A program made the translations under genes and the position numbers. From a virus (Duplodnaviria > Caudoviricetes): a stretch of 64,000 nucleotides of DNA. The notes below the pieces were generated by a model. That model was not told where the DNA came from. It was given only the letters and a program-made list of their open reading frames with translations, and did not search any database. Location: the IMG/VR virus record IMGVR_UViG_3300032030_000020, positions 68,670 to 132,669 of that record; one strand, 5' to 3'. This document shows, one piece after another, positions 1 to 64,000 of this stretch. Numbering within the stretch: position 1 is the first letter of the stretch; each line of letters opens with the position of its first letter.

Positions 1-162
1 TTTGATATATTCTTCGGGTATTTTGGTTGATCCGCCGTCGATACAAATAATAGCGCTAATGTTGTCAAAGTTTACGTTTTGTTGAATGGCAATGCTGTCT
101 AACAACGGTTTAACTACAGTCTTATCTTCGTTGTACATAGGAATTAAAATATCTAATTTCAT
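1..162 (-). CDS. Glycosyltransferase family 2 (GT-A fold), N-terminal part, truncated by window edge
   Basis: Manual translation MKLDILIPMYNEDKTVVKPLLDSIAIQ...IICIDGGST matches the GT2 N-terminal pattern (IPxYNE...IxxDGS); GGAGG RBS upstream. Confidence 0.8.
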   Translation of the reverse strand, partial: MKLDILIPMYNEDKTVVKPLLDSIAIQQNVNFDNISAIICIDGGSTKIPEEYIK

Positions 163-182
163 TATGATTAATCCTCCGTTTA

Positions 183-1052
183 TCAAATACCTACAAATCT
201 ATTTGAATAAGAGCTCCAGTAGTTTGCTGTTTTATAAGAATCAAGAAGAGATGCTGGAACATAAATACTACCATAATACCCAAGGTAAGATGATTTTGAT
301 ATGGGTGTGTTTAAAAACATGTTGGCACCGCCTGCACTTACAACGCTAGACCCAAGTAAATAAACAGCTGATAATTTAATGCAGCTTCCAAAAGCAAAGT
401 CATTAATATAAGTACAAGAAGGAAGGCTGATAGATGTAAGTTTTTTACAATTTTCAAACGCATAAGAAGCAATTGTTGTACAAGCAGGAATGCTTACTTC
501 AACAAGATTAGTGCACGCGTCAAATGCACAATCACTAATAATCCTAACATTAGGAAAATTTACAATCGTTAAATTAGAGCAATTATTAAAAGCCGAACTA
601 CTAATTAATGTACAATTAGGAAAACTTATATCGGCAAGAACCTTGCACATCCCAAATGCCGCTTTGTCAATAGTTGCGCAAGAAGGAAAGTTTGCAGTAA
701 CAAGACTTTCACAATCCATAAAAGCACCGGAACCAACTAATTCACAAGAAGGAAAATTAACAACAGAAAAACCACATCCCATAAATGCGCTACCGTTTAT
801 TTCAGTGCAAACAGGAAATGAAATGCTTGTTAAATAACTACACGAATAAAAGGCATACGATCCCACATATGAACACTTAGGAAAACTAACAGATGATAGT
901 ATTTTTTTTATTGATAAGGCAAAATAACTCGATGATGATCCATCTTGTATGCTTATTAAAAACCCATCAGAATAAGTGGCCCCATTAATATGTAAACCAT
1001 AAACATCTTCTTTTTTTTTAATTGCTTGTGGAAATGCATTAACAATACCCAT
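183..1052 (-). CDS. BspA/TpLRR-type leucine-rich repeat protein
   Basis: About 8 repeats of FPxCxxIxxxAFxxCxxL; start taken at ATG 1052 (ORF track extends to 1067). Confidence 0.85.
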   Translation of the reverse strand: MGIVNAFPQAIKKKEDVYGLHINGATYSDGFLISIQDGSSSSYFALSIKKILSSVSFPKCSYVGSYAFYSCSYLTSISFPVCTEINGSAFMGCGFSVVNFPSCELVGSGAFMDCESLVTANFPSCATIDKAAFGMCKVLADISFPNCTLISSSAFNNCSNLTIVNFPNVRIISDCAFDACTNLVEVSIPACTTIASYAFENCKKLTSISLPSCTYINDFAFGSCIKLSAVYLLGSSVVSAGGANMFLNTPISKSSYLGYYGSIYVPASLLDSYKTANYWSSYSNRFVGI

Positions 1053-1056
1053 CTTA

Positions 1057-2187
1057 TCACCCCACAATCAGTACCGAGATCGGAATATTGATCTCCGGTT
1101 CTTCACCATAACAGGTTAACGTAATTGAGTTATCCGTTTGTGCTGTGCACATAATTTTTGCTTGCGTTGCTGCATCTATTTCTTCGACCGTTGCTGTATT
1201 TGCTATGCCAACGACAAGATTTGTATTGGTATTGACACCGCTTACTGTAATTGATTGGGTAGGTGGCGTTGCACTAGACCAAGAACCTGCAGCCGCAGTG
1301 ACGATGGAGTTCTCGCTTGTAAAAGCCATTTTCTGAAGCGTCCATTGCCCCTTGTAATAAGTAAGCACAAACGGCCGGCTGAGCGTTTGACCATCGAAAT
1401 AATCCAAATGCGGATAAACATAACACGTAAAATTAGTATAACTGTAAGTAGATTCTCTTGAATAAACACTAATATATAACATCAAGCTTGTAGGACCATC
1501 TGAATCTATCAGTTCTGGCGCTTCTGCAACAGCTTTAGAATATATTAAAAATTCGCTTGTTGTTCGTGAAACGTAGCTAAGAATGCCTTGCTTCAGCTGA
1601 GCGAAACCCGTTACGAAACCGCTGTCAATGAATATGTCTATATTACTGTTTGTTAATACTTTCTCTCCGCCGGAATATAAGCAGCCATCGGTTCCAACAT
1701 ACGCCGTATCATGAGAATAGGTCTGCGGATTCGCGCCCTGAGATGTAGCACCCACAAGAAATATTTTGGAAGAAGTATCTGTAGCTCCCGCCGTGTTTTT
1801 TGTGTCCGTATTTGGATTCGCAGGAATTTTACCGGACGTTACAGAAAGCCCTGTCACGTGACCTTTTCCGTCTGTGTTAAGGGTTACGCCTTTTACCACG
1901 TCAATGCTCCATGCAGCTGTCGCCCCTGAAGCAGAAGCAGTCTTGTCAGAACCGGAAGCCGTAGCAGGGGTATAATGATTCGCGGAACTCGTAACCTTCG
2001 TATCTGTAAATACAGCCCCAGAAGGCACAGAAGTAGCAATGGTGTAGCCGCTGTCTTTGATGGTTTTGCCAGTCGTTCCGTCAAACGTAGCGACCCGATT
2101 TGCCGTCGCAGATGCAGGGCCTTTGACAAATAAAGATTCCAGTTTTGTCTTAAATCTCTGCAGCCCGGATAAATCTAAGAATGCCAT
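1057..2187 (-). CDS. Tail fibre / virion appendage protein
   Basis: Thr/Ser/Gly-rich; starts MAFLDLSGLQRF; contains DGTTGKTIKDSG and DGKGHVTG fibre-type motifs; lies in the distal tail cluster. Confidence 0.6.
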   Translation of the reverse strand: MAFLDLSGLQRFKTKLESLFVKGPASATANRVATFDGTTGKTIKDSGYTIATSVPSGAVFTDTKVTSSANHYTPATASGSDKTASASGATAAWSIDVVKGVTLNTDGKGHVTGLSVTSGKIPANPNTDTKNTAGATDTSSKIFLVGATSQGANPQTYSHDTAYVGTDGCLYSGGEKVLTNSNIDIFIDSGFVTGFAQLKQGILSYVSRTTSEFLIYSKAVAEAPELIDSDGPTSLMLYISVYSRESTYSYTNFTCYVYPHLDYFDGQTLSRPFVLTYYKGQWTLQKMAFTSENSIVTAAAGSWSSATPPTQSITVSGVNTNTNLVVGIANTATVEEIDAATQAKIMCTAQTDNSITLTCYGEEPEINIPISVLIVG

Positions 2188-2203
2188 TCACGTCACTCCT
2201 TTC

Positions 2204-2461
2204 TTAGAATCTAGGAATTTGATTCATTGTGTTTTGGATCTCCTGATCGGAGATATGTCTAGTTTGTTTCAAATACTGAAGCATTTGATTCGGATCATTT
2301 CGCATATACATAGGAATGTCAGGAAAAGCCTGTAGAATAACCGGCATAGGGTTATGCATAGCCTGCATTACCTGGTTCATTCTTTGCATAGGTGTTGTAA
2401 CAGATTGTACCGGCGGCCGATTCGTAGGGTTGCTCATGTATGCGTTGTAAAGCTCATTCAT
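2204..2461 (-). CDS. Hypothetical protein (Met/Gln/Pro-rich)
   Basis: 85-aa ORF translationally coupled to neighbours. Confidence 0.6.
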   Translation of the reverse strand: MNELYNAYMSNPTNRPPVQSVTTPMQRMNQVMQAMHNPMPVILQAFPDIPMYMRNDPNQMLQYLKQTRHISDQEIQNTMNQIPRF

Positions 2462-2871
2462 CGGTTGCCACCCCGATTTCCATTGTTCTGCATAGACCGA
2501 GAAAGATTATGTAGTTCTTCTTTCAGTTCGTCAAAATCACTTTTCAGTTCGTCAAAATCTTTCTTTACAATATACTGCGTATCGCCGGATATATTATTGG
2601 GCAGCAACGCAGGGTTAGTGCGTTCCTTGATTGTGTAGTTGATCTCCTGCATGGGATTAGCCATGCCGATAGAGTTCCAACTCTTTAACCAGATGCGCTT
2701 TTCAGAGTTGTCCCATAAGGCAATAGGTGTTTCCGGCGGCCACCCCTGAGGCATCTGGAAAGCCTTGGCTCCGACTTCCCCGTCCACCCATTCCATTGAT
2801 TTAATGTTAGACGTATAAGACTGTGCCTGCGGATACATGTAAGGATATTGCGGATAATTGTAATAAGTCAT
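2458..2871 (-). CDS. Hypothetical protein with C-terminal coiled coil
   Basis: 137-aa ORF; GGGGAG RBS; DFDELK repeat. Confidence 0.65.
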   Translation of the reverse strand: MTYYNYPQYPYMYPQAQSYTSNIKSMEWVDGEVGAKAFQMPQGWPPETPIALWDNSEKRIWLKSWNSIGMANPMQEINYTIKERTNPALLPNNISGDTQYIVKKDFDELKSDFDELKEELHNLSRSMQNNGNRGGNR

Positions 2872-2883
2872 ATATACTCCCCC

Positions 2884-3258
2884 TTATTCTATTCTCCAAA
2901 AGAATGACGCAATTTCAGAACCGGAATCCCAGCTGTCATAATAATTTCCGTTGATGACTGCGACAGCGTGAGATCCGGTTCCGATAATAAAGATTCCATA
3001 TAAAAAGCTTTGAGAGAATTCTTTGATTGTAAGACAACGCGGACATTGATTCGGTAGAACAAACGGTTCGAATCCTTTAAGGTATAGGTATTTACCCCAA
3101 ACCGCATCCGCAGACGGCATGTTAAACTCCGCTCTTGCAACGGAATAAAGCTCGTCAAAAGTTTGAATCCACGGCTGATTCAAAGCAATCGATATGGCCC
3201 GAACTACACAGTCTGGGACTTCTTTGTTTAGAGGATTGGGGTTTGCTTTAATCCACAT
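2884..3258 (-). CDS. Putative papain-like (Cys-His-Asp) protein
   Basis: DCVVRAIS...GSHAVAV...YYDSWDS motif order. Confidence 0.55.
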   Translation of the reverse strand: MWIKANPNPLNKEVPDCVVRAISIALNQPWIQTFDELYSVARAEFNMPSADAVWGKYLYLKGFEPFVLPNQCPRCLTIKEFSQSFLYGIFIIGTGSHAVAVINGNYYDSWDSGSEIASFFWRIE

Positions 3259-4622
3259 TAAAACATGGCGTCGATTTCAGCATCTGTAATAGCCGTGCCA
3301 ATGCTATCGACTTCATCCTGCAGGTCGGAAATATCGCTGTTGATTGTTGCGATGGAAGACGACAACCCTGAGATATTCGTATTGATAGTTTGGATTTTCC
3401 CGTTTGTACTTTCGACAAAATTCGAAACGGATACGGGATCTTGAGCAGACGAATCAATCAGAATACCTGTTCCGTCTAATGTAACATCTCCACCCATTCC
3501 GTTAACAGACCTTACAGAACCATCGCCGTTCACGCCGGAATAAGAAACGTTATATAAGACAGTAGTTTGTCCGCCACCCCATTGGAACGTTGTCTTGCTC
3601 CATGTATATTTGCCTTGTTCCGGGTTGGGTGTTGCAGTCCACGTCCCTGCTGTTGGGTGGTCTCGACCGTTCGTGCTGTTCTGATAAACTACCGTACCGT
3701 CCTGCACGACATCTCCAAACTCAGCGATTTTCTGAACCATATACTCAGAATAATATTTTGAGTTGTTGTGATAGGTTGGATCTGTTGTTGGAACATTGGT
3801 GCCGCCGCGCTGTCCTACAGCCCACGCTTCTGCATTTCTTGAGTTTGCGAGTGCGTTTGTTTCAGCTGTACTTGCATTAGTCGCAGACGTAGAAGCTGAA
3901 CTGCTTGCGCTCAGAGCGCTATCTTTTGCAGAAACAGCAGATGCTGCACTGTTTGCAGCATTTGTTTCCGCTTGAATTGCTCTGTCTTTTGCTGACACAG
4001 CTTCGTCCTTCGCTGTCTCTGTCGCAGTCTTGGCGGCTTGCGCAGCCGTGTTAGCTGCTTCTGCTGTGGTCTTCGCTGTTTCTGCCAGCCCATGAGCCGT
4101 CTCTGCTTTATTTTGTGCAGTTTCGGCTTTTGTTTGTGCGGTTTCAGCTTGACTTTTTGCTGTTTCGGCTGCGGTCTCTGCTCTTTCGGCGCTTTGTTGT
4201 GCTGCGACAGCACTTTCGGACGCTTGTTCGGCGTAGACTTGCGCTGTTTCTGCGCCTTGTTGATGTGTGCATGCAACTTCAGAATAGTACTTTGCGTTGT
4301 TGTGATATGTATCGTCGGCAGATGAGACATCCACATTCAACCTTTTTCCTGTTGCCCATGCTTCTGCATCTAAAGCTCGCTGTGAAACTTCAGCAATATG
4401 TTCAACCCATTCTTCCTGAGTCCCTTCGTACCCTTCTGAAACAGCAATTGCATAAGAAGAAACTGGGCCAAGGTTTTGTGTTAAGCCGTCAATATACTCC
4501 GCATACAATTGTCCGACATTTCCAGTTGACACACCGTCTCCAATCCAGACACGGATGACACCACGGTATAGCGTGACGTATTCTTGGAAGGTTGGATAAA
4601 AAGTATAAACTGATTCAGCCAT
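3258..4622 (-). CDS. Tail fibre protein with Ala/Thr-rich coiled-coil repeats
   Basis: AETA/AQTK repeats; duplicated AEAWA..G...YHNNxKYYSE module; VRSVNGMGGDVTL fibre motif. Confidence 0.7.
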   Translation of the reverse strand: MAESVYTFYPTFQEYVTLYRGVIRVWIGDGVSTGNVGQLYAEYIDGLTQNLGPVSSYAIAVSEGYEGTQEEWVEHIAEVSQRALDAEAWATGKRLNVDVSSADDTYHNNAKYYSEVACTHQQGAETAQVYAEQASESAVAAQQSAERAETAAETAKSQAETAQTKAETAQNKAETAHGLAETAKTTAEAANTAAQAAKTATETAKDEAVSAKDRAIQAETNAANSAASAVSAKDSALSASSSASTSATNASTAETNALANSRNAEAWAVGQRGGTNVPTTDPTYHNNSKYYSEYMVQKIAEFGDVVQDGTVVYQNSTNGRDHPTAGTWTATPNPEQGKYTWSKTTFQWGGGQTTVLYNVSYSGVNGDGSVRSVNGMGGDVTLDGTGILIDSSAQDPVSVSNFVESTNGKIQTINTNISGLSSSIATINSDISDLQDEVDSIGTAITDAEIDAMF

Positions 4623-5227
4623 TATTCATCACCGCCCACCATAACAAACCCTGCAGGATTTGAATAAATAGTCGAACCGGCAACGTCCATTATTGCGCAG
4701 CGATACTTATTATGGGCGATCGCTTCTTGTGTTGCCAATGTGGTGTACGTGGAACTGCGAGCGTCTGAGATATCTGTGAACTCCGCTTCGTCGACAGAAA
4801 TTTGCCATTGATACTTTGCGACTCCGACCGCTCCAATTGAGAATGTTGCTTCCTGTCCTATCGATGTGACCGTCCAGTCAACAGGCTGTACAATGATTTG
4901 CATAGAATCAGGTTGCATAATTTCACGAAGATATTGCACATAACTGCTTGAACTCAACTCTCTCGAAGAATGCCGTGTTCCTTGGTTGGTATAAACATTT
5001 AACTGTATTGTTATTTCTTCGTCGTCTGCAAACAGCAGGCTTTCTTCCTGAGTTAACTGAAATTCAATACTTGTAATGTGCTGATCTTTTGCGATAAACC
5101 CGTAGGTGATGGTTTTCTCGAAAACAATACTTTCTTGTTGCTTATAAGACACGACAACTTTGTTGAGTTCGTTTGCTGCAAAGGGAATTATGAAGGCGTG
5201 TGTTATAGTCTCGCCGGGTGTAAACAC
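4622..5227 (-). CDS. Baseplate/upper baseplate-like protein with C-terminal Ig-like domain
   Basis: LTQEESL motif, then YQWQ...YRC Ig-like signature. Confidence 0.55.
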   Translation of the reverse strand: MFTPGETITHAFIIPFAANELNKVVVSYKQQESIVFEKTITYGFIAKDQHITSIEFQLTQEESLLFADDEEITIQLNVYTNQGTRHSSRELSSSSYVQYLREIMQPDSMQIIVQPVDWTVTSIGQEATFSIGAVGVAKYQWQISVDEAEFTDISDARSSTYTTLATQEAIAHNKYRCAIMDVAGSTIYSNPAGFVMVGGDE

Positions 5228-5252
5228 GCTGCATCACTTCCTTTCTGCGTGT

Positions 5253-5621
5253 TTATTCGAAATTAAAAAAACAAGACAACGATTCGATGTCTTGGATAGA
5301 TAAATTAAACGATCCGTCAAGATGGATCGTCTTTGGCGTATAATCAATGTTGACTTCCATACAATCAAGTTCGTTAAGCTTTTTAAGACACTCAATTCGC
5401 TTGTTTGCATCTTCTATGAACCATCCGCTGTTTTCTGTTCTTTTTGCGTCGAAGCTTTGAAGAATTTTCAGCTGTTCTTCAACTTGGAATTCGTATTGTT
5501 CCTTGCAAAGCTTTTTGACCTTGAAAAACAACAAAGCAATATTGGAAGGAATGCAAAGGTCCTTGGATATGTTCTCCAACGTTTTATATGCGTCAACAAA
5601 TTCTTTTTGTTTAATCTTCAT
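5253..5621 (-). CDS. Hypothetical tail-associated protein
   Basis: 122-aa ORF directly after Tal; AGGAG RBS. Confidence 0.6.
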   Translation of the reverse strand: MKIKQKEFVDAYKTLENISKDLCIPSNIALLFFKVKKLCKEQYEFQVEEQLKILQSFDAKRTENSGWFIEDANKRIECLKKLNELDCMEVNIDYTPKTIHLDGSFNLSIQDIESLSCFFNFE

Positions 5622-5632
5622 AATGAACTCCT

Positions 5633-8600
5633 TTATACGATAACCTGTACATATTCTTCAGCGGTTTCACTCCATACAAACAAGTTGCGAATATACGCAT
5701 AAGAATCAGTATCTTGTGCGAGCAAACTAAAACAAGTAACAGCTCCGCCGTTTACGGTTGTTGTATTCACGCCGCTATCAAACGTGGCGTAACCAGCACG
5801 CCCAACATACGTCTTGCCATTGTCAAGTGTAATTCCTGTAGGATCTAGGGTTACTGTTCCGTTTGTGTTACTTAGCGCTAAACCGCCTGCTGCGCTTAGC
5901 CACGTATTTCCATCTTCTGAAGTCAGTAATCCACTATCGTCTGTATACCATTTGCCAATACGTGCTTTTCCGTCTCCTTGTATTTCAAATGACGTATTTT
6001 CGCCGCCGTTACCGATGGAGAATGTTCCGCCTGTTTCGATGTTAAAATTGCTGACAGCCGAAATAGATACTTCGTTTTCATTAACAGAAAAGTTATCCGT
6101 AGCAATAACAAGCTTGCCATCTCCATTTGCGTTAAGCTTAAAGTTGTCTGTGTCGATTCTGATCTTGTCTGTTCCGGCAAAAGACAACGTGCCATCTCCA
6201 CTGACGGATATGCCGGCTCCAGTAATGAAATCTTGAAACTCATTAACAGTATATGCGGACATATTAACAGAACCGTCGTCCTGGAACAGCCGTGTCTTTG
6301 TTGAGAACTTTGTATCCATAGCGCTATAATCACTGTTGTACTCCACAAGAAACCCATCAAAATCTGCTTGAAGCATATATCCTTTTGATTCTATAACGCC
6401 ATTGGTGTATTCGGAGATGGATTTGTCACCAATATATAATTTCTTGGCAATTAAGGTTCCGTCATTTTGAAGCTGATAGTCGTAACTTCCACCGGAATAA
6501 GAACCGGAATGAATTACGGGATCAGTACTCTCAGACGATCCTGCGTCTATATACATATCTCCTTTGTGCATGCCGGAACTGTCAATAATCCAGCCGCCAA
6601 TCTTACCGTCTGTTGCGGTAATTGTGCCGCTGAATTCTCCTGTTGAAGCATACAAAGATCCATCTTTCAAGAGTCTAAAAGGAGCATTGGCATAAGTCTC
6701 GCTTCCAGCGTAGATGACGTATTCCTGATTGGCATCAGAATTCAGTTCTACATAGCTTGTGCTTGCACCGGAGTGCAATTGTCCTTCTTTAATTGTCCAG
6801 CCGCCGATGGTTCCTTCGTCAGTAATAATTTCTCCCAGAAAGTCTGCATGATATTGGCCGTCTTCGCCTTTGTAGATGTTCAGGTTGTTAGATCTTATGG
6901 TAAGCTCTGCGCCCGATTCTATGGAGAAATTCCCCCCGGACTTCAGGGAGAAATCGGAACCTGCTTGCATGTTGATTACGCCGCCAGACAAAACATTGAT
7001 CGCTGCAGGATTGTCATTGTCACCGGCTTTGATTTCAATTAATGCATCTGTCGTCAGCAAGCTCCCCGCTGGGCGATCACCGTCAATCGTAGCAAACAAT
7101 TCCAAAGCTTTATTGCTTCCGATTTCAAGTTCCTGTCCGACTGAAGAATGAAGCTTGTCTGCTGTAATGGCTCCTGCTTCGATAAGTTTTGCCCTAAGAG
7201 TACCCGTGGTAATGACATCTGCCGTCAATCCGAGACCGGTCATGCTGTTGTTCCATTCCCAGTCTCCATCGGAATTCTTGCTTGAAGCAATTCCAAAGCC
7301 AGAGCCCGTTATTTTCATTGCAGACATATCGTCGGCGGATTCAAAGATCATTGCACCCTGATCGTCTGTATACCAGTTTGTAGCACCGCTGTTTAACTTA
7401 TTTGCATTAAGCTGAATAGTGCCTTGAAGCTTCTGCGTAACAACTTCGCCTTTAGGCCCTAAGGTAGACGCTCTTTCATATATTTCCTGCCGTGCTTTCG
7501 TCTGGTTTGCAATGTCCGCAATGCGGGACATAACGTCTGTAAAACTATGCTGTCCAATCAGAGAAAGGTTGGTATTCAAGGTGATATTTGTCAGCCAAGG
7601 CTTGTCATAGCACTTGTCGACTTTATCGAGATATGCCCATAGATTGACATTGATTTCTGGGTCAATCAGATGTGCCGCGTCGGTATCTTGAACGTCCGGC
7701 CATTTTGCATCGTTGTCTTCTGAAATATCTTCCGCTTCATACAAATCAAGAAATTCTACGTCGTAAGTAGCTTCTGGTTTGGCGATCTCCATAAGGTTAT
7801 CCAAAGTGTCTTTGTAAAGCTTGGCTTCGTCGCCTTCCACGTAGTCCGGATTCTGCCACCAACCTTCACGATATACATCGCCTAATAACTCAGAAAGTTC
7901 ATTGTTCTTGTCGTTTACAACTTTTTGAGCCGCCAATAGGGAAGGAAGGTAATTCTCGTATGCTTCGTCTGTTAGATCAGCAAATTGCTTTGTGAGAAAA
8001 TTAATGCCTTTCAAAAGGCCGGAAGGAACAATATCTTCAAGTACGGTATATAATTTATCGTCAACATAGATTAGTTTATTGTAGTTATATACACGCACGT
8101 AATGAGTGCTTTCAGGAAGAGTAGGCGACGCAATTCTTAAAAAATAAGCGTGTTTCGGAGAACGGAAGGAAGTCGCTTCAGAAGTGTAGTATATTCCGAT
8201 CAACTCTTTGTGATGATCGTAGATAAAGATCTTACTTCCTTCAGGCAAATTAAACTCGTAATTAGTTAGTTCATAGATACTGATATTGTAGGATCTCTTC
8301 CAGTCCTTATTTGTTTCGTCGGCTCCTTGATTGTTGATTGTGCCGGTTGCGAAATTAATACCTGCGATAAGGTTTTCGGAAGGGTACTCTACTGTATCAA
8401 ACGGTTTGGTATCTACAGAGACAATCGAATTTACATCTTCGGCCTGATAAACTGTGTATTCTGTTGTGTCAACCAACGGTCTGATAGGCTCTGGGTAAAT
8501 GTTGTTCGGCCGGTCAGTCGTAAACACCCAATAGAAACCAAAATCAGTACGAATGGCGTAGTTGCCAGGTTCTCCAATAGGGGTATTGACTGTGTATTTC

Positions 8601-10858
8601 TCGTACAATCCCTTATACAACATATCCCGCCGCAGACAATAGTAGTTGACTTTACTGAATTGGTTTGCAATACGTTTGTCGTCGGTGGAATTCCATTGTT
8701 TCCAAACGCCATTTTCTTTATGAAAGAACTCTTTGGTTTTGGTGTTTAGGAAATACTCTCCATCTTCACCTTCCGGTTCTGTCATCTGGCAATACGCTTT
8801 CTTCCATTTTCGGTCACCCATATATCCATAACAGAAATACAGTTTTCCGATATCGTAATTGAACGGGTTGTAAAGATAACACCATCCATAACTATTCTCA
8901 ATGGCAGAAATAGAAGTCGTAGGTGTGCCCGTATCTATTTCAAAATATGTTGGGTGTGTTTCTGTAACAGTTTTAGTAGAGTTGGTGAGTGTTTGTACGG
9001 CAGCTTCATCTTCTACTTGCTTGGCACCAAGATATCCTGTCATGCTCTTTGTACACAAGAGATAGAACCTGTCCGTAGGCTGAAGTTCAGGAACGTCCCG
9101 ATAGTCTATCCATAAAGTGAAATACTCCGGCTGTCCTTCGCTGATTCCGTACACGTAATCGTCGCAGATTTTTGTTTCTACACCGTCAATGGTTTCGTAG
9201 TGGTATCTTTCATCGATCTGATGAACATACGCCATTTCCCATGTTACAGGCTCGGTATCATGCACGATAAACAGCACGCTTCCAGCTCCAGAAACAGGGT
9301 CGCCGTTTTCTTTTAATTTGTTGACGGCGTGCCACGTAAAACGATTCCGTCTTGCTGCGTCGTAGTCCGTGCGATAGATAACATATGGTTCGTCATTATT
9401 CTGGATCATAGCTTTCCTTGCTTCCAATAACTGAATGGCGGTTTCTTTGTCCGTCCTTTCCGATTCAGCAATCTCTTGGATTTCAGCATCAATGGCTTCG
9501 ATCCTGTGAGAACTGTTTTGGGAAAGGTTCACTCTCAGCACACCATTCTCAGCTCTTGCATAGGAAGTGATGTCAAGCTTGGCTAAGCCTGTCATAGACT
9601 CGGCCGTGATGCTGACTTCGTTTTCCTTTAAGGTAAAAGCCTTGGAAGCTTCTTCGGCCTTGATCAGAAACTCCGGCATGTTTCTCTGGAATTCTGCGAT
9701 CTTCTGAAACATTTCTTCAGAAAGCAATCCTACTTCGTCGAAGTAATCGAAGTCTAACAGGTAAGGGAAGTGGTTCTCTACCGCTTCTGGAATAACATCT
9801 GCCAATAGCATAGGAGATGATACGGGTTCATTTGTTATTCGATAGGCATGATCGTGCCATACATAACTTCTGGAAGTCGGGTCCATATCTGACCAGATGT
9901 ATTCTCCTGCTTCTCCGGCCGTGAAATAATGAGCAATATGGTCAATGTCGTAAAACTTGTATTCGATATTCGGTGTTTCGATATTGAACTTATACTCGTT
10001 ATGTTTGACCTTCTGAAGACTGCATAGCCCGTCTGTTGTATCTCCATACGATCCGTAAGCATAAAGCTTGGAAACAAGGTTCTCTGTATTTAGTGTTCTG
10101 GAAATACCTTTGACGTTCTTGTCGTAATGCAGCTCAATAATATTGGTGCCTTGCTGCACGATAGATGGTATTTCTCCCGGCTCAAGACGAATAGGACGGC
10201 CTGCATAGATATGTCCGTCTTCCACTCTCACTTCTCTTGCAAAGGGATTTAACGGGAGAATATCTACTGTCTTTGTATCTCCGTGAAAAATGGGCTTGGC
10301 TTCAAACAGTTCACACATCATGGTAATCAGTTTGAATGCACCTGTTTTTGCGGAAGCCTTCATGGATCTTACTTTCTCAGTAACGCCGTCGTCTTCATAA
10401 AAGGTTGCCACGTTACCAGGTGTCCATCCAGTACCTTCAAGAACGGTTGTCAGGATGCTCAAAGCCGTGCCGACGTTATTTCCTTCTTCGTCTGAGAACT
10501 CAAGGTCAAGATTCTTCATCTTTAACCTTTGAGAGATATGTCCGGCCGTAACGTTAATATCTTTGGAAAAAGCTTTATGTGTAATCTTTTCTCCAGACAA
10601 AACATACCAGTCTGTTTCGTAGTCGTCTTCAAATCGGATCTTGTAATCCGCAATCAGATACCGTAAGCGATAGTTTTCTTCTTCGCCGCTATCTCCGTGC
10701 ATTACAGAAGGAACCGAAAAAGATAACTCTTTCCATCCGTTGCGCTCAGAAATCCGATGGACGTCATACGCTTGGCCGCTTACATCTGTTCTGTTGTCGT
10801 ATAAATCGCATACGACCTTATCGTTGTAGTCACATATAGCCAGCGTTAGTTTTCGCAT
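5633..10858 (-). CDS. Tal / baseplate hub and central tail spike protein
   Basis: ~1740 aa after Dit; prophage-tail endopeptidase-like N-terminus (KLYAYG); ADVITTGTL..I.AGAITADKL and GKIGGW beta-repeats. Confidence 0.8.
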   Translation of the reverse strand: MRKLTLAICDYNDKVVCDLYDNRTDVSGQAYDVHRISERNGWKELSFSVPSVMHGDSGEEENYRLRYLIADYKIRFEDDYETDWYVLSGEKITHKAFSKDINVTAGHISQRLKMKNLDLEFSDEEGNNVGTALSILTTVLEGTGWTPGNVATFYEDDGVTEKVRSMKASAKTGAFKLITMMCELFEAKPIFHGDTKTVDILPLNPFAREVRVEDGHIYAGRPIRLEPGEIPSIVQQGTNIIELHYDKNVKGISRTLNTENLVSKLYAYGSYGDTTDGLCSLQKVKHNEYKFNIETPNIEYKFYDIDHIAHYFTAGEAGEYIWSDMDPTSRSYVWHDHAYRITNEPVSSPMLLADVIPEAVENHFPYLLDFDYFDEVGLLSEEMFQKIAEFQRNMPEFLIKAEEASKAFTLKENEVSITAESMTGLAKLDITSYARAENGVLRVNLSQNSSHRIEAIDAEIQEIAESERTDKETAIQLLEARKAMIQNNDEPYVIYRTDYDAARRNRFTWHAVNKLKENGDPVSGAGSVLFIVHDTEPVTWEMAYVHQIDERYHYETIDGVETKICDDYVYGISEGQPEYFTLWIDYRDVPELQPTDRFYLLCTKSMTGYLGAKQVEDEAAVQTLTNSTKTVTETHPTYFEIDTGTPTTSISAIENSYGWCYLYNPFNYDIGKLYFCYGYMGDRKWKKAYCQMTEPEGEDGEYFLNTKTKEFFHKENGVWKQWNSTDDKRIANQFSKVNYYCLRRDMLYKGLYEKYTVNTPIGEPGNYAIRTDFGFYWVFTTDRPNNIYPEPIRPLVDTTEYTVYQAEDVNSIVSVDTKPFDTVEYPSENLIAGINFATGTINNQGADETNKDWKRSYNISIYELTNYEFNLPEGSKIFIYDHHKELIGIYYTSEATSFRSPKHAYFLRIASPTLPESTHYVRVYNYNKLIYVDDKLYTVLEDIVPSGLLKGINFLTKQFADLTDEAYENYLPSLLAAQKVVNDKNNELSELLGDVYREGWWQNPDYVEGDEAKLYKDTLDNLMEIAKPEATYDVEFLDLYEAEDISEDNDAKWPDVQDTDAAHLIDPEINVNLWAYLDKVDKCYDKPWLTNITLNTNLSLIGQHSFTDVMSRIADIANQTKARQEIYERASTLGPKGEVVTQKLQGTIQLNANKLNSGATNWYTDDQGAMIFESADDMSAMKITGSGFGIASSKNSDGDWEWNNSMTGLGLTADVITTGTLRAKLIEAGAITADKLHSSVGQELEIGSNKALELFATIDGDRPAGSLLTTDALIEIKAGDNDNPAAINVLSGGVINMQAGSDFSLKSGGNFSIESGAELTIRSNNLNIYKGEDGQYHADFLGEIITDEGTIGGWTIKEGQLHSGASTSYVELNSDANQEYVIYAGSETYANAPFRLLKDGSLYASTGEFSGTITATDGKIGGWIIDSSGMHKGDMYIDAGSSESTDPVIHSGSYSGGSYDYQLQNDGTLIAKKLYIGDKSISEYTNGVIESKGYMLQADFDGFLVEYNSDYSAMDTKFSTKTRLFQDDGSVNMSAYTVNEFQDFITGAGISVSGDGTLSFAGTDKIRIDTDNFKLNANGDGKLVIATDNFSVNENEVSISAVSNFNIETGGTFSIGNGGENTSFEIQGDGKARIGKWYTDDSGLLTSEDGNTWLSAAGGLALSNTNGTVTLDPTGITLDNGKTYVGRAGYATFDSGVNTTTVNGGAVTCFSLLAQDTDSYAYIRNLFVWSETAEEYVQVIV

Positions 10859-10875
10859 CCTTCTCACTTCCTTCT

Positions 10876-11940
10876 TTACGTGTACGTTGGCTTAAATACA
10901 AAAGAAATATTGATATCCATTGTTTCGATAGGTTCAATATATAGCTCGTTCAGTTTCATAATCTGGGTTCTTTCTGTCCCTGAACCCGTCATTTTTCCTG
11001 AAACATAGATTGTTTGTCTGTTTATGCTTTCTATAATTCGATGCCAGCTTCCGTTGGCAAATATATATTCACCGACAATGTCGTCAGGAAAAAAGCCTTT
11101 CGTTGTCAGAACTGATCCATCTACGTAGGAAACGTAAATGTTCCGCTTTGTAGGATACCCTGGCTCTAGATACAGAAACCCGCTTTCGTGATAAATGAAC
11201 GCAAGTTCTGATTCTGAATCAGATTTTAATAATGTTTTACCGTTCATGCTATTGACGTAGATCTTTTTATCAGCGTCGGTTGTTGTTACCTTAGAAAACG
11301 CTGTTAGCTTCATTTCCTGCCCTGTGTTAAGATTCGTGATCTTTATTCCGGCTGAAGCGTCTCCGTCTACATATACGCCGACCGGAGTAAACTCTGTACC
11401 GGGGTTCCCAAGTAATGCACGAAATGCGCTTGTCTGATTTGCAAATGTGTTTGCGAGCAACATGTCCGCTCTTTCATATACTGCGGTATTCTGCATCATG
11501 TCTTCTCTGTATTTGTCGGTTCTTTCACGATACATAATATCGCTTATAGCAAACGGATAAGCGGCTTTTAAAACAATTGTAACGACGCCGTTTAAGTAGT
11601 TTGTAATTTGGGTGTCGTCTACTTTGATAACAGTTGCGTTGTAATAACACCACGGCCGCCTGCTAAATATCAGCTTGCCTGTTCTACCGGGCTTAAAGAT
11701 AGAGTGAATCTTATCTAGCATGCCACGGTCAATCTGCTTTTCTTCAAAAAAACAGCGCAAACTGAACTCTTTCGGCTTCTTCCACGCACCGTAAATATAT
11801 CCACCGTTGTGCCCTTCGAATGTTTCTTCGTGGACCTCTGATTCAGCCGGACGATAGATATAAGTATCCTGTAATTCTGGCGCATACTGCAAACCCAAAC
11901 TAGATGCAGTTATTCCGCAGAATGCGAAATCACATTTCAA
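10876..11940 (-). CDS. Distal tail protein (Dit)
   Basis: Lies between tape measure and Tal; F.F.G..S..LG start; PFA and NPGT..TP motifs. Confidence 0.75.
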   Translation of the reverse strand: MKCDFAFCGITASSLGLQYAPELQDTYIYRPAESEVHEETFEGHNGGYIYGAWKKPKEFSLRCFFEEKQIDRGMLDKIHSIFKPGRTGKLIFSRRPWCYYNATVIKVDDTQITNYLNGVVTIVLKAAYPFAISDIMYRERTDKYREDMMQNTAVYERADMLLANTFANQTSAFRALLGNPGTEFTPVGVYVDGDASAGIKITNLNTGQEMKLTAFSKVTTTDADKKIYVNSMNGKTLLKSDSESELAFIYHESGFLYLEPGYPTKRNIYVSYVDGSVLTTKGFFPDDIVGEYIFANGSWHRIIESINRQTIYVSGKMTGSGTERTQIMKLNELYIEPIETMDINISFVFKPTYT

Positions 11941-11959
11941 GTCACTTACCCCCTTTCTC

Positions 11960-11985
11960 TTTCCCTTTACGTATGTTTTCGAATG
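11960..11985 (-). promoter_or_regulatory. Candidate phage late promoter (CATTCGAAAAnnnACGTAnnGGGA), copy upstream of Dit
   Basis: Minus strand CATTCGAAAACATACGTAAAGGGAAA; near-identical to copies at 39036, 50707 and 60609. Confidence 0.7.
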
Positions 11986-12028
11986 GTCAAGTTTTTAAAT
12001 GACTATTAGTCACTTTTTAAATGACAAG

Positions 12029-12056
12029 GGGGAGGACGGCAAATCCCGTCCTCCCC
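12029..12056 (-). terminator. GC-rich hairpin after tape measure gene
   Basis: GGGGAGGACGG-caaatc-CCGTCCTCCCC inverted repeat; U-tract weak. Confidence 0.55.
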
Positions 12057-12062
12057 GTGCTT

Positions 12063-15000
12063 TTAACTCGCATAATTACTAAGATTAAATCCTTGTTTTG
12101 TAAGCTCTTTTGTAAATACCTGACCAACTCTTCTGGCAACATCTTCGAAGTCTGCGTCGCTCTTCAATTCAGCCTGATTAATCGTAACATGGACATCTCC
12201 AATGGTATTGGAGTTGTTGCCAATCAAATCGCTCGGCGGCATCAAAGGAGATGCTACATAGACATACCGAAGTGTGTCGGTAAGAGATTGAATCAATTTT
12301 GTATCAACTGAATCAAGGAACGCTTCAGGTTTGATCTTTGTTCCGTCCACCCAAGCAGGACCTGTAAAATCTACCAATCCACCTGTTGCATACTTCTTTT
12401 CAATCGTTAATCGTTCTGTTTGTCCTGTGTTGTGGTTTTTTACATTATAAGTCTTTGAAGTATCTGCTGTTACTGTTCCGCCGTCGCCAACGTGTGTTAT
12501 GTCGCCTACGCCTACGCCTTTTTGATTAAGTACTGATTCTAGATTTTCAAGATCTTGAGCGGAACCAATAGCGTAATCAGTAAGTTTACCGATGGTTTTA
12601 CTTAAATTAGAATTAGCATTTCTGTTATCCGAGTATTCAACATCGCCGTTGTCATGCATATAGGCAACGAAAGCATAATCATTAGTTACAGACTCTCCAG
12701 CTTTAAACTTATTTTTGGTATTAGTGTATTCTTCTTTACCCATTCGTTGATAGCCTTCGATTTGCTGCTGTGTCCATGTCGGGTTATCTTTGCCAAAACT
12801 ATTTTTCGCATCAACTTTTTCTCCGTTAACAGCTTGCGCCAACGCCCTTGCATCGTCTTGAGACATGGCGAGAGGACTGCTAGGATCAACAGGTTGTGCG
12901 ATGTATTTATTAGCAGCGGGGTCCCAGACTGCGCCCCAGGCGTAAGAATACATCATACCCGTAGCTGTACCCGTATTACTATTGGTTTTAGCTTTTCCTG
13001 CGGCAGATTTCGAACCGCTTGTTTTTCCAGAACTGCCGGATGTTGTCGTCGAAGACCCGGTAGCAGAGCCTGTAAGCCCAGCGATTGTTAATCCGTTTGC
13101 GCTCAGGAATGCATCTGCTCCTTCGGGATGTAAAGAATTAAATTCATCGCTGCCGAGAATACCTTCAACAATCTTGTTTTTGTCTCCAAGGTTTAACCAT
13201 GTAGACATACCTGTTGCGTCAGCATCTCTACCAAGAAGCGTATTGTACATCCCGTTGATAAACGACTCCATACTTCCGGCTTTCAGCGCGGCGTCTACAT
13301 CAGTTAGTTTTTTGTCGACATACCGTTCAAAGTTGGAAATCTCATTCTTCATCGAAACGGTGACTCCGGTAACCGCAGAAAGATATGTGTCTATCTTTCC
13401 AGAATAACCCGAAACCGCAGAAAGATATGTGTCTACATTTCCAGAATAACCCGAAACCGCAGAAAGATATGTGTCTACATTTCCAGAATAACCCGAAACT
13501 AATGCGGCGTACTCGTTAATCTCCTTTGCGTATGTATCCATTGTGCCACCGGGTTTTACAAACTCATTAAGTAGGCTGGTCAGATCTTTCTCTGCTCCGG
13601 TAAGCCCTTCTATCGCTGTCGTTTGCGTTCCTTCAGCTCCCCAGATCCCTTCAATCTTATCCTTAAGCTCGCCAAGGGCGGTTGTCAGGCTTTGCGAATC
13701 TGTAGAGTACTGTTTGGATGCGTCATCAATGGTTTTCTTTTCGGCTTCCTCAATCTTGTATTCTTCTACAAGTTTGCGATCAATATTGTCATTGAGATCA
13801 AACGCAGCGTTTCCTGTGATCGTTTCGAGATCGCCGGCAAGCAATTTAGAAGTATCGCTAATTTCTCTGGATGCTTGAGATGCTGTATTGGAAACATTTT
13901 CAGCAAGCTCACCGGTTCTTTCTCCGACGGCCGTCGACATATCATTCAGCATCTCAGACTCGGTATCTAAGTTCGAAGTCATATTGTCGTAAAGATTCAT
14001 GACCGTTGCTTTCGTGTCCGCGTCCAAAGTGTTTACGAAGTTTTCAAGTGTCGTACGGTTCTCCTGTAAGGAAGCGAGCGTGTTTTCAAACTCTTTTGTG
14101 CCTTCTTCGCCGATGGCAATAGTCAGATCGTTTAACGAATCTGTCGCAATATCCTTCATTAAGTTAATCGCTTGAGACGTGTTTGCAAACGAGTCGTTGA
14201 CCTGAGTTGTCAACTCTTCAATAAACATCTCGTTCAACGCTTGTTTGCGCGCCGTTTCTTTTTCGATCTGGAAACCAAGTTCGTTAATCTCGTTTGTTGT
14301 GGTAATATAGTCTTCTGTTCCTTTGTCCATGCCCGCAACAGAAGCCAAAAGTTTATCTCTTTCAGCTGTTTTGCTTTCGATTGTGCTCTGAGAACCAAGG
14401 ATCTCCCCGTACAGTTTTGAATCCTTTGCGTTCTTTAAGGAATCGATAAATCCGGTTGTAGCACTTGTGTTATTTTCAACAAACTGCGTTACAGCTTCCA
14501 TCCACAACGAGTTGTCTGTCAGACCTAAGTAAGGAGATCCATCGCTAAACGTATTAGGTGCAATGTTTGGATCATGTTCAAAAGTAGAAGGAACTATCTT
14601 AGAACCGCCTTCAACCTTGTTGTTCAGAAGATCAATCCACCATTCTGGAAGCTCTTCTAGGATTCTTCTAAACACAAAATCATCAAAGTGCTCGTAATCT
14701 GCATTATCAAGCTCGCCTTTTCTCATCTTTTCGTAAGCATCCAAGATGTTCTGAATATAGAGCTCTTGACCAGACTCAGAAAGATTTTTGTATTCCGTGC
14801 TTTCTGTCATGTAGCCAAGCAGAGAATCCGCAGACTGCATGATTTCGTTAATCTGTTCGAAGTAAGTATCGACAATGCCCTTCATCTGCTTCCAAGTGTC
14901 TTCCCAGGAATTGGTCATTTCCATACGGGTTGCGTCAAGACTGTTCTTGTAAGTCTCGTCGTTTACTTTGACCCATTCCATAAGATCTTCAAAAGAACCG

Positions 15001-18000
15001 CTGAGTAAAATATCAATGGTTTCTTTGAAGTTGTTGGCATCTTCAAGGTATTCGTCCAGCTTTTCTCTTTGATAATCAAGGTTATCGTCAATGGATTTAA
15101 TCTGATCGTCAAGCATTTCAGCCTGAGCATTTGCTTCGTCTTCTGCTAAAGACAACGCCCTGTTCTGCTGCAGTTCCTGAATCCGTTTACGGAGTTCTTT
15201 TGCTTCCTTGGTTCTGGAACTGTCTGCAGAGATAAGCGCTAATTGCCGCTGAAGTTCTGCCAGTTCTTCAGTCTGACGTTCTTCTTCAAGGGCTTTCTTC
15301 CGCATTTGAAGCCGTTCGTTAATCAATCCCTTTTCTTCGTTCAGCGCTTCTTTTTGCTTGTTGAGATCTCTCTCGTATAACTCAAAACGATTCCGATAAG
15401 AATTCCTGAGAATTTCGAGAATCTGGTTCTGGTTCGAAGTTGTACCTGCCAGCATATCTCTTTCTTCTTGAATTCTTTTTCTGATCTCTTCATCCACCAT
15501 GTCTTCCACGGCTTTGCGGTTTTCAAGAATCTGCTTCCTGTTTTCCGACATCGCCTTGGTGTTGCTCTCAACAGTGTTGGTTGTTTCTTCGAGTTCCTTC
15601 TCGTACTTCATAATTGCCGAAGCAATTCTCCAGTACTCGTCTCCGCCTTCCGCTACGGTTGTAAGCTCGGCTTCGAGCTCTTCGATGAACAACCTTAAGG
15701 TATCAGCGCGGGTTTCCTGAATCTCATTTTCGCTGGCAAGGATTGTATTGACATTAGTCAATTCATCCCTGTTCTGATACCGTGTTCTTACGGTTGTGTA
15801 CATGTCTGCGCGATGGTTCTGCATCTCATCCACTCTGGACATGCGTTCGAGCATTTCATCAATTTCCATGCTCTTGATCTGCTTGTCGAGTTTGATGAGT
15901 TCATAGTCCATTTCCGCAACAGACATTGCAGAGTCATAGATCTGTTTTTCGAGTTTTTCGAAAGCGTCTGTGTTCTCCGGGGTTGTCTTAGCCAACTCTC
16001 GAAGTGTATCAATTTCACTGATTTCATATTCTTGTTTTGCTTTAATCGCTTCTTTTTGTCTCTCTATTGCTTTGGTATACATCTCGCTGTCTTTGTTCTC
16101 AGAATAATACTGAGACAGCATGGACGCTACCTTAATCTCACGGTCGAAGCTGTCGATCATCTTCTGCCGTGCCTTTAGCGTGGAATCTACTTTGGAATTT
16201 GCAATGTCAATCAACGCCTGAATATCATCAGCTTCAAGCCGGACGTATTCATTCTGACGTGTATAAATCTCCTGTACAACTCTGTCGTACTGAGATGTTC
16301 CCCTTGTATTTTCAAGCTCTGCCTGCAGAGATTCTATCTCTTTCTGAATTGCTTCACGAACAGGCTTTCTGTCTTCCATCTGCGTTTCCAGCATGTTCTG
16401 ATACAAGTCGTAGAACATGGTACTGTTATACATTCCCGCATAGATACCGGCCTTTTCAATGTTGTGTAACGGCCCGCGAGAAGCATCTTCGTAGGTCTTT
16501 ACAATTTCATCGATAACGGCTTTTTTGATAGCTTCAGCCGCTTCTTCCATAGAGATCTTGAGCTTCTGAAGTGCAGCCTGATATTCGTACAGGCGCTGTG
16601 TAGCTTCCTGCCATTCAGGAGAACCTTCTTCCAGTCCGGCGATCTGCTTTTTAAGCTCCTTAATTGCTTCTTCGTAAACGGGAACCATTTGCTGAGAAGC
16701 TTGTAACTGCTGATTTAACGCGCCCCTTTGCGCCGCATAGTTGCCAATCGAACCGTAGCGAGACGCCCATTGCCCGTAAACATCGTTCAGGAAGTTTGGA
16801 CGAAGCGTGCCAAGGTTGACATTCATCGCCGTCTCATCAAGATACGACTTGTTTATGGCCCGTTCATTGGATTCCATTGTGGCCTGAAGGCTTGCGTTGT
16901 TGGTAATCAGCTGATACAGCCTCTGAATCGCTGCAGACTGTTGTTGCGGATCAGTAATCTCTCTGTTTTGAAGCTGCTGTGTAAGCGTATCGATTTCAAT
17001 TTTGTTGTTTCGATACGTTGTACGGTTTGCGTCATTCCCGGCTTTTAACATGCCACGATAACCTTCCCAGTCTCCTGCCTGCTGCGACATAGACGCATAG
17101 GTGTTAGCTAACTGAGCGTTCGTTGTGGATGCAAGGTTTGCACGGGTTGTAGCAAGATCAAGCTGAGCCATACGGTTGGCTTCGATTGCTTTGGTGTTCT
17201 CTTCGATGGCTTTTGTGTCGCTGAGAATCGCAATCTCTTCTTTGTTAATCTCATCGATGGTTTGCCTAAGAAGCTTTGGATTATCTCTGTATTCATCTAA
17301 TTCTTCTTTGAGTGCTTCGATATGCTTTTTACGGGCTTCGATGCTCTTGTTTAATTGAACTTCGTTATTGCCGAGAAGCCTACGATAGTTCTCAAAGTCT
17401 TCGCGGTTAAGATAGATTGCTCCAGCCGCCTGATTGACAGCCATTGCCTGATCGATCCACCGCCTGGTATCGTTATTGTCTTCAGTAATCTTGGTATGCC
17501 TTGCCGCTTCTTCGTTGAAGCGATCCTGAATTGCGGCAGAGACTTCGTCCGAATACTGTTTGATAATATTCTGATACTCTTTAATCGCTTTATCTTTAAC
17601 TTCTTCGGATATCCAAGGATTATCTTCATCGTGCGACATGATTTCTTCGTAGAGCTCATTGGCAGCATCTCTCAGTGTCGCAATAGTAGTTGCTCTCTGT
17701 GCGTAGCTTGTTGCATAAGCTTCGGCTTGAAGATCGTACTCGCTTGTCTTGCCATATGTTCCGGCGTAAGAGTTTGCGAGGTTGATGCTTCCGTTGGCCG
17801 CACGGTTCCTTTCATTGATATCAAACAGTACTTTCTGCCTTGTAATATCCTGATACTCAGAGATCTTATCGAAGATTTCCTTTGCTTTTTGAGCGTCGGA
17901 TTTCATCAGCTCGGCAAGATTCTGATATGCATCCATATAGGACTCGACTTCCGTGAAGAAAGCTTCGCCCATTTCATCTGTGACATACTGAATCATACTG

Positions 18001-21000
18001 CCGAATTCAGAAGAAGTCTTGTCAATATCAGCATTGATGGAGTCAATGTTGGCATTGGTCGCTTCAATGCTTGCGGCGAGATCAGATTCCTGAGAAGCAA
18101 GAGTTTCAAGCTGCCCATTGTACTCTTCCATCGCGGCTTCGTAATCGGCTCTGGCTTGTTCTTCCGCCTGAACCTGAGCAACGTTCACCGTCTCGGTAGC
18201 CGCAACTTCTGTCTTTGTGGTAGCTTCAATTTCATCAAGTTGTTCCTTGAGCTTATCATATTGTTCCTGCATTGAAGACAAACGCTTTTTGTTTGCTTCT
18301 TCCTGTGCTTTTTTAAGAGCTGGGCCAAGACTGCCTGCGACATCTTCTACGGTCGGAACATGAATATTTTCGCCACCGGGCTGCTTTGACTGAGCCGTTA
18401 ACTGTCTGACAGTTGCTCTGGCTGTTCCCCATAAATCAAATTGCACACCTTTGCCGTTCATTGCGGCTTCGAGCTGATGAAGCTGGTTTTGAAGTGTTTT
18501 TCTTCTTGCTGCTTCTTCCTTGGTAAGCTCTCTGCCAACGGTACGTACTTCTCCGGTTTCACGCTCTTCGTAGACGGGTTCAACATCAGGTACGATCATT
18601 TGCGGCGGATTCGCCAATAAGTCAGCACGTTGTTTATCGATCTCATTTTGTCTGCGTTGGTATTCCAGAAGCTTTGCATATTCAGCGTCTCGTTGGGCGT
18701 TGAGTTCTGCCAAACGAGCATCTCTTTCAGCTTCCAGACGGGATTGCTTTTCACGTAAAGGATCACCGGTTTCGGGAAGTTCTCCCTTGGTGTGCGTCAT
18801 TCTGTCGTAAAGCTGTTGAGCCGCTTCGCTGTCGAGCTCTTTTGTCTGTTTCGCCGCGTCAATCTGAATCTGCAACGCTTTTCTATAATCGTCCCATTGG
18901 CCGTTGCGCTTATACATGTCGCCATAAGATCCGGCGATAGAAGAATAAGTTTCCGGCGCAATGGATTGGCGTTCAGCATTTAGCTTAATCTGCTCGGTGA
19001 TATTCTTCTGCATAGCGATGGTGTTATCGCGAATTGCTTTTGTATAATCAATCTCCTGTTGTTCTGCCTGATACAAGGCGTCTGCAATTTCACGATATCC
19101 CGGATCAGCTTCATCCATCGTAGCAAGTTGCTCTTTCAATTGAGCAACTTGTACAGCGGTAGATTCACGTAAAGACTCGGTTAACTTGATGGCATCGCGC
19201 ATAGAGCTGCGGTACTTCTCAAACTCTTCTCCGGTCTTGAAGTATTCCGCAATAGATACAGCACTCTCTGAATAAGCCTTCGCTGCTCTTGTAGCATCTT
19301 CATAACCTTTGGTAACTTCGTTAACGAAAGACTCCGCAATTGTGCGTTGATTTTCGATTAACTGAATTTGCAGCTTATCGATTTCTTCCGCGTTGGAAAT
19401 GTAAGATTCAAGAGCTTCGCTCCAGCCGTCAGGATCGGAAGCTTTCAATTCTGCGTCATTCACACGTGCAAAGAACTTGTCTGCTTCTGCAACCTTAGCA
19501 GCAAGCTGTTCTTCGATAAATGCGTTGTCGTCTCGCAGGAACTGCCGCTGAAGAGCGTAGTTCTCCTGTGCTTCCGCAAGGGATGCGCCAGACTGTGCGA
19601 GCCTGCTGTTGCCGCTTGGGATTTCGGTTGCACGTCTCAGTTCGGTTTGAAGGATCTCATTCTCAAGAGCGTTAAGATCTCTGACTTCCTGAATGATCTC
19701 CGATTCCAAGTTGAATTGCTCAGCTTCGATATCGGCAATCTTGTTCATGATGTCAATAGCGTTCTGAGAGTTCGGGCCTTCTTCCTTCTGGATGCGGTCA
19801 AGTTCGTTTCTCCATTCGTTTAACTGCGGAACGTTCTGAGCAAAAGATTCACGCCGCAAGTTAACCAATTCAGCAACTCTTGCACGATGGGTGTCGTAGT
19901 CTTCGATTAATGCGCTATAATCTTTTTCTGCGGTTGCAACAGTTTTTCTGCGGTCCTGTGAAGAGTCTGCAACGTCCTGTTGCTGCTGAATGAAATCTAA
20001 TCTCTGTTTGTTTAATTCGATGATCTGGTTTGTGAGTTCTTCAAGGGCTTCTTTGTAGCCGTTGATAGCATCAGTTAATGACCAGTAATCGTCTTTTGTT
20101 TCACTCATTCCTGCGCGCTGGGCTTCAAGAGCTTCAATATTTTGACGATAGACGGCCGCCATCTGTGAATAATTCTGACGCTGTGATTCAAACGCGGAGT
20201 TAAATTCAACACGGTCGTTAACAGACTCTGCATGCTTGAGTTTAGTATCGTATATCTTTTGGAGATGCTCGAGTTCAGTTAAAGCATGCTTTGCATCTTC
20301 GATGGCTTTCTGGGCTTTGGACTTACCACCGCCGCCACCGCCGCCACCGCCGCTGGCACCGTCTCCACCGCCCCCGTTAGGAGAGAAACTCCAAGAAACG
20401 TTGACGATGTTTCCGTCTCCGTCGACTGTGGCTGTTGCAGTACCACCAGATGCAAGTGCTTCTTCGATCAGCTGTTTGGTTTGTTCGTCCATTTTGCTTC
20501 CAAATTCGCTGAGAAGAGCTTCTCCGTTGTAAGTTACTTCACCGTTTTCAACGGTAATGCCGGGTCCTTCAATCGTTATGTCTTCAAGATTATCACTATA
20601 GCTTTGAACTTGTTTTTGAATCGCGTCTTGAAGTTCGGTATCCGACATAATAATACCCAGGCCAATATCTTGCGCTTCAGTAGAATACTTTTGTGACTCT
20701 TTTTCCAGAGCCGCGTAAATCTCATCTACGGCTTCTGCGTTACCTTTTTTAGCATCTTCGATTTTCTTCTTGGAGAAATTAAGACTTTCAAACAGGCTTT
20801 CATCTTCTTTTGAGACCTTTTTCCCTTGAAGCCTTGCCATCGCGTTTTGGTACTTATTTGCATCTGCAATGGCTTTGCGATACTGAGTCATCAAATCAGT
20901 GCGCTCTTCAAATGTACCTTTTGATTTTCTCATTGCGTCAGTAATTCGTTTTGTTGAATCACCAAATTTGTTTTGTGCGTCAAGGGCATCTGCTAAGGCG

Positions 21001-24000
21001 TTGACTCTAAACCGCTCAAGCGCTTCTCCGTTTTGGACAACGCCGTCTTTGGACTCGTTGAGCATATCTTTGACGTATTCGATCGATTGAGCCCATTCCC
21101 CAAATCCGTCCGCGTCTTCCGTTGCGGCTGTCTTAAATGCTTTAACATCCAAATTGCCTTCGGCGTCAAGCATGCCTGTAAACTGTTTGTAATATGCTTC
21201 TGAATCACGGTTGTAAGTTAATCTGCCGAAAACAGATTCATTTCTTAAGTTGCTGATGTCGGATTCTGTGAAGAAGTTTTGGTTTTGACTTCTTCCGGCC
21301 ATCTCGCCGAAAATATCTTGAACGCCTTGCGTTTGATGAGATAACCATTCTTCAAAGCTCTTCTTTCTATCTGCGAACGTGTCGCCTTCAAATAATCCAG
21401 CATTCTCACTGAGCATAGTATTGATCGTGCTGACAGAACCGTTATCAATAGCGTCGATTATTTGCTGAAGCTTGTTTCTTGAATCGCGGCCCGATTTGTA
21501 TCTTGAAGCATAATCACTCAAAGCAGAGGCCGTCGACGTGGGAGTAAGATTACCAAACTCATCAAACATTTTGGCTATTTGCAGTATCGCTTCCGCTGCT
21601 TTGTCATCAACGCCCTGAAGAGCAGCTGAAAGCGTCTCAAACGCAGAGCTCGTATCACTTGGATCGATATCGATATTGAGCCCATTTGCAATTGTCTGCA
21701 GAAGTGTTTGAATTTGATCTTGAATCTCTTTTTTCAGCGCTTCTTTTGCTTTGTTGTCGTTTCCGTTCATAATCTGCTTGACATCTGCTTCGTTTCTATT
21801 CGGAAGGAACGAAGCTATCGTAGAAGCATATTCATCAGGAGATAAAGCGTAATTGTTGAACGCGTTTTCTGCTTGACTTGCAGACAACAGTTGATTTCTA
21901 TATTCGTCGACCTGCGTCCTCAGGTTGTTGTTAAGCTCTTGTACTGCAAGCGCCTGTTCTTTTGCAAGCTCTTCTGGAGAAACTTCAGGATTGTTGAACA
22001 TAGCCAAAACGTTTTGGCCGTGTTCGCCAAAAGATTCTGACGCAGCTTTCATTAAATCCGGGTCTGAGCCGTAAACATTTTGCCATTTTTCCTGAGTCGA
22101 AGCATATAGCAGTTGGCGTTGAGCAATGTTAATCTCATAAGGACTCAATGGACGTGACTTGCCCACTGCCGTATTTACATAAGGCACTTGCCCAACATCT
22201 TCACCCGGCACAAAATATCCTTTTGTCAAATTTGCATATTGTTGTGTTGCGTACTCAGATATCATGCCATCTGCAAATGGCAATAACTTACCATTTGAAT
22301 CAAACGGGTTTGAAGAATACCATGTTCCGTCTGGGCCCATAAAGTAACCAAGATCATTTCTTAAATGATTAATTACTTTTTCTTGGTCTTCTGCGGGAAC
22401 AAAAGTATATCCATTTTCAGCCGCTGTTTTATTAGCTTCTTCTGTTTCTCCGGCCTGTAACATAGCAGTTAATCTTCCGGCTTCTTGTCTTCGCTGTTCA
22501 GCCCAATAATCAGTTCCTTGCTTTAAAGAATCTCCGGGATTTGTAGCAATTGACTCCGCAGAGATACCGGCAGCTAACATTGATTCAACCTGTTCTGCAT
22601 AAGTTCCATTGGTGATCTTTGCGGCGTTCTTCTGAATTTCTGAGGCTTCATTTTCTAATCTAATTTTTGCCTTAATCTCAAATTCTCCGCCCTTTTTCAA
22701 GTCTTCGATCAACTGCTTAGTACCGGACAACACTTCTCCTGCTTGTTCAAGAGTATCAAGACCTGTAACAGAGAGCTCTATTTCGGCCTGCTGTTTGATA
22801 AGTTGACCTTCGCCGGTGCTACGTTGGGCTTCGGTAAGATCTAAGAATTTCTTAAGAGAAGGGTATGCGCTTTCAAGCGCAGACCAATCTCCTTCGTCGA
22901 AGTCAAATGCAGCTTGCGCTCCAGTCCAATCCTTAAAATCGCCGGCGGTAAAACCAGACATAATTTGCTGAGCCATAGAGCCAACATCGGAAGACAGATA
23001 TTGCTTGGTGCTGAGAGACTTCTTGATTCTTGCCTTTGTAAGCGCTTCATTTACAGCTTTCTGAGCGTCCGAACCTTCATATGTGCCACTTGTGATCGAC
23101 TCAAAGACAGCAGCAAGCTGTTCCTCACCACCGAAGAAAGACTGCATCTGCTTATAGAAAGGCTCAAGAATTTTATCTGTTGTTAATTCTTCAATGAATT
23201 CAGGTGAAGACGTGATGGTGTTCATTACCGACTCCATAACGTCAGGCGTTTTAAACTGTCCGGGCTTGGCGTTTGCGACCGCAGACTTGAACGTATTCAA
23301 AGATTCTTTTGGGTTAACGTTTCTGCTCATATAAGCAGCAATCATTTCTGGATTAGTTGCCATATAAGCTTGCATCGTGGCGCCAAGTTCGGTGTTATCG
23401 AGATCAGTCAAGAAACTTTGCCAGTCGTTATAATTTTCAATCGGTTTAAGCGTTTGTGTTTGTTCGGAGTCAAATCGAGTTATCAGCTGTCTTATTTCTT
23501 TTGGTAGCTGACTTTCGTCTATGATTCCATTCTGCAGATTGTACAACAAATCCCCTTCGCCAAGGATTCTGGCAATATAATCATTTCTTTCATCTACCGT
23601 ATGTCCAGAAACTACCCCTTGCTGCAGAATTCTTAATGTGTCATAAGGGTTCTTTTCGTTTGCCTTTAAACGAGCTGCGTCAAATAGACTTTCGGTTGAC
23701 TGAAACACCGTCGCGTTTGTTTTATATTGTTTGATGTCAGAAAGCCTATACTTGCCATAAGAATTACGAACAAATCTTTTTGCTTCATCTTCAGCTCTAA
23801 AAGCATTATTTCCTACTTTAAACCCATAATAATCTTCTGGGCTATATTCTTTGATTAAGTTTTCTAATCCTTGAACGTCCTCAATTTCGGGGAAAATACC
23901 AGTAATTAAATCAATTAATGCTTGCGTAGGAACACCGTCTTCTAAATATATTCCATTTTTATCATTTAATACCGCCTTGCCGACTTTAGCTTCAATTGCT

Positions 24001-27000
24001 TTAGTAATGGCCTCTGCAGAAAAATCTTCCGTCGCATACAAGTTGATAAGGCTACTTTGATCTTGGATTGCGTCGTGAATAGTTTTTGTCGAAGCGGCCC
24101 TTCTCGCAGACAGTAATCCTGCATTGGACTGTGTGGTTACAAATTCGTCTAACCAATCTGCAGCCTGATCAAGAATTTCATCGGGTACTTGGTCGACAGA
24201 TGTTTGATTATCAATGATATGTTGTCTCAGTTCTGGATATTGCTCTTGCAGCGAGCTTTGCACTTGAGCAGACCCTCGAGCAAGAATTGATAACAATGAA
24301 TATTTCAGATCTTTTCTGTGCTGTGGTTTATCTTCGAGTCTTCCGTTGGTCGTCATTAACGAATTAAGACTCGCATACACAGAAGGATCGATGTTTCCGT
24401 ATTCATCTATTATCTCTGTAGGAACACCACTATCATAAAACAGTGAATTAATCACATCTCGATGATATTTTAAGCTGCTGTTCGCATCTCCTAAGAACGA
24501 TGGTTTGCTGTTCATCCTTGCAAAAACAAATTCTGCCGCTTGGTTTAGAACAGGCATAGCTTCGTCTGAATCGTTGTTTGTACGCAAATAAGACAAAGCA
24601 TCATCTAAGCCGTTTTTTGACAACAATGCTTCAACGTATTTTGTAAACGGGGCCACTTCTTTATTTCCTTTGCCAATTCTATACGCTGTTAACATCGTAA
24701 ACCCAGGATCGTAAGAAAAAAGCGAAGGATCATTTGTTCCTGCAAATGCATTATATGCAGCTAACGCATTAGATTGAGCAAGCGGATCTTCGTATATTTG
24801 TTCAAAATTCTTATTGTACGAAGATTTAAACTTCAATTGAATCTGATCTCTAATTTTTTCGGATAATAATCCTTTATTGGTTTGAAGAAATTTGTCTGAA
24901 ATCGAACTTGCTTGAAGAACAATATCTTTCCACTTCGATAAGTCTGTTGTTGCCTTCGCTATTTCACCAGAAAGTTCAGGGAAAACAGATGCAAGATTCT
25001 GCAATGAATCTCTTAAACCGTTTTCGTTTTCTATGCTGTTTAGTTTCTTCCAAGCAACTCCTGCTTCTTCGACTTCTTTGATAACATCCAGTTGCTTTTT
25101 ATGTTGATCTTGCGCAGCGTCAGACATCGCGTTGTTCTGATTAAGTTTCTTCTGCGCTTCCTTAAGCGTTTTATCATCTTCTGATAACGGATTTGCAATT
25201 TGTCCAATTACAGATGAAAGATGTAAACCACCAACTAATGTAGCAACTGCAGTTAGTCCGCCCAAGAGCCATCCGATTGGACCGCTTCCTGTTGTGACGA
25301 TTGTTGCAATTGCCGCCGTAAGTCCAAGAATACCAGCTGTAATAATACTTAATCCAGAGCCTATTGATCCAGCGTTTTCGGCAGCAGTAGACAACCCTTG
25401 GAACAAAGAAGAAATGCCATCGATAACTCCAGTAACAGAACCTGCTTCTACAAGGCTCGCCACTACAGAATCAAACGAAGAACGGAATGTTTCCATTGAC
25501 GCAGACAGACTCTGCATCGCAATCTCGTACTTGCTTTGAGTAATGCCTTCAGAGTCTTTTGCCAGCCCCAAATATTTATCGAGCGTAGCTCCGCCATCTT
25601 CCGACATACCTTCCATCAATGTGGAGAATACGTTAGTCTGTCGTGTACCAGCCAAAGCATTCGTAACAATAGACTTCTGAGCATCGCTTAAGTTCTGCCA
25701 TACCTTAGACAGGTCAGACATAACTTCGTAAGCGGTTCTCATTTTGCCCGTTGTTTTGTCGTCCCACAGGTCTACACCTACAGCCTTTAATGCAGCTTCA
25801 GCATCGCTTGTGGTAGTCTTCTCGCCGTTTTGGTCTGCCGTATAGCCGGACAGGCTTAATCTCCGCATACGGGAGAACACGGTTTGAAGGGCTGTACCTA
25901 CTTGAGTACCGCTTAACTGGGTATCGGATGTACCAATTGTTAAGAGTGCAGTAAGTTCTTCGTAGGATACACCGGCAACCTTTGCAGATGCGGCCGCCTT
26001 TTGCATGCCTTTACCGATCTCGGCCGCGGTCGTAGCAGCAGAGTCACCCAATGCTACAAGCGCATCCATTGCTTCGGTGGCAGAGCCGACCAAGTCGTTC
26101 TGGAGAGCCGTAGTAATGATCTTCGTAGCTTCAGCAACGTTCAGTTTTGTAACGGTAGCAAACTTGATAATGGAGTCTGTACGTTCGGATACTTCCTGAT
26201 CGCTCAAGCCTTGACGATAGAGTGCCGCTTCGGTTGTAGCAACGTTGGAAACGGAAGTCCGAAGTCCTAACGCTTTGTTAATTGTCTGAGAACGAACAGC
26301 TTGCATGTCTGTGTCAGACTTTAACGTGATGGCTTGGATCTCGTTCATAGAAGAGTCGAACTCTTTGACAAAGCGTTTGGTTTCTTGAAGAGCCTTTTGG
26401 AAGACTTGGCGACCAAGGCGCTGGGTAAGCGCCTGAACTGATTGACCCAATGATGCAAACACGTCTCCTGCAGTGACGCTGTGTTTGCCAAGCTGTTCCA
26501 TTTCTGTGCGGGCTGCTGCTTCGGCATTCTTCAGCTCGTTCAATTTGGCTACTTCTTGATCATAACCTTCCGTGCCTTTCTTTTGCTCGACGACTCTTTC
26601 TTGATCCATGCGCATTTGTGTGGCCGTCATCAGGCGGTTCTCTTGTTGAGAAAGAGCACTTTCGTGAATAGCTAAAGCACGAGCTGCTATGCCTCGACTT
26701 CCACCGTAACGGTTACGACTAAGCTGGTCGCCCTGCCGCATAAAACGATTGTAAGAAACATCGTTGCGAATTGCTTGCATTTCTTGCTGTTCTCGAAGTG
26801 AATTATCGTATGTTTTTGCGTATGTTTCAACTGCTTTATTTAACTGTTCTTGTGTTGCACTTGGATTTATTTTAGCGTATGTTGCACCGAAATCATAAAG
26901 AGCTTTATCACGAATTACATTTGGATCTAAAGCGGTTCCGTTCATCATGGCTTCCACTCGTTTGTTGTCAAACGAAGCACCCGAATTGATCACCCGTTCA

Positions 27001-30000
27001 AGTGTTGTACCTTGAATGCTTGCAAAGGAACCAGCTTGTTTATCAATATCTGCTGCCCATGTTATTAAAGCTTGCTGAAGGAGCGCATCTTGAATTTTTT
27101 TCTCGCCGGTAACAGCATCTGTCTCCGTGGTAGCGTTAAGAATGTCTTGTGATTTTAGCTTTAAATTATTTATAACGCTTTCGACGCTACCTCCACTAAA
27201 AAGCTGATTAAGTCCAAAGTTTTCTTCCGTTTTATGTTTTTCTAATTCTTCTATCCATCCAACTTCGAATGATTTTCGATAATTGTCAATTTCAGCAACC
27301 CGTTTATCGTATTGAGATTCTGCTTTTTTAGCTGACGCCGCAAGAGTCTTCGCGTCTTTTCTTTTTTGGATCTCTTCATTTTTTATTCTTGTTTGCCACT
27401 GAAAATCTGTTTCTCCTTCACGCTGAGACTGATCATAATTTTGCATTAAATATTCATATGCTTCGTCTTCGTCTGTTAAAAATCTTCCATTTTGAACAAA
27501 CTGAGAATCGTTTTTAGCTCCGCGTAAAGCGCTAATATCCTGTTCGTATTTTCTGCGGCCCGCCTGTAATTTAGACAGCATATCGCCTTTACTGTAAAGA
27601 ATAGAATTATAGTCGTATTCTGCGGTTTTGCCCAAATTATCAATATACTCTTTTCTTAGCATAGAAAGATTAGCCATAGTTTGAATGGCTTTTCTTTGAT
27701 TAATATCAAAATCTCCAGACAACAAACTTACATCAGGAGCAGTATTCACAGTTTTTAAATACTGGTCTATTGTTTCTCTCTGCTCTAAATTGAACAAGTC
27801 GCGCAACTGATCTATATTTTGAGTGAAAGCATCAGAAGACTCAAATGAAGTATTGTGCAATTTCATACTTTGCTTATTGGCAAAACGCTGAACTTGCTGT
27901 AATGTTTCTTGATCCTTCATAAATTTGGCAACGAGATAAGATTTATCATTATCAATAAATTCGCCGTCGCCTACTTTATAGCCTGTTCTTCCTTGTAAAA
28001 CTTCTCTGTTTGTTTCACTTGTTAGGTTAGCCAAAAGTTTTTCATCCAAAACATTAGATCTATCACTAAAGAAAACATCATCTAATATCTCGTCTGGAGC
28101 ATACACAGGACGATTCGGGTCGCCTTTATCTTTTGCATCTCTTAACGGAACATTTGTTTTTAATTCGTCGTAAAACCCTGTTTTTGCAGAATGAGACAAT
28201 CTTCTCATCCCGTTATAAACTTCATCTCTAACTTCTTGTGCTTTATCTTGATTGTAACGCCAAGTAAGGATTCTTTGTTTTGGATTTTGAGCAAACATAT
28301 CAATTGCTTCAATGTTTGTTATTTTTGAATTACCCGTATCTTTATCTATAAACTGTCCAAACCATTCAAGATCTTTATCTACGGCACCATTTTGCCAATA
28401 TTGACGCCCTAACTCCTCTAGTTGTGTGGCATAGAACGCCATTTGTGCAATTGCATGCTTTTGTCCTGTTCCGCTGGATTTCCAGTCTGCGATTGTAATG
28501 TTTCCATTTTTGTCTTTCTTAATCATGTCTGGCGTGAAATACAAACCAGCTTGTCTTTCAACTGTTTGTCCGTTTGCGTCTTTTTTGTATCTTGGCATAT
28601 CAATAACTAACTGTCCATCTTGAGTCGGAACAAGCCAAACGCCATTTCCTCCTTCGGTTCGTTTGCTAATTAGCTGTTCGCCATTATCGTTATACATGAC
28701 GCCTTCGGACATAATCATGCCTTCGCCGATATGATTACGCCCTTCGTATAAAGGACCATAATAATGCTGGGCAATCTCATCCAGAGAACCATATGTTGTC
28801 TTGCCGTTAACATTACGCCGTTGACCATATGACAATTTTGCATTGAGTCGTTTTTGTGTGGCTTCGTCTGCGTGATGCGCAACGATACGACCATTTTCCA
28901 CAGAAAAAGACACTCTTGCTTGATCGCGCTCGTTTTTATGTTCATCGTCAAATAAGTAGTTTTCAAATGCTTTATACGCTTCGTTTCTTGCTTCTAAATC
29001 ATTTAAAGGATTAGCGCCTTTTCTCAGCTTACCGTATGTTTCCATAAACGTGTGAGCAGCAGAACCCAGAAAAGCATCCGCATCTATATCTGACGGAATA
29101 GTAGATCCTGTTAGAATTCTTCTTGCAATTTGCTCTCTTTGAGAAACGTGTCCTTGTTTTGTTGCATACTGCAACTCTTCAGTTTTAGGGTCAAAGCGCA
29201 TATACCCCTCTGGAGACATTTCCGATCCTGGGTGCGAAGTATCTCCACCGAAAACATCTGAATATGTTAAACCAAAAAAATCAATTGGTTTTTCCATATA
29301 TGCAGACGCATTCGACCAGTTAAAACCGGTATGTTTATATGCGGTGTGAAGCCGTTCTAACAAATATTGTCTTTGTGGATTTCCGGTTCTTCCTGTTTTG
29401 TCTCGTATTATTTCGTTAATCTGGTCTTCTTCTGCTCGCTTTCTTTCGGCTATTGCGTCTTGAGCGTTTTTCTGGAACAGAATGCGTGCAACATCACGAT
29501 CACTTTCTGAGACAAACGTGCCGTCTTTGATCGGATTGTCCCAATGCGCAAGTTCGTAGTATTTGTTAATATCGTCAAGATTGCCTTCTGTCCAACCAAG
29601 AAGCGTCTCTTGCTGAATCGCAGATCTTGCTTCGCCAAGGAGTTTGCCCATTCGTTTAGTAATCTCGCTGTTTTGATCTTTTTTATATTCGGCGTTATAT
29701 GCGTTTTGAAGCTTTGCAATCAGTTGTTCGCCTTTTTGTAAATCTTCGTTGCTAGAAATTTGGAAATTTCCAGACATTTTGTTGCCAACAAGTCCGGAAT
29801 ACCAGTCTGCTAAATCTTTTTCGGTTTGAGTTGCATTTCCAAATCTCGCTTGAATGTTGTTTGTTAAAGCTTCTCGTATGCGAGATCCATACGTCGGGTC
29901 CATATCTGCAAACATTTTTTGTGTACGCATATTTGACGTAGCTATAGCATCTATATATGTTGGCAATCCATATGCAAATATGTCCGTTGCACCAACCTTG

Positions 30001-33000
30001 TTGTTATCTTCATCGCTAAACAAAGATTGTACTAAACGCTCAATCGGCTTTCTTGTTTTTATTGCGTCGAGTGCCTTACCGGATGCTTGCGCGACTTGCA
30101 TGTCACTGTGTTTAATTAAATCAATAGCGTCGGCATATGTTTGGTTTGCGTATGCATCGACTATTCCAGCATCTTCATCGCTTAAATCTTGAGTTCTTCC
30201 GACAACTTGCCCCGCTTTGTATCCTAAACCCACGCCCCCGGTCGTAGTTTCTTGTTCAACGTTTGACGCTTCTGCGAAACTTGCACCATTTCTTGTCCCG
30301 CGCGTTTCTCCGCCTATCATTTTTTGGAGATCTTTGGCGGTTTCTCGTTCTTTCTCAATGGACTTCATGGCTTGTTGCGCATACCGATTTCTTTTCTCTG
30401 TTCTTTTTTTGAAGTCATCATCCGTTGCAAGAGCGTGGTACAACCATATAAAGTCCCCATCAAAGTCGCCAGTGTTAAGACTGTATAAGTCTTCGATGTT
30501 CATAACTGCAGCATCTGGAGACAATCCATATCTTTCTGCTGCCTTTTGCCTTCTTTGAATCGTGGCAAAGAAATTTGAACCGGCAGCATAAGGACTTCTT
30601 GTAGCGTTTGTTAAATCTTTGGTGCTTCCTCTTTGTGTAATAATTGTTCCGGTTTTTGCTTTCAGTTTTGCTGCCTCGCCTTGAGCATCGTGTCCTGTTA
30701 AATAATTTCCAACCGGATTCCATAAACTATAGGGGTTTGGTGTTGCGACAAGCATATCGGCTGGAAGCATAGCGTAGCCGCGAAGTGATTTTTCTTGCAG
30801 ATCTCTTTTTGCTCTCTGAATTTTGAATTGTATTCCACGATCAGTGTAAAGAAGGGAACTATCTTGTTGCACTCTTTTTGAATCCCTATCGTTTCCAGAA
30901 AAAAGGTAATCGATAATTCCTTCAGGAGTAGACAGTTTTTGAATTGCTTCTCGATAATTTGCTTCGGACCGTTTCATCATTTCAGGTGTGACAACAACTG
31001 AAGACATATAAGCAGGTGACCAGAATTGCTTCTTACCATAGAAACCCTCGGTATCTTTCATCAGTCGGAAACCAAAATCATATGCTGGGTTACCAGATTC
31101 ATTGAATAACTCATTTACCTGATCGGCAGTCAATGTGACAGCAGATCTGTTACTTTTAGAAGATCTGTTTTTGATCGCTGTTTTTTGATCTTCCGTTAAT
31201 CTGCTAAAGGCCGAATTGGAATTGCTCTTTGTAAGTGTTTCGGATATACTAAGAAACTCTTCCGGAGAAAGATGACTTAACGCACCTATGGATTTCACAG
31301 CGGTTTCATCGACAAGCATTTCGACGTCATCTCTCATGACGTCCACCATTCTACGATCTCGTAATTCTCTAAATTCAGCTAACTCGTCTTCTGTTAAATT
31401 GCGACGTCTATTGTTTAGCTCTTTGTATCTTGCAACTTGAGCAGCCGTTGTTCCTTGTCCAGCCATAAAAAAGTGAAGATTGTCATCGCCTTCAAACTCT
31501 TTATCTCTATAAGCGAATCCCGCATCTTCTAAGAACTTTCTCCAATCCTGATGAATTGCAAGAAATTTTGCGGGGCCCATTCTTGCCTGAACATCCTTAG
31601 AGTATGTTCTGTCATCAATTAATGCTCCGCCATCGAAACGAAATCTTTTTTCGAACTCTTGTTGCGTTTCTTTTTCGATTGCATCGTAAAACGACTTAAA
31701 ACTCACAACTGCAGCGCGCGGCGTTTTTCCTCCCAATTCCTCGATCGGAACAGAGTTTGAAAGCATTTTAGATTGATTAGAAAAATATTTTGCGTATTGT
31801 TTTACGCCTTCTTCTGAATATGGATCTATTGCCTTACCAGTTTTAGGATCTATCAGTAAATTGTTTTCGTCCGTTTCACTAAAATAAGAAAGCATTGGAA
31901 TGATCCCACGGGCTTTATCTTGCTTGATAAGAGCATCGTAGACATCTTTTCGGATCATCTTCATGCTTCCGCCGCCGGTTACGTTGGACACAGCTTTAAC
32001 ATATTCAAGATCTCCTTGATTTTCTGTACTAAGCGTTACAACGGCACCTTGATTAACTTGATCTATTAAATTTGCGTTGTCTCCGGCGAAATATGCTTTT
32101 CTTTGAGTCTTTCCTTTTAAATCTTTTTCTTCTTTGAATTTAACGTTTCCGTGCTCATCGTGTTCTCTAAAGTAATCAAGAGGCACATCGATGATCATCG
32201 GAGCGCCTTTTTTCGGAAGATTTTTTTCATCGAAGCCGTATCCAAAACTCCAATCTTCAAACTTGGCTCCGGGAGTCAATCTAATAATTCGATCTAACAG
32301 AGGGTTTCTCCCCATCGTAATCCATTCATCGTTTACGTCTTGAAATATGCCGTTTTGCTTTCTCCAATTATAATCTAATAAATGAGGATCAATATTATTC
32401 TGTCTCGGCGTTTGGACTGTAAATCGAAGTTTTCCGCCTTCATTTTGAATTGCCATACGTGGAATATTGATCATTGCAGAATTATTTAGTTTTTGAGTAA
32501 CATGTTCTTCGTCTTCGTATCGTAATCCTTGTGGGATTTGCCAGCCCTCTTTAATATATGGCATCGCGTCCGGCCTTCGATCTAACCACATTAATGTTTG
32601 AGCTTCTCTGTTTCTTTTGCTATCATTTCTCACGATAGCAGATTGATAATCAAAGTCATCAAATCTGCGGATGTATTGCGGGGCGCCTTGAGAAGCCCTT
32701 CTGGCTTTCTGAGCAACATATCCACCAAACTGATCTAATAGTGCGCCGTTGGCATCCGCAATATCGATATATTTATATTTTCCGCCGTTAACCTGTCGAA
32801 CAAGACCAGATTTGATTGCGGCTTCAAAAGCAACAGAGTTTCCTGATTCTATTTCATCTCTTATAGCGCGATAAAATTCTTCTTCCGTCGCCCTGTTGCT
32901 TGCTGGCAATTTGGGAGTTGGTTTGTCTGATTTTATTATGCGTCCACCGGACAAATAAGACGCTTTATATCTATCTGGAGCGTTATCTGTGACAATAACT

Positions 33001-33791
33001 GGCTCGTCAATAGCCGTCATACCAGAATATCTGCGGAAACCTGTTGTTACATCTCTTCTTAAATGTCTGTTGTTTGTTGTGGCTAAAGCCATTTTTAATG
33101 CGTTTTCTTGAGCGAGACGAGACGTAACACCCATCTGAGCCAACAGCTCCGTCACAGGAGAATAATCTTTCATTCCGCCTGATAAAATTGAAGAAATTAA
33201 TTGAACATCGGATTTTCTAGAATTGTCAGTCAACTGATTTTTTACAAGAATTGGATCTACTAGCGATTGAAGTTGTTTGAAATTGCTTCCTTGAAATAAC
33301 TGACCAAGCTCTTTGGTTACAGCTCCAAGACCATTCTTCCCAGTTGCAATTGCAGTAAACGTCTGTATATCAGACATATACTGATTTATGCTTTGAGCTG
33401 CAAATCTTATTTGGTTATTATATGTCTTTAAGTCAAATGAAGAAGACATCTTCTTTCCGGCTGTATCTATATATCCTGTTATATTTTGAAATGTTCTGTC
33501 TAATCCTTGGAACAAAGGAAGCATTGATTGCTGCAATGAATCCGGGATAGATGAAGCATTCTTTTTTATTTCTCCGAACACTCGATTTGCTTCATTTAGA
33601 TTTTTAAACAAATATGTATACGAAGACATTACAGAATCTTGTGATTCATCGGACACAAGAGGACTATCTATACTATCTGCCTTAATCGAAGACACAGTTT
33701 CTGAATAAGATTCTTTTATGGATTGCATTTTGCTTTGAAATTTATCTATGTTAGCGTCAATTTCAACTGTCGTAATAATTTGATTACTCAT
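12063..33791 (-). CDS. Giant tape measure polyprotein (7242 aa) with N-terminal two-barrel RNA polymerase domain and PD-(D/E)XK nuclease domain
   Basis: TP901-type tape measure core (~25500-26400), hydrophobic helices (~25220-25360), long coiled coils and C-terminal YATGGLVDFTGPAWVDG. RNAP motifs D720, R737/K742, R1065-S-P, D1109-F-D-G-D; nuclease motifs PD...ADWKS...QMAFY. Confidence 0.9.
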   Translation of the reverse strand: MSNQIITTVEIDANIDKFQSKMQSIKESYSETVSSIKADSIDSPLVSDESQDSVMSSYTYLFKNLNEANRVFGEIKKNASSIPDSLQQSMLPLFQGLDRTFQNITGYIDTAGKKMSSSFDLKTYNNQIRFAAQSINQYMSDIQTFTAIATGKNGLGAVTKELGQLFQGSNFKQLQSLVDPILVKNQLTDNSRKSDVQLISSILSGGMKDYSPVTELLAQMGVTSRLAQENALKMALATTNNRHLRRDVTTGFRRYSGMTAIDEPVIVTDNAPDRYKASYLSGGRIIKSDKPTPKLPASNRATEEEFYRAIRDEIESGNSVAFEAAIKSGLVRQVNGGKYKYIDIADANGALLDQFGGYVAQKARRASQGAPQYIRRFDDFDYQSAIVRNDSKRNREAQTLMWLDRRPDAMPYIKEGWQIPQGLRYEDEEHVTQKLNNSAMINIPRMAIQNEGGKLRFTVQTPRQNNIDPHLLDYNWRKQNGIFQDVNDEWITMGRNPLLDRIIRLTPGAKFEDWSFGYGFDEKNLPKKGAPMIIDVPLDYFREHDEHGNVKFKEEKDLKGKTQRKAYFAGDNANLIDQVNQGAVVTLSTENQGDLEYVKAVSNVTGGGSMKMIRKDVYDALIKQDKARGIIPMLSYFSETDENNLLIDPKTGKAIDPYSEEGVKQYAKYFSNQSKMLSNSVPIEELGGKTPRAAVVSFKSFYDAIEKETQQEFEKRFRFDGGALIDDRTYSKDVQARMGPAKFLAIHQDWRKFLEDAGFAYRDKEFEGDDNLHFFMAGQGTTAAQVARYKELNNRRRNLTEDELAEFRELRDRRMVDVMRDDVEMLVDETAVKSIGALSHLSPEEFLSISETLTKSNSNSAFSRLTEDQKTAIKNRSSKSNRSAVTLTADQVNELFNESGNPAYDFGFRLMKDTEGFYGKKQFWSPAYMSSVVVTPEMMKRSEANYREAIQKLSTPEGIIDYLFSGNDRDSKRVQQDSSLLYTDRGIQFKIQRAKRDLQEKSLRGYAMLPADMLVATPNPYSLWNPVGNYLTGHDAQGEAAKLKAKTGTIITQRGSTKDLTNATRSPYAAGSNFFATIQRRQKAAERYGLSPDAAVMNIEDLYSLNTGDFDGDFIWLYHALATDDDFKKRTEKRNRYAQQAMKSIEKERETAKDLQKMIGGETRGTRNGASFAEASNVEQETTTGGVGLGYKAGQVVGRTQDLSDEDAGIVDAYANQTYADAIDLIKHSDMQVAQASGKALDAIKTRKPIERLVQSLFSDEDNNKVGATDIFAYGLPTYIDAIATSNMRTQKMFADMDPTYGSRIREALTNNIQARFGNATQTEKDLADWYSGLVGNKMSGNFQISSNEDLQKGEQLIAKLQNAYNAEYKKDQNSEITKRMGKLLGEARSAIQQETLLGWTEGNLDDINKYYELAHWDNPIKDGTFVSESDRDVARILFQKNAQDAIAERKRAEEDQINEIIRDKTGRTGNPQRQYLLERLHTAYKHTGFNWSNASAYMEKPIDFFGLTYSDVFGGDTSHPGSEMSPEGYMRFDPKTEELQYATKQGHVSQREQIARRILTGSTIPSDIDADAFLGSAAHTFMETYGKLRKGANPLNDLEARNEAYKAFENYLFDDEHKNERDQARVSFSVENGRIVAHHADEATQKRLNAKLSYGQRRNVNGKTTYGSLDEIAQHYYGPLYEGRNHIGEGMIMSEGVMYNDNGEQLISKRTEGGNGVWLVPTQDGQLVIDMPRYKKDANGQTVERQAGLYFTPDMIKKDKNGNITIADWKSSGTGQKHAIAQMAFYATQLEELGRQYWQNGAVDKDLEWFGQFIDKDTGNSKITNIEAIDMFAQNPKQRILTWRYNQDKAQEVRDEVYNGMRRLSHSAKTGFYDELKTNVPLRDAKDKGDPNRPVYAPDEILDDVFFSDRSNVLDEKLLANLTSETNREVLQGRTGYKVGDGEFIDNDKSYLVAKFMKDQETLQQVQRFANKQSMKLHNTSFESSDAFTQNIDQLRDLFNLEQRETIDQYLKTVNTAPDVSLLSGDFDINQRKAIQTMANLSMLRKEYIDNLGKTAEYDYNSILYSKGDMLSKLQAGRRKYEQDISALRGAKNDSQFVQNGRFLTDEDEAYEYLMQNYDQSQREGETDFQWQTRIKNEEIQKRKDAKTLAASAKKAESQYDKRVAEIDNYRKSFEVGWIEELEKHKTEENFGLNQLFSGGSVESVINNLKLKSQDILNATTETDAVTGEKKIQDALLQQALITWAADIDKQAGSFASIQGTTLERVINSGASFDNKRVEAMMNGTALDPNVIRDKALYDFGATYAKINPSATQEQLNKAVETYAKTYDNSLREQQEMQAIRNDVSYNRFMRQGDQLSRNRYGGSRGIAARALAIHESALSQQENRLMTATQMRMDQERVVEQKKGTEGYDQEVAKLNELKNAEAAARTEMEQLGKHSVTAGDVFASLGQSVQALTQRLGRQVFQKALQETKRFVKEFDSSMNEIQAITLKSDTDMQAVRSQTINKALGLRTSVSNVATTEAALYRQGLSDQEVSERTDSIIKFATVTKLNVAEATKIITTALQNDLVGSATEAMDALVALGDSAATTAAEIGKGMQKAAASAKVAGVSYEELTALLTIGTSDTQLSGTQVGTALQTVFSRMRRLSLSGYTADQNGEKTTTSDAEAALKAVGVDLWDDKTTGKMRTAYEVMSDLSKVWQNLSDAQKSIVTNALAGTRQTNVFSTLMEGMSEDGGATLDKYLGLAKDSEGITQSKYEIAMQSLSASMETFRSSFDSVVASLVEAGSVTGVIDGISSLFQGLSTAAENAGSIGSGLSIITAGILGLTAAIATIVTTGSGPIGWLLGGLTAVATLVGGLHLSSVIGQIANPLSEDDKTLKEAQKKLNQNNAMSDAAQDQHKKQLDVIKEVEEAGVAWKKLNSIENENGLRDSLQNLASVFPELSGEIAKATTDLSKWKDIVLQASSISDKFLQTNKGLLSEKIRDQIQLKFKSSYNKNFEQIYEDPLAQSNALAAYNAFAGTNDPSLFSYDPGFTMLTAYRIGKGNKEVAPFTKYVEALLSKNGLDDALSYLRTNNDSDEAMPVLNQAAEFVFARMNSKPSFLGDANSSLKYHRDVINSLFYDSGVPTEIIDEYGNIDPSVYASLNSLMTTNGRLEDKPQHRKDLKYSLLSILARGSAQVQSSLQEQYPELRQHIIDNQTSVDQVPDEILDQAADWLDEFVTTQSNAGLLSARRAASTKTIHDAIQDQSSLINLYATEDFSAEAITKAIEAKVGKAVLNDKNGIYLEDGVPTQALIDLITGIFPEIEDVQGLENLIKEYSPEDYYGFKVGNNAFRAEDEAKRFVRNSYGKYRLSDIKQYKTNATVFQSTESLFDAARLKANEKNPYDTLRILQQGVVSGHTVDERNDYIARILGEGDLLYNLQNGIIDESQLPKEIRQLITRFDSEQTQTLKPIENYNDWQSFLTDLDNTELGATMQAYMATNPEMIAAYMSRNVNPKESLNTFKSAVANAKPGQFKTPDVMESVMNTITSSPEFIEELTTDKILEPFYKQMQSFFGGEEQLAAVFESITSGTYEGSDAQKAVNEALTKARIKKSLSTKQYLSSDVGSMAQQIMSGFTAGDFKDWTGAQAAFDFDEGDWSALESAYPSLKKFLDLTEAQRSTGEGQLIKQQAEIELSVTGLDTLEQAGEVLSGTKQLIEDLKKGGEFEIKAKIRLENEASEIQKNAAKITNGTYAEQVESMLAAGISAESIATNPGDSLKQGTDYWAEQRRQEAGRLTAMLQAGETEEANKTAAENGYTFVPAEDQEKVINHLRNDLGYFMGPDGTWYSSNPFDSNGKLLPFADGMISEYATQQYANLTKGYFVPGEDVGQVPYVNTAVGKSRPLSPYEINIAQRQLLYASTQEKWQNVYGSDPDLMKAASESFGEHGQNVLAMFNNPEVSPEELAKEQALAVQELNNNLRTQVDEYRNQLLSASQAENAFNNYALSPDEYASTIASFLPNRNEADVKQIMNGNDNKAKEALKKEIQDQIQTLLQTIANGLNIDIDPSDTSSAFETLSAALQGVDDKAAEAILQIAKMFDEFGNLTPTSTASALSDYASRYKSGRDSRNKLQQIIDAIDNGSVSTINTMLSENAGLFEGDTFADRKKSFEEWLSHQTQGVQDIFGEMAGRSQNQNFFTESDISNLRNESVFGRLTYNRDSEAYYKQFTGMLDAEGNLDVKAFKTAATEDADGFGEWAQSIEYVKDMLNESKDGVVQNGEALERFRVNALADALDAQNKFGDSTKRITDAMRKSKGTFEERTDLMTQYRKAIADANKYQNAMARLQGKKVSKEDESLFESLNFSKKKIEDAKKGNAEAVDEIYAALEKESQKYSTEAQDIGLGIIMSDTELQDAIQKQVQSYSDNLEDITIEGPGITVENGEVTYNGEALLSEFGSKMDEQTKQLIEEALASGGTATATVDGDGNIVNVSWSFSPNGGGGDGASGGGGGGGGGKSKAQKAIEDAKHALTELEHLQKIYDTKLKHAESVNDRVEFNSAFESQRQNYSQMAAVYRQNIEALEAQRAGMSETKDDYWSLTDAINGYKEALEELTNQIIELNKQRLDFIQQQQDVADSSQDRRKTVATAEKDYSALIEDYDTHRARVAELVNLRRESFAQNVPQLNEWRNELDRIQKEEGPNSQNAIDIMNKIADIEAEQFNLESEIIQEVRDLNALENEILQTELRRATEIPSGNSRLAQSGASLAEAQENYALQRQFLRDDNAFIEEQLAAKVAEADKFFARVNDAELKASDPDGWSEALESYISNAEEIDKLQIQLIENQRTIAESFVNEVTKGYEDATRAAKAYSESAVSIAEYFKTGEEFEKYRSSMRDAIKLTESLRESTAVQVAQLKEQLATMDEADPGYREIADALYQAEQQEIDYTKAIRDNTIAMQKNITEQIKLNAERQSIAPETYSSIAGSYGDMYKRNGQWDDYRKALQIQIDAAKQTKELDSEAAQQLYDRMTHTKGELPETGDPLREKQSRLEAERDARLAELNAQRDAEYAKLLEYQRRQNEIDKQRADLLANPPQMIVPDVEPVYEERETGEVRTVGRELTKEEAARRKTLQNQLHQLEAAMNGKGVQFDLWGTARATVRQLTAQSKQPGGENIHVPTVEDVAGSLGPALKKAQEEANKKRLSSMQEQYDKLKEQLDEIEATTKTEVAATETVNVAQVQAEEQARADYEAAMEEYNGQLETLASQESDLAASIEATNANIDSINADIDKTSSEFGSMIQYVTDEMGEAFFTEVESYMDAYQNLAELMKSDAQKAKEIFDKISEYQDITRQKVLFDINERNRAANGSINLANSYAGTYGKTSEYDLQAEAYATSYAQRATTIATLRDAANELYEEIMSHDEDNPWISEEVKDKAIKEYQNIIKQYSDEVSAAIQDRFNEEAARHTKITEDNNDTRRWIDQAMAVNQAAGAIYLNREDFENYRRLLGNNEVQLNKSIEARKKHIEALKEELDEYRDNPKLLRQTIDEINKEEIAILSDTKAIEENTKAIEANRMAQLDLATTRANLASTTNAQLANTYASMSQQAGDWEGYRGMLKAGNDANRTTYRNNKIEIDTLTQQLQNREITDPQQQSAAIQRLYQLITNNASLQATMESNERAINKSYLDETAMNVNLGTLRPNFLNDVYGQWASRYGSIGNYAAQRGALNQQLQASQQMVPVYEEAIKELKKQIAGLEEGSPEWQEATQRLYEYQAALQKLKISMEEAAEAIKKAVIDEIVKTYEDASRGPLHNIEKAGIYAGMYNSTMFYDLYQNMLETQMEDRKPVREAIQKEIESLQAELENTRGTSQYDRVVQEIYTRQNEYVRLEADDIQALIDIANSKVDSTLKARQKMIDSFDREIKVASMLSQYYSENKDSEMYTKAIERQKEAIKAKQEYEISEIDTLRELAKTTPENTDAFEKLEKQIYDSAMSVAEMDYELIKLDKQIKSMEIDEMLERMSRVDEMQNHRADMYTTVRTRYQNRDELTNVNTILASENEIQETRADTLRLFIEELEAELTTVAEGGDEYWRIASAIMKYEKELEETTNTVESNTKAMSENRKQILENRKAVEDMVDEEIRKRIQEERDMLAGTTSNQNQILEILRNSYRNRFELYERDLNKQKEALNEEKGLINERLQMRKKALEEERQTEELAELQRQLALISADSSRTKEAKELRKRIQELQQNRALSLAEDEANAQAEMLDDQIKSIDDNLDYQREKLDEYLEDANNFKETIDILLSGSFEDLMEWVKVNDETYKNSLDATRMEMTNSWEDTWKQMKGIVDTYFEQINEIMQSADSLLGYMTESTEYKNLSESGQELYIQNILDAYEKMRKGELDNADYEHFDDFVFRRILEELPEWWIDLLNNKVEGGSKIVPSTFEHDPNIAPNTFSDGSPYLGLTDNSLWMEAVTQFVENNTSATTGFIDSLKNAKDSKLYGEILGSQSTIESKTAERDKLLASVAGMDKGTEDYITTTNEINELGFQIEKETARKQALNEMFIEELTTQVNDSFANTSQAINLMKDIATDSLNDLTIAIGEEGTKEFENTLASLQENRTTLENFVNTLDADTKATVMNLYDNMTSNLDTESEMLNDMSTAVGERTGELAENVSNTASQASREISDTSKLLAGDLETITGNAAFDLNDNIDRKLVEEYKIEEAEKKTIDDASKQYSTDSQSLTTALGELKDKIEGIWGAEGTQTTAIEGLTGAEKDLTSLLNEFVKPGGTMDTYAKEINEYAALVSGYSGNVDTYLSAVSGYSGNVDTYLSAVSGYSGKIDTYLSAVTGVTVSMKNEISNFERYVDKKLTDVDAALKAGSMESFINGMYNTLLGRDADATGMSTWLNLGDKNKIVEGILGSDEFNSLHPEGADAFLSANGLTIAGLTGSATGSSTTTSGSSGKTSGSKSAAGKAKTNSNTGTATGMMYSYAWGAVWDPAANKYIAQPVDPSSPLAMSQDDARALAQAVNGEKVDAKNSFGKDNPTWTQQQIEGYQRMGKEEYTNTKNKFKAGESVTNDYAFVAYMHDNGDVEYSDNRNANSNLSKTIGKLTDYAIGSAQDLENLESVLNQKGVGVGDITHVGDGGTVTADTSKTYNVKNHNTGQTERLTIEKKYATGGLVDFTGPAWVDGTKIKPEAFLDSVDTKLIQSLTDTLRYVYVASPLMPPSDLIGNNSNTIGDVHVTINQAELKSDADFEDVARRVGQVFTKELTKQGFNLSNYAS
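13371..13499. repeat. 3 x 42-bp tandem repeat encoding SGYSGNVDTYLSAV in the tape measure
   Basis: AACCGCAGAAAGATATGTGTCTA unit recurs at 13371, 13413 and 13455. Confidence 0.9.
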
Positions 33792-33809
33792 ACGTTTACC
33801 TCCTTTAGG

Positions 33810-33838
33810 TTGACATGTAATTGTTTTTAGACTATAGT
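33810..33838 (+). promoter_or_regulatory. Host sigma70/sigmaA-type promoter
   Basis: TTGACA-17 bp-TATAGT. Confidence 0.75.
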
Positions 33839-33874
33839 AGACATATATTAATCCTAGGAAAGGAGATCTCTGTC

Positions 33875-34231
33875 GTGGTCAATAATGGAAGCCAGTATGA
33901 TGTTTCTCTTGAGGTTGCCTGTCCTAAATGTGGCGGTCATAAATACAGGAAAGTACTTATTCCGAATGGCCCAAGAACGGAAACCGTTTTTGCTTGCAAA
34001 ACAATTTTGCCAAAACAACCTGGAGAGCTTTTACCTGATCTTTGCTCTGGTATGATTTGTTACTGTAGAACGTGTAAAAAATACTATTCAAAATCTGAGT
34101 TTTTGCGTTCTGGTAATGATTATGTATGTCGTAATTGCTATACTGTACAATTAGAATACTCTGAATATAAGCGAGCCAGTGATCATATTGGCACAGTTGT
34201 AAATTCAATAAGAAATAAATTTGGTATATAA
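33875..34231 (+). CDS. Cys-rich zinc-ribbon protein (moron 1)
   Basis: CxxC motifs; GTG start after AGGAG; opposite strand to the tail operon. Confidence 0.7.
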   Translation: MVNNGSQYDVSLEVACPKCGGHKYRKVLIPNGPRTETVFACKTILPKQPGELLPDLCSGMICYCRTCKKYYSKSEFLRSGNDYVCRNCYTVQLEYSEYKRASDHIGTVVNSIRNKFGI

Positions 34232-34283
34232 ATATCGCATAAAAGATTTCTTATAACATTTCATTCTGTTTTATTCTCCTTTG

Positions 34284-34313
34284 TTGACGATAATGTAATT
34301 TATATCGTATAAT
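34284..34313 (+). promoter_or_regulatory. Host sigma70/sigmaA-type promoter
   Basis: TTGACG-18 bp-TATAAT. Confidence 0.7.
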
Positions 34314-34344
34314 TGAATATCGATTTAAGTAGAGGAGCGATTAA

Positions 34345-34581
34345 ATGTTAGACACTGTATGGTGCACTGAATGCGGCAGCAAAAACAGTATCCGTAAGTA
34401 CGCACTCGACAACCTCTACGTATGTGCCGATTGCGGACATATTAAAGGTTACGAGTGCCCTGATTGCGACAGGTTCTACGATTATAACAATTTAGCACTC
34501 CTTGACGGTAAGTATGTATGTAAAACGTGTGGAAGAATACAGTGGGGTTATACAGAATATAAAAAAGGGGAGAGTCGTTAA
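34345..34581 (+). CDS. Cys-rich zinc-ribbon protein (moron 2, paralogue of moron 1)
   Basis: Four CxxC motifs; shares YVCxxCxxxQxxYxEYK tail with 33875-34231; GAGGAG RBS. Confidence 0.75.
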   Translation: MLDTVWCTECGSKNSIRKYALDNLYVCADCGHIKGYECPDCDRFYDYNNLALLDGKYVCKTCGRIQWGYTEYKKGESR

Positions 34582-34590
34582 ACTCTCCCC
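34561..34590 (-). terminator. Intrinsic terminator between convergent genes
   Basis: Minus strand GGGGAGAGT-loop-ACTCTCCCC followed by T6. Confidence 0.7.
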
Positions 34591-34675
34591 GTAATCGGTA
34601 TTGCGCTATAGTTAAGCCATAGTTGATGACCTATCTTGTAGCATACAGCAGCAGCCGTGTCCTATCACAGCTGCT

Positions 34676-35167
34676 TTATTTTACAAAATCGTCCAGTATG
34701 TCTGTCCGAACAGTATAGCACCGGCCGTCGATTTGCTGTTTGACTGCCGTGCAGATTCCTTGAATTCTGCTAAGACTATTCAGCAAATCCGACTTAAAGT
34801 TATCGTGAATCGGCTGCAATAAGTCCAGCTCGTTCTTGCAGGCTCTGCGTTCTCTTCGCACTTCCGCTAGTCTTTTGTACAACTTAAAACCGACATTGGC
34901 GTTTTTATTTTCCGCCATCTCGATATAGTGCAACAGATCCTGCATCTCTTTTTCAAGTTCGTCGAATCGAATCTTATCGCTTTCGTATCTCGATAACATT
35001 TCTCTTATATCCGAACAGAATGCTTTAACTTTTTCTTCCGGCCGCAGAGTATCGTAATCCACGTCGTTGTGCAATACGGGTCGTGGATCAGGACGTGGTG
35101 TAATCATCGCATCTAATTTACTTTGCGGTATCCGTTCGTAATACTTAGGTCTTGTTTTCGCAGACAT
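34676..35167 (-). CDS. Hypothetical coiled-coil protein
   Basis: 163-aa ORF; QDLLHYIE...RRERRACKNE. Confidence 0.7.
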   Translation of the reverse strand: MSAKTRPKYYERIPQSKLDAMITPRPDPRPVLHNDVDYDTLRPEEKVKAFCSDIREMLSRYESDKIRFDELEKEMQDLLHYIEMAENKNANVGFKLYKRLAEVRRERRACKNELDLLQPIHDNFKSDLLNSLSRIQGICTAVKQQIDGRCYTVRTDILDDFVK

Positions 35168-35171
35168 AACA

Positions 35172-35510
35172 TTACTCCTGTTTATGATTCTGTTGCATAA
35201 ACTCTACGACTTGTTTAATGTAGTCTGTCTCTTCTTTCATAATGGCTGGTTCTACTGTAGCCGTGATTACGTCAAATAACCACTCGTATACGTCGTTCCG
35301 CTTCGTGTTGATTGTATTTCGTTTCTCAACTTCAAGCTTGAGAACGTCTTTAATATCTGAGATCGTAACTGTTGCATCGCTGATCTTGTCGATGGTTAGC
35401 TCGTTCTCGTTCAGGATGGTTCGCCACAGGGGTTCCAGATAGAACAGTCCGTTCTCTGCTTTGACAATGGTTTCGTCCATCGCCTTGGAAACAAATTCTG
35501 TATAAAGCAT
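35172..35510 (-). CDS. Hypothetical protein
   Basis: 112-aa ORF with AGGAG RBS. Confidence 0.7.
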   Translation of the reverse strand: MLYTEFVSKAMDETIVKAENGLFYLEPLWRTILNENELTIDKISDATVTISDIKDVLKLEVEKRNTINTKRNDVYEWLFDVITATVEPAIMKEETDYIKQVVEFMQQNHKQE

Positions 35511-35522
35511 AGACTCACTCCT

Positions 35523-35681
35523 TTAATACACCTTTATAATGGGTCCTTCTTCGTATTGATGGTCTTCTGAGAAATAAATCTCATCCCGCTGTACGATTTC
35601 TGTAATTTCACAGTCGTTGCTTACAACAGGCAGATCCAACGGGAAATTCTCAAGTATTTCGATTAGATCTCTGACTGTCAT
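35523..35681 (-). CDS. Small hypothetical protein (52 aa, MTVRDLIEILENFPLDLPV...)
   Basis: Manual translation; fills the gap and overlaps the upstream stop (ATGA). Confidence 0.6.
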   Translation of the reverse strand: MTVRDLIEILENFPLDLPVVSNDCEITEIVQRDEIYFSEDHQYEEGPIIKVY

Positions 35682-36109
35682 TTCGATGCCTTCTTTTTGC
35701 GACGCCTTGGTTCCGGTTCGTCGGAAATAACGGGTTCGTACTTTGGAATAACACCGAAGACATGCTTGACCTTTGGTTCAGTCCAGCCCTTTGCTCCTTC
35801 TGTTTCTACCGGAATATCCGGGGTTGTAACACCAAATTCATGGTGCACAACGTAAGGGTTGGGGAGACCTTTCTCTGCGATCTTCTGAATATAAGCGACC
35901 ATTCTTTTCTTGGATACTCTGGAGTTAATAGCTCCGCTTCTCCAAATCATGCATGCTTTGCAAGCATTTGCAAAAAGAGAGTATTCTTCTGTTCCAGAAG
36001 GGAAAGGGTTGTCTCCACCTGCTTCAGCCCAGTTGCGGGCAGCCGCAATAAAAAGATTTTCGTCTCCGCTGTTGAAGGCTTCGATAACTTTATCGTATAA
36101 TTCTTTCAT
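35678..36109 (-). CDS. Hypothetical protein
   Basis: 143-aa ORF with AAGGAG RBS. Confidence 0.7.
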   Translation of the reverse strand: MKELYDKVIEAFNSGDENLFIAAARNWAEAGGDNPFPSGTEEYSLFANACKACMIWRSGAINSRVSKKRMVAYIQKIAEKGLPNPYVVHHEFGVTTPDIPVETEGAKGWTEPKVKHVFGVIPKYEPVISDEPEPRRRKKKASK

Positions 36110-36121
36110 AGTGATTCTCCT

Positions 36122-36505
36122 TTACTTCATAAATTCTTCGAACCAACTTGTATCGCCCATTGCTTTCTGCGCTTGCTCTTTGTCGCTCATGTCAACAATC
36201 GCCATCGAACCCGGCATACTAAGCAATGTGGCGGCAGAATTCTTTGTGCTGGGTTTAACCAAAGGATTCGCGGCAGCAATCATTTTGTTTATTGCTTCTC
36301 CGCCCTTCTTATCGAAAACGGTCCTGCCGTACATATTTGACAAAGATTCAAAATTGATTCGTTTGCCAAGCGCTGCAAGTACGCTTTGGAAGAATATGTA
36401 CGTCATCCGGTTTATTTTCTCTTCGTCTACTTCGCCCAGGTGAGCTGCAACGGTTGCTACTGCTTCATCGAGTTCTAGCGCTTCGCCTGGGCTTCCTTGT
36501 TTTTT
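36122..36505 (-). CDS. Tail assembly chaperone GT, C-terminal part reached by -1 frameshift
   Basis: Overlaps the end of 36475-37146 in the -1 frame; slippery heptamer A AAA AAC at 36499-36505. Confidence 0.7.
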   Translation of the reverse strand, partial: KKQGSPGEALELDEAVATVAAHLGEVDEEKINRMTYIFFQSVLAALGKRINFESLSNMYGRTVFDKKGGEAINKMIAAANPLVKPSTKNSAATLLSMPGSMAIVDMSDKEQAQKAMGDTSWFEEFMK

Positions 36506-37146
36506 CTTGCTGCTTCCTGCTTTTCGTCGATGTGATTCAGTCGAGCAAAGATCTTGCAAACCCTGTCAACAGTATCTGCGTCCATTTCGTTGTAGTTTTC
36601 CTTAACGAAATCGACATCATCAAAAGCAGCAATAAGAAAATCAAATACTAAATCATCTGCCGTTCTTTTGGGATCTAACACACCCTTTTCGTACGTAAGC
36701 AGTTCGTGTAATGGGACGGCGTTGATAATCCCGTAGGCAGATGCTGCTTTATTTCTAAAATATTTGAGCTTCGTAGGCTTGAGTTCTACTTTCTTTCCGT
36801 TAACGACAACGACATTTTCTTCGTTGAGTTCGGAAGGAAGCTCTTCTTTAAGTTCGCTTTTGTTAGGTAATTCCTTTACTTCAGGACTTACATTTGGATT
36901 GTTTTCGACCTTTGGAGTTTCCGTCGGAATTTCTGAAACCAGTTCCGTACCTTCGGGAACACTCTCAATCTTTTTGGTTTCCGTAGGGGTTTCTTCGAAA
37001 TCAGGAATGTAATCAGGCACGTCCTGATGCTGTATTGTTCCTTTTGGAACAGGTGTCTCTTCCCGAATCTGATCAGGGACAGCTTTGGGTTCCCGCACTT
37101 CAGAAGGAATGGGAATATCTTTGGATGATAAAACTTGCTTTGGCAT
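36475..37146 (-). CDS. Tail assembly chaperone G
   Basis: Directly downstream of the major tail gene; VNGKKVELKP motif; Pro/Glu-rich N-terminal extension. Confidence 0.7.
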   Translation of the reverse strand: MPKQVLSSKDIPIPSEVREPKAVPDQIREETPVPKGTIQHQDVPDYIPDFEETPTETKKIESVPEGTELVSEIPTETPKVENNPNVSPEVKELPNKSELKEELPSELNEENVVVVNGKKVELKPTKLKYFRNKAASAYGIINAVPLHELLTYEKGVLDPKRTADDLVFDFLIAAFDDVDFVKENYNEMDADTVDRVCKIFARLNHIDEKQEAARKNKEAQAKR

Positions 37147-37171
37147 ATGTTCACCTTCAGTCCTTCAAAAT

Positions 37172-37205
37172 AAAAAGGGGATACTGCTAGGTTGCAGTAT
37201 CCCCT
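37172..37205 (-). terminator. Intrinsic terminator after major tail gene
   Basis: GGGGATACTGC-loop-GCAGTATCCCC followed by TTTTTATTTT on the minus strand. Confidence 0.8.
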
Positions 37206-37257
37206 GAGAGATTATCTAACTGTAACCTTTATATAAAAACCTTAATCGTTAGATTGC

Positions 37258-39272
37258 TTACTTCTTGAAGTAAGCAGTGCTGTAAGCACCTTCGTCGTTC
37301 CGCTTCGCGTCCCAAATATGTTCAACACAGGTCGTTACTCTGTGCCCGCCTTTCGGCAGCTCTGCATCGCTGCAGAAGTTCAGACTATATCACGGACTCT
37401 TTCGAGTCCCTCTCCATTTCGGATCACTTGATCCTACTCTACTCGCTTCTTCAGGCGGCCGCCTTATGCTTTCGATAGTCGTTAGACCGTACTCCTTGCG
37501 GAGCTTGGTACGGGATTGTCTCTGTGAGATTTTCCCCGTTTAGGAGAGTTATTCGGCACTCATCGCTGAGTGGAGCCCCAGAATCGGCTAGGGCCTGCAG
37601 TTCAAAGTTGAAGGTCGCGGCACTCTTATACGACGTATCCATTCCAGGAACGGTCGTAATACGAGCACGGAACACCTTGACCACATAGTAGCCAATGATG
37701 TCAGATTCGGTACAGTCATCACCAGAGCCATAAACAGGCCAAATACAGCTAGCCTCGCCAATAGCGGACTCCTTGTTGGTGATGATAGCTTCCTGCACTT
37801 CCTTCACATACTTATACACAACATCGACGAAATCGATATCGTCATCAGCAGAGAAGGTAATGGTCTTTTCAGCGACCTTGTACTTGCCGCTAGGAACGGT
37901 TGTTTCAGTGGTTTCTTCCATGTTTGCAATGTAGATGGAACCAGCCACAGGGGTCTGAAGCAGTTCGATCGTGTGATCGGCCTTCAGATCATGACGCTCA
38001 GCGGTGTCCATCTCATAGTTCGCGTTGGCCTTGTACTCGGTCTTGTTGGCCATGGCAAACATGTCAGCATCAAACTGTGCAGACGTGAAAGACATAGTAA
38101 AAGTGGACTGTCCGGGAAGAACAGCCAGGGGGAACAGGCTCCAACCACCATTCAAATAAGCCTGTTTATTTTTGTTCAGTTAAGGTCGCTAATCTTAACC
38201 CGCTTTATTCAAGCTGCTATACGTCACCGTATAGATCAGATCATATCTTACGCAGATTCTGCGTCTCTCCATTTCGACTCGCTTGAGCCTACGTCTTGCG
38301 ACTGATCGTTAGAGTTTAACACATGAGTAAAATGATATCCTCCGGCTCGTATATTCTGTTTCATGGCTTGGTAAACAGCAGAAACAGATCTCCCAATGGC
38401 TTGTGCAGCTGCAGTCATCGTTTCGTATACGACGCCTGTTTCTACACACATGACAGAATGAGCCCTGCAGTTTTTTGAACCAACCATGTACGGACGTTTA
38501 TCGTGATAGTGATCAGATAAATTTTTCAATGAATTTGGATTGTTATGTTTGCCTTTATTGCCGTTGCTAATTTTTTGTTTATGCTCTTCTGTAAGGTGTG
38601 TGCCTGTTCTTTTCTTTGCGGAAGCTTCTATTGCTTTTGTAGGAACTTTGCCGTACAGTGGATTAAGTTCGCCCCTTAATGCACGGTTGTTATATCCGCC
38701 TTCTGCAAAATTATATCCGTATTTTCTGTCTGTTGTGTTCAAGGCTGAAATTAACAACTGTTCCATTTTAGAAGCCTCGGCTTCGGTCAAATGAGAAGCA
38801 ACAATCTCATGATCAAAATTATCCCAACCATACTTTTTTATAGCTCCGTAAAAATGCCAATTATAATTATATCCCCTTCCGTTTTTCCATCTTTCATTAG
38901 GGTTAATTCTTCTTGACATTCCAACATACATCTTGCCGTTAATCCTGTTGATATGTACATAAACATAATATGCACCGTTTTCAATAATCATTTAATCTCT
39001 CCTTCATGTGTTTTTACTACGGTAGGTTGTCTCTATTTCCCTATACGTTATTTTTCGAATGGTACAACCAAATTAGACAAATAGAGAGTTTCCCCGTTTA
39101 GAAGAGTTTAAGGACACCAATGGTGAAATTTAATGTCCGTGGTCTGGATGTCGGCACTAACTGTCGCAGAGCTCAGTTCGTTGAAGGCATAAGCCTTGCC
39201 GTCGCAACGACGGAAGATTACCTTCGGTACATCAGCAACATACCCTTTAAGGGCAGCATTGAAAGTAGCCAT
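37258..39272 (-). CDS. Major tail (tube) protein, spliced: join(39272..39132, 38152..37590, 37312..37258), 252 aa
   Basis: Exons join in frame (141+563+55=759 nt): ...QTTDI|NGGWSLFP...ELQAL|DAKRNDEGAYSTAYFKK; sits between neck genes and chaperones. Confidence 0.85.
37313..37589 (-). ncRNA. Group I intron 2 of major tail gene (277 nt, no endonuclease ORF)
   Basis: 5' exon ends in U; P1 GGCCCU/GGGGCU with U.G pair; AAACGGGGAAA...AAUCCCGU (P4); AACGACUA and GAUAUAGUC (P7); ends in omega-G. Confidence 0.88.
38248..38991 (-). CDS. Intron-encoded GIY-YIG homing endonuclease with NUMOD3/NUMOD1-like DNA-binding motifs
   Basis: YVYVHINRINGKMYVG...RW...E...GYN; HLTEEHKQKIS; CVETGVVYETMTAAAQAIG. Confidence 0.9.
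   Translation of the reverse strand: MIIENGAYYVYVHINRINGKMYVGMSRRINPNERWKNGRGYNYNWHFYGAIKKYGWDNFDHEIVASHLTEAEASKMEQLLISALNTTDRKYGYNFAEGGYNNRALRGELNPLYGKVPTKAIEASAKKRTGTHLTEEHKQKISNGNKGKHNNPNSLKNLSDHYHDKRPYMVGSKNCRAHSVMCVETGVVYETMTAAAQAIGRSVSAVYQAMKQNIRAGGYHFTHVLNSNDQSQDVGSSESKWRDAESA
39036..39061 (-). promoter_or_regulatory. Candidate phage late promoter inside intron 1, upstream of the endonuclease ORF
   Basis: Minus strand CATTCGAAAAATAACGTATAGGGAAA. Confidence 0.7.
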
Positions 39273-39529
39273 AATTCATGACCTCTCTTTAAATATATTT
39301 ATATCCAGCCGCAATATTCCGTCCTCCCAGAAACTTCCTATGTTGGCAAGATATATCTAATAGAGGCCTTCATATAACCTTTGAAGCCGTAACGTGACTT
39401 CAGCCGCCTTCTAAAACAGAGAGGCGTTACGTACCGCCTCTCCGCTTAGGAGGAATACACGCAACGAGCAGCCACCTGCCCGGAACCCGTTGCACGACAC
39501 GCCCAATACACGCATGTCTCCCCAGATCT

Positions 39530-39994
39530 TTAATAGACCTTCATATAATGGAAGGCTATCGTTTTTCTTTGATAACCTGTTACTCTTGTACCGCCGTCCC
39601 AATCTCCTGCAATCCAGAATCTATAGCCTGTATCGGCTAAGTATCTTTTGCTAGTCAAAAGCTTATATAGCCGCTCTGCAATAAGATCCATTCTGGTAAC
39701 AAGTCTGTCATCTCCAATGTTGCGCATCTCGTCCGTCTTGACATAAATATCGAACAACAACAGATTCTTTTTTACGTTGGGGACGTTGGTTTCGTAACCT
39801 TGTATATCGGAGTATACGATTCTGCATACTTCATCTGTCAGTAATTTGTTGGTGTATGCGGCCCGAATAAAATAGCGGTCTACAAATTGAATGATGCCTG
39901 TTTTGGGTGGCATCTTCATAAGGACTTTTAATTCATGATCAGGCCAGATAACATTTCTGATAATTGTGTTCCATGCGTTGACCCAGCCCATCAT
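39530..39994 (-). CDS. Putative tail terminator / neck protein
   Basis: Immediately upstream of the tail tube gene; FDIYV...RMDLIAERL pattern. Confidence 0.6.
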   Translation of the reverse strand: MMGWVNAWNTIIRNVIWPDHELKVLMKMPPKTGIIQFVDRYFIRAAYTNKLLTDEVCRIVYSDIQGYETNVPNVKKNLLLFDIYVKTDEMRNIGDDRLVTRMDLIAERLYKLLTSKRYLADTGYRFWIAGDWDGGTRVTGYQRKTIAFHYMKVY

Positions 39995-40533
39995 GTTGAC
40001 GCACCTCCAGAAAGATGTTGACTTAAATACTTCGACACATATTCTGTAAAATATGGAGTTGCTGCTTCTTTTATTTCTTCGATAGCTCGTGAATTTGCAA
40101 CTTCTACTTCGTCTGGGAAAGTAATGCCCAAGAAATTGTCGGCTTCGTTTTTTATGTCTATTATTGGTAGCTCATACCACGGAAGTGGTGTTCCTTGTAA
40201 TTGCTGAGGGACAGAACTTGTATACGTTGATCCATCAACATTATGAACTGTTCCGCCTTCACCTCCAGACACAGGCACGTCATGAGATTTCAAATAGTTT
40301 ATAAGATATGTTTCGGATAACACGTTCTCAGCTTTAACTTTGTTGCCTTCGCCTGATATTTTTATCTCAAAACTGCTCGCGTCTGATGCAAGTTGGTTAG
40401 CAGATTCATCATCCATTTGATAGGCCAGCGCCTTAACTCTTTCATCCCACATCTCTTTCAATTTGTCTGTTTTTATATATTTAACAATGATTTCACCTGC
40501 ATGGATTTGAGAAGCAAGATCATTCATAGCCAT
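39991..40533 (-). CDS. Putative neck/tail completion protein
   Basis: Position in the head-tail block; coupled ORFs. Confidence 0.5.
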   Translation of the reverse strand: MAMNDLASQIHAGEIIVKYIKTDKLKEMWDERVKALAYQMDDESANQLASDASSFEIKISGEGNKVKAENVLSETYLINYLKSHDVPVSGGEGGTVHNVDGSTYTSSVPQQLQGTPLPWYELPIIDIKNEADNFLGITFPDEVEVANSRAIEEIKEAATPYFTEYVSKYLSQHLSGGAST

Positions 40534-41296
40534 GCAAACCACCTGCCGCTCTCTTAGCTTGAAGCTTGATAACGCCGTATGTCTGTGTTATATCCACATC
40601 TACGCCGTCGATATCTACAACTTCATGCGTATTGCCGCCCCAATCGAACTTGTCTCCGATCTTGATGTTTTTTGTTTCTTCGTTGTACTGCACAGAGATT
40701 AATGTTAATGCTCCTGCGATAGTGCCGGGTGTACCGGATACAGAAACGTATTCCGGCCGCCCGTCATAACGATAAGCATTCGCGGGAATAGGATGTGCAA
40801 TAACAATGTATTTATTATCGGGATGAAAGTCGTACTTTTCTCCGCTGATAACAAACCCCATGTCGTCTATCTGGTATCCTTCGTCGTCTGTTATCGGCGC
40901 TTCGTACCTTCTGACTTCGAGTGTGAAGTTACACCTTAAAGCCCGCGAAGGAGCGTTGTTGGACTGTAAGTGCACAGCCCAGTCCAAAACATAGATAGAA
41001 CCGTCCGGCTCAACTAACATGTCTCCCTGACGGATTCCGCTGTCGATAGGGCAACGGATGTTCATATGGTTATCCGTATTCTCGTATCTGGATTTGGTTG
41101 AATCGGCATAGATCTCGCCGCGAACATATTTTGGTTGATAGTCTTCTTGGTTTCTATCATACCAGTTCTTTAAGATTTCAAAATCCATGTTCGTATTTGG
41201 GATGTCTTGATTCAAAAAAGCATTGAAGTCTGCGGCCAATGTTCTAGGAACCCTGAACCGCTTGGATGTACCCTGCGGTACATACGGGATGCCCAT
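40520..41296 (-). CDS. Putative head closure / neck protein
   Basis: Position; IRQGD...YVL and IKIGDKFDWGG beta-barrel-like motifs. Confidence 0.55.
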   Translation of the reverse strand: MGIPYVPQGTSKRFRVPRTLAADFNAFLNQDIPNTNMDFEILKNWYDRNQEDYQPKYVRGEIYADSTKSRYENTDNHMNIRCPIDSGIRQGDMLVEPDGSIYVLDWAVHLQSNNAPSRALRCNFTLEVRRYEAPITDDEGYQIDDMGFVISGEKYDFHPDNKYIVIAHPIPANAYRYDGRPEYVSVSGTPGTIAGALTLISVQYNEETKNIKIGDKFDWGGNTHEVVDIDGVDVDITQTYGVIKLQAKRAAGGLHGYE

Positions 41297-41310
41297 TGGC
41301 CGTCACTCCT

Positions 41311-41640
41311 TTACTTCATTGTTCTGTTTAGGTATTCACCCATTGTCACCTGGTCTGCCTTGATTCCACGGAAAGAAAGATTCTGCGGCAGCCTTTTAAT
41401 TGAGTTTGCGGTATCCAGCATCTTGTGCCGGATCTTCTTAAACCGTTCGGTTAATTCCGGCGGCCAATCTTCTTTTTGCTTGTTGCCGGAGAACACATAG
41501 AATGCGTCTTCGACTTCCATAATCAGCCGCATCAGTTCAAGATTCAGCATTTCGGTATAAGAGATCAGGTCGTACTCTTTCTCTACGACCGTCTCAAGGT
41601 TTTTGTTCTTATATTCAATCTTCACAACAAATTCACTCAT
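41311..41640 (-). CDS. Hypothetical protein
   Basis: 109-aa ORF in the late operon. Confidence 0.65.
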   Translation of the reverse strand: MSEFVVKIEYKNKNLETVVEKEYDLISYTEMLNLELMRLIMEVEDAFYVFSGNKQKEDWPPELTERFKKIRHKMLDTANSIKRLPQNLSFRGIKADQVTMGEYLNRTMK

Positions 41641-41655
41641 TTGCCTTCAGTCCTT

Positions 41656-42087
41656 TTACGAAGTTCCAAGCGTGTAGCGAACCATCTTGTAGTAGATGAT
41701 CCTGCGCTCGTTATCGAGATTGCCGATTGTATCCTTTAAGTTGGCGTACGGCTTGTCTGCGTTCGTGATTGTCAGAGCGTCGGTGGAATAACCAAACGTG
41801 TTGTTGACATCGCTTTGAACTTTGGAGAAGAAGTTGATCTGAGCGCAGATCTGGATATACCTTCTTTCATCCAAAGGAAACACATAGTCGTAGCCGTAGT
41901 CTTCGGTATCTTCGATTGTTTTGTACAGTTCCTCGTCATATTGATCGGAGCGGCCAGTATCGACGAAGAGCCTTTCAATGCCGTCTATTACCATGTTGAT
42001 ATAGTTGGCATCGGTAAGAGGAACTGGAGTTTCTTGCCACTCCGTCTTTTCTTTCAGCCATGCGGCTAGTTTTGTAATGTTTAACAT
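41656..42087 (-). CDS. Putative head-tail adaptor
   Basis: Size and position downstream of the capsid gene; YSTDALTIT motif. Confidence 0.55.
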   Translation of the reverse strand: MLNITKLAAWLKEKTEWQETPVPLTDANYINMVIDGIERLFVDTGRSDQYDEELYKTIEDTEDYGYDYVFPLDERRYIQICAQINFFSKVQSDVNNTFGYSTDALTITNADKPYANLKDTIGNLDNERRIIYYKMVRYTLGTS

Positions 42088-42106
42088 ACTGGCAGCCCCC
42101 GTTTAT

Positions 42107-42556
42107 TTACTCGTCAAACGGATCGGCGTCGGGAAGCTTAGACTTAATAAGCTTCATCTTGCTGTTCGGAAGATCCATCTTGGTGGCGATCTCCAGAATA
42201 GCGTTAAGCTCAATCATGTCTTCAATTCCATCCAACCATGCTTCAATCTGTTTGGCTGATTTTTTCAAGTTTGCGCTGATTTCTTCTTCTCCGAAATGTT
42301 TTTCGGAATATGTATCTGTATAGCCGCCAAGATCCTCCAGCGTAAGATCGTTGCCGTTGCTATCTACCGCAACAAGTTCTCTCGAAGAGAACGGTTTCTT
42401 TTTACCTCTCGCGATACTTTCGAGATACAAAATATCGTCAACAGATATAGTCAGGAAACTTCCTGCCCTGATTATAGGTTGTTGTCCGCTCATAAGCGTA
42501 ATTCCAATATCATATCCGCACCTGTTAAAAACGCGGAATCTTGCTGTTCCATCCAT
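42107..42556 (-). CDS. Hypothetical virion morphogenesis protein
   Basis: 149-aa ORF right after the capsid gene. Confidence 0.65.
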   Translation of the reverse strand: MDGTARFRVFNRCGYDIGITLMSGQQPIIRAGSFLTISVDDILYLESIARGKKKPFSSRELVAVDSNGNDLTLEDLGGYTDTYSEKHFGEEEISANLKKSAKQIEAWLDGIEDMIELNAILEIATKMDLPNSKMKLIKSKLPDADPFDE

Positions 42557-42590
42557 AGTTTTCCTTCAATCCTTTCATCATTAAGAAGAA

Positions 42591-42621
42591 GGGGAGAGCT
42601 TATGCTCTCCCCCTTTTTTTT
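42591..42621. terminator. Hairpin terminator after capsid gene (possibly bidirectional)
   Basis: GGGGAGAGC-ttat-GCTCTCCCC, with T-run on + and TTCTTCTT on -. Confidence 0.7.
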
Positions 42622-42652
42622 GGCTTTTTCAACCTTAGAGTTCACTCTAAGA

Positions 42653-43657
42653 TTAAGCGATCTCGTGCGCACCGGCGGTCGGATACTTGCCAACCACGAA
42701 AGCCGCGCCAAACCACGTATACAGCAGAACCTCAGTGACACGGTCGTCAATGTTCTGGGAAGCCATAGAATTGATGCCGCCCTCGTTGACGATCTTCAGG
42801 TTCCGCATTTCGGCGGACTGTCCACCCGGAATGATGTAAATCCAGTCAGGATTCAGCACAGGGGTAATGCCGTCAGCCTTGTAAGCGTTGGTCATACCGA
42901 CAACGTCAGCGCCCTTCCACTTACCAAGGTAGCCATTGCCATTGTGCTCGTCCAGCATATTGCCGGAGTACGCCCAGGTAGGATTGCTGTTGATCTGCAT
43001 CCCCGCAGAAGCATCCAGCTGACCCACAGCCGCAATGTCGCCAAGCAGCGTCACAGGGCCCTGCCGACGGAAATGGATAACCTGCTGTTCGAGCAGAGCG
43101 GGGTTGAAGCCACCCGTGCTCTTGGCATACCAAGGAGTCTTGTTCACATTCTGGAAACCAGCCTGCAGAACGTTCTCGACGATCTCCAGCTTCTTCTCCA
43201 GAATCTTCGCATTCGCTTCGCGAATCAGGTCGGCCATGTTGAAACGGCCAGCCTTCAGATCAACGATGTTGATAGCCGGACGAGCGGAGATTTCCTTCGT
43301 CCCAACCAGCAGCTGGTGATCCGTAATGTAGCTACGGGCAGTGGTAGCGCCCTTCGCCTGCACATAAGCATGGATGCCATCCGTGCGGACTTTGAAGGCG
43401 GCCTTTTCGCCGTAACCGACGTTCTTCTCATCGGCAACAGCGCTGAGGAAGTCCAGAGCCTTGTTCTGAAGCTCTTCAACGGTGAACGCAACAATCTGTC
43501 CGATCTTGTGGCAATTCTGAGGATTCAGATCCTCCAGAAGCTCAGAGATCAGGCTGTTCGCCTTTTCGATCTGATCGGTGTCCACGCGTTCATTCTGATT
43601 CTGTGCGGCAAAAATCTTAATCAGCTTAGTGCCGCGTTCAATCTTAATATCAGCCAT
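42653..43657 (-). CDS. Major capsid protein
   Basis: 334 aa; strongly biased codons; follows protease and decoration genes; GGAGG RBS. Confidence 0.8.
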   Translation of the reverse strand: MADIKIERGTKLIKIFAAQNQNERVDTDQIEKANSLISELLEDLNPQNCHKIGQIVAFTVEELQNKALDFLSAVADEKNVGYGEKAAFKVRTDGIHAYVQAKGATTARSYITDHQLLVGTKEISARPAINIVDLKAGRFNMADLIREANAKILEKKLEIVENVLQAGFQNVNKTPWYAKSTGGFNPALLEQQVIHFRRQGPVTLLGDIAAVGQLDASAGMQINSNPTWAYSGNMLDEHNGNGYLGKWKGADVVGMTNAYKADGITPVLNPDWIYIIPGGQSAEMRNLKIVNEGGINSMASQNIDDRVTEVLLYTWFGAAFVVGKYPTAGAHEIA

Positions 43658-43673
43658 GTTCGTGCACCTCCGA

Positions 43674-44090
43674 TTAACCGATTGTGCCGTCAGCAGTCAC
43701 ACCGTAGGAGGTACCCACAGCGTACTGATTGGCAGCACCGCTAATAATAAATTCTTCGCCAACAAGCAGGGGATGAGCGCGAAGCAGTTCGCCGGGGGCG
43801 AAAGTCGCATTGCGTCCATCATATTCAGCGTTAGCATAGAAATCCTCTTCGTGAGTCTCCACGAAGTAATACCGCTTATTCAGCTTATCAACAACAAAGC
43901 GGTATCCGAGATCACCGTAGATATCGGTGATCTCTTTGCAAACGAACTTAGAGGTAGACTCTGCGCTCGGCAGTTCCAGAGCATCGCCATTCTGAACCAT
44001 CAGAATGCCGTTCGCAACAGGATTGGTCGCGCCGTTTACCAGTTCGCCTTCATACACGTAGCCTTGCAGCTTTGTCATGTATCCAGACAT
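43674..44090 (-). CDS. Capsid decoration / cement protein
   Basis: 138 aa between scaffold and major capsid genes; beta-rich. Confidence 0.6.
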   Translation of the reverse strand: MSGYMTKLQGYVYEGELVNGATNPVANGILMVQNGDALELPSAESTSKFVCKEITDIYGDLGYRFVVDKLNKRYYFVETHEEDFYANAEYDGRNATFAPGELLRAHPLLVGEEFIISGAANQYAVGTSYGVTADGTIG

Positions 44091-44124
44091 AGTAAATCAA
44101 TTCCTTTCATAGTAATTGACCTGC

Positions 44125-45474
44125 TCATTTGCTGAGCAGGTCATATCCGTTCTTCTTCTCCACAGGCTGCAGCAGCTCCATATATCCGGGCTGAGCAGTC
44201 ATAGAATCGACAAACGGGTTAATTGCTTCGGCCGCAACAGTCAGTTTTTCGGCCTCGGCGGTAACACGCTGTTCCTTGAGCTCTTTCACTTCTTCGGTCA
44301 GAACCTTGACGGCCTCTGCCAGTTCAGCGATAAGCTGTTCAGCGGTCTTCTTCTTTTCGTCGTCGTTCTCTACGCGGGGCAGATCTTCGTTTTCGGCGTT
44401 CTCTGTCTCGGTGGGAGTTTCGACAGGAGTGTCGGGCGTAGGCTCTGCAGGGGTCTCCACGGGAGTGTCCGTAGGAGCATCTTCGGAGCCTTCGTCTCCG
44501 GCTTCGGCAACACGCAGCCCTTCTTCGGTCTCTACAAGAGTACCTTCGATAGTGTCGGATGTGCCTTCTGTAACTTCAACCCTCTGATATGCAGACTTGC
44601 CGGTGTCGGTGTCGTATGCATAAGTGCTTTCCGTTACAGTCGTGGTCGTGTCAACATACACGGCCGCAGTCTGGGCTTCTTCGCCCTTCTCTTCTTTCTT
44701 GCAAGAAGCGTTTTCAGCTTCAACTTCTGCTTCGGCTTCGTTTTCAGCCGTCTCGATCTCCGTCTCGGCTACCGTTTCGGGCTGAGTCTCTTCAACCTGC
44801 TCGGTTTCAGAGTTAGTGGCTTCAGTCTCTTCAGCTAAAGCCTGCTCGGTTTCGAGCTTTTCAACATCCGCCATTTCGGTCTCACCCCTTTCGGTGTCTT
44901 CTGCTTCACGTTGCGCCACAAACTCAAGAGCCACGGCGTCTTCGCAAGCAGGGAAGGTGACAATGGCAGTCCCTTCCAAATAGTTGTTTTCCGACGCATC
45001 GATCACAAACGTTCCATCTTCGTCTTCCGAATAATCGGCACACGCAATCTCGAAAGAAAATTTGAGAGCGCCGTCTGCAAAAAGCTCGGCGATAGCTTTG
45101 CTCAACTTCTTGTTGCGCTTCGGAATCCGAGCGTAACCTACAAGGTAAGCACCGCCGTCAAATGTTTCTTTTTCGAACTGATAGAACGATCCGATCTGCG
45201 TCGAATAGAACTCTCCGGTCTTTGCATTGTACATATGACCGAGATTGGAGTATTTTCCGCTTGTAAGAGACTTTGTGTCTGCATACAGCGGCAGCCCAAC
45301 ATACCGTTCTTCGTCGGCGATAATTTCGTCAATAAAGGCTTCGGTAACCTTAACGCCATTAAGATTCGCTTTAGGCGTTTCGAGTATTCTCATCTTTACA
45401 GACATGAATACGTCGGACTGTTTCATTTCGGAGATGACAGAAGCAAAGCTGATAAATTTGGCCTTACTATTCAT
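44125..45474 (-). CDS. Prohead protease fused to acidic scaffold
   Basis: ANLNG, GH, FSFEI and PA motifs, then a long Glu/Thr/Ala-rich tail; start at ATG 45474 after GAAGGAG. Confidence 0.75.
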   Translation of the reverse strand: MNSKAKFISFASVISEMKQSDVFMSVKMRILETPKANLNGVKVTEAFIDEIIADEERYVGLPLYADTKSLTSGKYSNLGHMYNAKTGEFYSTQIGSFYQFEKETFDGGAYLVGYARIPKRNKKLSKAIAELFADGALKFSFEIACADYSEDEDGTFVIDASENNYLEGTAIVTFPACEDAVALEFVAQREAEDTERGETEMADVEKLETEQALAEETEATNSETEQVEETQPETVAETEIETAENEAEAEVEAENASCKKEEKGEEAQTAAVYVDTTTTVTESTYAYDTDTGKSAYQRVEVTEGTSDTIEGTLVETEEGLRVAEAGDEGSEDAPTDTPVETPAEPTPDTPVETPTETENAENEDLPRVENDDEKKKTAEQLIAELAEAVKVLTEEVKELKEQRVTAEAEKLTVAAEAINPFVDSMTAQPGYMELLQPVEKKNGYDLLSK

Positions 45475-45565
45475 TGTGTTTCTCCTTCTGCTTTCAATTG
45501 TCAATGCTGGGAGTCAAGGCCAATTGAAGCGAATCTTTATATCAACAACCTTACGGTTGGAGATA

Positions 45566-46000
45566 TCATGCAGAAAATTCTTTTACTAAATTTCGAGTTA
45601 AATTAAGTAAAAAACGTTCGTCTTTCCGAGCTCGTAATAAATTTGCTTTATTTGCACATTCGCGAGAACAGTAGCTTGCTATAGTATTCTTTTGTAAGAA
45701 ACTTTGTCTTTTCTCTAATTGAAATAATTTTTCACAAGTTGGACACCTTAACAAAACCATCTTTCTTGTTTTGTTTTCATTGTGATGCGTAGCATGTTTT
45801 TCTCGGCTGATTAACTGCAAGTTGTTAATATTGTTATTATGCTTGTTTCCATCAATATGATGTATTACTTCATCTTCTGATGGAAGCACATGATAGTTTT
45901 GCCAATAAACCAAATGATGTTCATAACAATATTTATTACGATATATTTTTCCTGGATAATCAAATGGAGCAATAACTAATATGTAGTCACCATTTTTCAT
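45566..46000 (-). CDS. Free-standing HNH homing endonuclease with C-terminal Zn-binding motif
   Basis: YEHHLV...IHHIDGNKHNNNINNLQL...H..HH; CPTC...YCSREC; AT-rich relative to flanks. Confidence 0.85.
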   Translation of the reverse strand: MKNGDYILVIAPFDYPGKIYRNKYCYEHHLVYWQNYHVLPSEDEVIHHIDGNKHNNNINNLQLISREKHATHHNENKTRKMVLLRCPTCEKLFQLEKRQSFLQKNTIASYCSRECANKANLLRARKDERFLLNLTRNLVKEFSA

Positions 46001-46156
46001 AGTAAAATCCTTTCTGCGAAACAAGAAACACCGGGGCCGAAGCCCCGGTTACTCTTCAGCCGCTCTCAGAGTTGCGGCCACTCAGGTTTCTGATAACCAT
46101 ATAACAAAACAAGCAAGTGAATTGTTTATAAGGACGCTCAGCTGCAAACGTCCTGT

Positions 46157-47707
46157 TTAACCGGTATCACCCATTGAGCCGTCTTCGTTGCTCGGCTTTG
46201 GCTGTTTACCGGTTTCAGACTTCTCTGGATCAGATGTTCTTTCTGTCTCATCGAGTTCTGGTCTGCCTGCTTCGTTGTTCTCTGTTGTTTCTGTCTTTGT
46301 TCTATCGACAAGGATTGCATCCGTATCTTCAGCTTCTTCTTTACGCTGTTCGACTTCCTTATCAAGCGAGTATCCGTAGGCGTCCAGTAAGGACTTGGTA
46401 GAGACAACGCCCTTTGTCCACAGCTCTTTGCAAGCTTCGCGTAAAGCTTTTTTGCCGGACATATCAAGGGGTTGGAATCTGAATTCGGGAATCTCTTTTA
46501 GGTTGTAGGTACCAGGAATGACTTCTGTCAATCTTTCGTTGACCCGGTTCATCAGTTCGCAGAACTTTTCTCTTGCGTCGTTGATTCTTGCTTCAGCCGT
46601 CTGCATAGAAATCTGAGCAGAAGCAAAGGTAGATCCGTCCTGAGACACGCCGCTGACGATAATGCCGCTGACACCGCCTGCTGAAAGGATGTCATTGTTG
46701 ACGTCGCGATATTTGTCCCATTGATAAAGATCGTCCACATCGGCCTGTACAAACTTAGACTCCGCAAGATGGTTGGTAACAACCAATGGGAATTTGGACA
46801 TGCCGTTTCTGAAGATGTTTGCCAGTTGTCTTAACTGGTTGGCATCTGGCAGCATATCCTGTCCTTTGGTGGAATCGCCGTACTGGACATGTACAAATCC
46901 ACGGGTAGCCAGATTGAGTGTGGCCTTCTCGTAGTTTGAGATAAGTTCTTTCTTTGCTAAAGGCTCAAGGCAAGCCGCAATAAACGGAATAGAGTATCTG
47001 TTCCAACTCTCCTTGTTGCCCTGCATAACGAAAGTGTTTTCCGGGTTCAGCTGCGCATACTGGGAGCCATTGTTCAAAGCTTCCTTTACTTCGTCAGGAT
47101 AACCTTTAAAATATGATTCTAAATCGTTATCCTTGATCCAGTTTTCGCGTATGGAATAACCCTTGGCCTTCCATTCATTCTGAATGGACTGGCAGTCAAA
47201 ATCCACTAAAGGCATACCGTTCAACGCCATATTGCCGATAACACATTTGTGAATCGGTAGAGTAATTAACTGGCCGTTGAATAAGTAGCATACAACATTG
47301 TAGTATTTCCAGTATTCCAACATAATACCGTTGATCTTCTCTCTCAGCCGCATTCTCTTGTACTGATCTTCGTACAGCTTGACGGTCTTCTCGTTCTTGC
47401 CGATAAGAAGCCAGTCAGAACACGTAGAGAAGGGAACGAATACATGATGGACAATGCCCTTAACAATCGGGTCTTTGTCTGTGTAGTAGTCGGATAACTG
47501 ATAAAGACTGACAATGTTGTTTTGTTTGTCTCTTAAGATTCGGTCGTAGTCATAGCCGGAAAGTTCTCCGCTAAAGGTAATATTGGAGTTGGTGTAGCTT
47601 TGATACGCATCCATGTCATTCTTTGTTGCGCCTACGACATCTATTCGACGAGAGGCTTTCGGTGCCTCTACAGGCTTGGTTCTTCTGAACCTGTCAAAGA
47701 AACCCAA
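46157..47707 (-). CDS. Portal protein
   Basis: 516 aa directly after terminase; C-terminal GRP...KPS tail. Confidence 0.8.
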   Translation of the reverse strand: MGFFDRFRRTKPVEAPKASRRIDVVGATKNDMDAYQSYTNSNITFSGELSGYDYDRILRDKQNNIVSLYQLSDYYTDKDPIVKGIVHHVFVPFSTCSDWLLIGKNEKTVKLYEDQYKRMRLREKINGIMLEYWKYYNVVCYLFNGQLITLPIHKCVIGNMALNGMPLVDFDCQSIQNEWKAKGYSIRENWIKDNDLESYFKGYPDEVKEALNNGSQYAQLNPENTFVMQGNKESWNRYSIPFIAACLEPLAKKELISNYEKATLNLATRGFVHVQYGDSTKGQDMLPDANQLRQLANIFRNGMSKFPLVVTNHLAESKFVQADVDDLYQWDKYRDVNNDILSAGGVSGIIVSGVSQDGSTFASAQISMQTAEARINDAREKFCELMNRVNERLTEVIPGTYNLKEIPEFRFQPLDMSGKKALREACKELWTKGVVSTKSLLDAYGYSLDKEVEQRKEEAEDTDAILVDRTKTETTENNEAGRPELDETERTSDPEKSETGKQPKPSNEDGSMGDTG

Positions 47708-47725
47708 GGCACTCAGCCCCTTTCT

Positions 47726-49372
47726 TTAGAATTTGATTGCAAACCCAAGACTTGGCGCCCCACGTCTGAAACGTTTGACGTTCTCTTTTTCGAGTTCGCT
47801 GATATAGTCGTTCGCCATTGCTAATGACGAGTATCTATCCTTGTGTTGTCCGGCATGCGGAACGTCGTATGTCTTGTTGCCGGAAGAAGAAGTCTTTTCG
47901 ACGATGTTGCCCATCTCAAACTGAAGAGCGTCGGCTTCGAGGAAGATCGCTAATTCTTCTCTGGACATTCTTTGTTCTTCGTTTTCGATTTCCTGTTGCC
48001 TTGCCCGCATTGTTCTCTCCTGAATGGGCATTTCCAACATTCTCTTTTCCAGAGCAACTCTAAGGTTTGTATAGATTCTCTGGTTCAATGTGTTGACCGC
48101 CCTGAAAGGATGCAATACTTGTTTAGCATCAGGATTCATATTGGGTTCATCGTCCACCACCAAAGGCGGGAACTCTCTGCCCGAAGCCGGGTCTAACCAT
48201 TCTCGGTCGAAGAATCTGTCAAAACTGTCTCCGACACCTCGCGCGTCGTAGATAATCTTCTCCGTATTGGGGAATTTGATATGGTAATATCTTCTGACTT
48301 CGTCTGCGAGATAGTCTAACGGTTTACCGTTATAGCTCCGCATATTAACTAACTTTCTGGCATAAGTTCCGTCTTTGCATTCTGTGTATTTGACTACACT
48401 CAATATGCTGTTATCGGAACCTTTCGCTGTGGAAGTAGCAATATCCAAACAAATGACATACTTGGATTTGGAATTCTTTGGCTGTTCCATTTCAATCTTG
48501 TCCAACGTCCTGCACGGAGTAGTCAGATCAAAAGGCAGCGCTGAGTTGGAATTGGCTCCTACAAATTTGGAACCATACTCCATATCGAACGTAGCTTCAG
48601 GCATACGTTCTTTTTCCTTCATAAAGAACTCCATGTCTGTTATTCCGTTTGCGGCCGCAGACCGATAGTCCAAGGCGCAACAGAACACGGACTTGTCTCC
48701 TTTTGCCATGCGAGTTAGATCCTTCATGAAGTTTGTGTAATACTGATTGCTCTTCTCGCAGGCTGAAGTAATAGTAATTGTCTTTGATTGAAAGTCTTTG
48801 AATCCGTAATTGAAGCAAACCTCTCTCGTTGTGTTACGAATAGGAGAGACGACCGCTTCCAAAGTATCCTGATCTACATCGAGAGCTTCGTCGATTATGA
48901 TGATCTTTGCGCGAATACCCCGCGCGCTGTCAATAGAAGCTGAGATCAGTTTGCTGCCGTTCTTTAATGTACAGCTGGAACTGTCTTTAGACACTTGGAC
49001 TAAAGATTTGGAATTGGCTGCAGATATTTCGTTTGCTATATTTGGATTCTGTTCTGCCAGCAGTTTTAATTTGCCTAATGCTAATGTAGCCTGTTTAGCA
49101 GTAGCGGAAACAATCAACACGGTCGTGCCGGGATATAGACAGCACAGCCCAAATCCTCCGAGCGAAGCGAGCCATGTCTTACCGTATCCACGGGAACATG
49201 TATCTTTTGAATCGACACAGTTTCCCATCTGTCTCAGCATGACATGTTGAGTTCTTGTAAGTTTGATGGGCCGAAACGCATCTTCCACAAAAATATCAAG
49301 ATGAGATCTGTAGAACATAACCTGTTCTTCCATAAGATCCCATCTTGTAACAACACCTGGGCGGGCAATCAT
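47726..49372 (-). CDS. terL: Terminase large subunit
   Basis: Walker A SRGYGKT; Walker B IIIIDEA; nuclease LDIA...D; HKDRYSSL. Confidence 0.92.
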   Translation of the reverse strand: MIARPGVVTRWDLMEEQVMFYRSHLDIFVEDAFRPIKLTRTQHVMLRQMGNCVDSKDTCSRGYGKTWLASLGGFGLCCLYPGTTVLIVSATAKQATLALGKLKLLAEQNPNIANEISAANSKSLVQVSKDSSSCTLKNGSKLISASIDSARGIRAKIIIIDEALDVDQDTLEAVVSPIRNTTREVCFNYGFKDFQSKTITITSACEKSNQYYTNFMKDLTRMAKGDKSVFCCALDYRSAAANGITDMEFFMKEKERMPEATFDMEYGSKFVGANSNSALPFDLTTPCRTLDKIEMEQPKNSKSKYVICLDIATSTAKGSDNSILSVVKYTECKDGTYARKLVNMRSYNGKPLDYLADEVRRYYHIKFPNTEKIIYDARGVGDSFDRFFDREWLDPASGREFPPLVVDDEPNMNPDAKQVLHPFRAVNTLNQRIYTNLRVALEKRMLEMPIQERTMRARQQEIENEEQRMSREELAIFLEADALQFEMGNIVEKTSSSGNKTYDVPHAGQHKDRYSSLAMANDYISELEKENVKRFRRGAPSLGFAIKF

Positions 49373-49376
49373 ACGA

Positions 49377-50276
49377 TCACGCTCCGTTCAGGTCGAGAGC
49401 TTCCACAATGTATCGGAACTCTTCTATTGTTTTATCTACGTCGTCTTTCGGCCATTCAATTTTACGAGTCATCGTATAGCCGTTGGACTCCAAGAAGAAT
49501 GAAGTTTCCGACCAGCTGCTGAGTCCGCCTTTATCTCCCGGCTTCCGTTTTGAAGCGGAGAAGTTGCCGGACTTTGAAAGTAAATCGAACAAGGTAACAG
49601 CGTCCTTAACATCCTGTAAGGTTGCCTGACCTGCCATATACCTGTCCTGCACTCTGTCTGCCTGAAGAGACGCCTTTGCTAATTTCTTGGCCGTGTCTCT
49701 AAGGTTGACATCGCTTAGTTCGAAATCGTTCTCCAGTTGACGGTAATATTCTTCCAGATACTTTAATTCGTCCGCTTTGAAGTAGCCGTTGAATTCTTCC
49801 GAATACTTTTTAATGTTCGGATCTTCTTCTTCTGTTTCGGATAATACCTGTCCGGCTTCTTTGGCTTCTTCGTAAGTCTGAACGTTGATGTCTTGAGAAT
49901 GATCTACAAACTTATAGTTTAATTGCATTCCCTTGATAACGTTCTGACAGGTTAACCGATCCAGAATATTCTTCTTTGTTTCTTCGAAAGCTCGTTGATA
50001 AGTTTTGTTTTTGTTGGCTGCAAGTTCTGCCTTTTTACGTGCGCTGCCCCAAAGTTTCTCGCTCCACTCCCGGTTGTTCTCCCAGAAGTATTCTCGCAGC
50101 TCGTCCTTTGTAGCACACTTGGAAACGCAGTCTTTGCACCAAACATCTTTCCCTAACTGTTCTGTCCAGTCACGGTTCGAATAATAGGCATTCAAGAGTT
50201 TCGTCTGCTTGCATTTACTGCAGATCTTTGTAACAGGTGGGGCCGCGTTTCTAATTTTTGCAGGATTTGCAGACAT
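49377..50276 (-). CDS. Putative terminase small subunit with N-terminal zinc finger
   Basis: CSKC...WCKDC; immediately upstream of terL. Confidence 0.6.
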   Translation of the reverse strand: MSANPAKIRNAAPPVTKICSKCKQTKLLNAYYSNRDWTEQLGKDVWCKDCVSKCATKDELREYFWENNREWSEKLWGSARKKAELAANKNKTYQRAFEETKKNILDRLTCQNVIKGMQLNYKFVDHSQDINVQTYEEAKEAGQVLSETEEEDPNIKKYSEEFNGYFKADELKYLEEYYRQLENDFELSDVNLRDTAKKLAKASLQADRVQDRYMAGQATLQDVKDAVTLFDLLSKSGNFSASKRKPGDKGGLSSWSETSFFLESNGYTMTRKIEWPKDDVDKTIEEFRYIVEALDLNGA

Positions 50277-50629
50277 TAGATTGTGTCGTCCTGCTCTTCG
50301 ATCTGCTTTGCAGCTTTTTCCAGAATCTCTTGTGCCTTTTTAATTTCGCCTGCAGAAAGAACACTTTCTTTTGTCTCGGCCGGTTTCTTCGCCTTTGCGA
50401 CACTTCTTTCCGCTTCGATTGTTGCGTAGAACTCTACAAGAGCAGCAAACAGCTGGGGCGTCTTCTTGTACTTATACTGGGATACCCCGTAGTCTTCTGT
50501 CTTTTTTACAAATGTGTATTTGATTCCCCGTTCTGTAAGGAACCGGACTTCCCGAAGGAACTCCGTCATGTACTCAGAATCAAAAGCGTTTTTGGGTAAA
50601 GGTTTACGTTCGGTCCTTTCGTTATCCAT
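50276..50629 (-). CDS. Hypothetical protein, first gene of the late operon
   Basis: 117-aa ORF with GAAGGAG RBS downstream of the late promoter motif. Confidence 0.7.
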   Translation of the reverse strand: MDNERTERKPLPKNAFDSEYMTEFLREVRFLTERGIKYTFVKKTEDYGVSQYKYKKTPQLFAALVEFYATIEAERSVAKAKKPAETKESVLSAGEIKKAQEILEKAAKQIEEQDDTI

Positions 50630-50706
50630 AAAAAATCACTCCTTCAAAATACGAACATTAATCGGAATTTTTTAAAAAATGTTCGGTAAAAAATTTTTGG
50701 GGGTTC

Positions 50707-50732
50707 TTTCCCCTTACGTGTATTTTCGAATG
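50707..50732 (-). promoter_or_regulatory. Candidate phage late promoter heading the morphogenesis operon
   Basis: Minus strand CATTCGAAAATACACGTAAGGGGAAA. Confidence 0.7.
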
Positions 50733-51059
50733 TCCACTTTATTTTTTGGCGGTTTTTCGGCCTGTTATTTAAGTTTCATTAAGAATCAGCCTAGAGAGAT
50801 TTGACGAATGAAGCAAAGCGGTTTGAGTTTCATTAACGATGGAAACAGAGAATGCAGGAAATAGAAGGGGTTGGGGAGATTGGAGAGGGGAGAGAGGGGA
50901 AACGGGGATAGGAGTTGGAAGAGAATATATATGACCTTTATGGGAGTTTGCGCAACTTTTCGACGTAAACTCCCCTTTTTTTATTTTCATGCGCTCAGCA
51001 GTGAGCTGGTCATGCCCCGAGCCGGAGACACCGGACGGTAGCCAAAGGAGGTGTAAAGC

Positions 51060-51371
51060 ATGACTTATATCGATTTTCTGCAGGCTTGCCCGCAGATGAC
51101 AGAACAGGATGCGCGTGACGCCGTGCGGTTCCTGCAGTGGCTCAATCAGCCCAAAAAGGTCACCCGGAGAACTGTACGAGTGAACTTGATCACCAAGGAG
51201 GAATGGGAACACACCCCCATCGACCTCCTTGATGGTCGAGTAATATCTGCCATTAAGGCAGAGCTGGCCCGGCAGAACCGGGAAGTTTATTGGAGTGTCA
51301 TCTCCGATAAACCGCTGGCAAGGGCCAGCGACGCCGTGGATCTTTCCAAGGCGTATCAGGTCATCATCTGA
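51060..51371 (+). CDS. Early hypothetical protein
   Basis: AAGGAGGTG RBS; 103 aa. Confidence 0.75.
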   Translation: MTYIDFLQACPQMTEQDARDAVRFLQWLNQPKKVTRRTVRVNLITKEEWEHTPIDLLDGRVISAIKAELARQNREVYWSVISDKPLARASDAVDLSKAYQVII

Positions 51372-51486
51372 TGGCCTGATTTTTTTATTTTTATGCGGAC
51401 TATCCCGCTCAGTAGTCCGTTACAAAATTATATGAGCAGTTGCGGTTTGATCAGCCGCAACACAGCGCGAAGGAGGCGCAAAAACA

Positions 51487-51690
51487 ATGTTCGAAAAGCT
51501 GAATGACTTTATCCCCGGCACGCACAACTTTGAGTTCACCATTGAGACTTCTGTTGGAAACTATATTGGCTACACGCGGTGCCTCAGCGATGCGTTTGTT
51601 GAAGCCGAATCCCTTGCGGCTTTAATGATCTATCCCCACATTGAAATTAAGTATCTCAACGGGGATTTGATCAAGGCATACGATCTGTAA
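51487..51690 (+). CDS. Early hypothetical protein
   Basis: AAGGAGG RBS; 67 aa. Confidence 0.75.
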   Translation: MFEKLNDFIPGTHNFEFTIETSVGNYIGYTRCLSDAFVEAESLAALMIYPHIEIKYLNGDLIKAYDL

Positions 51691-51754
51691 TCTTTCTGAG
51701 CCCTTCGGGGCTCTTTTTTTATTTTAACGAACGCCGAGAAAGGAGGTGCGAATC

Positions 51755-51865
51755 ATGGACCGAGAGGCCATTGAGCTTGACGTTGCTCTGGAGAGCTACG
51801 TCGATGCATGGTTTGACTTCTCCGGTATCGAGCCGGAGGAAAAGAACCACAAGGAGACCGACTAA
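51755..51865 (+). CDS. Early acidic micro-protein (36 aa, MDREAIELDVALESYVDAWFDF...)
   Basis: AGAAAGGAGGTG RBS; bounded by cassette motifs; missed by the ORF track. Confidence 0.65.
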   Translation: MDREAIELDVALESYVDAWFDFSGIEPEEKNHKETD

Positions 51866-51905
51866 GGTCTCCTTTTTTTATTTCAATGCACCAGAAAGGA
51901 GGTGT

Positions 51906-51998
51906 ATGAAGATGGCTGTGTTAATCATAGCTATCGTTCTGGTAGTAACCGGCCTGCCGGAGCTAATCCGCTACTACGCGGATTATTACAGACGGTGA
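51906..51998 (+). CDS. Early small membrane peptide (30 aa)
   Basis: AGAAAGGAGGTG RBS; hydrophobic MAVLIIAIVLVVTGL. Confidence 0.65.
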   Translation: MKMAVLIIAIVLVVTGLPELIRYYADYYRR

Positions 51999-52188
51999 AC
52001 AAAAGGCTCCTGTCCCTACCGAGTTCCTTGTATACTCGCTGGGGCGGTTGAGCCTTTTTTATTTTAACGGCCTGAGAAGGTGGCTAAAATCCTAGCCTTG
52101 AACATGGGTTGGCTCAGACGCTGAATAGCAAGCGTCCGTGTGGTTGCTACCAAGACCACGTATCAAACATAATAGGAGGAATCCCAAA

Positions 52189-52515
52189 ATGAAGAAAGCA
52201 ATCGAAACCAAAAACCTGGCCTGCGCCATCTACCCGTTCGAAGTATTTCGCAAAATTTCAGATCTTGCATACTGGGGCGAGGATTTGGACCACATCACCG
52301 CAATCGACGGCGAGCTGGCGGAAAAAGTTGCCGCCAAGGACAATGTCCAGATTTCTGGATCATTGACCTCCGGTGTACTCTACATATTCCACTGGAACAA
52401 AGCAGGAACCAAGCTGGTTCCACTTCATGTGTCAATGAAGCCGAAGACGGCTGCAAACATAGAAAATGGAAGTCGTCGCTATGGCAGCGGCGCCATTCTG
52501 AACGAATTGTTCTAA
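52189..52515 (+). CDS. Early hypothetical protein
   Basis: AGGAGG RBS before ATG 52189. Confidence 0.75.
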   Translation: MKKAIETKNLACAIYPFEVFRKISDLAYWGEDLDHITAIDGELAEKVAAKDNVQISGSLTSGVLYIFHWNKAGTKLVPLHVSMKPKTAANIENGSRRYGSGAILNELF

Positions 52516-52668
52516 TCCACAACTAGGAGCTCCAGAAATGGAGCTCTTTTTTTATTTTAACGGCGGCTCGGATAGACGAGCATATTAACCCTGCAACTGG
52601 GTAATAATAGGTTGCCACCGTCCTGCATCTGGTACCGCAGGATACGGTTGAATAAGAAAGGAGGTACC

Positions 52669-52923
52669 ATGAAAAAGTCTTATGAAAGTTTCCGCCACAG
52701 CTTCAGCTTTGAGGAGGCACTGGCCCATACGTCCTGCGCTTCCGTGGGCGCTATGATGGAGACGTATGATGTCTCCGTCAGCGCCCCCTGGGCTGAGGCC
52801 GTGCTGGTCACCCTGACGCCCCGGGAGGGCGTCACTGAGGACGACCCCGTCCTTGGAGCTGGTTGGGATACCGTCGAGGAGGAATTCCTCGGTTGTGTAG
52901 CCGAGGTCAACGCTGAGCGCTGA
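52669..52923 (+). CDS. Early acidic hypothetical protein
   Basis: AAAGGAGGT RBS before ATG 52669. Confidence 0.7.
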   Translation: MKKSYESFRHSFSFEEALAHTSCASVGAMMETYDVSVSAPWAEAVLVTLTPREGVTEDDPVLGAGWDTVEEEFLGCVAEVNAER

Positions 52924-53021
52924 TCCGGCACGTCTTTGGAGCAAGACGTTAAACATGCTCCTTTTTTTATTTTTACGCGGACTATTGGTCATAGTTCGAC
53001 AAAAAAGAAGGAGGTGTTCCT

Positions 53022-53378
53022 ATGAACATCACGACCATCGTTATCCTGCTGGCGCTGTTGGAGGAGCTGCCGGAGCTCCCCGAGCACGCGCGTGCTAATC
53101 GTCGTGCCAACCGGGAAAAAGCCATCCGTCACAATCGTAAAACATACCACAATCTCGTAGGAAACGGGATTTGGTATGAAAACCAGGACGAAAATGGTGA
53201 TTTTGTTGCATATCACCGCAGCAAGGTTACCAATAAGTACCAGAAGGGACGTTGGGAAACTGAACGCCTTTCTGGACACAGAAGATTTCAGAAGTGGAGT
53301 CGGGATTACTATCCCAGCTTCACAGACGAAAAAGCCACACGGCGCTGGAATGAAGAACTGAAAGAGTTCTTCGATTAA
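53022..53378 (+). CDS. Early basic hypothetical protein
   Basis: AAGGAGGTG RBS; 118 aa. Confidence 0.75.
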   Translation: MNITTIVILLALLEELPELPEHARANRRANREKAIRHNRKTYHNLVGNGIWYENQDENGDFVAYHRSKVTNKYQKGRWETERLSGHRRFQKWSRDYYPSFTDEKATRRWNEELKEFFD

Positions 53379-53473
53379 TCAATTAAAGGAGAGTTTGCTG
53401 GCTCTCCTTTTTTTATTTTTTACGGCAGCGGAAGCTGACCAAATAACCCGCATAGCGGGAACGGAGGTGCCAT

Positions 53474-53698
53474 ATGTCTAAGATTAACTCTTACACTGTA
53501 TTCAGCAGCGAACACGGCGTCACCACCATTGCGGAAATTACCGAATACTTCCGCAACGGAGACATCGTCACGGTAGAAGAATACCATTTCTGCCGCAACA
53601 ACGTTGAGTTCGGCTGGGCTCGTGTCCAGTCCGATGATCAGCACCGCCGCGTTGTCGGCGACAAGGAGCTGCTGGAGCGGTTCCAACTGATCGCGTAA
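53474..53698 (+). CDS. Early hypothetical protein
   Basis: GGAGGTG RBS; 74 aa. Confidence 0.75.
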   Translation: MSKINSYTVFSSEHGVTTIAEITEYFRNGDIVTVEEYHFCRNNVEFGWARVQSDDQHRRVVGDKELLERFQLIA

Positions 53699-53791
53699 CC
53701 CTTTTTGAAACCGGCGAGCGTGGCTTGACCATGCGACGACCCGGTTTCTTTTTTTATTTTTTATGACCACAAAAAGAAAGGATGTGATTGT

Positions 53792-54283
53792 ATGTGGGTG
53801 GAACCCATGGTTATTCAAAGGGCAAGAGTCGACTCCTTAGCAACAAAATTGACTCGTCCGCACGACTTCTACGTCAACTGCGGCGGCCACGCCTTTGGTG
53901 TGGATGGCTGGTATATACCGGCCGATAAGGAGGATCTGTTTCAAGACTTCTACACAGCCCGCAACAACAAAGGCGGCTGGAGAAGTCTTGAAAGAAAGTT
54001 CGTAAAGAACATCCTTCGCGACTTTCCGGGGCTCAAATTGCTGAAAAAAGAAAGTGTTGACAACGTGTCTGTCGATCTGGACAGATACGAAATCATCGCC
54101 TTTCGTATCCGGCGAACCGCCGTTTTCGCAGATTATCATTTTATGAGATGCGAAAAGAATGGAGATTGGACGGAAAAGCGAGGATCGAGAAGAGACATAT
54201 TCCGTTATAACTACGAAGACATCTACGATGTCTGGGGAGAGTATGACGGTAAATTATACTTCTTCGTAAGGGAGCGTCGTTAA
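53792..54283 (+). CDS. Early protein with possible papain-like catalytic motifs
   Basis: NCGGHAF...DYHFMR...WTEKRG. Confidence 0.6.
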   Translation: MWVEPMVIQRARVDSLATKLTRPHDFYVNCGGHAFGVDGWYIPADKEDLFQDFYTARNNKGGWRSLERKFVKNILRDFPGLKLLKKESVDNVSVDLDRYEIIAFRIRRTAVFADYHFMRCEKNGDWTEKRGSRRDIFRYNYEDIYDVWGEYDGKLYFFVRERR

Positions 54284-54429
54284 CGGCGTTCCCTTTTTGT
54301 TTTTTATGGCAGCCGGAAAGTACGGCCGGGTTGCTGGTGGACGCTAAGCATCAGCCGGGGTAAGGCACGGAAGCCTGTATTACGTCCTGCTTGTAATCTC
54401 CATATGCAAGCAGAGAAGGAGGTACATTT

Positions 54430-54657
54430 ATGGAGAAGTACACCATTATCGTCGACGGAAAAGAAACCGAAGTTGTCCTGATCGGGCGCGAACTCGATTG
54501 CAATCAGAGAGACCTTGAAGAATACCTGACGGGTTACCGGGGATCTTTCTTCGACGAGGTCTGGATGGACCCCATCACCAAAAAGTGCTACACCGAAGGA
54601 TACCTGCGCGGTTGGCACGAGTACGACGGCAAATACGCCGTTCAGTACGTTCGCTAA
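54430..54657 (+). CDS. Early hypothetical protein
   Basis: AAGGAGGT RBS; 75 aa. Confidence 0.75.
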   Translation: MEKYTIIVDGKETEVVLIGRELDCNQRDLEEYLTGYRGSFFDEVWMDPITKKCYTEGYLRGWHEYDGKYAVQYVR

Positions 54658-54748
54658 CCAAAGAGCCAGTCTTATGACTGGCTCCTTTTTTATTTTCTTG
54701 ACGGCATAAGCCGATCAATCGTCCACGAGACGTTAAAGGAGGATTCTT

Positions 54749-54997
54749 ATGAGTATCGAGATCACCATGGAAAACGTATTCGACCTGTTTATGGAACACG
54801 ACTTCCCTTGGTTTGAATTCTTGAACGACATGGAAGAGCCAAAAGCTTTGCTAACGATCAGCAGCGTTTCGAAAACAATCGTAACTACGATATTAATCGT
54901 AGACTCTGCCGACATCAGCAACAACGCATATACTTTCTGCTTGGAAACTAGAGAATATATGAAAGCAGGAGAACTGAAAACAGTAGATATACCGTAA
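54749..54997 (+). CDS. Early hypothetical protein
   Basis: AAAGGAGG RBS; 82 aa. Confidence 0.7.
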   Translation: MSIEITMENVFDLFMEHDFPWFEFLNDMEEPKALLTISSVSKTIVTTILIVDSADISNNAYTFCLETREYMKAGELKTVDIP

Positions 54998-55096
54998 GCA
55001 TTTCAAACTGGAGCAAAAGCTCCAGTTTTTTATTTTTTATGGCGACTGTGCCGAAAGGCTAAATTCAACAGTCGTCAAAGAAAGGAGATATGAGCT

Positions 55097-55423
55097 ATGA
55101 CTAAGGAAATGACGAACAAACTAACAAAAAACTCGAAGTACCTTGAGGTAGAAGATTTTAGTTATGACATCTTTACTGTATCAATCTTCTATTTCTGCGG
55201 AATGTTTTGTATTGACGTGTTTGGCGGTCGGGACGACGAAGAAGTGTATTTCTTCGGCACTGGATTTGACAAAGACCACTTCTACGGAGGATTTGAAACG
55301 GCCATAAAAGTCGCCCTCGAAGACATCCGCAAAAGTAATGCAGAGATCAAAATCAAAAAGATTGCAGAATCTGCTTTAGCCAGAGCCTGTGTTGAATTTC
55401 ATCTGAAACATCACTCAAAATGA
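55097..55423 (+). CDS. Early hypothetical protein
   Basis: AAAGGAG RBS; 108 aa. Confidence 0.7.
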   Translation: MTKEMTNKLTKNSKYLEVEDFSYDIFTVSIFYFCGMFCIDVFGGRDDEEVYFFGTGFDKDHFYGGFETAIKVALEDIRKSNAEIKIKKIAESALARACVEFHLKHHSK

Positions 55424-55495
55424 AACCTAAAACGACCAAAACTCGGCCACATCAAACAGGTGTGGCAGAAAATGTAAAAGGAGAGTGAAACAAAA

Positions 55496-55783
55496 ATGAC
55501 TCGTTGGTGGAACGCAGACGACCAGCTCGAACAGAACTTGCTTGACTGGTTCGGCAACGAAAATCTTAGTAGCTGGCTGACTAGATGCTACGAGATCTTT
55601 GTAGGATCGCAGGATGTAAAAGAAGTGACATTCTGCTTGAAAAATGGCGAATGCAGCTGGAATATTCATTATTCTGATCATTGGTGTTTCCCGGCCGGTT
55701 CCCATAGCTGCAGATCGGCATACGATATTCTAATCGGCTTCAAATCCATAATGGAAGATCCAAAGAAATACAGGCAATGGTGA
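55496..55783 (+). CDS. Early hypothetical protein
   Basis: AAAGGAG RBS; 95 aa. Confidence 0.7.
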   Translation: MTRWWNADDQLEQNLLDWFGNENLSSWLTRCYEIFVGSQDVKEVTFCLKNGECSWNIHYSDHWCFPAGSHSCRSAYDILIGFKSIMEDPKKYRQW

Positions 55784-55978
55784 ATCACCAAAAAGGAGAG
55801 TCTTTATGGCTCTTCTTTTTTTATTTTCACGGAACGGCTACCCGGCCGTCTCTTGGCAAACATCCTGCGGTTGACCACGCAGGTAGGGTGTGGTGTTGGT
55901 CATCCGTCGCGCTCACGAAACGAGCGGCATGCTAGTCCGGCATGACAACCTACAACAAGACTGAAAGGAGACACGACA

Positions 55979-58771
55979 ATGAAGGAACAGATCATGGAGA
56001 CAAAAGCGCAGGCCCTGTACGGTACTCTGAAGCTGAAGATGGCGGAACTGGAGACCGCCAAGGAAACACTGACCAAACTGACTGCTGACCGTCAGCCCGG
56101 AGAACATGGTGCCCGCCGGTCTATCCGCCGCGCAGAGAAGGAGCTGGAAGCGGCTCAGGCTGCTTACAACGACGCTTACAAAGCCTACAAAGCGGAGAAC
56201 TCCGCCGCGTGGGCTGAGTATAAGAACGAGAAGGAGGACAAGAAGATGAACGACACTGGACTTCAGAAGATCGACAGATATGTCGTGGCTGAAAGCAAGA
56301 CGGAGGAGATCACGATCTTCTCCAGCGCTGCCACCCGGCATATCATCGAGATGGGCCATGCTGTGAGAGACAGCGTGGTCAAGATCAAGTCGGAGTGCAA
56401 GGACACTCTGGCTATGGACTATGCCCACGCGGAAATGGTGCATTATTGCGCCAAGGGCTTCAGCAAGGACGGAAAGCGGTTCGTTCCGCTGATCGTGGCC
56501 GCGTCCGACCATCGGAAGGCGACAGCCACATGGATGGATGACCAGATCGCCGCCGCCTACTGGAAGTGGTCGATGTGCGGACTGACCCTGCCGGAGATCT
56601 CCGGGAAGATCGCCGTCAATAAGTATATGGCGTATCAGGGTCTCATGTGGTCGGCTTCCAAGAAGTTCAAGGAAGTGTTCGGCATCGAAATCGACCCGGC
56701 CCGAATCGCCGTGGTGAAGGACGGCTTCGTCGAAGTCACCGGCATCATGGACGTGGTGCACGACGACGGCACGGTCGAACACGCCGTGGAACGCACGATT
56801 ACGATCAATGCGTTCGACGGGCAGGGTTCAATGAGAGCTACCCTGTCCAGTGGTGAGTCCGTGACCATCCGGGCTCCGTGGATGAAGGCATTCGTGCAGG
56901 CCTGCAACTGGGATGAAGTGATTGAATACTTCACGAAGGTAAAGGGCGATACTAAGATCCAGACCATCTACGGAGAGAAGGACCTGCAGGACATCGATAT
57001 CGTCCTGACGGTGTCCTGCTTCAAGGCCGCCAAGCTGTACGACTCTTGGGAGAAGTACGAGAAGGCTTTCCGTGAACTGGGACACGAAGTCTGCGTCTGT
57101 GTCCGGGAGCATCAGCCGAAGCTGAAGGGCATGCCCTATCAGCAGGGACAGACGCTGCAGGGAACGGACGAAGACGTTGAGAAGTTCGCTCAGCACAGCC
57201 TGATGACTGTCTCCAAGTACGAGAACCAGAAGGAAGCTGTGAAGCTCCTTCGTGGGTATCACAGGGCTGCGGCAAAGCTGTATCCGGCCATGATGAAGGA
57301 AGGATACACCGCCCGGACCATGCAGGAGAAGTACACTTCTCTGAAGATGGAAATGCTCGGTGGCCGCATCCCGGAACTTGGCTACAATGCCTTCGGTGCA
57401 GCTGACATCAAAGCGTTCTGGGAACACGTGGCTGGACAGCCGATCGTTGGCTGCCTGAAGGCCGGTGAGTGCAGCCTGCTCCTGCATAAGGAAGGGCTGA
57501 CCGACGTGACGCGGTCTCCGCATCTGGACAACGCCCACGTTCTTCTGTACAACGTACGGAAGATGCCGTTCGTACCGGAGAAGAGCCCGACACTCTTCGT
57601 GAACATCTGGGATCTGACCACCATTCAGCTCAGGTGTGACTACGACGGCGACCACTTCTGGTACAGCCAGAACGCCAATCTGCTTGATCTGATTAAGAGG
57701 ACGTATGAAGTCCTGAAGAACCTGCCGATCGACTGGGAGGCACCGGAATCCACGAAAGGTGTCATCAACAGGACGACGATCAGCGAGTTCGTGTCCAACC
57801 TGCTGAAGGGCAGCGAAATCGGCCTGTATGCCGATGCACTGACCAAGATGTGGGCGAACGGCTATAATCATGACGTCTGCTGCTGGCTGACCTATGCTGG
57901 CAACGTGCTGATCGATGCCGCAAAGCACGGTAACGTAAAGATCGAGAAGCCGGACGCTGTGAAGGCCGTGGACTCAATGTCTCTGCCTGAGTTCTGCATG
58001 TACGCGAAAGCAGACAAAGAGCATCCCGCCGGTTCCAAGTACTGGACGGAAGAGCGCTTCGTCTGCGTCGACGAGCAGAAGCACAAGAAGACCGTGTATG
58101 CTTCCGAGTACAACGAGAAGAAGCACGGCACGATCAAGACCGTGCTGAAGCCCCGGACGCAGTACTCTGGCAGCTTCCTCGACAAATTCAGCCGCCGTGT
58201 GAAGGCACTCGTGCCCGACACTCTGGTGGTGAATGGGCTGGACGAGGAGATCTTCGACGTCACAGTCATGCTGATTAACCCGAAGCGGATAATCGGCAAG
58301 CTGGCTGGCCTGTCCAAGAAGGCGTCCAGCTACAACGACACCACCGGAAAGTACGAGGATGAGGGTGGCCTGTTCCAGCAGATCGCCTTCCGTCAGTCTG
58401 CCGAGTGGAAGGAACTCATCAACTACGACGAGTTCAAACTCGACTACAAGGCGTGGGAAGACGCCAAGGCCGAGTCCGCCCGTCAGGAGATGATCGCATG
58501 GGCTCGGGCGAAGTACGAAGGCAACGCCGTTGTCGCGGGGTACAGCGATGAGCAGATTCTGGAAGGAATCTACGACATCGTAACCCGCAACATGTTCGGA
58601 CCGGCCAAAGTATCCGATGGATACGACACGGTCGTGAAGAGCGCCTACTGGCGGATCTTCGGCAAGATGGCCTGCGACGTCATCGCCGACAATCTGGGTG
58701 AAGAAGCCCTGAGCTTCGACCCCCGGCTGGACGACGACCTCGGCGATGTCGATGGCGCCGAAGACTGCTAA
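55979..58771 (+). CDS. Single-subunit two-barrel RNA polymerase, YonO/QDE-1-like
   Basis: F-D280-G-Q-G; I-R298-APWM-K303; R512-S-P-H; C-D554-Y-D-G-D; C-terminal IGxxxD...IDAAKHG motifs typical of this family. Confidence 0.88.
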   Translation: MKEQIMETKAQALYGTLKLKMAELETAKETLTKLTADRQPGEHGARRSIRRAEKELEAAQAAYNDAYKAYKAENSAAWAEYKNEKEDKKMNDTGLQKIDRYVVAESKTEEITIFSSAATRHIIEMGHAVRDSVVKIKSECKDTLAMDYAHAEMVHYCAKGFSKDGKRFVPLIVAASDHRKATATWMDDQIAAAYWKWSMCGLTLPEISGKIAVNKYMAYQGLMWSASKKFKEVFGIEIDPARIAVVKDGFVEVTGIMDVVHDDGTVEHAVERTITINAFDGQGSMRATLSSGESVTIRAPWMKAFVQACNWDEVIEYFTKVKGDTKIQTIYGEKDLQDIDIVLTVSCFKAAKLYDSWEKYEKAFRELGHEVCVCVREHQPKLKGMPYQQGQTLQGTDEDVEKFAQHSLMTVSKYENQKEAVKLLRGYHRAAAKLYPAMMKEGYTARTMQEKYTSLKMEMLGGRIPELGYNAFGAADIKAFWEHVAGQPIVGCLKAGECSLLLHKEGLTDVTRSPHLDNAHVLLYNVRKMPFVPEKSPTLFVNIWDLTTIQLRCDYDGDHFWYSQNANLLDLIKRTYEVLKNLPIDWEAPESTKGVINRTTISEFVSNLLKGSEIGLYADALTKMWANGYNHDVCCWLTYAGNVLIDAAKHGNVKIEKPDAVKAVDSMSLPEFCMYAKADKEHPAGSKYWTEERFVCVDEQKHKKTVYASEYNEKKHGTIKTVLKPRTQYSGSFLDKFSRRVKALVPDTLVVNGLDEEIFDVTVMLINPKRIIGKLAGLSKKASSYNDTTGKYEDEGGLFQQIAFRQSAEWKELINYDEFKLDYKAWEDAKAESARQEMIAWARAKYEGNAVVAGYSDEQILEGIYDIVTRNMFGPAKVSDGYDTVVKSAYWRIFGKMACDVIADNLGEEALSFDPRLDDDLGDVDGAEDC

Positions 58772-58854
58772 CCCAACCGACAGGGAGACTGGTTTCGACC
58801 AGTCTCCTTTTTTTCACGCAAACGAGAGTCTAGCAAAGAAAGGAGAACGGAACT

Positions 58855-59250
58855 ATGTACAATATTATTTACAAAAACGACGAGGGGATGAACTTCGTCT
58901 ACCGCTGCTCCGACGAGAAGCAGCGTGACCACTTCGTTTCTATCCTAACGAACGCCGGGATTGAGTACGATGTAAGGGAAACGACCGACGAGATGTATTA
59001 CCAGATCTGCGGCTGCCTTTTCAGGTCTGACGGTCAGATGTACACATTCGTCAGGCACGAAGGAGACGCAAAACCCGGCATGTCAGCCGCTGCTGTTGTC
59101 AAAGACTCCTACGGACATGAATCCACCAAGGAAGTAATAATCGTTGATACGAGAAAAGCTTCTGAGTCTGAAATTCACGCCATTGCGCGTGGACTCGGGT
59201 ATAAAGAGCTCGGTAGCATTGAGCGTGTCTGGCAGCGCAAATTAGCATAA
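58855..59250 (+). CDS. Hypothetical protein
   Basis: AAAGGAG RBS; 131 aa; last gene of the cassette array. Confidence 0.75.
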   Translation: MYNIIYKNDEGMNFVYRCSDEKQRDHFVSILTNAGIEYDVRETTDEMYYQICGCLFRSDGQMYTFVRHEGDAKPGMSAAAVVKDSYGHESTKEVIIVDTRKASESEIHAIARGLGYKELGSIERVWQRKLA

Positions 59251-59349
59251 CCAAAATCTGAGTCAGCCGAAAGGCTGGCTCTTTTTTTATTTACGCGACC
59301 GCTAGAGACGCTGCTCTTTAGCGATCCAACACAATGGGGCCCACCCCAT

Positions 59350-59389
59350 TTTTTGCGGCCCCACCTTTTTCTGCGGCCCCCATTTTTTC
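59350..59389. repeat. Paired T-run/GCGGCCCC repeats (second pair at 60566-60604)
   Basis: TTTTTGCGGCCCC and TTTTTCTGCGGCCCCC here; TTTTTGTGCGGCCCC and TTTTTTCGCGGCCCC at 60566-60597. Confidence 0.7.
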
Positions 59390-59947
59390 ACTTCGTTCAA
59401 GTTACAATGCTCTAAAGGTCGCTTACGCTGGCTTGATAAAGATGAAACTGTTTCTCCAATGTTTCGGGTGCTGTCCCGGGGCGTGGGGTTCCTTGTTTCT
59501 TGAGCTCGTTTGTGCGGTTCCCGGGGCTCGGGACGGAAGTTTCTGTGCTTCGTGGCCGCTGACGCTCGCTTGATACCTATGAAGGATTCGTCCTTCCGCA
59601 GAGTGCGACTGCGTTACAAATCGCATATCAGGCGTCGCTCGATGAGTTTATGCGCCGAGTTCGTCTGGGTACACGTTACTGCCCACCATAGGGTCAGTCC
59701 GTCATTTGCACGGCGGCTGACGGCTTGACGGTAGCGAGCTAAAACCGTTCCTACTGACGCGGAGTCGAAAAAGGAGATACAGCCGATTGTGCAATAGGCT
59801 TGTATTGAGTGTAAGTAGCCGCGTGAGGCCAGCCAGTGCCGCGAGTAAGAAACTGGCATTCCCATAGTTGGTCTAAGCCGGTCGCTGACGCTGGCTTGAT
59901 ATTTATGAGACTGCGGTCTCGACAAATTTGAAAGGAGACTTTGTCCG

Positions 59948-60202
59948 ATGAAAACGATGAAACAGATTGCTCAGCTCGAACGTATCTATGCGGAGAAGGC
60001 CGCGAACGCGGAGGCCCTGATTAAGATTGTCAAGCGCGAGGTCGACTACGTGCACAACCACCTGAACACCATGTGTCTGGAAGAACTGCAGGAGCGGCTG
60101 GACAACATCCGCGACATGCGGAAAGAACTCGCCGCAGCGAATCAGTGGTGCGAAGACACCAAGAAAGAATTGGCGGAGTTCTATGCTCCTGCTATCCGGT
60201 AA
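59948..60202 (+). CDS. Hypothetical coiled-coil protein
   Basis: AAAGGAG RBS; 84 aa. Confidence 0.75.
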   Translation: MKTMKQIAQLERIYAEKAANAEALIKIVKREVDYVHNHLNTMCLEELQERLDNIRDMRKELAAANQWCEDTKKELAEFYAPAIR

Positions 60203-60283
60203 CCCCACATATTGAACATTCCTGCCCCGGCCGACTGCGTAGCAACGTTCGGGGTGGATGCAGTTCAACAACGAAGACATTCA

Positions 60284-60442
60284 ACTCAGCCGTCGCAGGT
60301 TTCCTCCTCCTTCCTGTGGCTGGCTGACTTGAGTACCTTCCTTCCGGGAACAGCCCGGCACCTCCTTTCTTTCAGGTTGACAGGTCTGGACAACCTGTTG
60401 ACCGACAGGCATACGTTGTGGTGGACGTATGCCTGTTTTTTT
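60284..60442 (+). ncRNA. Candidate structured sRNA / 3' UTR with anti-Shine-Dalgarno tracts
   Basis: Hairpin with loop UUUCCUCCUCCUU; linkers ACCUUCCUU and CACCUCCUUUCU; ends in terminator ACAGGCATACG...CGTATGCCTGT followed by a T-run. Confidence 0.45.
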
Positions 60443-60608
60443 TCTCAGACATCATCTGGGAGAATACAGCCCGAATTTCGCTTCCAGACTTCTGGATGAA
60501 TAAATACTCATCCGAGACCTTAGAAGCGGTTTTTCGAGAAAAATTTCCCAGTTGTTAACTGTAATTTTTGTGCGGCCCCATATTTTTTCGCGGCCCCTTT
60601 TTTTGGGA

Positions 60609-60633
60609 CATTCGAAAAATTACGTATGGGAGA
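60609..60633 (+). promoter_or_regulatory. Candidate phage late-class promoter, + strand copy
   Basis: CATTCGAAAAATTACGTATGGGAGA. Confidence 0.65.
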
Positions 60634-60671
60634 TAAACGGCTTACGCCTGCTGAAACAGATGAAAGGAGTG

Positions 60672-60824
60672 ATGCCTGTGGTGCCCAAGAACAAAATGTC
60701 CAAGAAAGCTCAGGCTGAACTCAACAAGCAGAAGCGAGTGACCTGGGACTTCTCTCCTGTTTCCAGAGTAAAACAAAACGGCAAGATCTACAACCGCAAA
60801 AGGAGGACGTATGACAGTTACTAA
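60672..60824 (+). CDS. Small basic hypothetical protein
   Basis: AAAGGAG RBS; KMSKKAQAELNKQKRVTW...YNRK. Confidence 0.65.
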   Translation: MPVVPKNKMSKKAQAELNKQKRVTWDFSPVSRVKQNGKIYNRKRRTYDSY

Positions 60825-61023
60825 TCACGGAATGAATAAGTCCGTCAAGACAATCTATCAGAACCAATTTCAGGTCATCGGTTATCCGCCTTGGCTAAGT
60901 AAATGTCAGTTCGAAACCTTAACCGAGGCCGAGAACGAAATTCGTAACTTGCACTTTACCAACGCAATGAAAGTCACCACGACCGTCCGCCGTGTTGTTG
61001 TGCGGACACCGAAAGGAGAATAA
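60811..61023 (+). CDS. Hypothetical protein
   Basis: AGGAGG RBS; 70 aa. Confidence 0.6.
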   Translation: MTVTNHGMNKSVKTIYQNQFQVIGYPPWLSKCQFETLTEAENEIRNLHFTNAMKVTTTVRRVVVRTPKGE

Positions 61024-61025
61024 AA

Positions 61026-61541
61026 ATGCGTAAGGTTATTCTGAATAAGTGCTTTGGAGGGTATAGCTTCAGCCCAGAGTTTATAGCTGAGTATCTGGAG
61101 CGCACCGGAGCCAAGAACGTCACGTACCAAAAGACCGTCTATGCCAAACTCGGAGAACGGGAAGACATCCCGATGACAAGAGACCAGTTTGTCGAGCACA
61201 GTGCTGGTTTCGACGCATACGCTTGTGTGGACGGCGAGCGTTTCGAAGACCGCGATATCGAACGTGATGATCCTGTTGCTGTTGAAATTCTGGAAGAACT
61301 GGGCTCTAAGGCTTGCTCCGGCCGTTACGCATTACTTGGAATCGAGAAGTACAACGAGACCAAGTATGCTGCCCGCATCGAGGAGTACGACGGCGACGAA
61401 ACCCTTGTTCTGACCCGCCTGCTCACCCCTGACATGATCCGCGAATGCAAGAGCACGGACGAAATTATTGATCTTCTGACAGAGGTCAATGCTTTTGTTA
61501 CGCCGGATAAAGATTGTTTCACAAGAGATGTTTCACTTTGA
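61026..61541 (+). CDS. Conserved phage hypothetical protein
   Basis: KVILNKCFGGYSFS...RDDP...EELG...EEYDGDE pattern; RBS present. Confidence 0.75.
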   Translation: MRKVILNKCFGGYSFSPEFIAEYLERTGAKNVTYQKTVYAKLGEREDIPMTRDQFVEHSAGFDAYACVDGERFEDRDIERDDPVAVEILEELGSKACSGRYALLGIEKYNETKYAARIEEYDGDETLVLTRLLTPDMIRECKSTDEIIDLLTEVNAFVTPDKDCFTRDVSL

Positions 61542-61603
61542 GTCAGCCCGCTTACGCTGGCTAAATGCTTATGCGGTTTGTCCGCACAGAAAGGAGAATC
61601 ACA

Positions 61604-62047
61604 ATGGAACTCATGCCTGTAACTATCTCTACGGATGGGGCCTGCTCCGGTAATCCCGGCCCCGGTGGATACGCCGCTATCCTGCGGTTCGGCAACAAAT
61701 TCAAGGAGCTCTCCGGTTACGAGTCTCAGACGACCAACAACCGGATGGAGCTTCGGGCTGTCATTGAATCCATTGCGATTCTGAAGAAGCCCTGCCGCAT
61801 TTTGGTTCGCACAGACTCCACAATGGTCTGCAACGCTATCGACAATCTCGACTCTATGCCGGACAGGGGTTGGAAGACCAGAACCGGCGCAAGAAGAGCT
61901 AACTGCGATCTCCTTCAGAAACTCTATAAGATCAAGCAGGATGGACATCACACCCTGCAATTTGAGCATGTGAAAGGTCACAGCCTTGATCCCGATAACG
62001 AACGCTGCGATCTTCTTGCAAGAGCGGAGATTGCGAGGCACGTATGA
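61604..62047 (+). CDS. rnhA: Ribonuclease HI
   Basis: TDGACSGNPGPGG, TTNNRMELRA, TDS, HVKGH, NERCDLLA. Confidence 0.95.
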   Translation: MELMPVTISTDGACSGNPGPGGYAAILRFGNKFKELSGYESQTTNNRMELRAVIESIAILKKPCRILVRTDSTMVCNAIDNLDSMPDRGWKTRTGARRANCDLLQKLYKIKQDGHHTLQFEHVKGHSLDPDNERCDLLARAEIARHV

Positions 62048-62075
62048 TCTACGAAAGAAAGAGGACTCGCAAAGC

Positions 62076-62321
62076 ATGATTAGTACAAGAGAGATCTACG
62101 AGGCCGCGAGATCAACCTTTATTATGGATTATAACTATCAGCGCAAACAGGTTCAAAAAATGAACAGAAAGGCAAACGCCGATATCGAACATGCGGCACA
62201 GTGGAGAACCCTGGCAACGATTTTTGATACGCTTGCGGATGTGACCTATGACAAAATCTTGTATGTCACGGAAGAAATAAAGCGCATTGCAGAGGAGGGA
62301 GATCATGAATCTCGGATGTGA
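62076..62321 (+). CDS. Hypothetical protein
   Basis: GAGG RBS before ATG 62076. Confidence 0.6.
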   Translation: MISTREIYEAARSTFIMDYNYQRKQVQKMNRKANADIEHAAQWRTLATIFDTLADVTYDKILYVTEEIKRIAEEGDHESRM

Positions 62322-62487
62322 ACCGAGAACGACATACGAATGCTTCGAGCCTGATCCCAGCGATGAGTTCTACGATCAGATGTGTACAGCCGCCTATTCA
62401 CGATTGTTTTCTGAAGGAGTTGATTACAGTGCCCAAGACTGTACGGAATACGATTCTTGCGACATCAGCCTTGATCGGGCTGGTTGA
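62305..62487 (+). CDS. Small acidic Cys-containing hypothetical protein
   Basis: GAGGAGG RBS before ATG 62305. Confidence 0.5.
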   Translation: MNLGCEPRTTYECFEPDPSDEFYDQMCTAAYSRLFSEGVDYSAQDCTEYDSCDISLDRAG

Positions 62488-62517
62488 CCTTGTGATGGCC
62501 GTCATCCTGTTGGTGAG

Positions 62518-62760
62518 GTGATCCCTATGGTCAACGTATGGGCGATGTCACCCAATGGAAAGAAAAGCTTACTATGCGAGCCGGATACGAAAGTACCGGC
62601 CGTTTTTAGTGAGGATGACGCATGGGCCTTCATTACGAAGGTCATGCGCATGGACAACGCGCCACGTTTTATGTGGACAAAGGAGGTACCTGATGCTGGA
62701 TGCCCTGATTATCTTGGTGATGAACATTCTGACCTTCACGGCCGGGATGCTGATTGCTAA
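62518..62760 (+). CDS. Hypothetical protein
   Basis: GAGGTG RBS-like sequence; true start may be ATG 62527. Confidence 0.5.
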   Translation: MIPMVNVWAMSPNGKKSLLCEPDTKVPAVFSEDDAWAFITKVMRMDNAPRFMWTKEVPDAGCPDYLGDEHSDLHGRDADC

Positions 62761-62998
62761 CTACTACAACGACAAAGCTGAGCGCGAGAAGAAGGACGCG
62801 CTCGAAAGGCAGTTCGTCCGGCTCCGTTGCAAGATGGATGCCGATGACCCCTGCAAACCCTACGTCTCCCGTTTGGCCCCGCTCAACACTGGTGACTTCG
62901 ACGGCGATAGAGGGCCCATTACCGAAGAGTTCATGAAGAACTTGAAGGAAAACGGCTCAGCCAAAACGTCGTTCCGTAAGTCCGACATTGCTAAATAA
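62693..62998 (+). CDS. Small membrane-anchored protein containing LNTGDFDGD
   Basis: AAGGAGGT RBS; N-terminal hydrophobic helix; 101 aa. Confidence 0.7.
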   Translation: MLDALIILVMNILTFTAGMLIANYYNDKAEREKKDALERQFVRLRCKMDADDPCKPYVSRLAPLNTGDFDGDRGPITEEFMKNLKENGSAKTSFRKSDIAK

Positions 62999-63148
62999 CC
63001 GCCCTGGCGGGCTGGTTGATGCTTATGAGTCATACGTCGGTTGGCTCCGCGATCTCAAATCCGACGCGCCGCTGTGGACTGGCGTTAACCACGGTCGTCT
63101 CTTTACAACCCCACAACACAAAATATTGATTATTTGGAGGTATTAATT

Positions 63149-63526
63149 ATGACTATTTCTGTGATTGGTAACATTGGTAACGGTGCGGAACTGCGTACGG
63201 TCAACGTCAATGGCGTGGAGACTTCTGTTTGCTCCTTCTGGATGGCTGAGAACTTCAAGAAGCGGGACGGCAGCACCAAGACCACTTGGCACAAGGTGAC
63301 CGTCTGGCGGAAGTACGCCGAAGTGATGGCGCAGTACCTGACCAAGGGCCGGAAGATCCTGGTGACGGCTGAGAACGCCGAGGCCAAGACCTATACCGAC
63401 AAGGAGAACCGCATCCGCCCGTACATCGACATTCAGGCCAGCAAGATCGAACTGCTGGACGGCAAGAAGCCGGAGGAGACTGAGCCCGAAGTCGAAGTCG
63501 AGGATGAGAGCACCCCTTGGGATTAA
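63149..63526 (+). CDS. ssb: Single-stranded DNA-binding protein
   Basis: IGNIG...ELR...TTWHKVTVW...YLTKGRKILV; acidic tail ending PWD. Confidence 0.92.
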   Translation: MTISVIGNIGNGAELRTVNVNGVETSVCSFWMAENFKKRDGSTKTTWHKVTVWRKYAEVMAQYLTKGRKILVTAENAEAKTYTDKENRIRPYIDIQASKIELLDGKKPEETEPEVEVEDESTPWD

Positions 63527-63541
63527 TTTTGTAAAGAAAGA

Positions 63542-63576
63542 AGCGGTCGGCTAAAGATAGTCGGCCGCTCTTTTTT
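63542..63576 (+). terminator. Intrinsic terminator between convergent genes
   Basis: AGCGGTCGGCTA-loop-TAGTCGGCCGCT followed by T6. Confidence 0.75.
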
Positions 63577-63889
63577 AATGTCTGCTATAGTTGCGAATCA
63601 GCATAAGTGGCTCTTCACCGTGAGACTCGAAGACGTCTTTCTCGATGTGCCAGCGCGAGTTTCCGATGCGCTTTAGCAATCCAGCATCCTGAGCCGCCTT
63701 CATTGCATGGACGACTGCCGTGTAACTTGTTCCTGCCCCTCTGGAAATCTCATCGTACGAACCGTTGAAGTAATAACTCTTTGGGTCTGTACGCTCCAGA
63801 ACGTAGAAGATGATTCTCAGCCGACAGGTATCAACATTGACCGCTTCGGCCATCTTTACAAAGTCATTCGTTGTCATCATGCTCGTCAC
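63575..63889 (-). CDS. Winged-HTH DNA-binding protein (RepL-like)
   Basis: SYDEISRGAGTSYTAVVHAMKAAQDAGLLKRIG HTH-wing pattern. Confidence 0.6.
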   Translation of the reverse strand: MTSMMTTNDFVKMAEAVNVDTCRLRIIFYVLERTDPKSYYFNGSYDEISRGAGTSYTAVVHAMKAAQDAGLLKRIGNSRWHIEKDVFESHGEEPLMLIRNYSRH

Positions 63890-64000
63890 CTTCTTCCATG
63901 TAGATCTCGTGAACTCTTCTCAGCAGGTCCGACAACTCATCATCTTCTCTCCGCTGTTCCCTTTGCAGTGACTTTTCACTGACCGGCAATCTAGAGTACT

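Follow-up and report, generated by a model that had tools for sequence, protein, structure and literature searches.

The tail tape measure protein (TMP) of an uncultured SPbeta-like phage from the sheep/ruminant gut (genome of ~132.7 kb) contains, near its N-terminus, a region that, as far as computation can show, is a two-barrel RNA polymerase (RNAP) of the QDE-1/YonO type with intact catalytic motifs (aa ~440–1450). A predicted RecB/Cas4-like nuclease domain adjoins it. We consider it likely that the TMP carries both enzymes as cargo, which would be injected through the tail and serve early transcription, with a YonO-like enzyme acting afterwards. The window analysed is a stretch of 64,000 nucleotides (positions 68,670 to 132,669 of the IMG/VR record IMGVR_UViG_3300032030_000020), and all coordinates refer to it. 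The features of the TMP gene are as follows:

12063–33791, minus strand: ORF of the giant TMP (P0001), 7,242 aa, translation table 11, without an internal stop
32472–33791, minus strand: conserved N-terminal segment (aa 1–440), alignable from its first residue across all giant homologues
29442–32471, minus strand: putative two-barrel (double-psi beta-barrel, DPBB) RNA polymerase module (aa ~440–1450), based on an AlphaFold (AF2) model, Foldseek and motifs
31566–31637, minus strand: DPBB-B motifs F719-D720-G-G (719–722) and Q735-A-R737-M-G-P-A-K742 (735–742), invariant in 13 homologues
30453–30602, minus strand: DPBB-A motifs T1064-R1065-S-P (1064–1067) and L1105-N-T-G-D1109-F-D-G-D1113, the metal-binding loop, invariant in 13 homologues
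30108–30128, minus strand: AIDLIKH (aa 1222–1228), the counterpart of LIDAAKHG (644–651) in the free polymerase of the same phage
28182–29084, minus strand: predicted RecB/Cas4-like PD-(D/E)xK nuclease domain (aa ~1570–1870), based on invariant motif residues and Foldseek
25647–26273, minus strand: tape measure core PF10145 PhageMin_Tail (aa 2507–2715), Pfam E = 1.3e-29
25197–25370, minus strand: the sole strongly hydrophobic (membrane-type) segment (aa 2808–2865) in a Kyte–Doolittle scan of the whole protein

The 7,242-aa ORF is a tail tape measure protein, as indicated by its PF10145 core, the matching PHROG families, the gene order, and the single hydrophobic segment. Twelve TMP families of PHROGs match the protein, the best of them with E = 1e-30. 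The gene is located between the tail tube/chaperone genes and the Dit gene; terminase, portal and capsid genes precede it on the same strand, and Dit (10876–11940) lies directly downstream, followed by the gene of a 1,744-aa tail protein. The phage backbone carries the SPbeta-type structural families YonB, YomU, YomX, and YomG. The ORF is a single open frame of 7,242 codons under table 11, and the hidden stop between the polymerase and the tape measure body that the earlier note had considered as a possible flaw is absent from the sequence. Pfam and PHROGs searches gave no match for aa 1–1500, the N-terminal segment (aa 1–440) included. The protein-atlas neighbours of this segment are TMP N-termini and can serve only as a lead because all of them score <0.9. 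A few identical pieces were found in one metatranscriptome run and do not count as evidence of expression.

Four polymerase motifs had been read in the TMP in the earlier note, and all four are located exactly at the residues given there. The spacings proposed for the TMP and the free polymerase are also correct, with 17 vs. 18 residues between D and R, 5 vs. 5 between R and K, and 44 vs. 42 between R and D. The DFDGD loop (D1109–D1113, nt 30453–30467) is the only D-x-D-G-D sequence among the 7,242 residues. None of the four motifs varies among 13 homologues of only 27–45% identity, which places the series beyond chance; in DPBB-B, the invariant residues are F, D, G, G, Q, R, M, G, A, and K. 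The comparison of the two polymerases revealed an additional shared motif absent from the earlier list, AIDLIKH, whose D1224 and K1227 are invariant. The best cross-family sequence signal of the TMP module points to the YonO family and suggests a weak link with it: in a BLASTP alignment of the TMP N-terminus with the free polymerase, the TRSP...DFDGD region is aligned (E = 8e-4), and hhalign gives P = 0.002 over the DPBB-A region.

The AF2 model built on aa 400–1450 has a pLDDT of 72.7 and a pTM of 0.68, with 163 residues below a pLDDT of 50. In this model, the DPBB-B motifs fall on beta strands, TRSP and DFDGD occupy strand/loop elements, and AIDLIKH sits in long helices after DPBB-A. The earlier note expected two DPBB domains to be recognised by AlphaFold and Foldseek, and the top lists indeed hold only two-barrel RNAPs: this applies to the top 27 Foldseek matches in the PDB (QDE-1, E = 4e-6) and to the top 17 VIA rows. 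The VIA-align Z values are 10.8 for RDR2, 8.3 for QDE-1, 7.2 for gp64 and 6.9 for gp96 of the Thermus phage P23-45, and 5.5 for the first unrelated chain. The best structural neighbours in BFVD are phage proteins annotated as ‘RdRP’ (E = 1.5e-12). The global TM-scores of the model against known RNAPs are low (0.25–0.37). At the level of sequence, phmmer and a five-sequence profile revealed no RNAP match among the PDB sequences; the sole match, titin (E = 0.017), was rejected as chance. Pfam RdRP (PF05183) does not match the TMP N-terminus at E ≤ 0.1.

The polymerase core starts near aa 440–490, after the conserved N-terminal segment, and is therefore embedded near the N-terminus and not at it. 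Thus, the claim that the polymerase is fused to the N-terminus of the TMP stands with respect to the shared ORF and the approximate position, and not with respect to the extreme N-terminus. The connector between the barrels (K742–R1065) spans 323 aa, most of which the AF2 model folds with confidence. The TMP-fused polymerase probably carries a clamp.

At least 12 relatives have kept the polymerase–TMP fusion. The N-terminal module occurs together with PF10145 in ten giant homologues, which range from 4,989 to 6,777 aa, and most of the giant homologues entered the alignments as whole proteins. In giant PF10145 proteins, the alignment covers the N-terminal 1,700 aa in full, starting at the first residue, with 27–39% identity. 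A truly split polymerase gene was considered for four loci and rejected. The breaks in L003 and L004 come from frameshifts that lie in conserved blocks. For L006 and L007, the only interruptions are in-frame TAG codons, pointing to a recoding of TAG; both of these distant relatives retain DFDGD. An alignment-based scan of IMG/VR revealed two loci, whereas a single-sequence scan of the same database found no relatives. There were also none in the GTDB species genomes, which hence provide no host clue, and none were detected by tblastn in 50,697 GenBank phage records.

The predicted nuclease domain has the motif series GxxxH, D, DxK, and QxxxY on a restriction-endonuclease-like fold modelled with a pLDDT of 75–92, and the residues G1576, H1580, D1755, D1769, K1771, Q1783, and Y1787 show no variation across 11 sequences. 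The top Foldseek matches are the nuclease domains of RecB, AddAB, AdnAB, the Cas4-family ACE1, and Exo5 (E from 9e-3 to 0.1, probability ≤0.97); Pfam gave no match for this region. The domain adjoins the polymerase in all homologues, and in the models the polymerase is followed by low-confidence stretches (aa ~1433–1566).

Two further features are located on the plus strand of the window:

50969–59297, plus strand: 13 elements, each a variable GC-rich hairpin followed by TTTTTTTATTTT(N)A(C/T)G, among small plus-strand genes and the YonO-like gene
55979–58771, plus strand: free YonO-family RNA polymerase (P0002), 930 aa, Pfam RdRP PF05183 E = 3e-7, phrog_8308 E = 1e-73

The free polymerase contains D280, R298, K303, R512-S-P, and D554-Y-D-G-D, has at least 161 homologues, and is 26% identical to the yonO locus of the SPbeta group (tblastn, E = 2e-33). 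The YonO-type polymerase makes late transcripts in SPbeta, and the 930-aa protein is presumed to be a non-virion polymerase. A genome-wide scan placed 13 of the 15 plus-strand matches to the element within the 8.3-kb cassette that includes the gene of this polymerase, and each of the 13 elements has a preceding hairpin of −9 to −19 kcal/mol. A relative that also has a fused TMP, L012/L013, retains the element in the corresponding position, with hairpin stems that differ; the syntenic loci L014/L015, which belong to relatives in which no fused TMP was found, lack it. Provisionally, the presence of the element tracks that of the fused TMP. The 13 elements may mark an early cassette, the likely target of the fused polymerase, and can be interpreted as promoter and/or terminator signals specific to the polymerase; the hairpins with T-runs could also be plain intrinsic terminators.

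Delivery of the fused polymerase through the tail at infection is the best explanation of these data, since the tape measure ORF includes, as an integral and conserved component, an RNAP with intact motifs. The ~1,870 residues near the TMP N-terminus would constitute an enzymatic cargo module, with the polymerase at aa ~440–1450 and the nuclease at aa ~1570–1870. By analogy with gp96 of P23-45 and with the general biology of TMPs, the protein would be ejected through the tail at infection, and its hydrophobic segment may help to form a channel. The polymerase, adjoining the DNA end, would leave last and transcribe the first DNA to enter. Its likely target would be the 8.3-kb plus-strand cassette (50969–59297), and the YonO-like enzyme would take over later transcription, which would result in a two-polymerase cascade. 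If the tail length scales as in P23-45, the tail may reach ~0.85–1.15 micrometres.

Several other explanations can be weighed against tail delivery. The polymerase, alone or joined to the nuclease, might be cleaved off the TMP precursor at tail assembly and, without being injected, act in the producing cell, where it could contribute, for instance, to late transcription or to genome processing ahead of packaging. Several TMPs are known to be processed during assembly, the low-confidence stretches after the polymerase could be flexible linkers, and the polymerase module is large relative to the tail lumen. We nevertheless regard this as unlikely: the phage already has a free polymerase of the type responsible for late transcripts in SPbeta, the fusion is kept across 27–45% identity and a change of the genetic code, so that co-delivery is the simplest explanation, and in the one tested case, gp96, the fused polymerase is present in virions (PMC10770324). 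A similarly small chance can be given to an injected module that is not the early transcriptase: on entering DNA that is nicked or single-stranded, it would synthesise RNA such as primers and would cooperate with the RecB-like nuclease to prime replication, process genome ends or counteract defences. Such a role is suggested by RDR2 and QDE-1 being the closest solved folds, by the RNA- and DNA-dependent activity of QDE-1 reported in PMC9508822, and by the constant fusion of the nuclease beside the polymerase; however, the early cassette with its private repeated signal and second polymerase gene mirrors the pre-early unit of P23-45.

It is very improbable that the polymerase fold has lost its catalytic function and persists in the tape measure as a relic with a purely structural or assembly role. 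The region is not recognised by Pfam RdRP, as might be expected of a relic, but no variation occurs in any of the metal-binding aspartates, the R/K of DPBB-B, TRSP, or the D/K motif of the helix, whereas their surroundings have diverged to 27% identity. There is a negligible chance that two genes were joined into the fused ORF by an error of assembly or sequencing. The record is a single metagenome-assembled one, and the 150–390-nt contig pieces from goat- and sheep-gut runs of other studies are short, with none spanning the domain junctions, and hence speak neither for nor against continuity. Nevertheless, these pieces contain no indels, the base composition is uniform along the ORF, and at least 10 homologues from independent assemblies show this architecture without a break, which is what the earlier note proposed to look for in related phages.

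Tail delivery of the TMP-fused polymerase can be compared with several known systems. YonO of SPbeta and the PF05183 family resemble the TMP module in being single-chain two-barrel RNAPs with D-[FY]-DGD, RSP, and the D..K helix motif. Unlike the TMP module, YonO is a free protein of ~800–930 aa and is not a virion component, and the connector and the N-terminus are longer in the TMP module. QDE-1 and RDR2, RNAi polymerases of eukaryotes and the solved structures closest in fold (Z 8.3–10.8 over ~485 aligned residues), have the series DG.G / Q.R..G.K / R.P / D.DGD in common with it; however, they are cellular silencing enzymes acting on RNA or ssDNA, without a virion context, and the identity is 8–12%. 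In phi14:2 (gp66), which is a crAss-like phage, and in N4, a polymerase is packaged in the virion, is ejected, and transcribes early genes independently of the host. The gp66 enzyme is a two-barrel polymerase within a very large protein, but its fold match to the TMP module is weak (Z 4.4, Foldseek E = 0.014) and it is not in a tape measure. The N4 virion polymerase, which uses hairpin promoters, is T7-like and not two-barrel.

The statement of the earlier note that no tape measure–RNAP fusion had been described is wrong. The gp96 protein of the Thermus phage P23-45 is a TMP-fused virion RNAP (PDB 8H2M/8H2N; Chaban et al. 2024, PMC10770324), with kin in the phages P74-26, G20c, and TSP4. It was characterised by biochemistry, ChIP-seq and crystal structures, was found in virions, and is active in vitro. 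It occupies a 9-kb pre-early region with ~14 copies of an AT-rich motif and the gene of a second, non-virion RNAP (PMC10770324). The TMP–RNAP design is thus already known from P23-45, and what is new here is its presence in an unrelated phage lineage.

The likeness of the two systems extends to several levels. Both TMPs (5,002 aa in P23-45 and 7,242 aa here) have a DFDGD two-barrel RNAP in the N-terminal part, after a non-core segment, and the folds match with Z 6.9. Both phages have a second, free two-barrel RNAP gene in a short cassette with a repeated T/A-rich motif (13 copies in 8.3 kb here vs. ~14 in 9 kb), and both are siphoviruses with an extremely long tail, which is 800 nm in P23-45 (PMC10770324) and predicted in the present phage. 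At the same time, phmmer against the PDB (E ≤ 10), the profile search against the PDB, and tblastn against the 50,697 phage records revealed no sequence similarity to gp96; hhalign with the three-member gp96 family gave P = 0.33, whereas the gp96–gp64 control gave a probability of 90. The TMP body contains PF10145 here and only Peptidase_M23 in gp96, the RecB-like nuclease domain is an addition of the present TMP, and the partner polymerase is of the YonO type instead of the gp64 type. The setting is the mesophilic ruminant gut and an SPbeta-like phage here vs. Thermus/Oshimavirus for P23-45. The connector of 323 aa suggests one more difference from gp96, which is flat and clampless with a short disordered connector (PMC10770324). 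The storage or passage of a folded, probably clamp-bearing polymerase of ~1,000 aa in a tail of maybe ~1 micrometre is puzzling for this reason and poses a mechanical question.

We regard it as possible, although tentative, that the fusion arose independently of the Thermus one, in an SPbeta-like lineage, from a YonO-related polymerase captured with a RecB-like nuclease, and that the hairpin + T7ATTTT(N)ACG elements are private structure-dependent promoters. Such promoters, following the logic of N4 with a two-barrel enzyme, would allow early expression without a host factor; the element is in any case a candidate promoter/terminator. The fusion would connect the well-studied YonO system to virion-delivered transcription. 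The only experimentally studied TMP-fused polymerase belongs to one small group of Thermus phages, and if SPbeta-like gut phages have a counterpart unrelated to it in sequence, the injection of a polymerase through the tail must have evolved more than once. If the two fusions are indeed independent, delivering polymerases by way of the tape measure would be a convergent solution that recurs and not the oddity of one thermophilic phage.

The virus record that holds the window is linear, with a length of 132,669 bp and an estimated completeness of 99%, and the window makes up its right-hand 64 kb; the same DNA is present in sheep-gut and goat-gut metagenomes of several studies. The minus strand carries a siphovirus late operon comprising terminase, portal, capsid, tail genes, a giant ORF, Dit, a tail protein, and fibre genes. 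The features discussed here are as follows:

50969–59297, plus strand: 8.3-kb array of small genes including a YonO-like gene, adjoining the head of the late operon divergently
47726–49372, minus strand: large terminase, late operon
46157–47707, minus strand: portal, late operon
42653–43657, minus strand: major capsid, late operon
12063–33791, minus strand: giant ORF of 7,242 codons, after the tail genes and before Dit
28182–29084, minus strand: predicted RecB/Cas4-like PD-(D/E)xK nuclease domain (aa ~1570–1870 of the giant ORF), from motifs and fold neighbours, directly after the polymerase module
10876–11940, minus strand: Dit, directly after the giant ORF and ahead of a tail protein of 1,744 aa and the fibre genes

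The giant ORF contains the Pfam domains PF10145 PhageMin_Tail (aa 2507–2715, E = 1.3e-29) and, close to its C-terminus, DUF4214; it matches 12 PHROG tape measure families and has a single strongly hydrophobic segment (aa 2808–2865). Therefore, it encodes the tape measure protein (TMP). In relatives, neighbouring genes encode the SPbeta-type structural families YonB, YomU_Tube, YomX_C, and YOMG_N. A homing-endonuclease gene (38248–38991, minus strand; PHROG 314, E = 1.5e-36; weaker matches include the GIY-YIG family phrog_5123) is located inside the tail-gene block, and several GIY-YIG/NUMOD genes are found in this block in relatives. The ~880-bp gap between the TMP start and the upstream tail gene is occupied by two small Cys-rich, zinc-ribbon-like ORFs on the opposite strand (33821–34581, plus strand).

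The catalytic motif residues that the earlier note had assigned to the TMP N-terminus and to the stand-alone 930-aa polymerase are all located where it placed them, and the range it gave for the LNTGDFDGD loop (30453–30467) encodes DFDGD, the only D-x-D-G-D pattern among the 7,242 residues. In the first 1,800 residues, aligned across 13 homologues (27–45% identity), 127 positions were invariant. The motifs are retained in all 13: F719-D-G-G, Q735/R737/M/G/A741/K742, T1064-R-S-P-Y-A, and L1105-N-T-G-D-F-D-G-D1113, as well as D1224/K1227 of AIDLIKH, whose counterpart in the free polymerase is LIDAAKHG. BLASTP aligns the TRSP-to-DFDGD block of the TMP with the free polymerase (E = 8e-4). An exact nine-residue copy of LNTGDFDGD is also encoded at 62882–62908, in a short ORF whose N-terminal part is hydrophobic (62555–62998, plus strand); 6 of its 27 bases differ from the TMP loop, each at a third codon position and without changing the amino acid. 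In three related loci (L012, L014, L015), the 10 kb that follow the polymerase gene contain no counterpart.

The polymerase region is not recognised by Pfam, PHROGs, or PDB sequences (phmmer and profile searches). An AlphaFold2 model of aa 400–1450, built from a 13-row alignment, has a mean pLDDT of 72.7 (>80 across most of aa ~690–1430) and a pTM of 0.68. The first 27 rows of a Foldseek search against PDB are exclusively two-barrel RNA polymerases, as the earlier note had expected: QDE-1 (E = 4e-6), the free polymerases gp62/gp64 of the P23-45 group (9e-4 to 3e-3), crAss-like phi14:2 gp66 (1.4e-2), and P23-45 gp96 (4e-2), with RDR2 also matched. VIA-align gave Z scores of 10.8 for RDR2 (485 residues aligned, rmsd 5.0), 8.3 for QDE-1, 7.2 for the gp64 type, and 6.9 for gp96; the first unrelated chain reached 5.5, restricted to the C-terminal helices. 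The top BFVD matches are proteins of gut phages that carry the annotation 'RdRP' (E = 1.5e-12 and 1e-9), with P23-45 gp64 ranking after them. Global TM-scores to known RNAPs are low (0.25–0.37), as expected for a multi-domain model. On the predicted structure, the two-barrel RNAP fold of TMP aa ~440–1450 is not in doubt.

The hidden stop that the earlier note had considered fatal to its reading is absent: the frame is open over 7,242 codons, with zero internal stops (table 11). The same fusion, which the note had proposed to look for in related phages, was found in ten giant homologues (4,989–6,777 aa, all with PF10145) that share the region at 30–42% identity, their similarity beginning at residue 1. 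An exhaustive HMMER search of 1.8 billion representatives returned only 14 proteins, so the family is rare. Four related loci appeared to have a split polymerase gene, and this was rejected for each. In L003 and L004, a single frameshift lies amid a conserved block; these frameshifts (L003:15020–15090 and L004:9840–9900, JGI relatives) are due either to misassembly or to pseudogene formation rather than to a split at a domain boundary. In the distant L006 (1644–10768) and L007 (8912–22498), the polymerase and all later TMP pieces share a reading frame that is interrupted by TAG codons alone, at least eight and at least five, respectively. This indicates TAG recoding, with L007 read as a single ORF of ~4,500 aa (four TAGs after the polymerase start, then TAA, and one further TAG upstream), and suggests that these relatives are phages with TAG-recoded late genes. 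Both retain DFDGD. As the four apparent exceptions are explained away, the polymerase–TMP fusion is, by these sequence comparisons, a conserved state across deep divergence and a genetic-code change.

Directly behind the polymerase, the GxxxH, D, DxK, and QxxxY residues of aa ~1570–1870 are invariant in 11 sequences, and the predicted domain has a pLDDT of 75–92. Its best Foldseek neighbours are the nuclease domains of RecB, AddAB, and AdnAB, the Cas4-family ACE1, and Exo5; the matches are weak but consistent (E from 9e-3 to 0.1, highest probability 0.97). Thus, according to the models, two enzyme domains, a polymerase and a nuclease, precede the ruler part of the TMP.

The free polymerase (55979–58771, plus strand) is homologous to YonO (PF05183; 26% identity to the SPbeta-group locus, E = 2e-33) with at least 161 homologues, many on ~130-kb contigs. 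The array around its gene contains 13 composite elements; in each, TTTTTTTATTTT(N)A(C/T)G comes after a GC-rich hairpin whose sequence varies (−9 to −19 kcal/mol). Over the whole genome, the plus strand has 15 copies of the T-rich core, 13 of them in the array, and the minus strand has five. In L012, the same element, with different hairpin stems, flanks the small genes on both sides of the polymerase gene; this locus comes from a contig equal in length (122,370 bp) to the longest one carrying the fused TMP P0007, and L013 is a shorter contig with the same polymerase. In the syntenic relatives L014 and L015, there are no copies in 22 kb, and database searches recovered no fused TMP on their contigs. 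Relatives of Thermus phage P23-45 without the fusion lack its pre-early motif (PMC10770324). The elements may simply be terminators; by analogy with P23-45, they are a candidate cognate DNA signal of the TMP polymerase. Just after the last of them, short tandem GC-rich units GCGGCCCC with a T-run (59315–59387 and 60566–60604, plus strand) may represent another type of signal. The G+C content of the plus-strand early region (50000–64000) is 0.50–0.57, clearly above that of the late operon (0.38–0.47).

The proposed model, all of it inference, has four steps. The TMP would be ejected, its hydrophobic part contributing to a channel; the N-terminal polymerase would leave beside the DNA end; it would transcribe the array, with the hairpin elements as promoters and/or terminators; and the YonO-like enzyme produced from the array would take over. 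According to a preprint abstract, the P23-45 TMP has 5,002 aa for an 800 nm tail; by this scaling, the tail for a 7,242-aa TMP would be ~0.85–1.15 micrometres.

The earlier note's view that a TMP–RNAP fusion was undescribed is wrong: P23-45 has a TMP-fused RNAP, gp96, a flat and clampless enzyme that virions contain and that shows activity in vitro (Chaban et al. 2024, PMC10770324). What it proposed is supported in substance, as a conserved polymerase module with the expected fold, and is not new in kind. Full-text literature searches found no further described fusion beyond P23-45, and the survey of two-polymerase phages in PMC10770324 includes no YonO-plus-TMP case. The array, with its elements and second polymerase gene, closely parallels the 9-kb pre-early region occupied by gp96, which contains the gene of the second, non-virion polymerase gp64 (PMC10770324). 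However, no similarity in sequence between the module and gp96 or gp64 could be detected (family alignments compared by hhalign, P = 0.33 and 0.66; gp96–gp64 positive control, probability 90); its best cross-family signal is with YonO and its relatives (P = 0.002, in the DPBB-A region). The TMP body of gp96 has Peptidase_M23 and lacks PF10145, whereas the reverse is true here; the inter-barrel connector of gp96 is short and disordered, while that of the modelled module spans 323 aa and is for the most part well folded; and the RecB-like domain is an extra relative to the P23-45-type fusion. In GenBank, the gp96 family is restricted to ten Thermus phage records. The simplest reading of these sequences is a fusion of independent origin, or an extremely old one. 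The fusion in the window thus belongs to the already known TMP-fused virion-polymerase kind, is unrelated in sequence to that of P23-45, and probably arose independently.

Follow-up and report, generated by a model that had tools for sequence, protein, structure and literature searches.

What do the 15 repeated elements do that separate the genes of an 8.4-kb + strand block (50942-59295) in an uncultured, rumen-type phage? The block consists of one-gene units, and each element is composed of a variable GC-rich hairpin, a T-tail of the form T6-7-A-T3-6, and A(C/T)G (AYG below). Such an element could end one transcript, start the next, or do both. The window analyzed was a stretch of 64,000 nt from a genome of 132,669 bp (133 kb, 99% complete), and positions below are those of the window. 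Judged from its sequence, the phage is a distant relative of SPbeta. Coordinates of the elements and of the two polymerase genes are collected in Table 1.

Table 1. Elements of the array and polymerase genes in the window
Feature	Position	Strand	Description
Element 1	50942-50991	+	hairpin 50942-50974, T7AT4 50976-50987, ATG 50989-50991; no + strand gene upstream
Family-wide 16-mer	50954-50969	+	in the loop of element 1
Element 2	51356-51395	+	hairpin, T7AT5, ATG; then 94-nt leader, 87-95% identical in three relatives
Element 3	51698-51729	+	hairpin with UUCG loop, T7AT4, A, ACG
Element 4	51853-51888	+	hairpin, T7AT3, CA, ATG
Element 5	52004-52069	+	extended hairpin (outer stem GGCTC...GAGCC), T6AT4, A, ACG
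Element 6	52527-52562	+	hairpin, T7AT4, A, ACG
Element 7	52938-52977	+	hairpin, T7AT5, ACG; hairpin and leader homologous to L001 9171-9267
Element 8	53388-53424	+	hairpin, T7AT6, ACG; L001 and L003 homology begins at T-tail
Element 9	53707-53765	+	long hairpin, T7AT6, ATG
Element 10	54270-54308	+	hairpin, T5GT6 (G replaces A), ATG
Element 11	54663-54703	+	hairpin, T6AT4, CTTG, ACG; longest spacer
Element 12	55008-55041	+	hairpin, T6AT6, ATG; strong 5ʹ hairpin next
Element 13	55795-55831	+	hairpin, T7AT4, C, ACG; opens 150-nt leader of free polymerase gene
Element 14 (short variant)	58783-58818	+	hairpin 58783-58807, T7 58808-58814, C, ACG 58816-58818; no interrupting A
Element 15	59260-59295	+	hairpin with GAAA loop, T7AT3, ACG
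Free-standing (non-virion) YonO-type two-barrel RNA polymerase gene	55979-58771	+	930 aa, DYDGD at aa 554; Pfam PF05183
Tape measure protein	12063-33791	-	7242 aa; PhageMin_Tail domain aa 2507-2715
Candidate virion RNA polymerase domain of tape measure	29292-31994	-	aa 600-1500, N-terminal

Anatomy and confinement of the element

Elements stood at 15 of the 16 + strand gene boundaries in the array, with 55423/55496 as the sole exception, which bears out the claim of the sequence-only reading that 15 copies delimit the cassettes. In the window, TTTTTATTTT occurred 13 times against 0.9 expected, and 11 of these were + strand copies within 50978-55827. The pattern TTTTTATTT-N0-4-AYG was matched 12 times against 0.30 expected, a number reached in none of 100 shuffles, and all 12 matches were on the + strand between 50978 and 59295. 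Three variant copies bring the total to 15: 54294 (G for A), 54686 (CTTG spacer) and 58808-58818 (T7-C-ACG), the last of which shows that one site can do without the interrupting A-T4 part. Of the 14 copies with an interrupting purine, 12 had a distance of 8-9 nt from A to G; the fixed geometry noticed earlier was confirmed, while the count given for it (13 of 15) was not.

All 15 copies were preceded by a hairpin. For the 13 copies that were scored, using a 45-nt MFE fold, dG was about -8 to -21 kcal/mol; the other two hairpins (stem 58783-58807 and extended stem 52004-52054) were judged partly by eye. Stem length varied between 5 and more than 12 bp and loop length between 3 and 17 nt. By sequence the hairpins fell into about 31 types with no relation to one another, and 16 of 27 four-base loops were UUCG or GNRA, the tetraloops typical of RNA. 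A canonical terminator requires just the first 7-9 U's. The first seven T's of the tail are what any terminator requires, and this counts against reading them as a promoter.

The element was confined to this one block within the whole genome. With one strict finder, a long T-tail with AYG was found at none of 22 other terminator-like sites of the genome versus 9 of 13 array sites, and among control terminators of distant relatives 4 of 48 had it. A minus-strand terminator, at 37176, lacks AYG, as had been described. Leaders in the array are 20-210 nt long and open with a hairpin, and 13 strong hairpin+U7 sites stand in series 5ʹ of the free polymerase gene, which itself lies within the array.

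A separate promoter-like motif, GGGACATTCGAAAA-N4-ACGTA-N2-GGGA, was present nine times genome-wide and never inside the array. It heads all transcription units outside the array, is family-wide, and is kept in relatives that have no array.

Conservation and exchange among related phages

In 49 of 51 elements from five phages, the pattern was T(-13..-7), A(-6 or -7), T(-5..-2), A(0), Y(+1), G(+2) and non-T(+3), and A(0) was placed 12-14 nt past the first tail T in 42 of the 49. Among close relatives the T-tail and AYG were kept amid the 31 or so types of hairpin and some 40 types of unrelated leader. A stable hairpin started 1-5 nt past A(0) in 29 of 48 elements, versus a mean of 11.8 in shuffles (maximum 19 in 200) and 6.5 in random genome windows. 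An RNA 5ʹ end at A(0) would predict a stable hairpin just downstream, as was observed.

Comparison of the related phages agreed with the earlier suggestion that genes are shuffled at the repeats: homology is interrupted at the T-tails, and hardly any of the small genes are orthologous. Matches between phages begin exactly at the T-tail and extend 50-165 nt through the leader. For example, 51381-51480 matched L001 (95%), L003 (87%) and L004 (88%), and no protein similarity was detectable between the gene that follows and its counterparts in these three. Other matches span the hairpin and tail alone; the hairpin and tail of element 15, followed by about 500 nt with no clear ORF, were 97% identical in L003 and L031. 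At recombinant junctions, the upstream gene retains its hairpin, and the downstream gene brings its T-tail and leader along.

The first copy, correctly described before as having no upstream gene to terminate, was kept in L001 and L004, and compensatory changes separate its hairpin in the window from that in L001. The L001 copy stands at the front of a 696-nt cassette that has no ORF and a folding z of -4.0.

Relatives without the array (L005-L017, L032 and L033) had few or no such elements. The T-tail array was limited to a subclade whose tape-measure polymerase domain resembles the present one, as in P0128, a 5714-aa protein with 41% identity (on a contig of 122,370 bp, equal in length to the L004 record); this co-variation covers one clade and two array-bearing genomes with a known tape measure. 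In the five array-less records examined, the tape-measure domains were far more diverged, while the identity of the free polymerase was 48-50% for array-less records versus 52% for L004. All five array-less records with an examinable tape measure also carry DxDGD in it, indicating that polymerase fusion does not require the T-tail motif.

Candidate polymerases and the reading of the element

The free polymerase matched Pfam PF05183 above cut-off (E 3e-7) and had 160 metagenomic homologues. In SPbeta-like phages it matched, by tblastn, an 841-aa gene adjoining the divergent region (E 2e-33). The tape measure gene has Dit and Tal genes downstream. Its N-terminal domain holds invariant FDGG, R-x4-K, TRSPY and GDFDGDF in the order and spacing of the free polymerase, and matches by BLASTP (E 0.001) and, weakly, by hhalign (E 0.0035, probability 9%) also point to a polymerase. 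A language model gave a further lead, with PF05183 present in 28 of the 30 named ESM clusters nearest to the domain. Sequence searches of Pfam, PHROGs and PDB with the domain were empty, and its AF2 model was of poor quality. From the motif order and these matches, we regard the domain as a candidate virion RNA polymerase.

On the mechanism that we consider fairly probable, based on the sequence and on analogy, the element would be a two-part punctuation mark for the first transcripts of the phage. The GC-rich hairpin and first U's would act in RNA as an intrinsic terminator of the upstream one-gene unit, and the same T-rich DNA, T6-7-A-T3-6 (about 13 nt), would be the promoter of the next unit, where RNA synthesis would begin at the conserved A of A-Y-G. 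The transcript would form its 5ʹ stem-loop at once, to be followed by the leader, the SD sequence and the gene. Of the possible readers, the N-terminal two-barrel polymerase domain of the injected tape measure is the most likely; it would transcribe the whole 8.4-kb block, including the YonO-type polymerase gene; this second polymerase would probably serve the GGGACATTCGAAAA-type motif. The T-tail also doubles as the joint for exchange of gene cassettes, because it is the only sequence common to all units.

A terminator joined to a phage-specific promoter at A(C/T)G, with the tape-measure polymerase as reader, had been put forward in the sequence-only reading. It gained indirect support from the fixed geometry, the 5ʹ hairpins right after the A, the mobile modules of T-tail and leader, the first copy with no target, the separate motif class elsewhere and the mapped precedent of phage P23-45. 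The sequence demonstrates the anatomy with its statistics, its conservation and the recombination joints; the start site, the termination and the acting polymerase are what we infer.

The elements could instead be terminators only, with a lineage-specific extended tail tuned to a phage polymerase or a host enzyme. Promoters would then be located elsewhere, perhaps just one at the start of the cluster, and expression would drop along the array by partial read-through. Their GC-rich stems abutting 6-7 T's and their UUCG or GNRA loops are those of textbook RNA terminators, a conserved terminator motif is likewise peculiar to the pre-early region of P23-45, and array-less relatives cope with few or no such elements. 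What makes this unlikely is that it leaves unexplained the AYG fixed 12-14 nt past the stem, well beyond the release zone, across all those unrelated leaders, as well as the 5ʹ hairpin directly after the A and the first copy; moreover, 13 strong terminators in series would allow almost no read-through to an essential polymerase gene. Similar read-through would be required if the elements were punctuation for RNA processing or stability, in which a host endonuclease cuts a long early transcript in the U-rich linker, and the 3ʹ hairpin guards the upstream piece and the 5ʹ hairpin the downstream piece. The order of 3ʹ hairpin, single-stranded U-rich linker and 5ʹ hairpin fits such a role; RNase III cleaves T7 early mRNA in a parallel way, and 5ʹ-proximal hairpins stabilize mRNA in Bacillota. 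The confinement of a DNA-level T-tail with AYG to one polymerase-defined subclade, and the ORF-less first cassette of L001, where the element is the sole upstream feature, would however have no explanation, and we hold processing to be quite improbable as the main role. It could coexist with promoter function.

Promoters for other readers are less probable still. Host RNA polymerase reads early genes in many phages, SPbeta among them, and TATTTT, which retains A2 and T6 of TATAAT, could be a -10-like box used with the upstream T-tract by the host sigma-A holoenzyme. There is, however, no TG extension and no conserved -35, because the -35 position lies in the variable hairpin arm, and AYG comes 1-2 nt past the hexamer versus about 7 expected. 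In agreement with the earlier remark that convincing -35/-10 boxes were missing, a scan for sigma-70-like promoters returned 8 against 10.6 expected, none at a usable intergenic position. The motif is lineage-specific though these phages share SD-type hosts, so that we consider host recognition very unlikely. No sigma factor gene was found in the genome. Least likely of all, if only slightly, is an N4-type promoter, with the hairpin extruded in DNA and recognized by the virion polymerase. A hairpin does precede every copy at a fixed distance to AYG, including the first copy with its compensatory changes. The diversity of the stems and loops, the RNA-stabilizing tetraloops and the retention of the hairpin by the upstream gene at recombinant junctions all speak against it, and this part of the original proposal is not supported.

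Comparison with known systems

The elements resemble canonical intrinsic (Rho-independent) terminators in the GC-rich stem-loop followed directly by 6-7 U's and in the common tetraloops, and differ by adding an invariant distal A-T3-6, with AYG 12-14 nt past the stem. N4 virion RNAP promoters have a short conserved stem and a 3-nt loop with specific bases. They share with the present array early genes, a hairpin upstream of the start and an injected polymerase (proposed here), whereas the present hairpins are RNA-like and lack conservation, which resides in the T-tail instead.

The free polymerase is a homologue of YonO of SPbeta (SPbeta/YonO system: Forrest et al. 2017, PMC5467207), and structural genes of the relatives match Pfam YonB and YonG_N. 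The polymerase gene is a few small genes from the divergent region, where the packaging start is located in SPbeta. We know of no polymerase-fused tape measure described in SPbeta. Packaging in SPbeta is of the headful type and starts at a pac site, so the argument that early genes enter the cell first is one that we infer. Around yonO in SPbeta, neither a T-tail array nor the ATTCGAAAA motif is present.

The Thermus phage P23-45 has a tape-measure-fused virion RNAP, gp96, and a non-virion RNAP, gp64 (Chaban et al. 2024, PMC10770324). The former initiates at a T-rich TTATTCCTTT-A (PMC10770324 Supplementary Data 1), from at least 14 starts that precede small ORFs at intervals of 250-400 bp, as far as the second polymerase gene. 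Several of its mapped terminators are situated 6-23 nt ahead of the following start, and the T-tract of the first terminator doubles as a promoter (PMC10770324). Both phages combine a giant tape measure, whose N-terminal part contains a two-barrel polymerase domain with DxDGD (a candidate here), with a free polymerase gene that comes last in a row of small ORFan genes. They further share a short T-rich motif abutting the initiating A and then Y-G (start mapped in P23-45, proposed here), units closed by a hairpin and T terminator 6-49 nt before the next start, overlapping in some P23-45 units, and a second polymerase with a motif class of its own (probable here). No sequence similarity to gp96 or gp64 was detectable (PDB searches empty), and the free polymerase of the present phage is YonO-type. 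The motif is T7-A-T4-6-AYG here and TTATTCCTTTA in P23-45; terminator fusion is the rule here (15/15) and the exception there. Most transcripts of P23-45 lack a leader and begin with the A of their start codon, in contrast to the leaders of 20-210 nt here, and the conserved 26-nt terminator motif of P23-45 differs from the variable hairpins of the present array. The layout was mapped by experiment in P23-45 and is known here from sequence.

PeSLs (promoter-early stem-loops) of T4-like phages (Arbiol et al. 2010, PMC2839356; Comeau et al. 2014, PMC4122927) bear host sigma-70 early promoters, while the present elements have no -35/-10 boxes, the present phage supplies its own polymerases, and sequence and phage family are unrelated. 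PeSLs are nevertheless also small composite terminator/promoter motifs flanking ORFan early genes in hyperplastic regions, and they are the points at which unrelated genes are swapped between related phages, the same pattern as in the present array.

A composite element at the boundaries of early genes

The early gene cluster carried 15 copies of a composite element on the + strand between 50942 and 59295, made up of a hairpin, a T6-7-A-T3-6 tail (T-tail) and the trinucleotide A(C/T)G (AYG), and 15 of its 16 gene boundaries were occupied. The core TTTTTATTT-N0-4-AYG matched 12 times against 0.30 matches expected, and none of 100 shuffled sequences reached 12. All 12 matches were on the + strand inside the array block; variant elements are listed in the table. 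The array described by the sequence-only reading of this DNA was thus seen and was highly non-random. Two further statements of that reading also held: no -35/-10 pair was associated with the elements, and the first element had nothing upstream to terminate.

A hairpin was found ahead of all 15 copies, with dG of about -8 to -21 kcal/mol in the 13 copies scored by folding. The window forms the final 64 kb of a single virus record of 132,669 bp, rated 99% complete by CheckV; this record was searched in full, and the element was absent from the rest of it. When terminator-like sites were collected with one strict finder, the long T-tail with AYG was present at 9 of 13 array sites and at none of the 22 other sites in the genome. 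Even two very small genes formed cassettes (one-gene units between two elements), each with its own element and SD sequence.

To describe the element across phages, we compared the window with four related contigs and aligned 49 of their 51 elements on the A of AYG, designated A(0). The consensus was T(-13..-7), A(-6 or -7), T(-5..-2), N, A(0), Y, G and then non-T, and A(0) was 12-14 nt past the first tail T in 42 of the 49. The flanks were mostly unrelated, with about 31 types of hairpin and about 40 types of leader (the stretch from A(0) to the next gene start), so the conservation of T-tail and AYG does not reflect simple shared descent. UUCG or GNRA made up 16 of the 27 four-base hairpin loops, suggesting that the hairpins act in RNA, as terminators, and arguing against recognition of DNA hairpins as in phage N4. 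A second hairpin began 1-5 nt past A(0) in 29 of 48 elements, compared with a mean of 11.8 in shuffled sequences (maximum 19 in 200) and 6.5 in random genome windows. If an RNA 5' end lay at this A, such a hairpin would be expected. The next start codon followed A(0) by 19-212 nt.

Coordinates of features in the window, in the whole genome where stated, and in related contigs
Feature	Position	Strand	Remarks
Variant element	54294	+	interrupting A replaced by G
Variant element	54686	+	CTTG spacer ahead of ACG
Variant element, short form	58808-58818	+	T7-C-ACG
Small cassette gene	51756-51866		about 36 aa
Small cassette gene	51908-51998		about 29 aa, hydrophobic
Free polymerase gene	55979-58771	+	930 aa, DYDGD; between elements 13 and 14
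Packaging, head and tail genes	from 50629 downwards	-	terminase, portal, 7242-aa tape measure, Dit, Tal
..TCTGGTGGGGACATTCGAAAA-N4-ACGTATAGGGAAAAG sites	window 50731, 39060, 11984 (-), 60610 (+); genome 15522, 25028, 32479, 41064 (+)		
16-mer	50954-50969	+	head of early cluster
16-mer in relatives	L001 6295; L003 4313; L004 8175/8510		also in L005-L017, L032, L033
Polypurine tract	50800-50925		about 100 nt, rich in G-runs
G/C cluster + T-run blocks	59334-59390		three in tandem, ORF-poor, past last element
GCTGACGCT(G/C)GCTTGATA-N3-ATGA repeats	59421-59450, 59557-59590, 59715-59745, 59880-59910, 63014; genome 1296	+	
Array copies in relatives			L001, 12 (one with a T4-C-T7 tail); L003, 12-13; L031, 9; L004, 4-5

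Related phages and sites around the array

Contigs whose free polymerase, a YonO-type enzyme encoded inside the array, was 52-62% identical to the present one shared its tail and AYG and had different hairpins. The array was absent from relatives in which this identity was 50% or less, and also from two contigs, L032 and L033, at 54-56%. The first element was kept in L001 and L004. Between array-bearing phages, blastn matches started exactly at the T-tail and extended through the leader; other matches were confined to hairpin and tail. The leader module at 51381-51480 reached identities of 95%, 87% and 88% to three phages, well above the polymerase gene at 66-71%, and the protein encoded downstream of it had no detectable similarity to its counterparts in these three. 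BLASTP (E <= 1e-4) gave a match for only 4 of the 14 small ORFs among the seven relatives compared. HSP ends fall at the T-tails. The composite motif flanks variable ORFans and acts as a joint for recombination, as do the promoter-early stem-loops (PeSLs) of T4-like phages. Gene shuffling at the repeats had been proposed from the sequence, and the comparison of related phages at element boundaries located the exchange joints exactly there.

Two candidate RNAs stood out, one here and one in L001. The 94-nt leader at 51393-51486 contains two hairpins, is 87-95% identical in L001, L003 and L004, and may serve as an RNA leader module for regulation or stabilisation. The first cassette of L001 (6325-7020, 696 nt) had no credible ORF and folded at -214.5 kcal/mol (z = -4.0). 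It had no Rfam match, and possibly encodes a phage ncRNA that has a T-tail element and a terminator to itself. In Rfam searches, neither the window nor the early regions of the relatives matched a known RNA family.

None of the eight small genes searched, out of 14, matched a PHROG family, and neither megablast of the region nor tblastn of the tape-measure N-terminus matched an isolated phage. Searching IMG/VR with a single tape-measure fragment found no relatives, and a search with the conserved leader pattern found one unrelated-looking match, L034. The search of genome contigs for a host returned a single 9.7-kb MAG contig.

Several other sites were observed around the array. A nearly invariant 16-mer, AAACTTTTCAGCGTAAA (AACTTTTCGACGTAAA here), was present in one or two copies throughout the family, array-less members included. 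It was a single copy in this whole genome, and lay in the loop of the first hairpin here and in L001. We ruled out that it is the same motif as the T-tail, as the shared part is only T4-C-A. Between the terminase operon and the array is a polypurine tract (GGGGTTGGGGAGATTGGAGAGGGGAGAGAGGGG...), and in L032 and L033 similar tracts separate the two copies of the 16-mer. The 16-mer may be a pac/terminase site or a primary promoter. SPbeta packages by headful from a site adjoining yonO, and the counterpart of that site may be the 16-mer together with the polypurine tract with which the array begins. The idea that the array is first to enter the cell would be speculative. Past the last element, three blocks of a G/C cluster and a T-run (GGGGCCCACCCCATTTTTT, GCGGCCCCACCTTTTT, GCGGCCCCCATTTTTT) have analogues in L032 and L033. 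The GCTGACGCT(G/C)GCTTGATA-N3-ATGA repeats were found on the + strand only, just past the array and ahead of the next genes, with look-alikes ahead of genes in the same two relatives. They may be a third class of promoter or operator, or origin iterons.

A free polymerase, a likely tape-measure polymerase and two motif classes

The free polymerase matched Pfam RdRP above the cut-off and was a homologue of YonO (E 2e-33 to SPbeta-like phages); a profile search of PDB with its alignment gave no match. As in Thermus phage P23-45, this second polymerase gene is encoded inside the motif-bearing block. The AT-rich motif of the present array is highly non-random, and start sites immediately downstream of it are predicted. 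At 55979-56246 the free polymerase is extended in frame by a coiled coil of about 90 aa, which was missing from the homologues of roughly 800 aa. An SD sequence and ATG at 56247 coincided with the usual free-polymerase start, so two protein forms are possible.

The tape measure contained a PF10145 TMP domain (E 4e-29). Its residues 720-1113 included FDGG, R-x4-K, TRSPY and GDFDGDF, invariant in seven homologues of 4989-7242 aa and matching the invariant residues of the YonO-type family in order and spacing. The nearest named ESM-atlas clusters to this domain were PF05183 in 28 of 30 cases. It had no match in Pfam, PHROGs or PDB sequence searches, and the homology statistics were weak (BLASTP E 0.001, hhalign probability 9%). 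An AF2 model of residues 600-1500 from a 7-row alignment had a mean pLDDT of 49, too poor to use. The motifs indicate that the tape measure likely carries an N-terminal two-barrel DxDGD RNAP domain, as in P23-45, of weak homology and unconfirmed fold. Because of these statistics and the poor model, we regard the virion polymerase as likely but short of proof.

A second motif, GGGACATTCGAAAA-N4-ACGTA-N2-GGGA, which had been noted from the sequence at four sites, was found in 9 copies genome-wide and in none inside the array. In both arms its orientation was invariably that of the genes downstream, and it was kept in all relatives, array-less ones among them. A form of about 40 nt, ..TCTGGTGGGGACATTCGAAAA-N4-ACGTATAGGGAAAAG, headed transcription units in both arms, and is a candidate for the promoter of the free polymerase.

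The free polymerase was conserved family-wide (48-62% identity) and the tape-measure polymerase domain was not. In the L004 phage, this domain is very probably that of P0128, a protein encoded on a 122,370-bp ENA contig, with 41% identity to the present domain. In five array-less IMG/VR records, the DxDGD domains were beyond the reach of phmmer from the present one and were linked via intermediates only. The pairing of a conserved motif with the conserved enzyme, and of a lineage-specific motif with the fast-diverging enzyme, fits the assignment of motifs to polymerases; this co-variation comes from one clade and is weak evidence. We rejected a tie between the array and a polymerase-fused tape measure as such, since array-less relatives also have DxDGD tape measures; the domain type, not the fusion itself, co-varies with the array. 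In the distant, array-less relatives L026-L030 (IMG/VR G001-G005), the tape-measure frames were open over 4637-5665 aa and contained D(F/Y/E)D(G/A)D between aa 900 and 1050. Judged from such frames, the fusion of polymerase and tape measure extends through the whole family, with very fast divergence of the polymerase part.

Interpretation of the element and comparison with known systems

We infer that the element is probably a terminator fused to a promoter of the virion polymerase, with a predicted start at A(0), predicted termination and the tape-measure enzyme as its putative user. In all 15 copies a GC-rich hairpin abuts 6-7 T's, as in intrinsic terminators, and the elements could be terminators only. 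This is doubtful, because it accounts neither for the distal AYG and the 5' hairpins nor for the first copy, and leaves unexplained how a polymerase gene could be expressed downstream of 13 strong terminators. Punctuation for RNA processing would account for both hairpins and may coexist with promoter activity; it requires read-through, and we regard it as improbable.

The two other kinds of promoter considered fit the elements poorly. Host promoters are very improbable, since the geometry is wrong and there is no -35: hexamers at -35 and -10 with 16-18 nt spacing and a start about 7 nt past -10, as for sigma-A, were not found in the elements, and no sigma factor gene was found in the 99%-complete genome. 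The sequence-only reading had suggested that the hairpin might be recognised as in N4. This was not upheld and now has hardly any probability, because the hairpins are too variable: instead of a conserved short stem-loop there were about 31 unrelated types of variable length, in which UUCG and GNRA loops dominated.

Within the reading as a fused terminator and promoter, we tentatively propose an obligate stop-and-restart, a possibility to which we give limited weight. The virion polymerase would be tethered to the tape-measure pore while DNA threads past, so that the U-tract DNA at which RNA is released would be the next promoter, and the same molecule would re-initiate 6-8 nt downstream without leaving the template. 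The U7 gene junctions of rhabdoviruses and paramyxoviruses follow a similar logic. If it is true, the one-gene cassettes would be freely exchangeable plug-ins for host takeover.

To our knowledge, a two-polymerase relay with a tape-measure-borne enzyme is known by experiment only from Thermus phages, and the promoter of YonO-type polymerases is still poorly defined. If our reading is true, the relay would extend to a large family of SPbeta-like phages of about 130 kb in rumen-type communities. It gives a precise and testable promoter prediction, T7-A-T4-6 with the start at A-Y-G, and a companion prediction for the YonO-type polymerase, ATTCGAAAA-N4-ACGTA-N2-GGGA. Strict overlap of terminator and promoter, together with one-gene cassettes, would let host-takeover genes be swapped with regulation undisturbed. 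Short orthogonal promoter/terminator pairs for use with compact single-chain polymerases could also be useful parts for synthetic biology.

Cassette swapping is alike in the PeSLs of T4-like phages (PMC4122927, PMC2839356), whereas the host sigma-70 early promoter within the PeSL motif was not found in the present elements. Another parallel is P23-45, in which the tape-measure-fused polymerase starts at a T-rich TTATTCCTTT-A, as mapped by ChIP-seq and ONT-cappable-seq. The starts precede about 14 small genes that lie at one end of the genome and reach as far as the second polymerase gene, whose product uses another motif (PMC10770324). By analogy, the present array is the P23-45 design with a different motif. 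The present proteins have no detectable sequence similarity to the P23-45 polymerases gp96 and gp64 (none at E <= 1 by phmmer and profile search of all PDB chains), so we file the phage as working like P23-45 and not as a member of its protein families. P23-45 transcripts are mostly leaderless, starting at the A of the start codon, whereas the transcripts predicted here have leaders; the hairpins of the present array are not conserved, in further difference from P23-45. Mapped terminators of P23-45 lie 6-49 nt ahead of the next start, and at TTS1/TSS2 the hairpin T-tract itself is the promoter (PMC10770324). In the present array, such overlap of terminator and promoter would be the rule.

Follow-up and report, generated by a model that had tools for sequence, protein, structure and literature searches.

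Coliphage N4 is transcribed by a relay that passes from a virion RNA polymerase (RNAP) to RNAP II and then to the host RNAP. The relay of Thermus phage P23-45 starts with a tape-measure-fused virion RNAP, gp96, and continues through pre-early genes that include the one for a non-virion RNAP (nvRNAP), gp64 (Chaban et al. 2024, Nat Commun 15:317, PMC10770324; RNAP structures PDB 8f72, 8f5m, and 8h2m). YonO of the Bacillus prophage SPbeta is an experimentally proven DNA-dependent RNAP (Forrest et al. 2017, PMC5467207), and a single-chain, QDE-1-like two-barrel RNAP is found in a gut phage, the crAss-like phi14:2, as the 2180-aa virion protein gp66 (PDB 6vr4).

Here, we analyzed a stretch of 64,000 nucleotides (the window) from the genome of an uncultured 133-kb phage. 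It resembles P23-45 in encoding a giant tape measure protein whose N-terminal part contains DFDGD, here in a putative RNAP domain, and in having a block of short genes of ~8 to 9 kb with a conserved AT-rich motif before each (14 transcription start sites in P23-45, ~15 elements here). In both phages, that block also encodes a free-standing two-barrel RNAP made of a single chain. Because the logic of a tail-carried enzyme followed by a second enzyme has been published for P23-45 (PMC10770324), it is not new, and a two-enzyme relay alone repeats a published mechanism. A sequence-only reading of the window had proposed such a relay; both of its parts are present, a free RNAP in the early array and an RxP...DFDGD domain in the tape measure, but the logic itself had already been described. 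The novelty is a third polymerase, RNAP-B, which is the true counterpart of YonO and is encoded beyond the window.

The phage also differs from P23-45. The AT-rich element is fused to a hairpin here, and the host is mesophilic and from rumen or gut. As a point against an equivalent relay, the early block in a related record with terminal repeats (G002) lies ~40 kb from the record end, unlike that of P23-45. Furthermore, the late genes of P23-45 are left to the host RNAP, but genomes of this phage group encode a third RNAP of their own. With N4, the phage would share early promoters that contain hairpins and a stepwise relay that an injected polymerase sets in motion; N4, however, uses T7-like right-hand polymerases, a two-subunit RNAP II, and the host RNAP as its last step.

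An intact single-chain RNA polymerase gene

The open reading frame at positions 55979 to 58771 (+ strand), with AAAGGAG preceding its ATG, is a real and intact gene for a single-chain RNAP of 930 aa (RNAP-A; protein P0001) in the early-gene block. The hallmark of two-barrel RNAPs is a set of eight invariant active-site residues, namely, an Asp and two basic residues in the beta-like barrel and R-x-P plus D-x-D-x-D in the beta'-like barrel (PMC2919709). RNAP-A has all eight (D280, R298, K303, R512, P514, D554, D556, and D558), the last three within the catalytic metal-binding loop DYDGD (aa 554 to 558; codons at 57638 to 57652, + strand). They are invariant across 20 homologues and, in an alignment, identical in YonO, including the R at the first basic position; YonO, too, belongs to the two-barrel clade and is a single chain of ~100 kDa.

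The Pfam RdRP family PF05183 matches aa 554 to 688 at 29.9 bits, above its curated gathering cutoff of 23.8 bits, and phrog_8308 matches with an E value of 1e-73. An AF2 model (pLDDT, 83.6) has a predicted overall fold in which two double-psi beta-barrel (DPBB) domains make up the active site and for which Foldseek ranks RDR2 first (7rqs; E value, 9e-15; TM score, 0.50); QDE-1 (2j7n) follows at 9e-12, and matches to these two proteins range from 9e-15 to 1e-10. Next come two nvRNAPs of Thermus phages, P74-26 gp62 and P23-45 gp64 (E values, 8e-6 to 1e-5), and phi14:2 gp66 (1.9e-4); unlike this last match, a virion protein, P0001 is compact and encoded among the early genes. In both fold and sequence, P0001 is nearer to YonO, QDE-1, and RDR2 than to gp64. 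Sequence searches of solved structures returned no matches for P0001 or for its family profile. Residues 1 to 93 form a coiled-coil extension confined to the closest relatives.

More than 160 homologues, at 47 to 73% identity, lie on contigs of up to 132 kb; a profile search was required to find those in viral contigs, where a single-sequence search with P0001 gave no matches. The sequence-only reading had recognized full two-barrel RNAP motifs in this protein, and the catalytic residues, Pfam match, and modeled fold bear it out: these data support RNAP-A as a member of the YonO/QDE-1 clade, a two-barrel RNAP that is both complete and free-standing. The eight retained residues, the fold matches, the breadth of the family, and the homology to a proven RNAP, YonO, together argue that it is catalytically competent.

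The template of such an enzyme might be questioned, given that Pfam names the domain RdRP and that the closest solved folds, RDR2 and QDE-1, copy RNA or single-stranded DNA. On this basis P0001 could be an RNA-templated or priming polymerase that acts as a QDE-1-like RdRP, makes primers for replication, or produces a noncoding RNA. We judge this very improbable: YonO, a member of its clade, is DNA-dependent and processive (PMC5467207), a Toprim primase-like gene and Pol III alpha are encoded separately in the phage, and the fixed place of P0001 in the first-expressed block parallels that of the P23-45 nvRNAP. We favor, with moderate confidence, the reading that RNAP-A is an active, DNA-dependent, single-chain nvRNAP that takes over after an injected tape-measure enzyme.

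The early cassette array and its hairpin/T-tract elements

RNAP-A is the second-last cassette of a putative pre-early array (50945 to 59297, + strand) in which class-1 elements are each followed by a ribosome-binding site (RBS) and a small open reading frame (ORF). A class-1 element is a hairpin joined to TTTTTTTATTTT, and, with variants included, there are ~15 between 50975 and 59282, an arrangement of the P23-45 type, in which the nvRNAP gene sits in a short block with an AT-rich motif before each gene. The window contains 11 copies of TTTTTTATTTT, where 0.22 would be expected, all of them on the + strand and within 50977 to 55827. Of the 12 + strand copies genome-wide, 11 fall in the 8.3-kb stretch from 50975 to 59282.

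The element upstream of RNAP-A (55790 to 55831, + strand) consists of a hairpin at 55790 to 55820 followed by TTTTTTTATTTTCACG up to 55831 and is a candidate promoter/terminator unit, in agreement with the sequence-only reading, which had placed the gene near the array end behind the shared hairpin and T-tract. It precedes the ATG by 150 nt, the interval being a GC-rich leader of ~147 nt (55832 to 55978, + strand) whose predicted fold stability is not significant (z, -1.65); no Rfam families were found in 50000 to 64000. A variant with a hairpin and T7 CACG, without the ATTTT half, directly follows the RNAP-A stop codon (58782 to 58822, + strand).

The array is hypervariable, and RNAP-A is its sole conserved gene. 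Two relatives (L029 and L031) share both the motif and the order of parts, which runs from the late arm through a strand switch and small ORFs to RNAP-A and then RNase H and SSB; a class-2 motif was represented in L029 by one doubtful copy only. Both the A within the T-tract and the AYG behind it are kept across relatives whose RNAP-A is only 61 to 62% identical. In relatives at ~50% identity the class-1 motif was looked for and is absent, a point against the favored reading. The second-last place of RNAP-A in the class-1 array, its conservation there, and the recurrence of layout and motif in L029 and L031 support an early position.

Class-1 elements are also textbook intrinsic terminators, so their promoter role is one that we infer. 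A T7-like logic would have the host RNAP read the early block through class-1 elements acting as leaky terminators, with P0001 as the first phage RNAP and the tape-measure DFDGD domain inactive or otherwise employed. Such a scheme would fit the match of the elements to the intrinsic-terminator consensus (31 terminator-like sites versus 14.7 expected) and the use of host RNAP for the early genes of SPbeta (PMC5467207). However, the array shows no enrichment of sigma-70-like sites (8 found versus 10.4 expected). Just two of them are near-intergenic; these are weak (9/12) + strand sites that overlap ORFs, the one at 52144 to 52173 at the start of ORF 52138 and the one at 55637 to 55666, ~310 nt upstream of RNAP-A, inside ORF 55496-55783. 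The spacing of only ~20 to 45 nt from T-tract to next RBS and the conservation of the T-tract A and AYG likewise speak against leaky terminators. Moreover, the first class-1 copy, in the divergent intergenic region, heads the + arm and has no + strand unit upstream to terminate. Because sigma-70-like sites are unenriched and a terminator in this first place would be without purpose, transcription of the early block by host RNAP is unlikely, and so, in our assessment, is the T7-like scheme as a whole.

An RNAP-like domain in the tape measure protein

The tape measure protein (12063 to 33791, - strand; 7242 aa) carries an RNAP-like motif series in its first ~1200 residues, comprising D720, R737, K742, R1065-S-P, and DFDGD at 1109 to 1113 (nt 30453 to 30467), and has a PhageMin_Tail domain at ~aa 2507 to 2715. 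This N-terminal region is conserved in seven other giant proteins, with NTGDFDGD invariant, and both DFDGD and the RxP spacing are invariant in the tape-measure family; the virion RNAP domain of P23-45-type relays is marked by [RK]xP and, 20 to 100 residues later, DFDGD. The tape-measure part of the sequence-only reading is supported as far as a conserved RxP...DFDGD domain. In four of five relatives, the late strand has a giant or uninterrupted frame that contains DFDGD (G001, G002, and G004) or matches the tape-measure (T) profile (G003 and G004); in the fifth, G005, both matches fall in frames of 293 to 584 aa broken by TAG.

The structural evidence for an RNAP fold is weak. The domain model has a pLDDT of 68, and its catalytic loop scores less than 50. 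Its top Foldseek match is QDE-1 (E value, 0.35); VIA-align covers both barrels over ~335 residues with Z scores of 4.5 to 5.2. Matches in a wide VIA-align search with the 1200-aa model were dominated by an N-terminal helical bundle (residues 6 to 258). The domain found no match by tblastn in 50,697 phage records or by sequence searches of solved structures, and there was no sequence match to gp64 or gp96. P0001 and the tape-measure domain themselves match marginally, at the catalytic loop only (hhalign probability, 20%; BLASTP E value, 8e-4), which is too slight a link for the earlier description of the two as paralogous enzymes.

This limited fold support would suit an inactive domain, as expected were the host RNAP to serve the early genes; against that stand the invariant DFDGD and RxP spacing and the precedent of a virion enzyme in P23-45. 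The conserved N-terminal domain, its weak QDE-1 fold match, and the frames in four of five relatives argue for a virion enzyme. In the reading that we favor, the RNAP-like domain, injected with the tape measure, most likely transcribes the first-expressed block from the hairpin/T7AT4 elements, and RNAP-A would be made from one cassette of that block. A 9-residue copy of LNTGDFDGD also occurs in a small membrane protein (62693 to 62998); we did not count it in the system because it is unconserved in relatives.

RNAP-B and transcription of the later genes

RNAP-B lies outside the window (genome positions 19474 to 24031), is interrupted by two group I introns with canonical boundaries and exact exon joins, and retains all eight catalytic residues. 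Both RNAP-A and RNAP-B were found in all five related genomes tested, and in four of them the RNAP-B gene is uninterrupted. Against the YonO family, hhalign gave an E value of 3e-135 over the full length of RNAP-B and 5e-49 for P0001, at aa 94 to 685 only; P0001 and YonO are 26% identical over aa 111 to 686 (tblastn E value, 2e-33). In a tree, RNAP-B is sister to the YonO family (support, 96/98), and P0001 forms a separate long branch, lacking the full-length collinear similarity and the grouping expected of an orthologue. By these sequence comparisons, RNAP-B is the YonO orthologue and P0001 a paralogue. The suggestion that P0001 is the YonO-like enzyme completing a cascade of two must accordingly be replaced, since a third RNAP, which groups with YonO as P0001 does not, is kept beside RNAP-A in all five relatives tested.

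It is also unsafe to give P0001 the late-gene role of YonO, because RNAP-B is the real orthologue; RNAP-B, on this analogy, probably serves the late structural arm. The settings differ as well: yonO adjoins the late operon and depends on host RNAP for its expression (PMC5467207), but P0001 is encoded in the first-expressed block.

Once made, RNAP-A would take over the conserved + arm, whose genes (RNase H, SSB, Pol III alpha, a primase-like gene, and RNAP-B) it would transcribe from different promoters, for which the class-3 motif is the best candidate. Its eight copies genome-wide are spread over both arms; one (GACATTCGAAAAnnnACGTAnnGGGA; 60609 to 60634, + strand) lies downstream of RNAP-A as a candidate nvRNAP promoter, another heads the late (terminase) arm (50707 to 50732, - strand), and a third precedes RNAP-B. 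These positions fit a candidate promoter for either RNAP-A or RNAP-B. The surroundings of the late promoter in SPbeta, when searched, yielded no convincing sequence of class-3 type, and the literature holds no definition of a YonO promoter.

The same distribution could be read as P0001 alone transcribing all middle and late genes, with the intron-interrupted RNAP-B superfluous, in decay, or confined to a small special regulon. Class-3 is the sole strongly conserved non-early signal and is present in both arms, with one copy at the head of the terminase operon, and its copy before RNAP-B would suit a single enzyme driving all post-early genes. Yet RNAP-B has lost none of its eight catalytic residues and resembles YonO, the enzyme dedicated to the late genes of SPbeta, over its full length; its introns have canonical boundaries and exact joins; and the gene is present in every relative and mostly uninterrupted. 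Transcription of all later genes by P0001 alone therefore seems to us improbable, and we retain the division in which RNAP-A would serve the + arm and RNAP-B the late arm.

A bolder and more tentative proposal, which we regard as possible rather than expected, is that a widespread group of 120- to 150-kb rumen and gut siphophages run their whole program on three serial single-chain two-barrel RNAPs, the tape-measure-fused virion enzyme, RNAP-A, and RNAP-B, each with its own promoter class, and never need host RNAP. If so, a P23-45 front end and an SPbeta back end would be joined in one genome, and these would be the first known tailed phages to pass through all temporal classes without the host enzyme, using three related minimal RNAPs; they would also offer three compact (~100 kDa) orthogonal polymerase/promoter pairs of cellular fold. 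To our knowledge, experimental demonstration of the P23-45 strategy has so far been confined to Thermus phages; judged by the number of RNAP-A homologues, the strategy may be common in mesophilic gut and rumen phages.

In a search for the host, the only genome match was to a 9.7-kb contig in a yak-rumen Paludibacteraceae metagenome-assembled genome, which may be a binning artifact. Strong Shine-Dalgarno sites suggest a host among the Bacillota instead.

Two single-chain polymerases and their setting

The record of this phage (132,669 bp, rated 99% complete by IMG/VR), of which the window is the final 64 kb, consists of two divergent arms. The late arm, on the - strand, runs from 51.2 kb of the window down to genome position 56.4 kb and carries the terminase, head, and tail genes, including a tape measure of 7242 aa. 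The + strand arm extends from about 50.95 kb of the window, across the record end/start, to about 56.3 kb of the genome and encodes Pol III alpha, a Toprim/helicase-like protein, RNA ligase, a reverse transcriptase, two TnpB proteins, and an integrase. The reverse transcriptase gene (RVT_1; genome 13861-15314, outside the window), which has a run of 22 A upstream, could be a retron, DGR, or group II remnant.

The sequence-only reading had noted a 930-aa protein with RNA polymerase motifs near the end of the early array, and both points are borne out: the gene (55979-58771, +), here called RNAP-A, occupies the second-last cassette and is an intact frame of 930 open codons with a good ribosome-binding site (RBS). 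Its product matches Pfam RdRP above threshold and phrog_8308 at an E value of 1e-73. By tblastn, it matches SPbeta-like phages at the YonO locus (26% identity, E 2e-33), as well as Psychrobacillus phage Perkons, Clostridium phage D-1873, and Enterocloster phages. Metagenomic homologues (47-73% identity) number more than 160, on contigs of up to 132 kb. The eight residues that define two-barrel RNA polymerases (PMC2919709) are invariant across an alignment of 20 homologues and align with the same residues in YonO. The AF2 model (pLDDT 83.6) has RDR2 and QDE-1 as matches (E 9e-15 to 1e-10), followed by Thermus phage non-virion RNAPs and crAss phi14:2 gp66. Residues 1-93 form a coiled-coil extension common to the nearest relatives only. 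The gene is 56.9% G+C, compared with about 43% for the genome and 42-44% for RNAP-B (described below). In seven of eight relatives checked (among L007-L015, L029, and L031), RNAP-A exceeds all flanks by 4-13 points, the exception being L011 (0.523 versus 0.434-0.532 for the flanks).

Searching the whole record with RNAP-A revealed a second locus at 21.5-23.2 kb of the genome. Uninterrupted orthologues of 940-955 aa occur in four related IMG/VR genomes, and one of them aligns to this record in three collinear blocks that join exactly at residues 219|220 and 565|566, so that this gene, RNAP-B (genome 19474-24031, G000:C1; L004 475-5032; outside the window; 947 aa spliced), carries two related group I introns. 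These are of 1404 nt, holding a 364-aa Cys-rich ORF, and 310 nt; in both, the upstream exon ends in T and the intron ends in G, with a common 3' end. The second, a weak match to group I in Rfam, splits the catalytic motif (QFD|VDGD); the spliced protein retains all eight catalytic residues. The + arm is intron-rich, with further group I introns outside the window (genome 24622-24949, L004 5623-5950, and intergenic DNA near 29068 and 30166): one is a strong Rfam match (97 bits), and two more stretches have the same intron 3' end, AAATATCGGG.

Because RNAP-B matches the YonO family over its full length in profile comparison (E 3e-135) and groups as sister to YonO, Perkons, and D-1873 in a maximum likelihood tree (support 96/98), the YonO orthologue is RNAP-B and not RNAP-A. 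The latter, which had been described as YonO-like, forms a separate long branch (profile E values, 5e-49 against YonO and 2e-48 against RNAP-B).

The early array and its hairpin/T-tract element

The hairpin/T-tract motif previously noted upstream of RNAP-A, at 55816, is real: a hairpin occupies 55790-55820, with TTTTTTTATTTTCACG after it. The window contains 11 occurrences of the string TTTTTTATTTT (0.22 expected), all of them + strand and located from 50977 to 55827. Counting variants, about 15 such class-1 elements lie between 50975 and 59282, an interval holding 11 of the 12 + strand copies genome-wide. Each consists of a GC-rich hairpin (stem of 7-9 bp, in many cases capped by a tetraloop) and then T6-7 A T4-6 n A Y G, with an RBS 20-45 nt downstream. 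The element is preserved, down to its internal A and its AYG, in the close relatives L029 and L031, whose RNAP-A is just 61-62% identical and whose layout matches (late arm, strand switch, small ORFs, RNAP-A, then RNase H, SSB, and DUF932).

There is no excess of sigma-70-type sites (8 versus 10.4 expected). Just two + strand candidates, both weak (9 of 12), are near-intergenic: one overlaps the start of ORF 52138 (52144-52173), and the other is inside ORF 55496-55783 (55637-55666). The first class-1 element (50945-50990, +) sits in the divergent intergenic region ahead of an RBS and ORF 51061-51372, with nothing upstream on the + strand for a terminator to end. Because the element is kept in relatives, sigma-70 sites are not enriched, and the first copy has nothing to terminate, we infer that each class-1 element serves a non-host polymerase as terminator and promoter in one.

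The small ORFs of the early cassettes (51061-55783 and 58855-59573, +) have no PHROG match and no homologues even in L029 and L031, whereas RNAP-A and the downstream genes do have them. Such hypervariable content is as expected of host-takeover or anti-defense genes.

A candidate virion enzyme and a proposed polymerase relay

The tape measure (12063-33791, -), with a PhageMin_Tail domain near aa 2500-2700, contains the motif series D720, R737, K742, R1065-S-P, and DFDGD (1109-1113). Its first 1200 residues have counterparts in seven other proteins of 5000-6600 aa (29-42% identity), and NTGDFDGD is invariant across all of these giant proteins. The region resembles RNAP-A only marginally (BLASTP E 8e-4; hhalign probability 20%), and its AF2 model is of middling quality, with a pLDDT of 68 that drops below 50 over the catalytic loop. 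The top Foldseek match is QDE-1, but with an E value of just 0.35; VIA-align superposes model residues 370-1187 on QDE-1 475-1111 over about 335 residues (Z 4.5-5.2). Given the motif series, the family conservation, and the weak structural match to QDE-1, an RNAP fold is likely for this region but not proven. A small membrane protein (62693-62998, +) has the same letters as the catalytic loop, LNTGDFDGD; this is probably a coincidence in a variable loop, because relatives have LNVGDCDGD or PKGDTDGD there or lack the stretch.

A relay of the proposed kind has already been published for phage P23-45. There, the N-terminus of the 5002-aa tape measure gp96 is a DFDGD virion RNAP (Chaban et al. 2024, PMC10770324) that transcribes a 9-kb pre-early block via 14 AT-rich promoters; one gene of this block, gene 64, encodes a non-virion RNAP that goes on to transcribe the early genes and some of the middle ones via other promoters, and late genes are left to the host RNAP (PMC10770324). 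The two-polymerase cascade put forward earlier fits this precedent as a relay, but its count does not hold, given a third polymerase that is a real YonO orthologue. The present system differs from P23-45 in that its predicted non-virion enzyme falls in the YonO/QDE-1 clade rather than that of gp64, its AT-rich element is fused to a hairpin, and the third, YonO-type polymerase is conserved. SPbeta YonO, the counterpart of RNAP-B, transcribes late genes (PMC5467207). On balance, we favor with moderate confidence a reading in which a relay like that of P23-45 has RNAP-A as its predicted non-virion enzyme and RNAP-B as a probable third stage.

Both RNAP-A and RNAP-B are present in all five related genomes tested. 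Single DFDGD motifs lie on the late strand of G001, G002, and G004, in frames with no stop anywhere in the fetched locus (at least 1005 aa), and giant frames match the tape-measure-domain profile in G003 (5452 aa) and G004 (4637 aa). In G005, TAG codons break up the frames that hold the DFDGD and profile matches, which are 293-584 aa long. In-frame TAGs inside its matches to RNAP-B and the tape-measure domain (L013, L037, and L040) could reflect TAG recoding or broken genes.

Other repeated motifs

The long class-3 motif, AATTTGTCnAATCTGGTnGGGACATTCGAAAAnnnACGTAnAGGGAAA, occurs eight times in the genome, five times in the + arm (15521, 25027, 32478, 41063, and 129278) and three times in the late arm (80654, 107730, and 119401), where one copy heads the terminase operon. 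Another copy lies upstream of RNAP-B itself, and the motif core is preserved in L029 and L031. Where the early array ends, there are clusters of tandem short GC hairpins with T-runs (GCGGCCCC...TTTTT; 59315-59387 and 60566-60604, +), and these lie ahead of a class-3 motif. Just downstream of RNAP-A, another motif, CGCTKACGCTGGCTTGATA, is repeated five times on the + strand (window 59420, 59557, 59883, and 61549; genome 1290), in copies reading CGCTKACGCTGGCTTGATAnnnATG. A short hairpin comes after every copy, and the repeats could represent a small-RNA family or a second class of promoter. The + arm also has two TnpB/IS605 OrfB genes outside the window (genome 1421-2545 and 24959-26251); one CGCTKACGCTGGCTTGATA copy is upstream of a TnpB gene, and the second TnpB gene is directly downstream of a class-3 copy.

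Follow-up and report, generated by a model that had tools for sequence, protein, structure and literature searches.

The gene at 62693-62998 (+) of the window, the whole 64,000-nucleotide stretch of viral DNA analysed here, encodes a 101-aa protein (P0001) that carries, on a predicted flexible linker behind an N-terminal membrane helix, an exact nine-residue copy (LNTGDFDGD) of the catalytic loop of the phage's own predicted virion RNA polymerase. About half of a newly assembled family of homologues bear a related motif, and its pattern of conservation across the family alignment indicates that what selection keeps is an Asp/Gly skeleton, G-D-x-D-G-D, and not exact identity with the polymerase. 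The explanation favoured here, tentatively and with somewhat less than an even chance of being right, is that the protein is a membrane tether of the replication module and its motif an accessory acidic site for metal chelation or docking. To our knowledge, the first experimental demonstration of virion polymerases fused to a tape measure dates from 2024, and we know of nothing on their control inside the cell; a small protein without a named family, encoded between RNase H and SSB, would offer a concrete handle on that control, and in some lineages it is the polymerase's own catalytic-loop peptide that sits on the flexible tail. Should the motif be only a metal or docking site, the gain is limited to annotating a new family of small proteins in ruminant-gut phages; should it be a mimic of the polymerase, it would represent a new regulatory or counter-defence principle, a previously undescribed self-mimicry in phage transcription control.

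The coding frame begins 6 nt behind a Shine-Dalgarno sequence read directly from the DNA (AAGGAGG, 62680-62686, +). A word-indexed protein search returned 34 homologues and a metagenome scan 36 loci, which together yield 58 distinct sequences 80 aa or longer. In related-strain contigs from sheep and goat gut metagenomes, the kind of sample from which the DNA originates, 18 of the 19 listed within-gene differences fall at third codon positions of the small-protein frame, and the sole listed strain difference inside the motif (62908 T>C) is synonymous. The start of the gene is overlapped over 68 nt by a 77-aa upstream ORF (62527-62760, +), and natural variants in the overlap follow the frame of the small gene; the homologue of the 77-aa ORF in locus L005 ends just past a conserved FMW-KE block. 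Judged by these substitutions the gene is real and under purifying selection, and it is therefore unlikely that the frame is not translated, the circumstance under which the sequence-only reading would have had to be abandoned.

The neighbourhood of the gene is equally regular. An RNase H gene lies upstream (61565-62047, +; PF00075, E = 1e-31) and an SSB gene directly downstream (63149-63526, +; PF00436), and all loci that extend far enough preserve the order of RNase H, two tiny ORFs, small gene and SSB. In 29 of 29 loci of sufficient length SSB comes directly behind the small gene, and RNase H is found upstream in the same order in L005, L006, L099 and L102. Behind SSB, a terminator-like hairpin with a 12-pair stem and a T-run (63542-63569, +; recognised by consensus scan only) would close the unit of RNase H, small protein and SSB. 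Pfam, PHROGs and the protein Atlas yielded no credible named family for the small protein, and a megablast of positions 61000-64000 against deposited phages gave no match. Weak tblastn matches (E = 0.04-7) to membrane proteins among Certrevirus-type tail-fibre genes were judged to reflect helix-only similarity.

The architecture of the protein is simple. The N-terminal transmembrane helix proposed from the sequence is borne out at residues 4-23 (62702-62761, +), where the best 19-aa hydrophobic window reaches a mean Kyte-Doolittle value of 2.3, and an AlphaFold model built on a 35-row alignment predicts a continuous helix over residues 2-45 with pLDDT above 89. Residues 46-77 are predicted to be disordered, with pLDDT below 50 over residues 62-73, and are followed by a short C-terminal helix at residues 78-87 (62924-62953, +) and a basic tail; the model contains no folded domain, and the motif segment is free of strands. 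Conservation is concentrated in three blocks: a juxtamembrane A-L-E-R-Q-F-V-R-L-R; a DADDP-x-K-P-Y block at residues 49-57 (62837-62863, +), in which D49, A50, D51, D52, P53, P56 and Y57 are invariant or nearly so; and a C-terminal F-M-x-x-L-K-x-N-G-x-A-K-T-S-F-R-K-S, in which F80, L84, G88, A90 and K96 are conserved columns. The linker that carries the motif (residues 64-72; 62882-62908, +) is variable, proline-rich and unconserved. The fixed core thus comprises a membrane helix running into a juxtamembrane helix, then the DADDP-x-K-P-Y block and, at the C-terminus, an amphipathic helix followed by the basic tail. Averaged over the 58 homologues, the number of Lys and Arg residues is 0.17 before the membrane helix vs 3.7 after it, a bias that in 53 of the 58 points, by the positive-inside rule, to a cytoplasmic tail, and the tail is predicted to be cytoplasmic on this ground.

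The other bearer of the nonapeptide is a giant protein of 7242 aa (12063-33791, −), in which an N-terminal two-barrel RNA polymerase appears to be fused to a tape measure within a single ORF. Its middle third is recognised as tape measure by PF10145 and ten tape-measure PHROGs, and the DFDGD sequence (residue 1109) lies N-terminal to that domain, the arrangement that characterises gp96 of phage P23-45. The region around the catalytic loop (30453-30479, −) aligns locally, with E = 1e-3, to the T-R-S-P ... D-Y-D-G-D region of a second, free-standing polymerase of 930 aa (55979-58771, +), a YonO/RdRP-like protein with an above-threshold match to the Pfam RdRP model (PF05183, 29.9 bits) and with its own RCDYDGD loop (57638-57652, +). 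An exhaustive HMMER search recovered ten giant or fragmentary homologues of the virion polymerase at 31-43% identity, the giant proteins measuring 5-6.6 thousand aa, and the loop is unchanged in all ten representatives; in this set of sequences LNTGDFDGDF is an invariant signature of the family. A second giant-polymerase subfamily in IMG/VR has the loop (Q/M)NTGDFDGD(T/V). In the word-indexed protein database, the polymerase region found one match within the near-length range. Searches of PDB sequences with both polymerase regions gave no matches, the solved gp96 structures included, and a single-sequence search of viral contigs found no relatives of the 930-aa polymerase.

The closest precedent is gp96 of Thermus phage P23-45, which experiments have shown to be a tape-measure-fused virion polymerase; it has a DFDGD site and is paired with a second, non-virion polymerase, gp64 (PMC10770324). 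Both phages combine a giant tape measure bearing an N-terminal DFDGD polymerase with a free-standing DYDGD polymerase. They differ in that P23-45 lacks a motif-bearing small membrane protein, in that its giant protein measures 5002 aa vs 7242 aa here, and in that its solved structures share no detectable sequence match with the present polymerases. Taken with the local alignment to the 930-aa polymerase and the tape-measure middle, this precedent makes it reasonable to regard the giant protein as a tape-measure-fused virion polymerase of the gp96 kind, and the label of virion RNAP catalytic loop that had been given to its nonapeptide is reasonable to the same degree.

The identity between the two proteins is exact, on the strands and at the positions first reported: LNTGDFDGD occupies residues 64-72 of the small protein (62882-62908, +) in the ORF translation and residues 1105-1113 of the giant ORF (30453-30479, −). 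The two DNA copies agree at 21 of 27 bases and, as had been claimed, six of the nine codons differ silently, all six at synonymous third positions (in the codons for L, G, F, D, G and D). Profile-profile comparison of motif-bearing family members with the polymerase segment (hhalign) returns a probability of 88%; masking the motif on either side lowers it to 0.1-0.3%, and for motif-less members it is 0.1%. Since the likeness disappears with masking, the flanks are unrelated, again as first described, and by these profiles the resemblance between the small protein and the polymerase is the motif and nothing more. A captured polymerase module within the small protein was rejected on the same result.

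No other word of six or more residues is shared between the small protein and the ORFs of at least 80 aa anywhere in the full virus record of 132,669 bp, and the five unrelated 5-mers shared with ORFs of the 132.7-kb genome represent background level. Among the real proteins of this genome, DxDGD occurs only in the two RNA polymerases and the small protein, and TGDFDGD, in back-translated form, is found in just 53 stretches among some 2.9 million IMG/VR contigs. Because of this rarity and the lack of any other shared 6-mer in the genome, chance is an unlikely source of the nine-residue identity as judged from sequence. Pure coincidence, in which a neutral acidic stretch happens to equal the polymerase loop in one genome, could draw on the fact that rare 9-mer matches are expected somewhere among very many windows and that the leading L is specific to the present phage and its nearest relative. 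We nevertheless consider it highly improbable, for besides the missing 6-mers, the Asp/Gly skeleton is invariant over 29 bearers, which are otherwise about 50% identical, within an unconserved linker, and the one listed strain difference within the motif is silent.

Conservation across the family is more revealing than the single match. The motif is present in 30 of the 58 homologues and lacking in the remaining 28, the outgroup clade among them, so that the expectation that it would be conserved among homologues holds for the G-D-x-D-G-D core of the 30 bearers and fails for the rest of the family. Its forms divide into GDFDGD (15 sequences), GDYDGD (9-10), GDTDGD (2), GDPDGD (2) and two degenerate variants. 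In the 29 regular motifs, the three aspartates D1, D3 and D5 are present in every case and G4 in 28, both glycines of the core being essentially invariant, and variability sets in after D5, with Gly at position 6 in 10/29, Ile, Leu or Val at position 8 in 16/29, and Glu at position 12 in 5/29. Ahead of G-D most members have a Thr. Of the 15 F forms, 13 have an Asn before this Thr, as does no Y form, and N, P, A and K all occur in the variable stretch before the core. The commonest form is nonetheless the exact 8-mer NTGDFDGD, which is found in 13 sequences and occupies basal branches of the motif-bearing main clade.

A maximum-likelihood tree calls for at least 5 gains or losses of the motif. 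Backbones and motif cassettes are also seen to mix: P0008 and P0023 have near-identical backbones and different cassettes, and L017 and P0023 have distant backbones and the same cassette. In one related contig, the entire 3' half of the small gene has been replaced. These exchanges identify the linker, at the level of sequence comparison, as a recombining and facultative module. The exchangeable behaviour of this cassette would suit an ancient capture, in which some 24-27 nt of the polymerase gene were copied into the linker and then kept for an unrelated use, as would the equality of the basal forms with the polymerase 8-mer and the distribution of the motif, which is missing from the outgroup but found on the main clade's basal branches, as a single gain would have it. 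We give such a capture little credence, however; protein profiles detect no similarity beyond the motif, a mechanism for copying 24 nt is not evident, and because the DNA differs at six of the nine codons, no trace of a copying event is left.

The favoured reading of an accessory metal-chelating or docking motif takes its lead from the invariant skeleton. The disordered linker would display G-D-x-D-G-D as a short linear motif in about half of the family. The three aspartates of this motif are arranged as in two-barrel RNA polymerases, where they chelate Mg2+, and the motif would offer an optional docking site that is acidic or dependent on divalent cations. The nine-residue match to the polymerase loop would then be incidental in the present genome and not what selection maintains. 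The sequence-only reading had itself offered an unrelated DxDxD metal-binding loop as its alternative, and this alternative now fits better because the middle residue is variable (F, Y, T or P). It leaves the N and T of NTGDFDGD unexplained: a purely metal-binding convergence does not predict these two residues, because other polymerases employ NADFDGD, GGGDVDGD or RCDYDGD for Mg2+. It also counts against a metal or docking site that the basal and commonest form of the motif is identical to the invariant polymerase 8-mer.

The principal competitor is a mimic of the active-site loop, in which the membrane-anchored tail acts as a decoy, competitor or regulator of a factor that recognises the loop, or of the polymerase itself; the target could be, for example, a factor acting on a just-ejected, pore-associated and possibly still unfolded tape-measure polymerase. 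An earlier prediction of this idea, that the motif should co-vary with the polymerase loop, was not borne out in the four genomes in which both genes are readable. In the window genome (G000) both sequences are LNTGDFDGD; in ENA scaffold_309 (76 kb) a polymerase loop MNTGDFDGDT accompanies a small-protein motif PKGDTDGD; in IMG/VR G008 the loop is MNTGDFDGDT and in IMG/VR G001 it is GGGDVDGD, and the small protein of both lacks a motif. Loop and motif are thus identical in one of four pairs and discordant in three, and with a loop that is invariant in 10/10 representatives and a motif that drifts, co-variation is absent; an invariant loop cannot, for that matter, co-vary with anything. Co-variation with the 930-aa polymerase was likewise dismissed, as its RCDYDGD does not change between the window and L005/L102, and the small-protein motif does.

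Other observations weigh on the mimic from both directions. In cellular RNA polymerases, that of the host included, DFDGD is present as well, which makes a sensor decoy built on DFDGD alone an awkward proposition, and in folded polymerases the loop is buried. The middle residues T and P are unlike any polymerase loop seen here, and the half of the family without a motif includes phages that have NTGDFDGD polymerases. P23-45 also manages without such an extra protein. In its favour are the exact 9-mer of the window genome, the basal position of the commonest form, NTGDFDGD, within the motif-bearing clade, and the modelled position of the motif in a disordered and accessible linker. The authors of the P23-45 study, moreover, propose the membrane pore as the working place of the tape-measure polymerase, and this is where a membrane-anchored tail would sit.

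Further support for the mimic comes from scans for G-D-x-D-G-D in other giant-polymerase phages and for TGDYDGD in the roughly 2.9 million IMG/VR contigs, the latter recovering 43 stretches. Two phages with NTGDFDGD polymerases, G006 and G009, also carry TGDYDGD in unrelated accessory proteins. G006 measures 107.9 kb and has the polymerase loop QNTGDFDGDV. Immediately ahead of its SSB gene is an acidic coding region, one frame of which ends in D-L-N-T-G-D-Y-D-G-D-E-L-L ... E-L-P-F; an indel or a +1 frameshift at GAC-TGA-C may connect this frame with an acidic ORF further upstream. G009, whose polymerase loop is MNTGDFDGDT, encodes a coiled-coil protein of 288 aa just upstream of the giant gene; this protein contains S-D-T-G-D-Y-D-G-D-D-F-E, followed by an amphipathic basic C-terminus resembling a membrane-targeting helix. 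By a rough estimate, the number of contigs expected by chance to hold both TGDFDGD and TGDYDGD is about 1e-3 from the contig count, and at most about 1e-2 when length is generously allowed for, compared with the two observed besides the window's own genome. On this excess the motif appears to be portable, a linear element that the lineage of phages with NTGDFDGD polymerases favours, and the recurrence of TGDYDGD in G006 and G009 suggests a link between the motif and that lineage, which counts against the metal or docking reading. Some caution attaches to the G006 case, in which the motif ORF has neither a ribosome-binding site of its own nor homologues in the protein database; the G009 288-aa protein and the G006 SSB have no close relatives in viral contigs, and the P23-45 genome encodes no extra motif-bearing protein.

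The original proposal of a mimic or decoy therefore survives in part: it is kept alive by a commonest form identical to the polymerase 8-mer and by the recurrence of second-site copies, and it is weakened by the lack of co-variation and the loss of the motif in half of the family. On balance we consider active-site mimicry by the small protein possible but rather unlikely. The broader proposition, that phages injecting a tape-measure-fused polymerase have repeatedly evolved accessory proteins displaying TGD(F/Y)DGD in disordered form as a decoy, competitor or regulator for a factor that recognises the loop on the newly ejected polymerase at the pore, these proteins being membrane-anchored, membrane-targeted or encoded next to SSB, appears unlikely, and slightly more so.

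Comparison with characterised aspartate-rich loops helps to place the motif. The catalytic loops of two-barrel polymerases (NADFDGD of beta-prime, DFDGD of gp96 and DxDGD of the YonO/RdRP group) have the same D-x-D-G-D skeleton as GDFDGD at residues 67-72 of the small protein. Those loops are embedded in a double-psi beta-barrel, whereas the small protein has neither such a barrel nor homologous flanks, its motif segment is predicted to be disordered, its middle residue can be T or P, and half of the family manages without the motif. EF-hand and FG-GAP calcium loops share with it the alternation of three aspartates with glycine, and Asp occupies positions 1, 3 and 5 in 29/29 motifs, as an EF-hand would have it. 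The remaining EF-hand features are wanting, for G6, the hydrophobic residue at position 8 and E12 are not conserved, an entering helix is missing, and there is no EF-hand Pfam match at E up to 5.

The motif might instead bind Ca2+ as an extracytoplasmic loop in a protein of lysis or superinfection exclusion, with its tail outside the cell. In favour of such a loop, GDFDGDG is a common calcium loop of FG-GAP-type repeats (IMG/VR examples L052, L061 and L072), 10/29 motifs continue with Gly, and the membrane-helix region does weakly match models of Rz-like spanins and holins (E = 0.01-0.02). The positive-inside rule places the tail within the cell, which argues against a calcium site, the gene resides in a replication string and not in a lysis cassette, and there is no embedded or adjacent lipoprotein partner; these points, together with the unconserved EF-hand positions 6 and 12, leave the calcium loop improbable. 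An Rz-like i-spanin finds no support: the profile match (phrog_1152, E = 0.012-0.02) is not significant, covers the membrane-helix region only and is seen in 5/35 members, neither alternative frame holds a lipobox or a Cys-bearing ORF that could be an Rz1-like partner, and the neighbours are RNase H and SSB.

A functional analogue for the favoured membrane tether is p16.7 of phage phi29, an integral membrane protein that organises phage DNA replication via terminal protein and ssDNA (PMC4974454). Both are small early/middle phage proteins encoded among replication genes, held in the membrane by their N-terminus and continuing into a helical stalk, behind which p16.7 has a cytoplasmic tail. The N-terminal membrane anchor is confirmed in the small protein, and its cytoplasmic tail is predicted from the K/R bias only. 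The two proteins differ in that no library reveals sequence similarity between them, and in that the folded DNA- and terminal-protein-binding domain is not predicted here, the model showing only a 10-residue helix; the resemblance would be functional only, an analogy that carries no evidence of family membership. The gene encodes a conserved small bitopic membrane protein belonging to a replication-gene string of RNase H, two tiny ORFs, the small gene, SSB and a terminator-like site, and by analogy with p16.7 its predicted cytoplasmic tail might tether or organise replication or early-infection components at the membrane. Metal binding, the tethering role, the topology of the small protein and the identity of any partner are all properties that we infer.

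The acidic tips of SSB proteins (of the D-D-D-I/L-P-F type) offer a final comparison. The motif of the small protein is internal and its C-terminus basic, in contrast to such tips, and the SSB of the window ends in T-P-W-D. An acidic and aromatic composition is common to both, the small gene always adjoins SSB, and in G006 the motif-bearing ORF itself ends in an SSB-like ELPF tip.

Within and just downstream of the gene for the LNTGDFDGD-bearing small protein, one related contig, obtained from sheep gut (metagenome), has 231 unrelated letters in place of 245 nt of the window (62820-63066, plus strand), a stretch made up of the small gene's 3' half and the spacer preceding the single-stranded DNA-binding protein (SSB) gene. 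The junction lies just past the conserved A-L-E-R-Q-F-V-R-L codons of the small gene and therefore suggests a putative cassette exchange at this block. Directly 3' of the stop codon, within the 150-nt spacer, is a GC-rich hairpin (CCGCC-CTG-GCGGG; 63000-63016, plus strand) that lacks a T-run. At its other end, the small gene shares a 68-nt overlap with an upstream 77-aa ORF (62527-62760, plus strand), and because natural variants within this overlap obey the frame of the small gene, the upstream ORF appears to be free of constraint over its final ~20 codons. The homologue of this ORF in the related locus L005 ends immediately past a conserved F-M-W-x-K-E block.

The TGDYDGD form of the motif recurs in two further phage contigs with NTGDFDGD giant polymerases. 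In G006, a hyper-acidic ORF and an LNTGDYDGD segment occupy positions 1432-1640 of locus L112 (minus strand; ~10.27-10.48 kb of IMG/VR contig 3300031867_000020). The ORF, 36 aa in length and preceded by a good ribosome-binding site, terminates at GAC-TGA-C, beyond which the LNTGDYDGD segment continues in the +1 frame to a terminal, SSB-like E-L-P-F tip, with the phage SSB encoded directly downstream. At GAC-TGA-C there may be a +1 frameshift site or an assembly indel; alternatively, two ORFs may overlap here. The predicted product would have the appearance of an SSB-tail or DNA mimic. In G009, a 288-aa Lys/Glu-rich coiled-coil protein (L127:141-1007, minus strand; IMG/VR contig 3300031994_002872), encoded just upstream of the giant polymerase/tape-measure gene, bears TGDYDGD and, beyond it, a basic, amphipathic C-terminus (K-I-G-F-F-R-K-L-F-G), which resembles the MinD-type membrane-targeting helix.

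G001 and G008, which are more distant relatives, possess a different type of free-standing polymerase with the loop R-Q-D-G-D-V-D-G-D-E (G001:101536 and G008:15094; L113 and L114), and the small-protein gene lies 3-4.5 kb downstream of it. A candidate GDVDGD-coding match at the DNA level occupies the same position in genome G002 (G002:78680; L160). G001 additionally carries, at 134-137 kb, a YonO-like gene that is split. Structural genes in the late regions of related phages (L101, L102 and L104) match YomX_C, YOMG_N, YonB, YonG_N and YomU_Tube, Pfam families named for proteins of Bacillus phage SPbeta, and their tail module is interrupted by GIY-YIG/NUMOD endonuclease genes; together, these features hint at a putative SPbeta-like ancestry and a Bacillota host for these phages.
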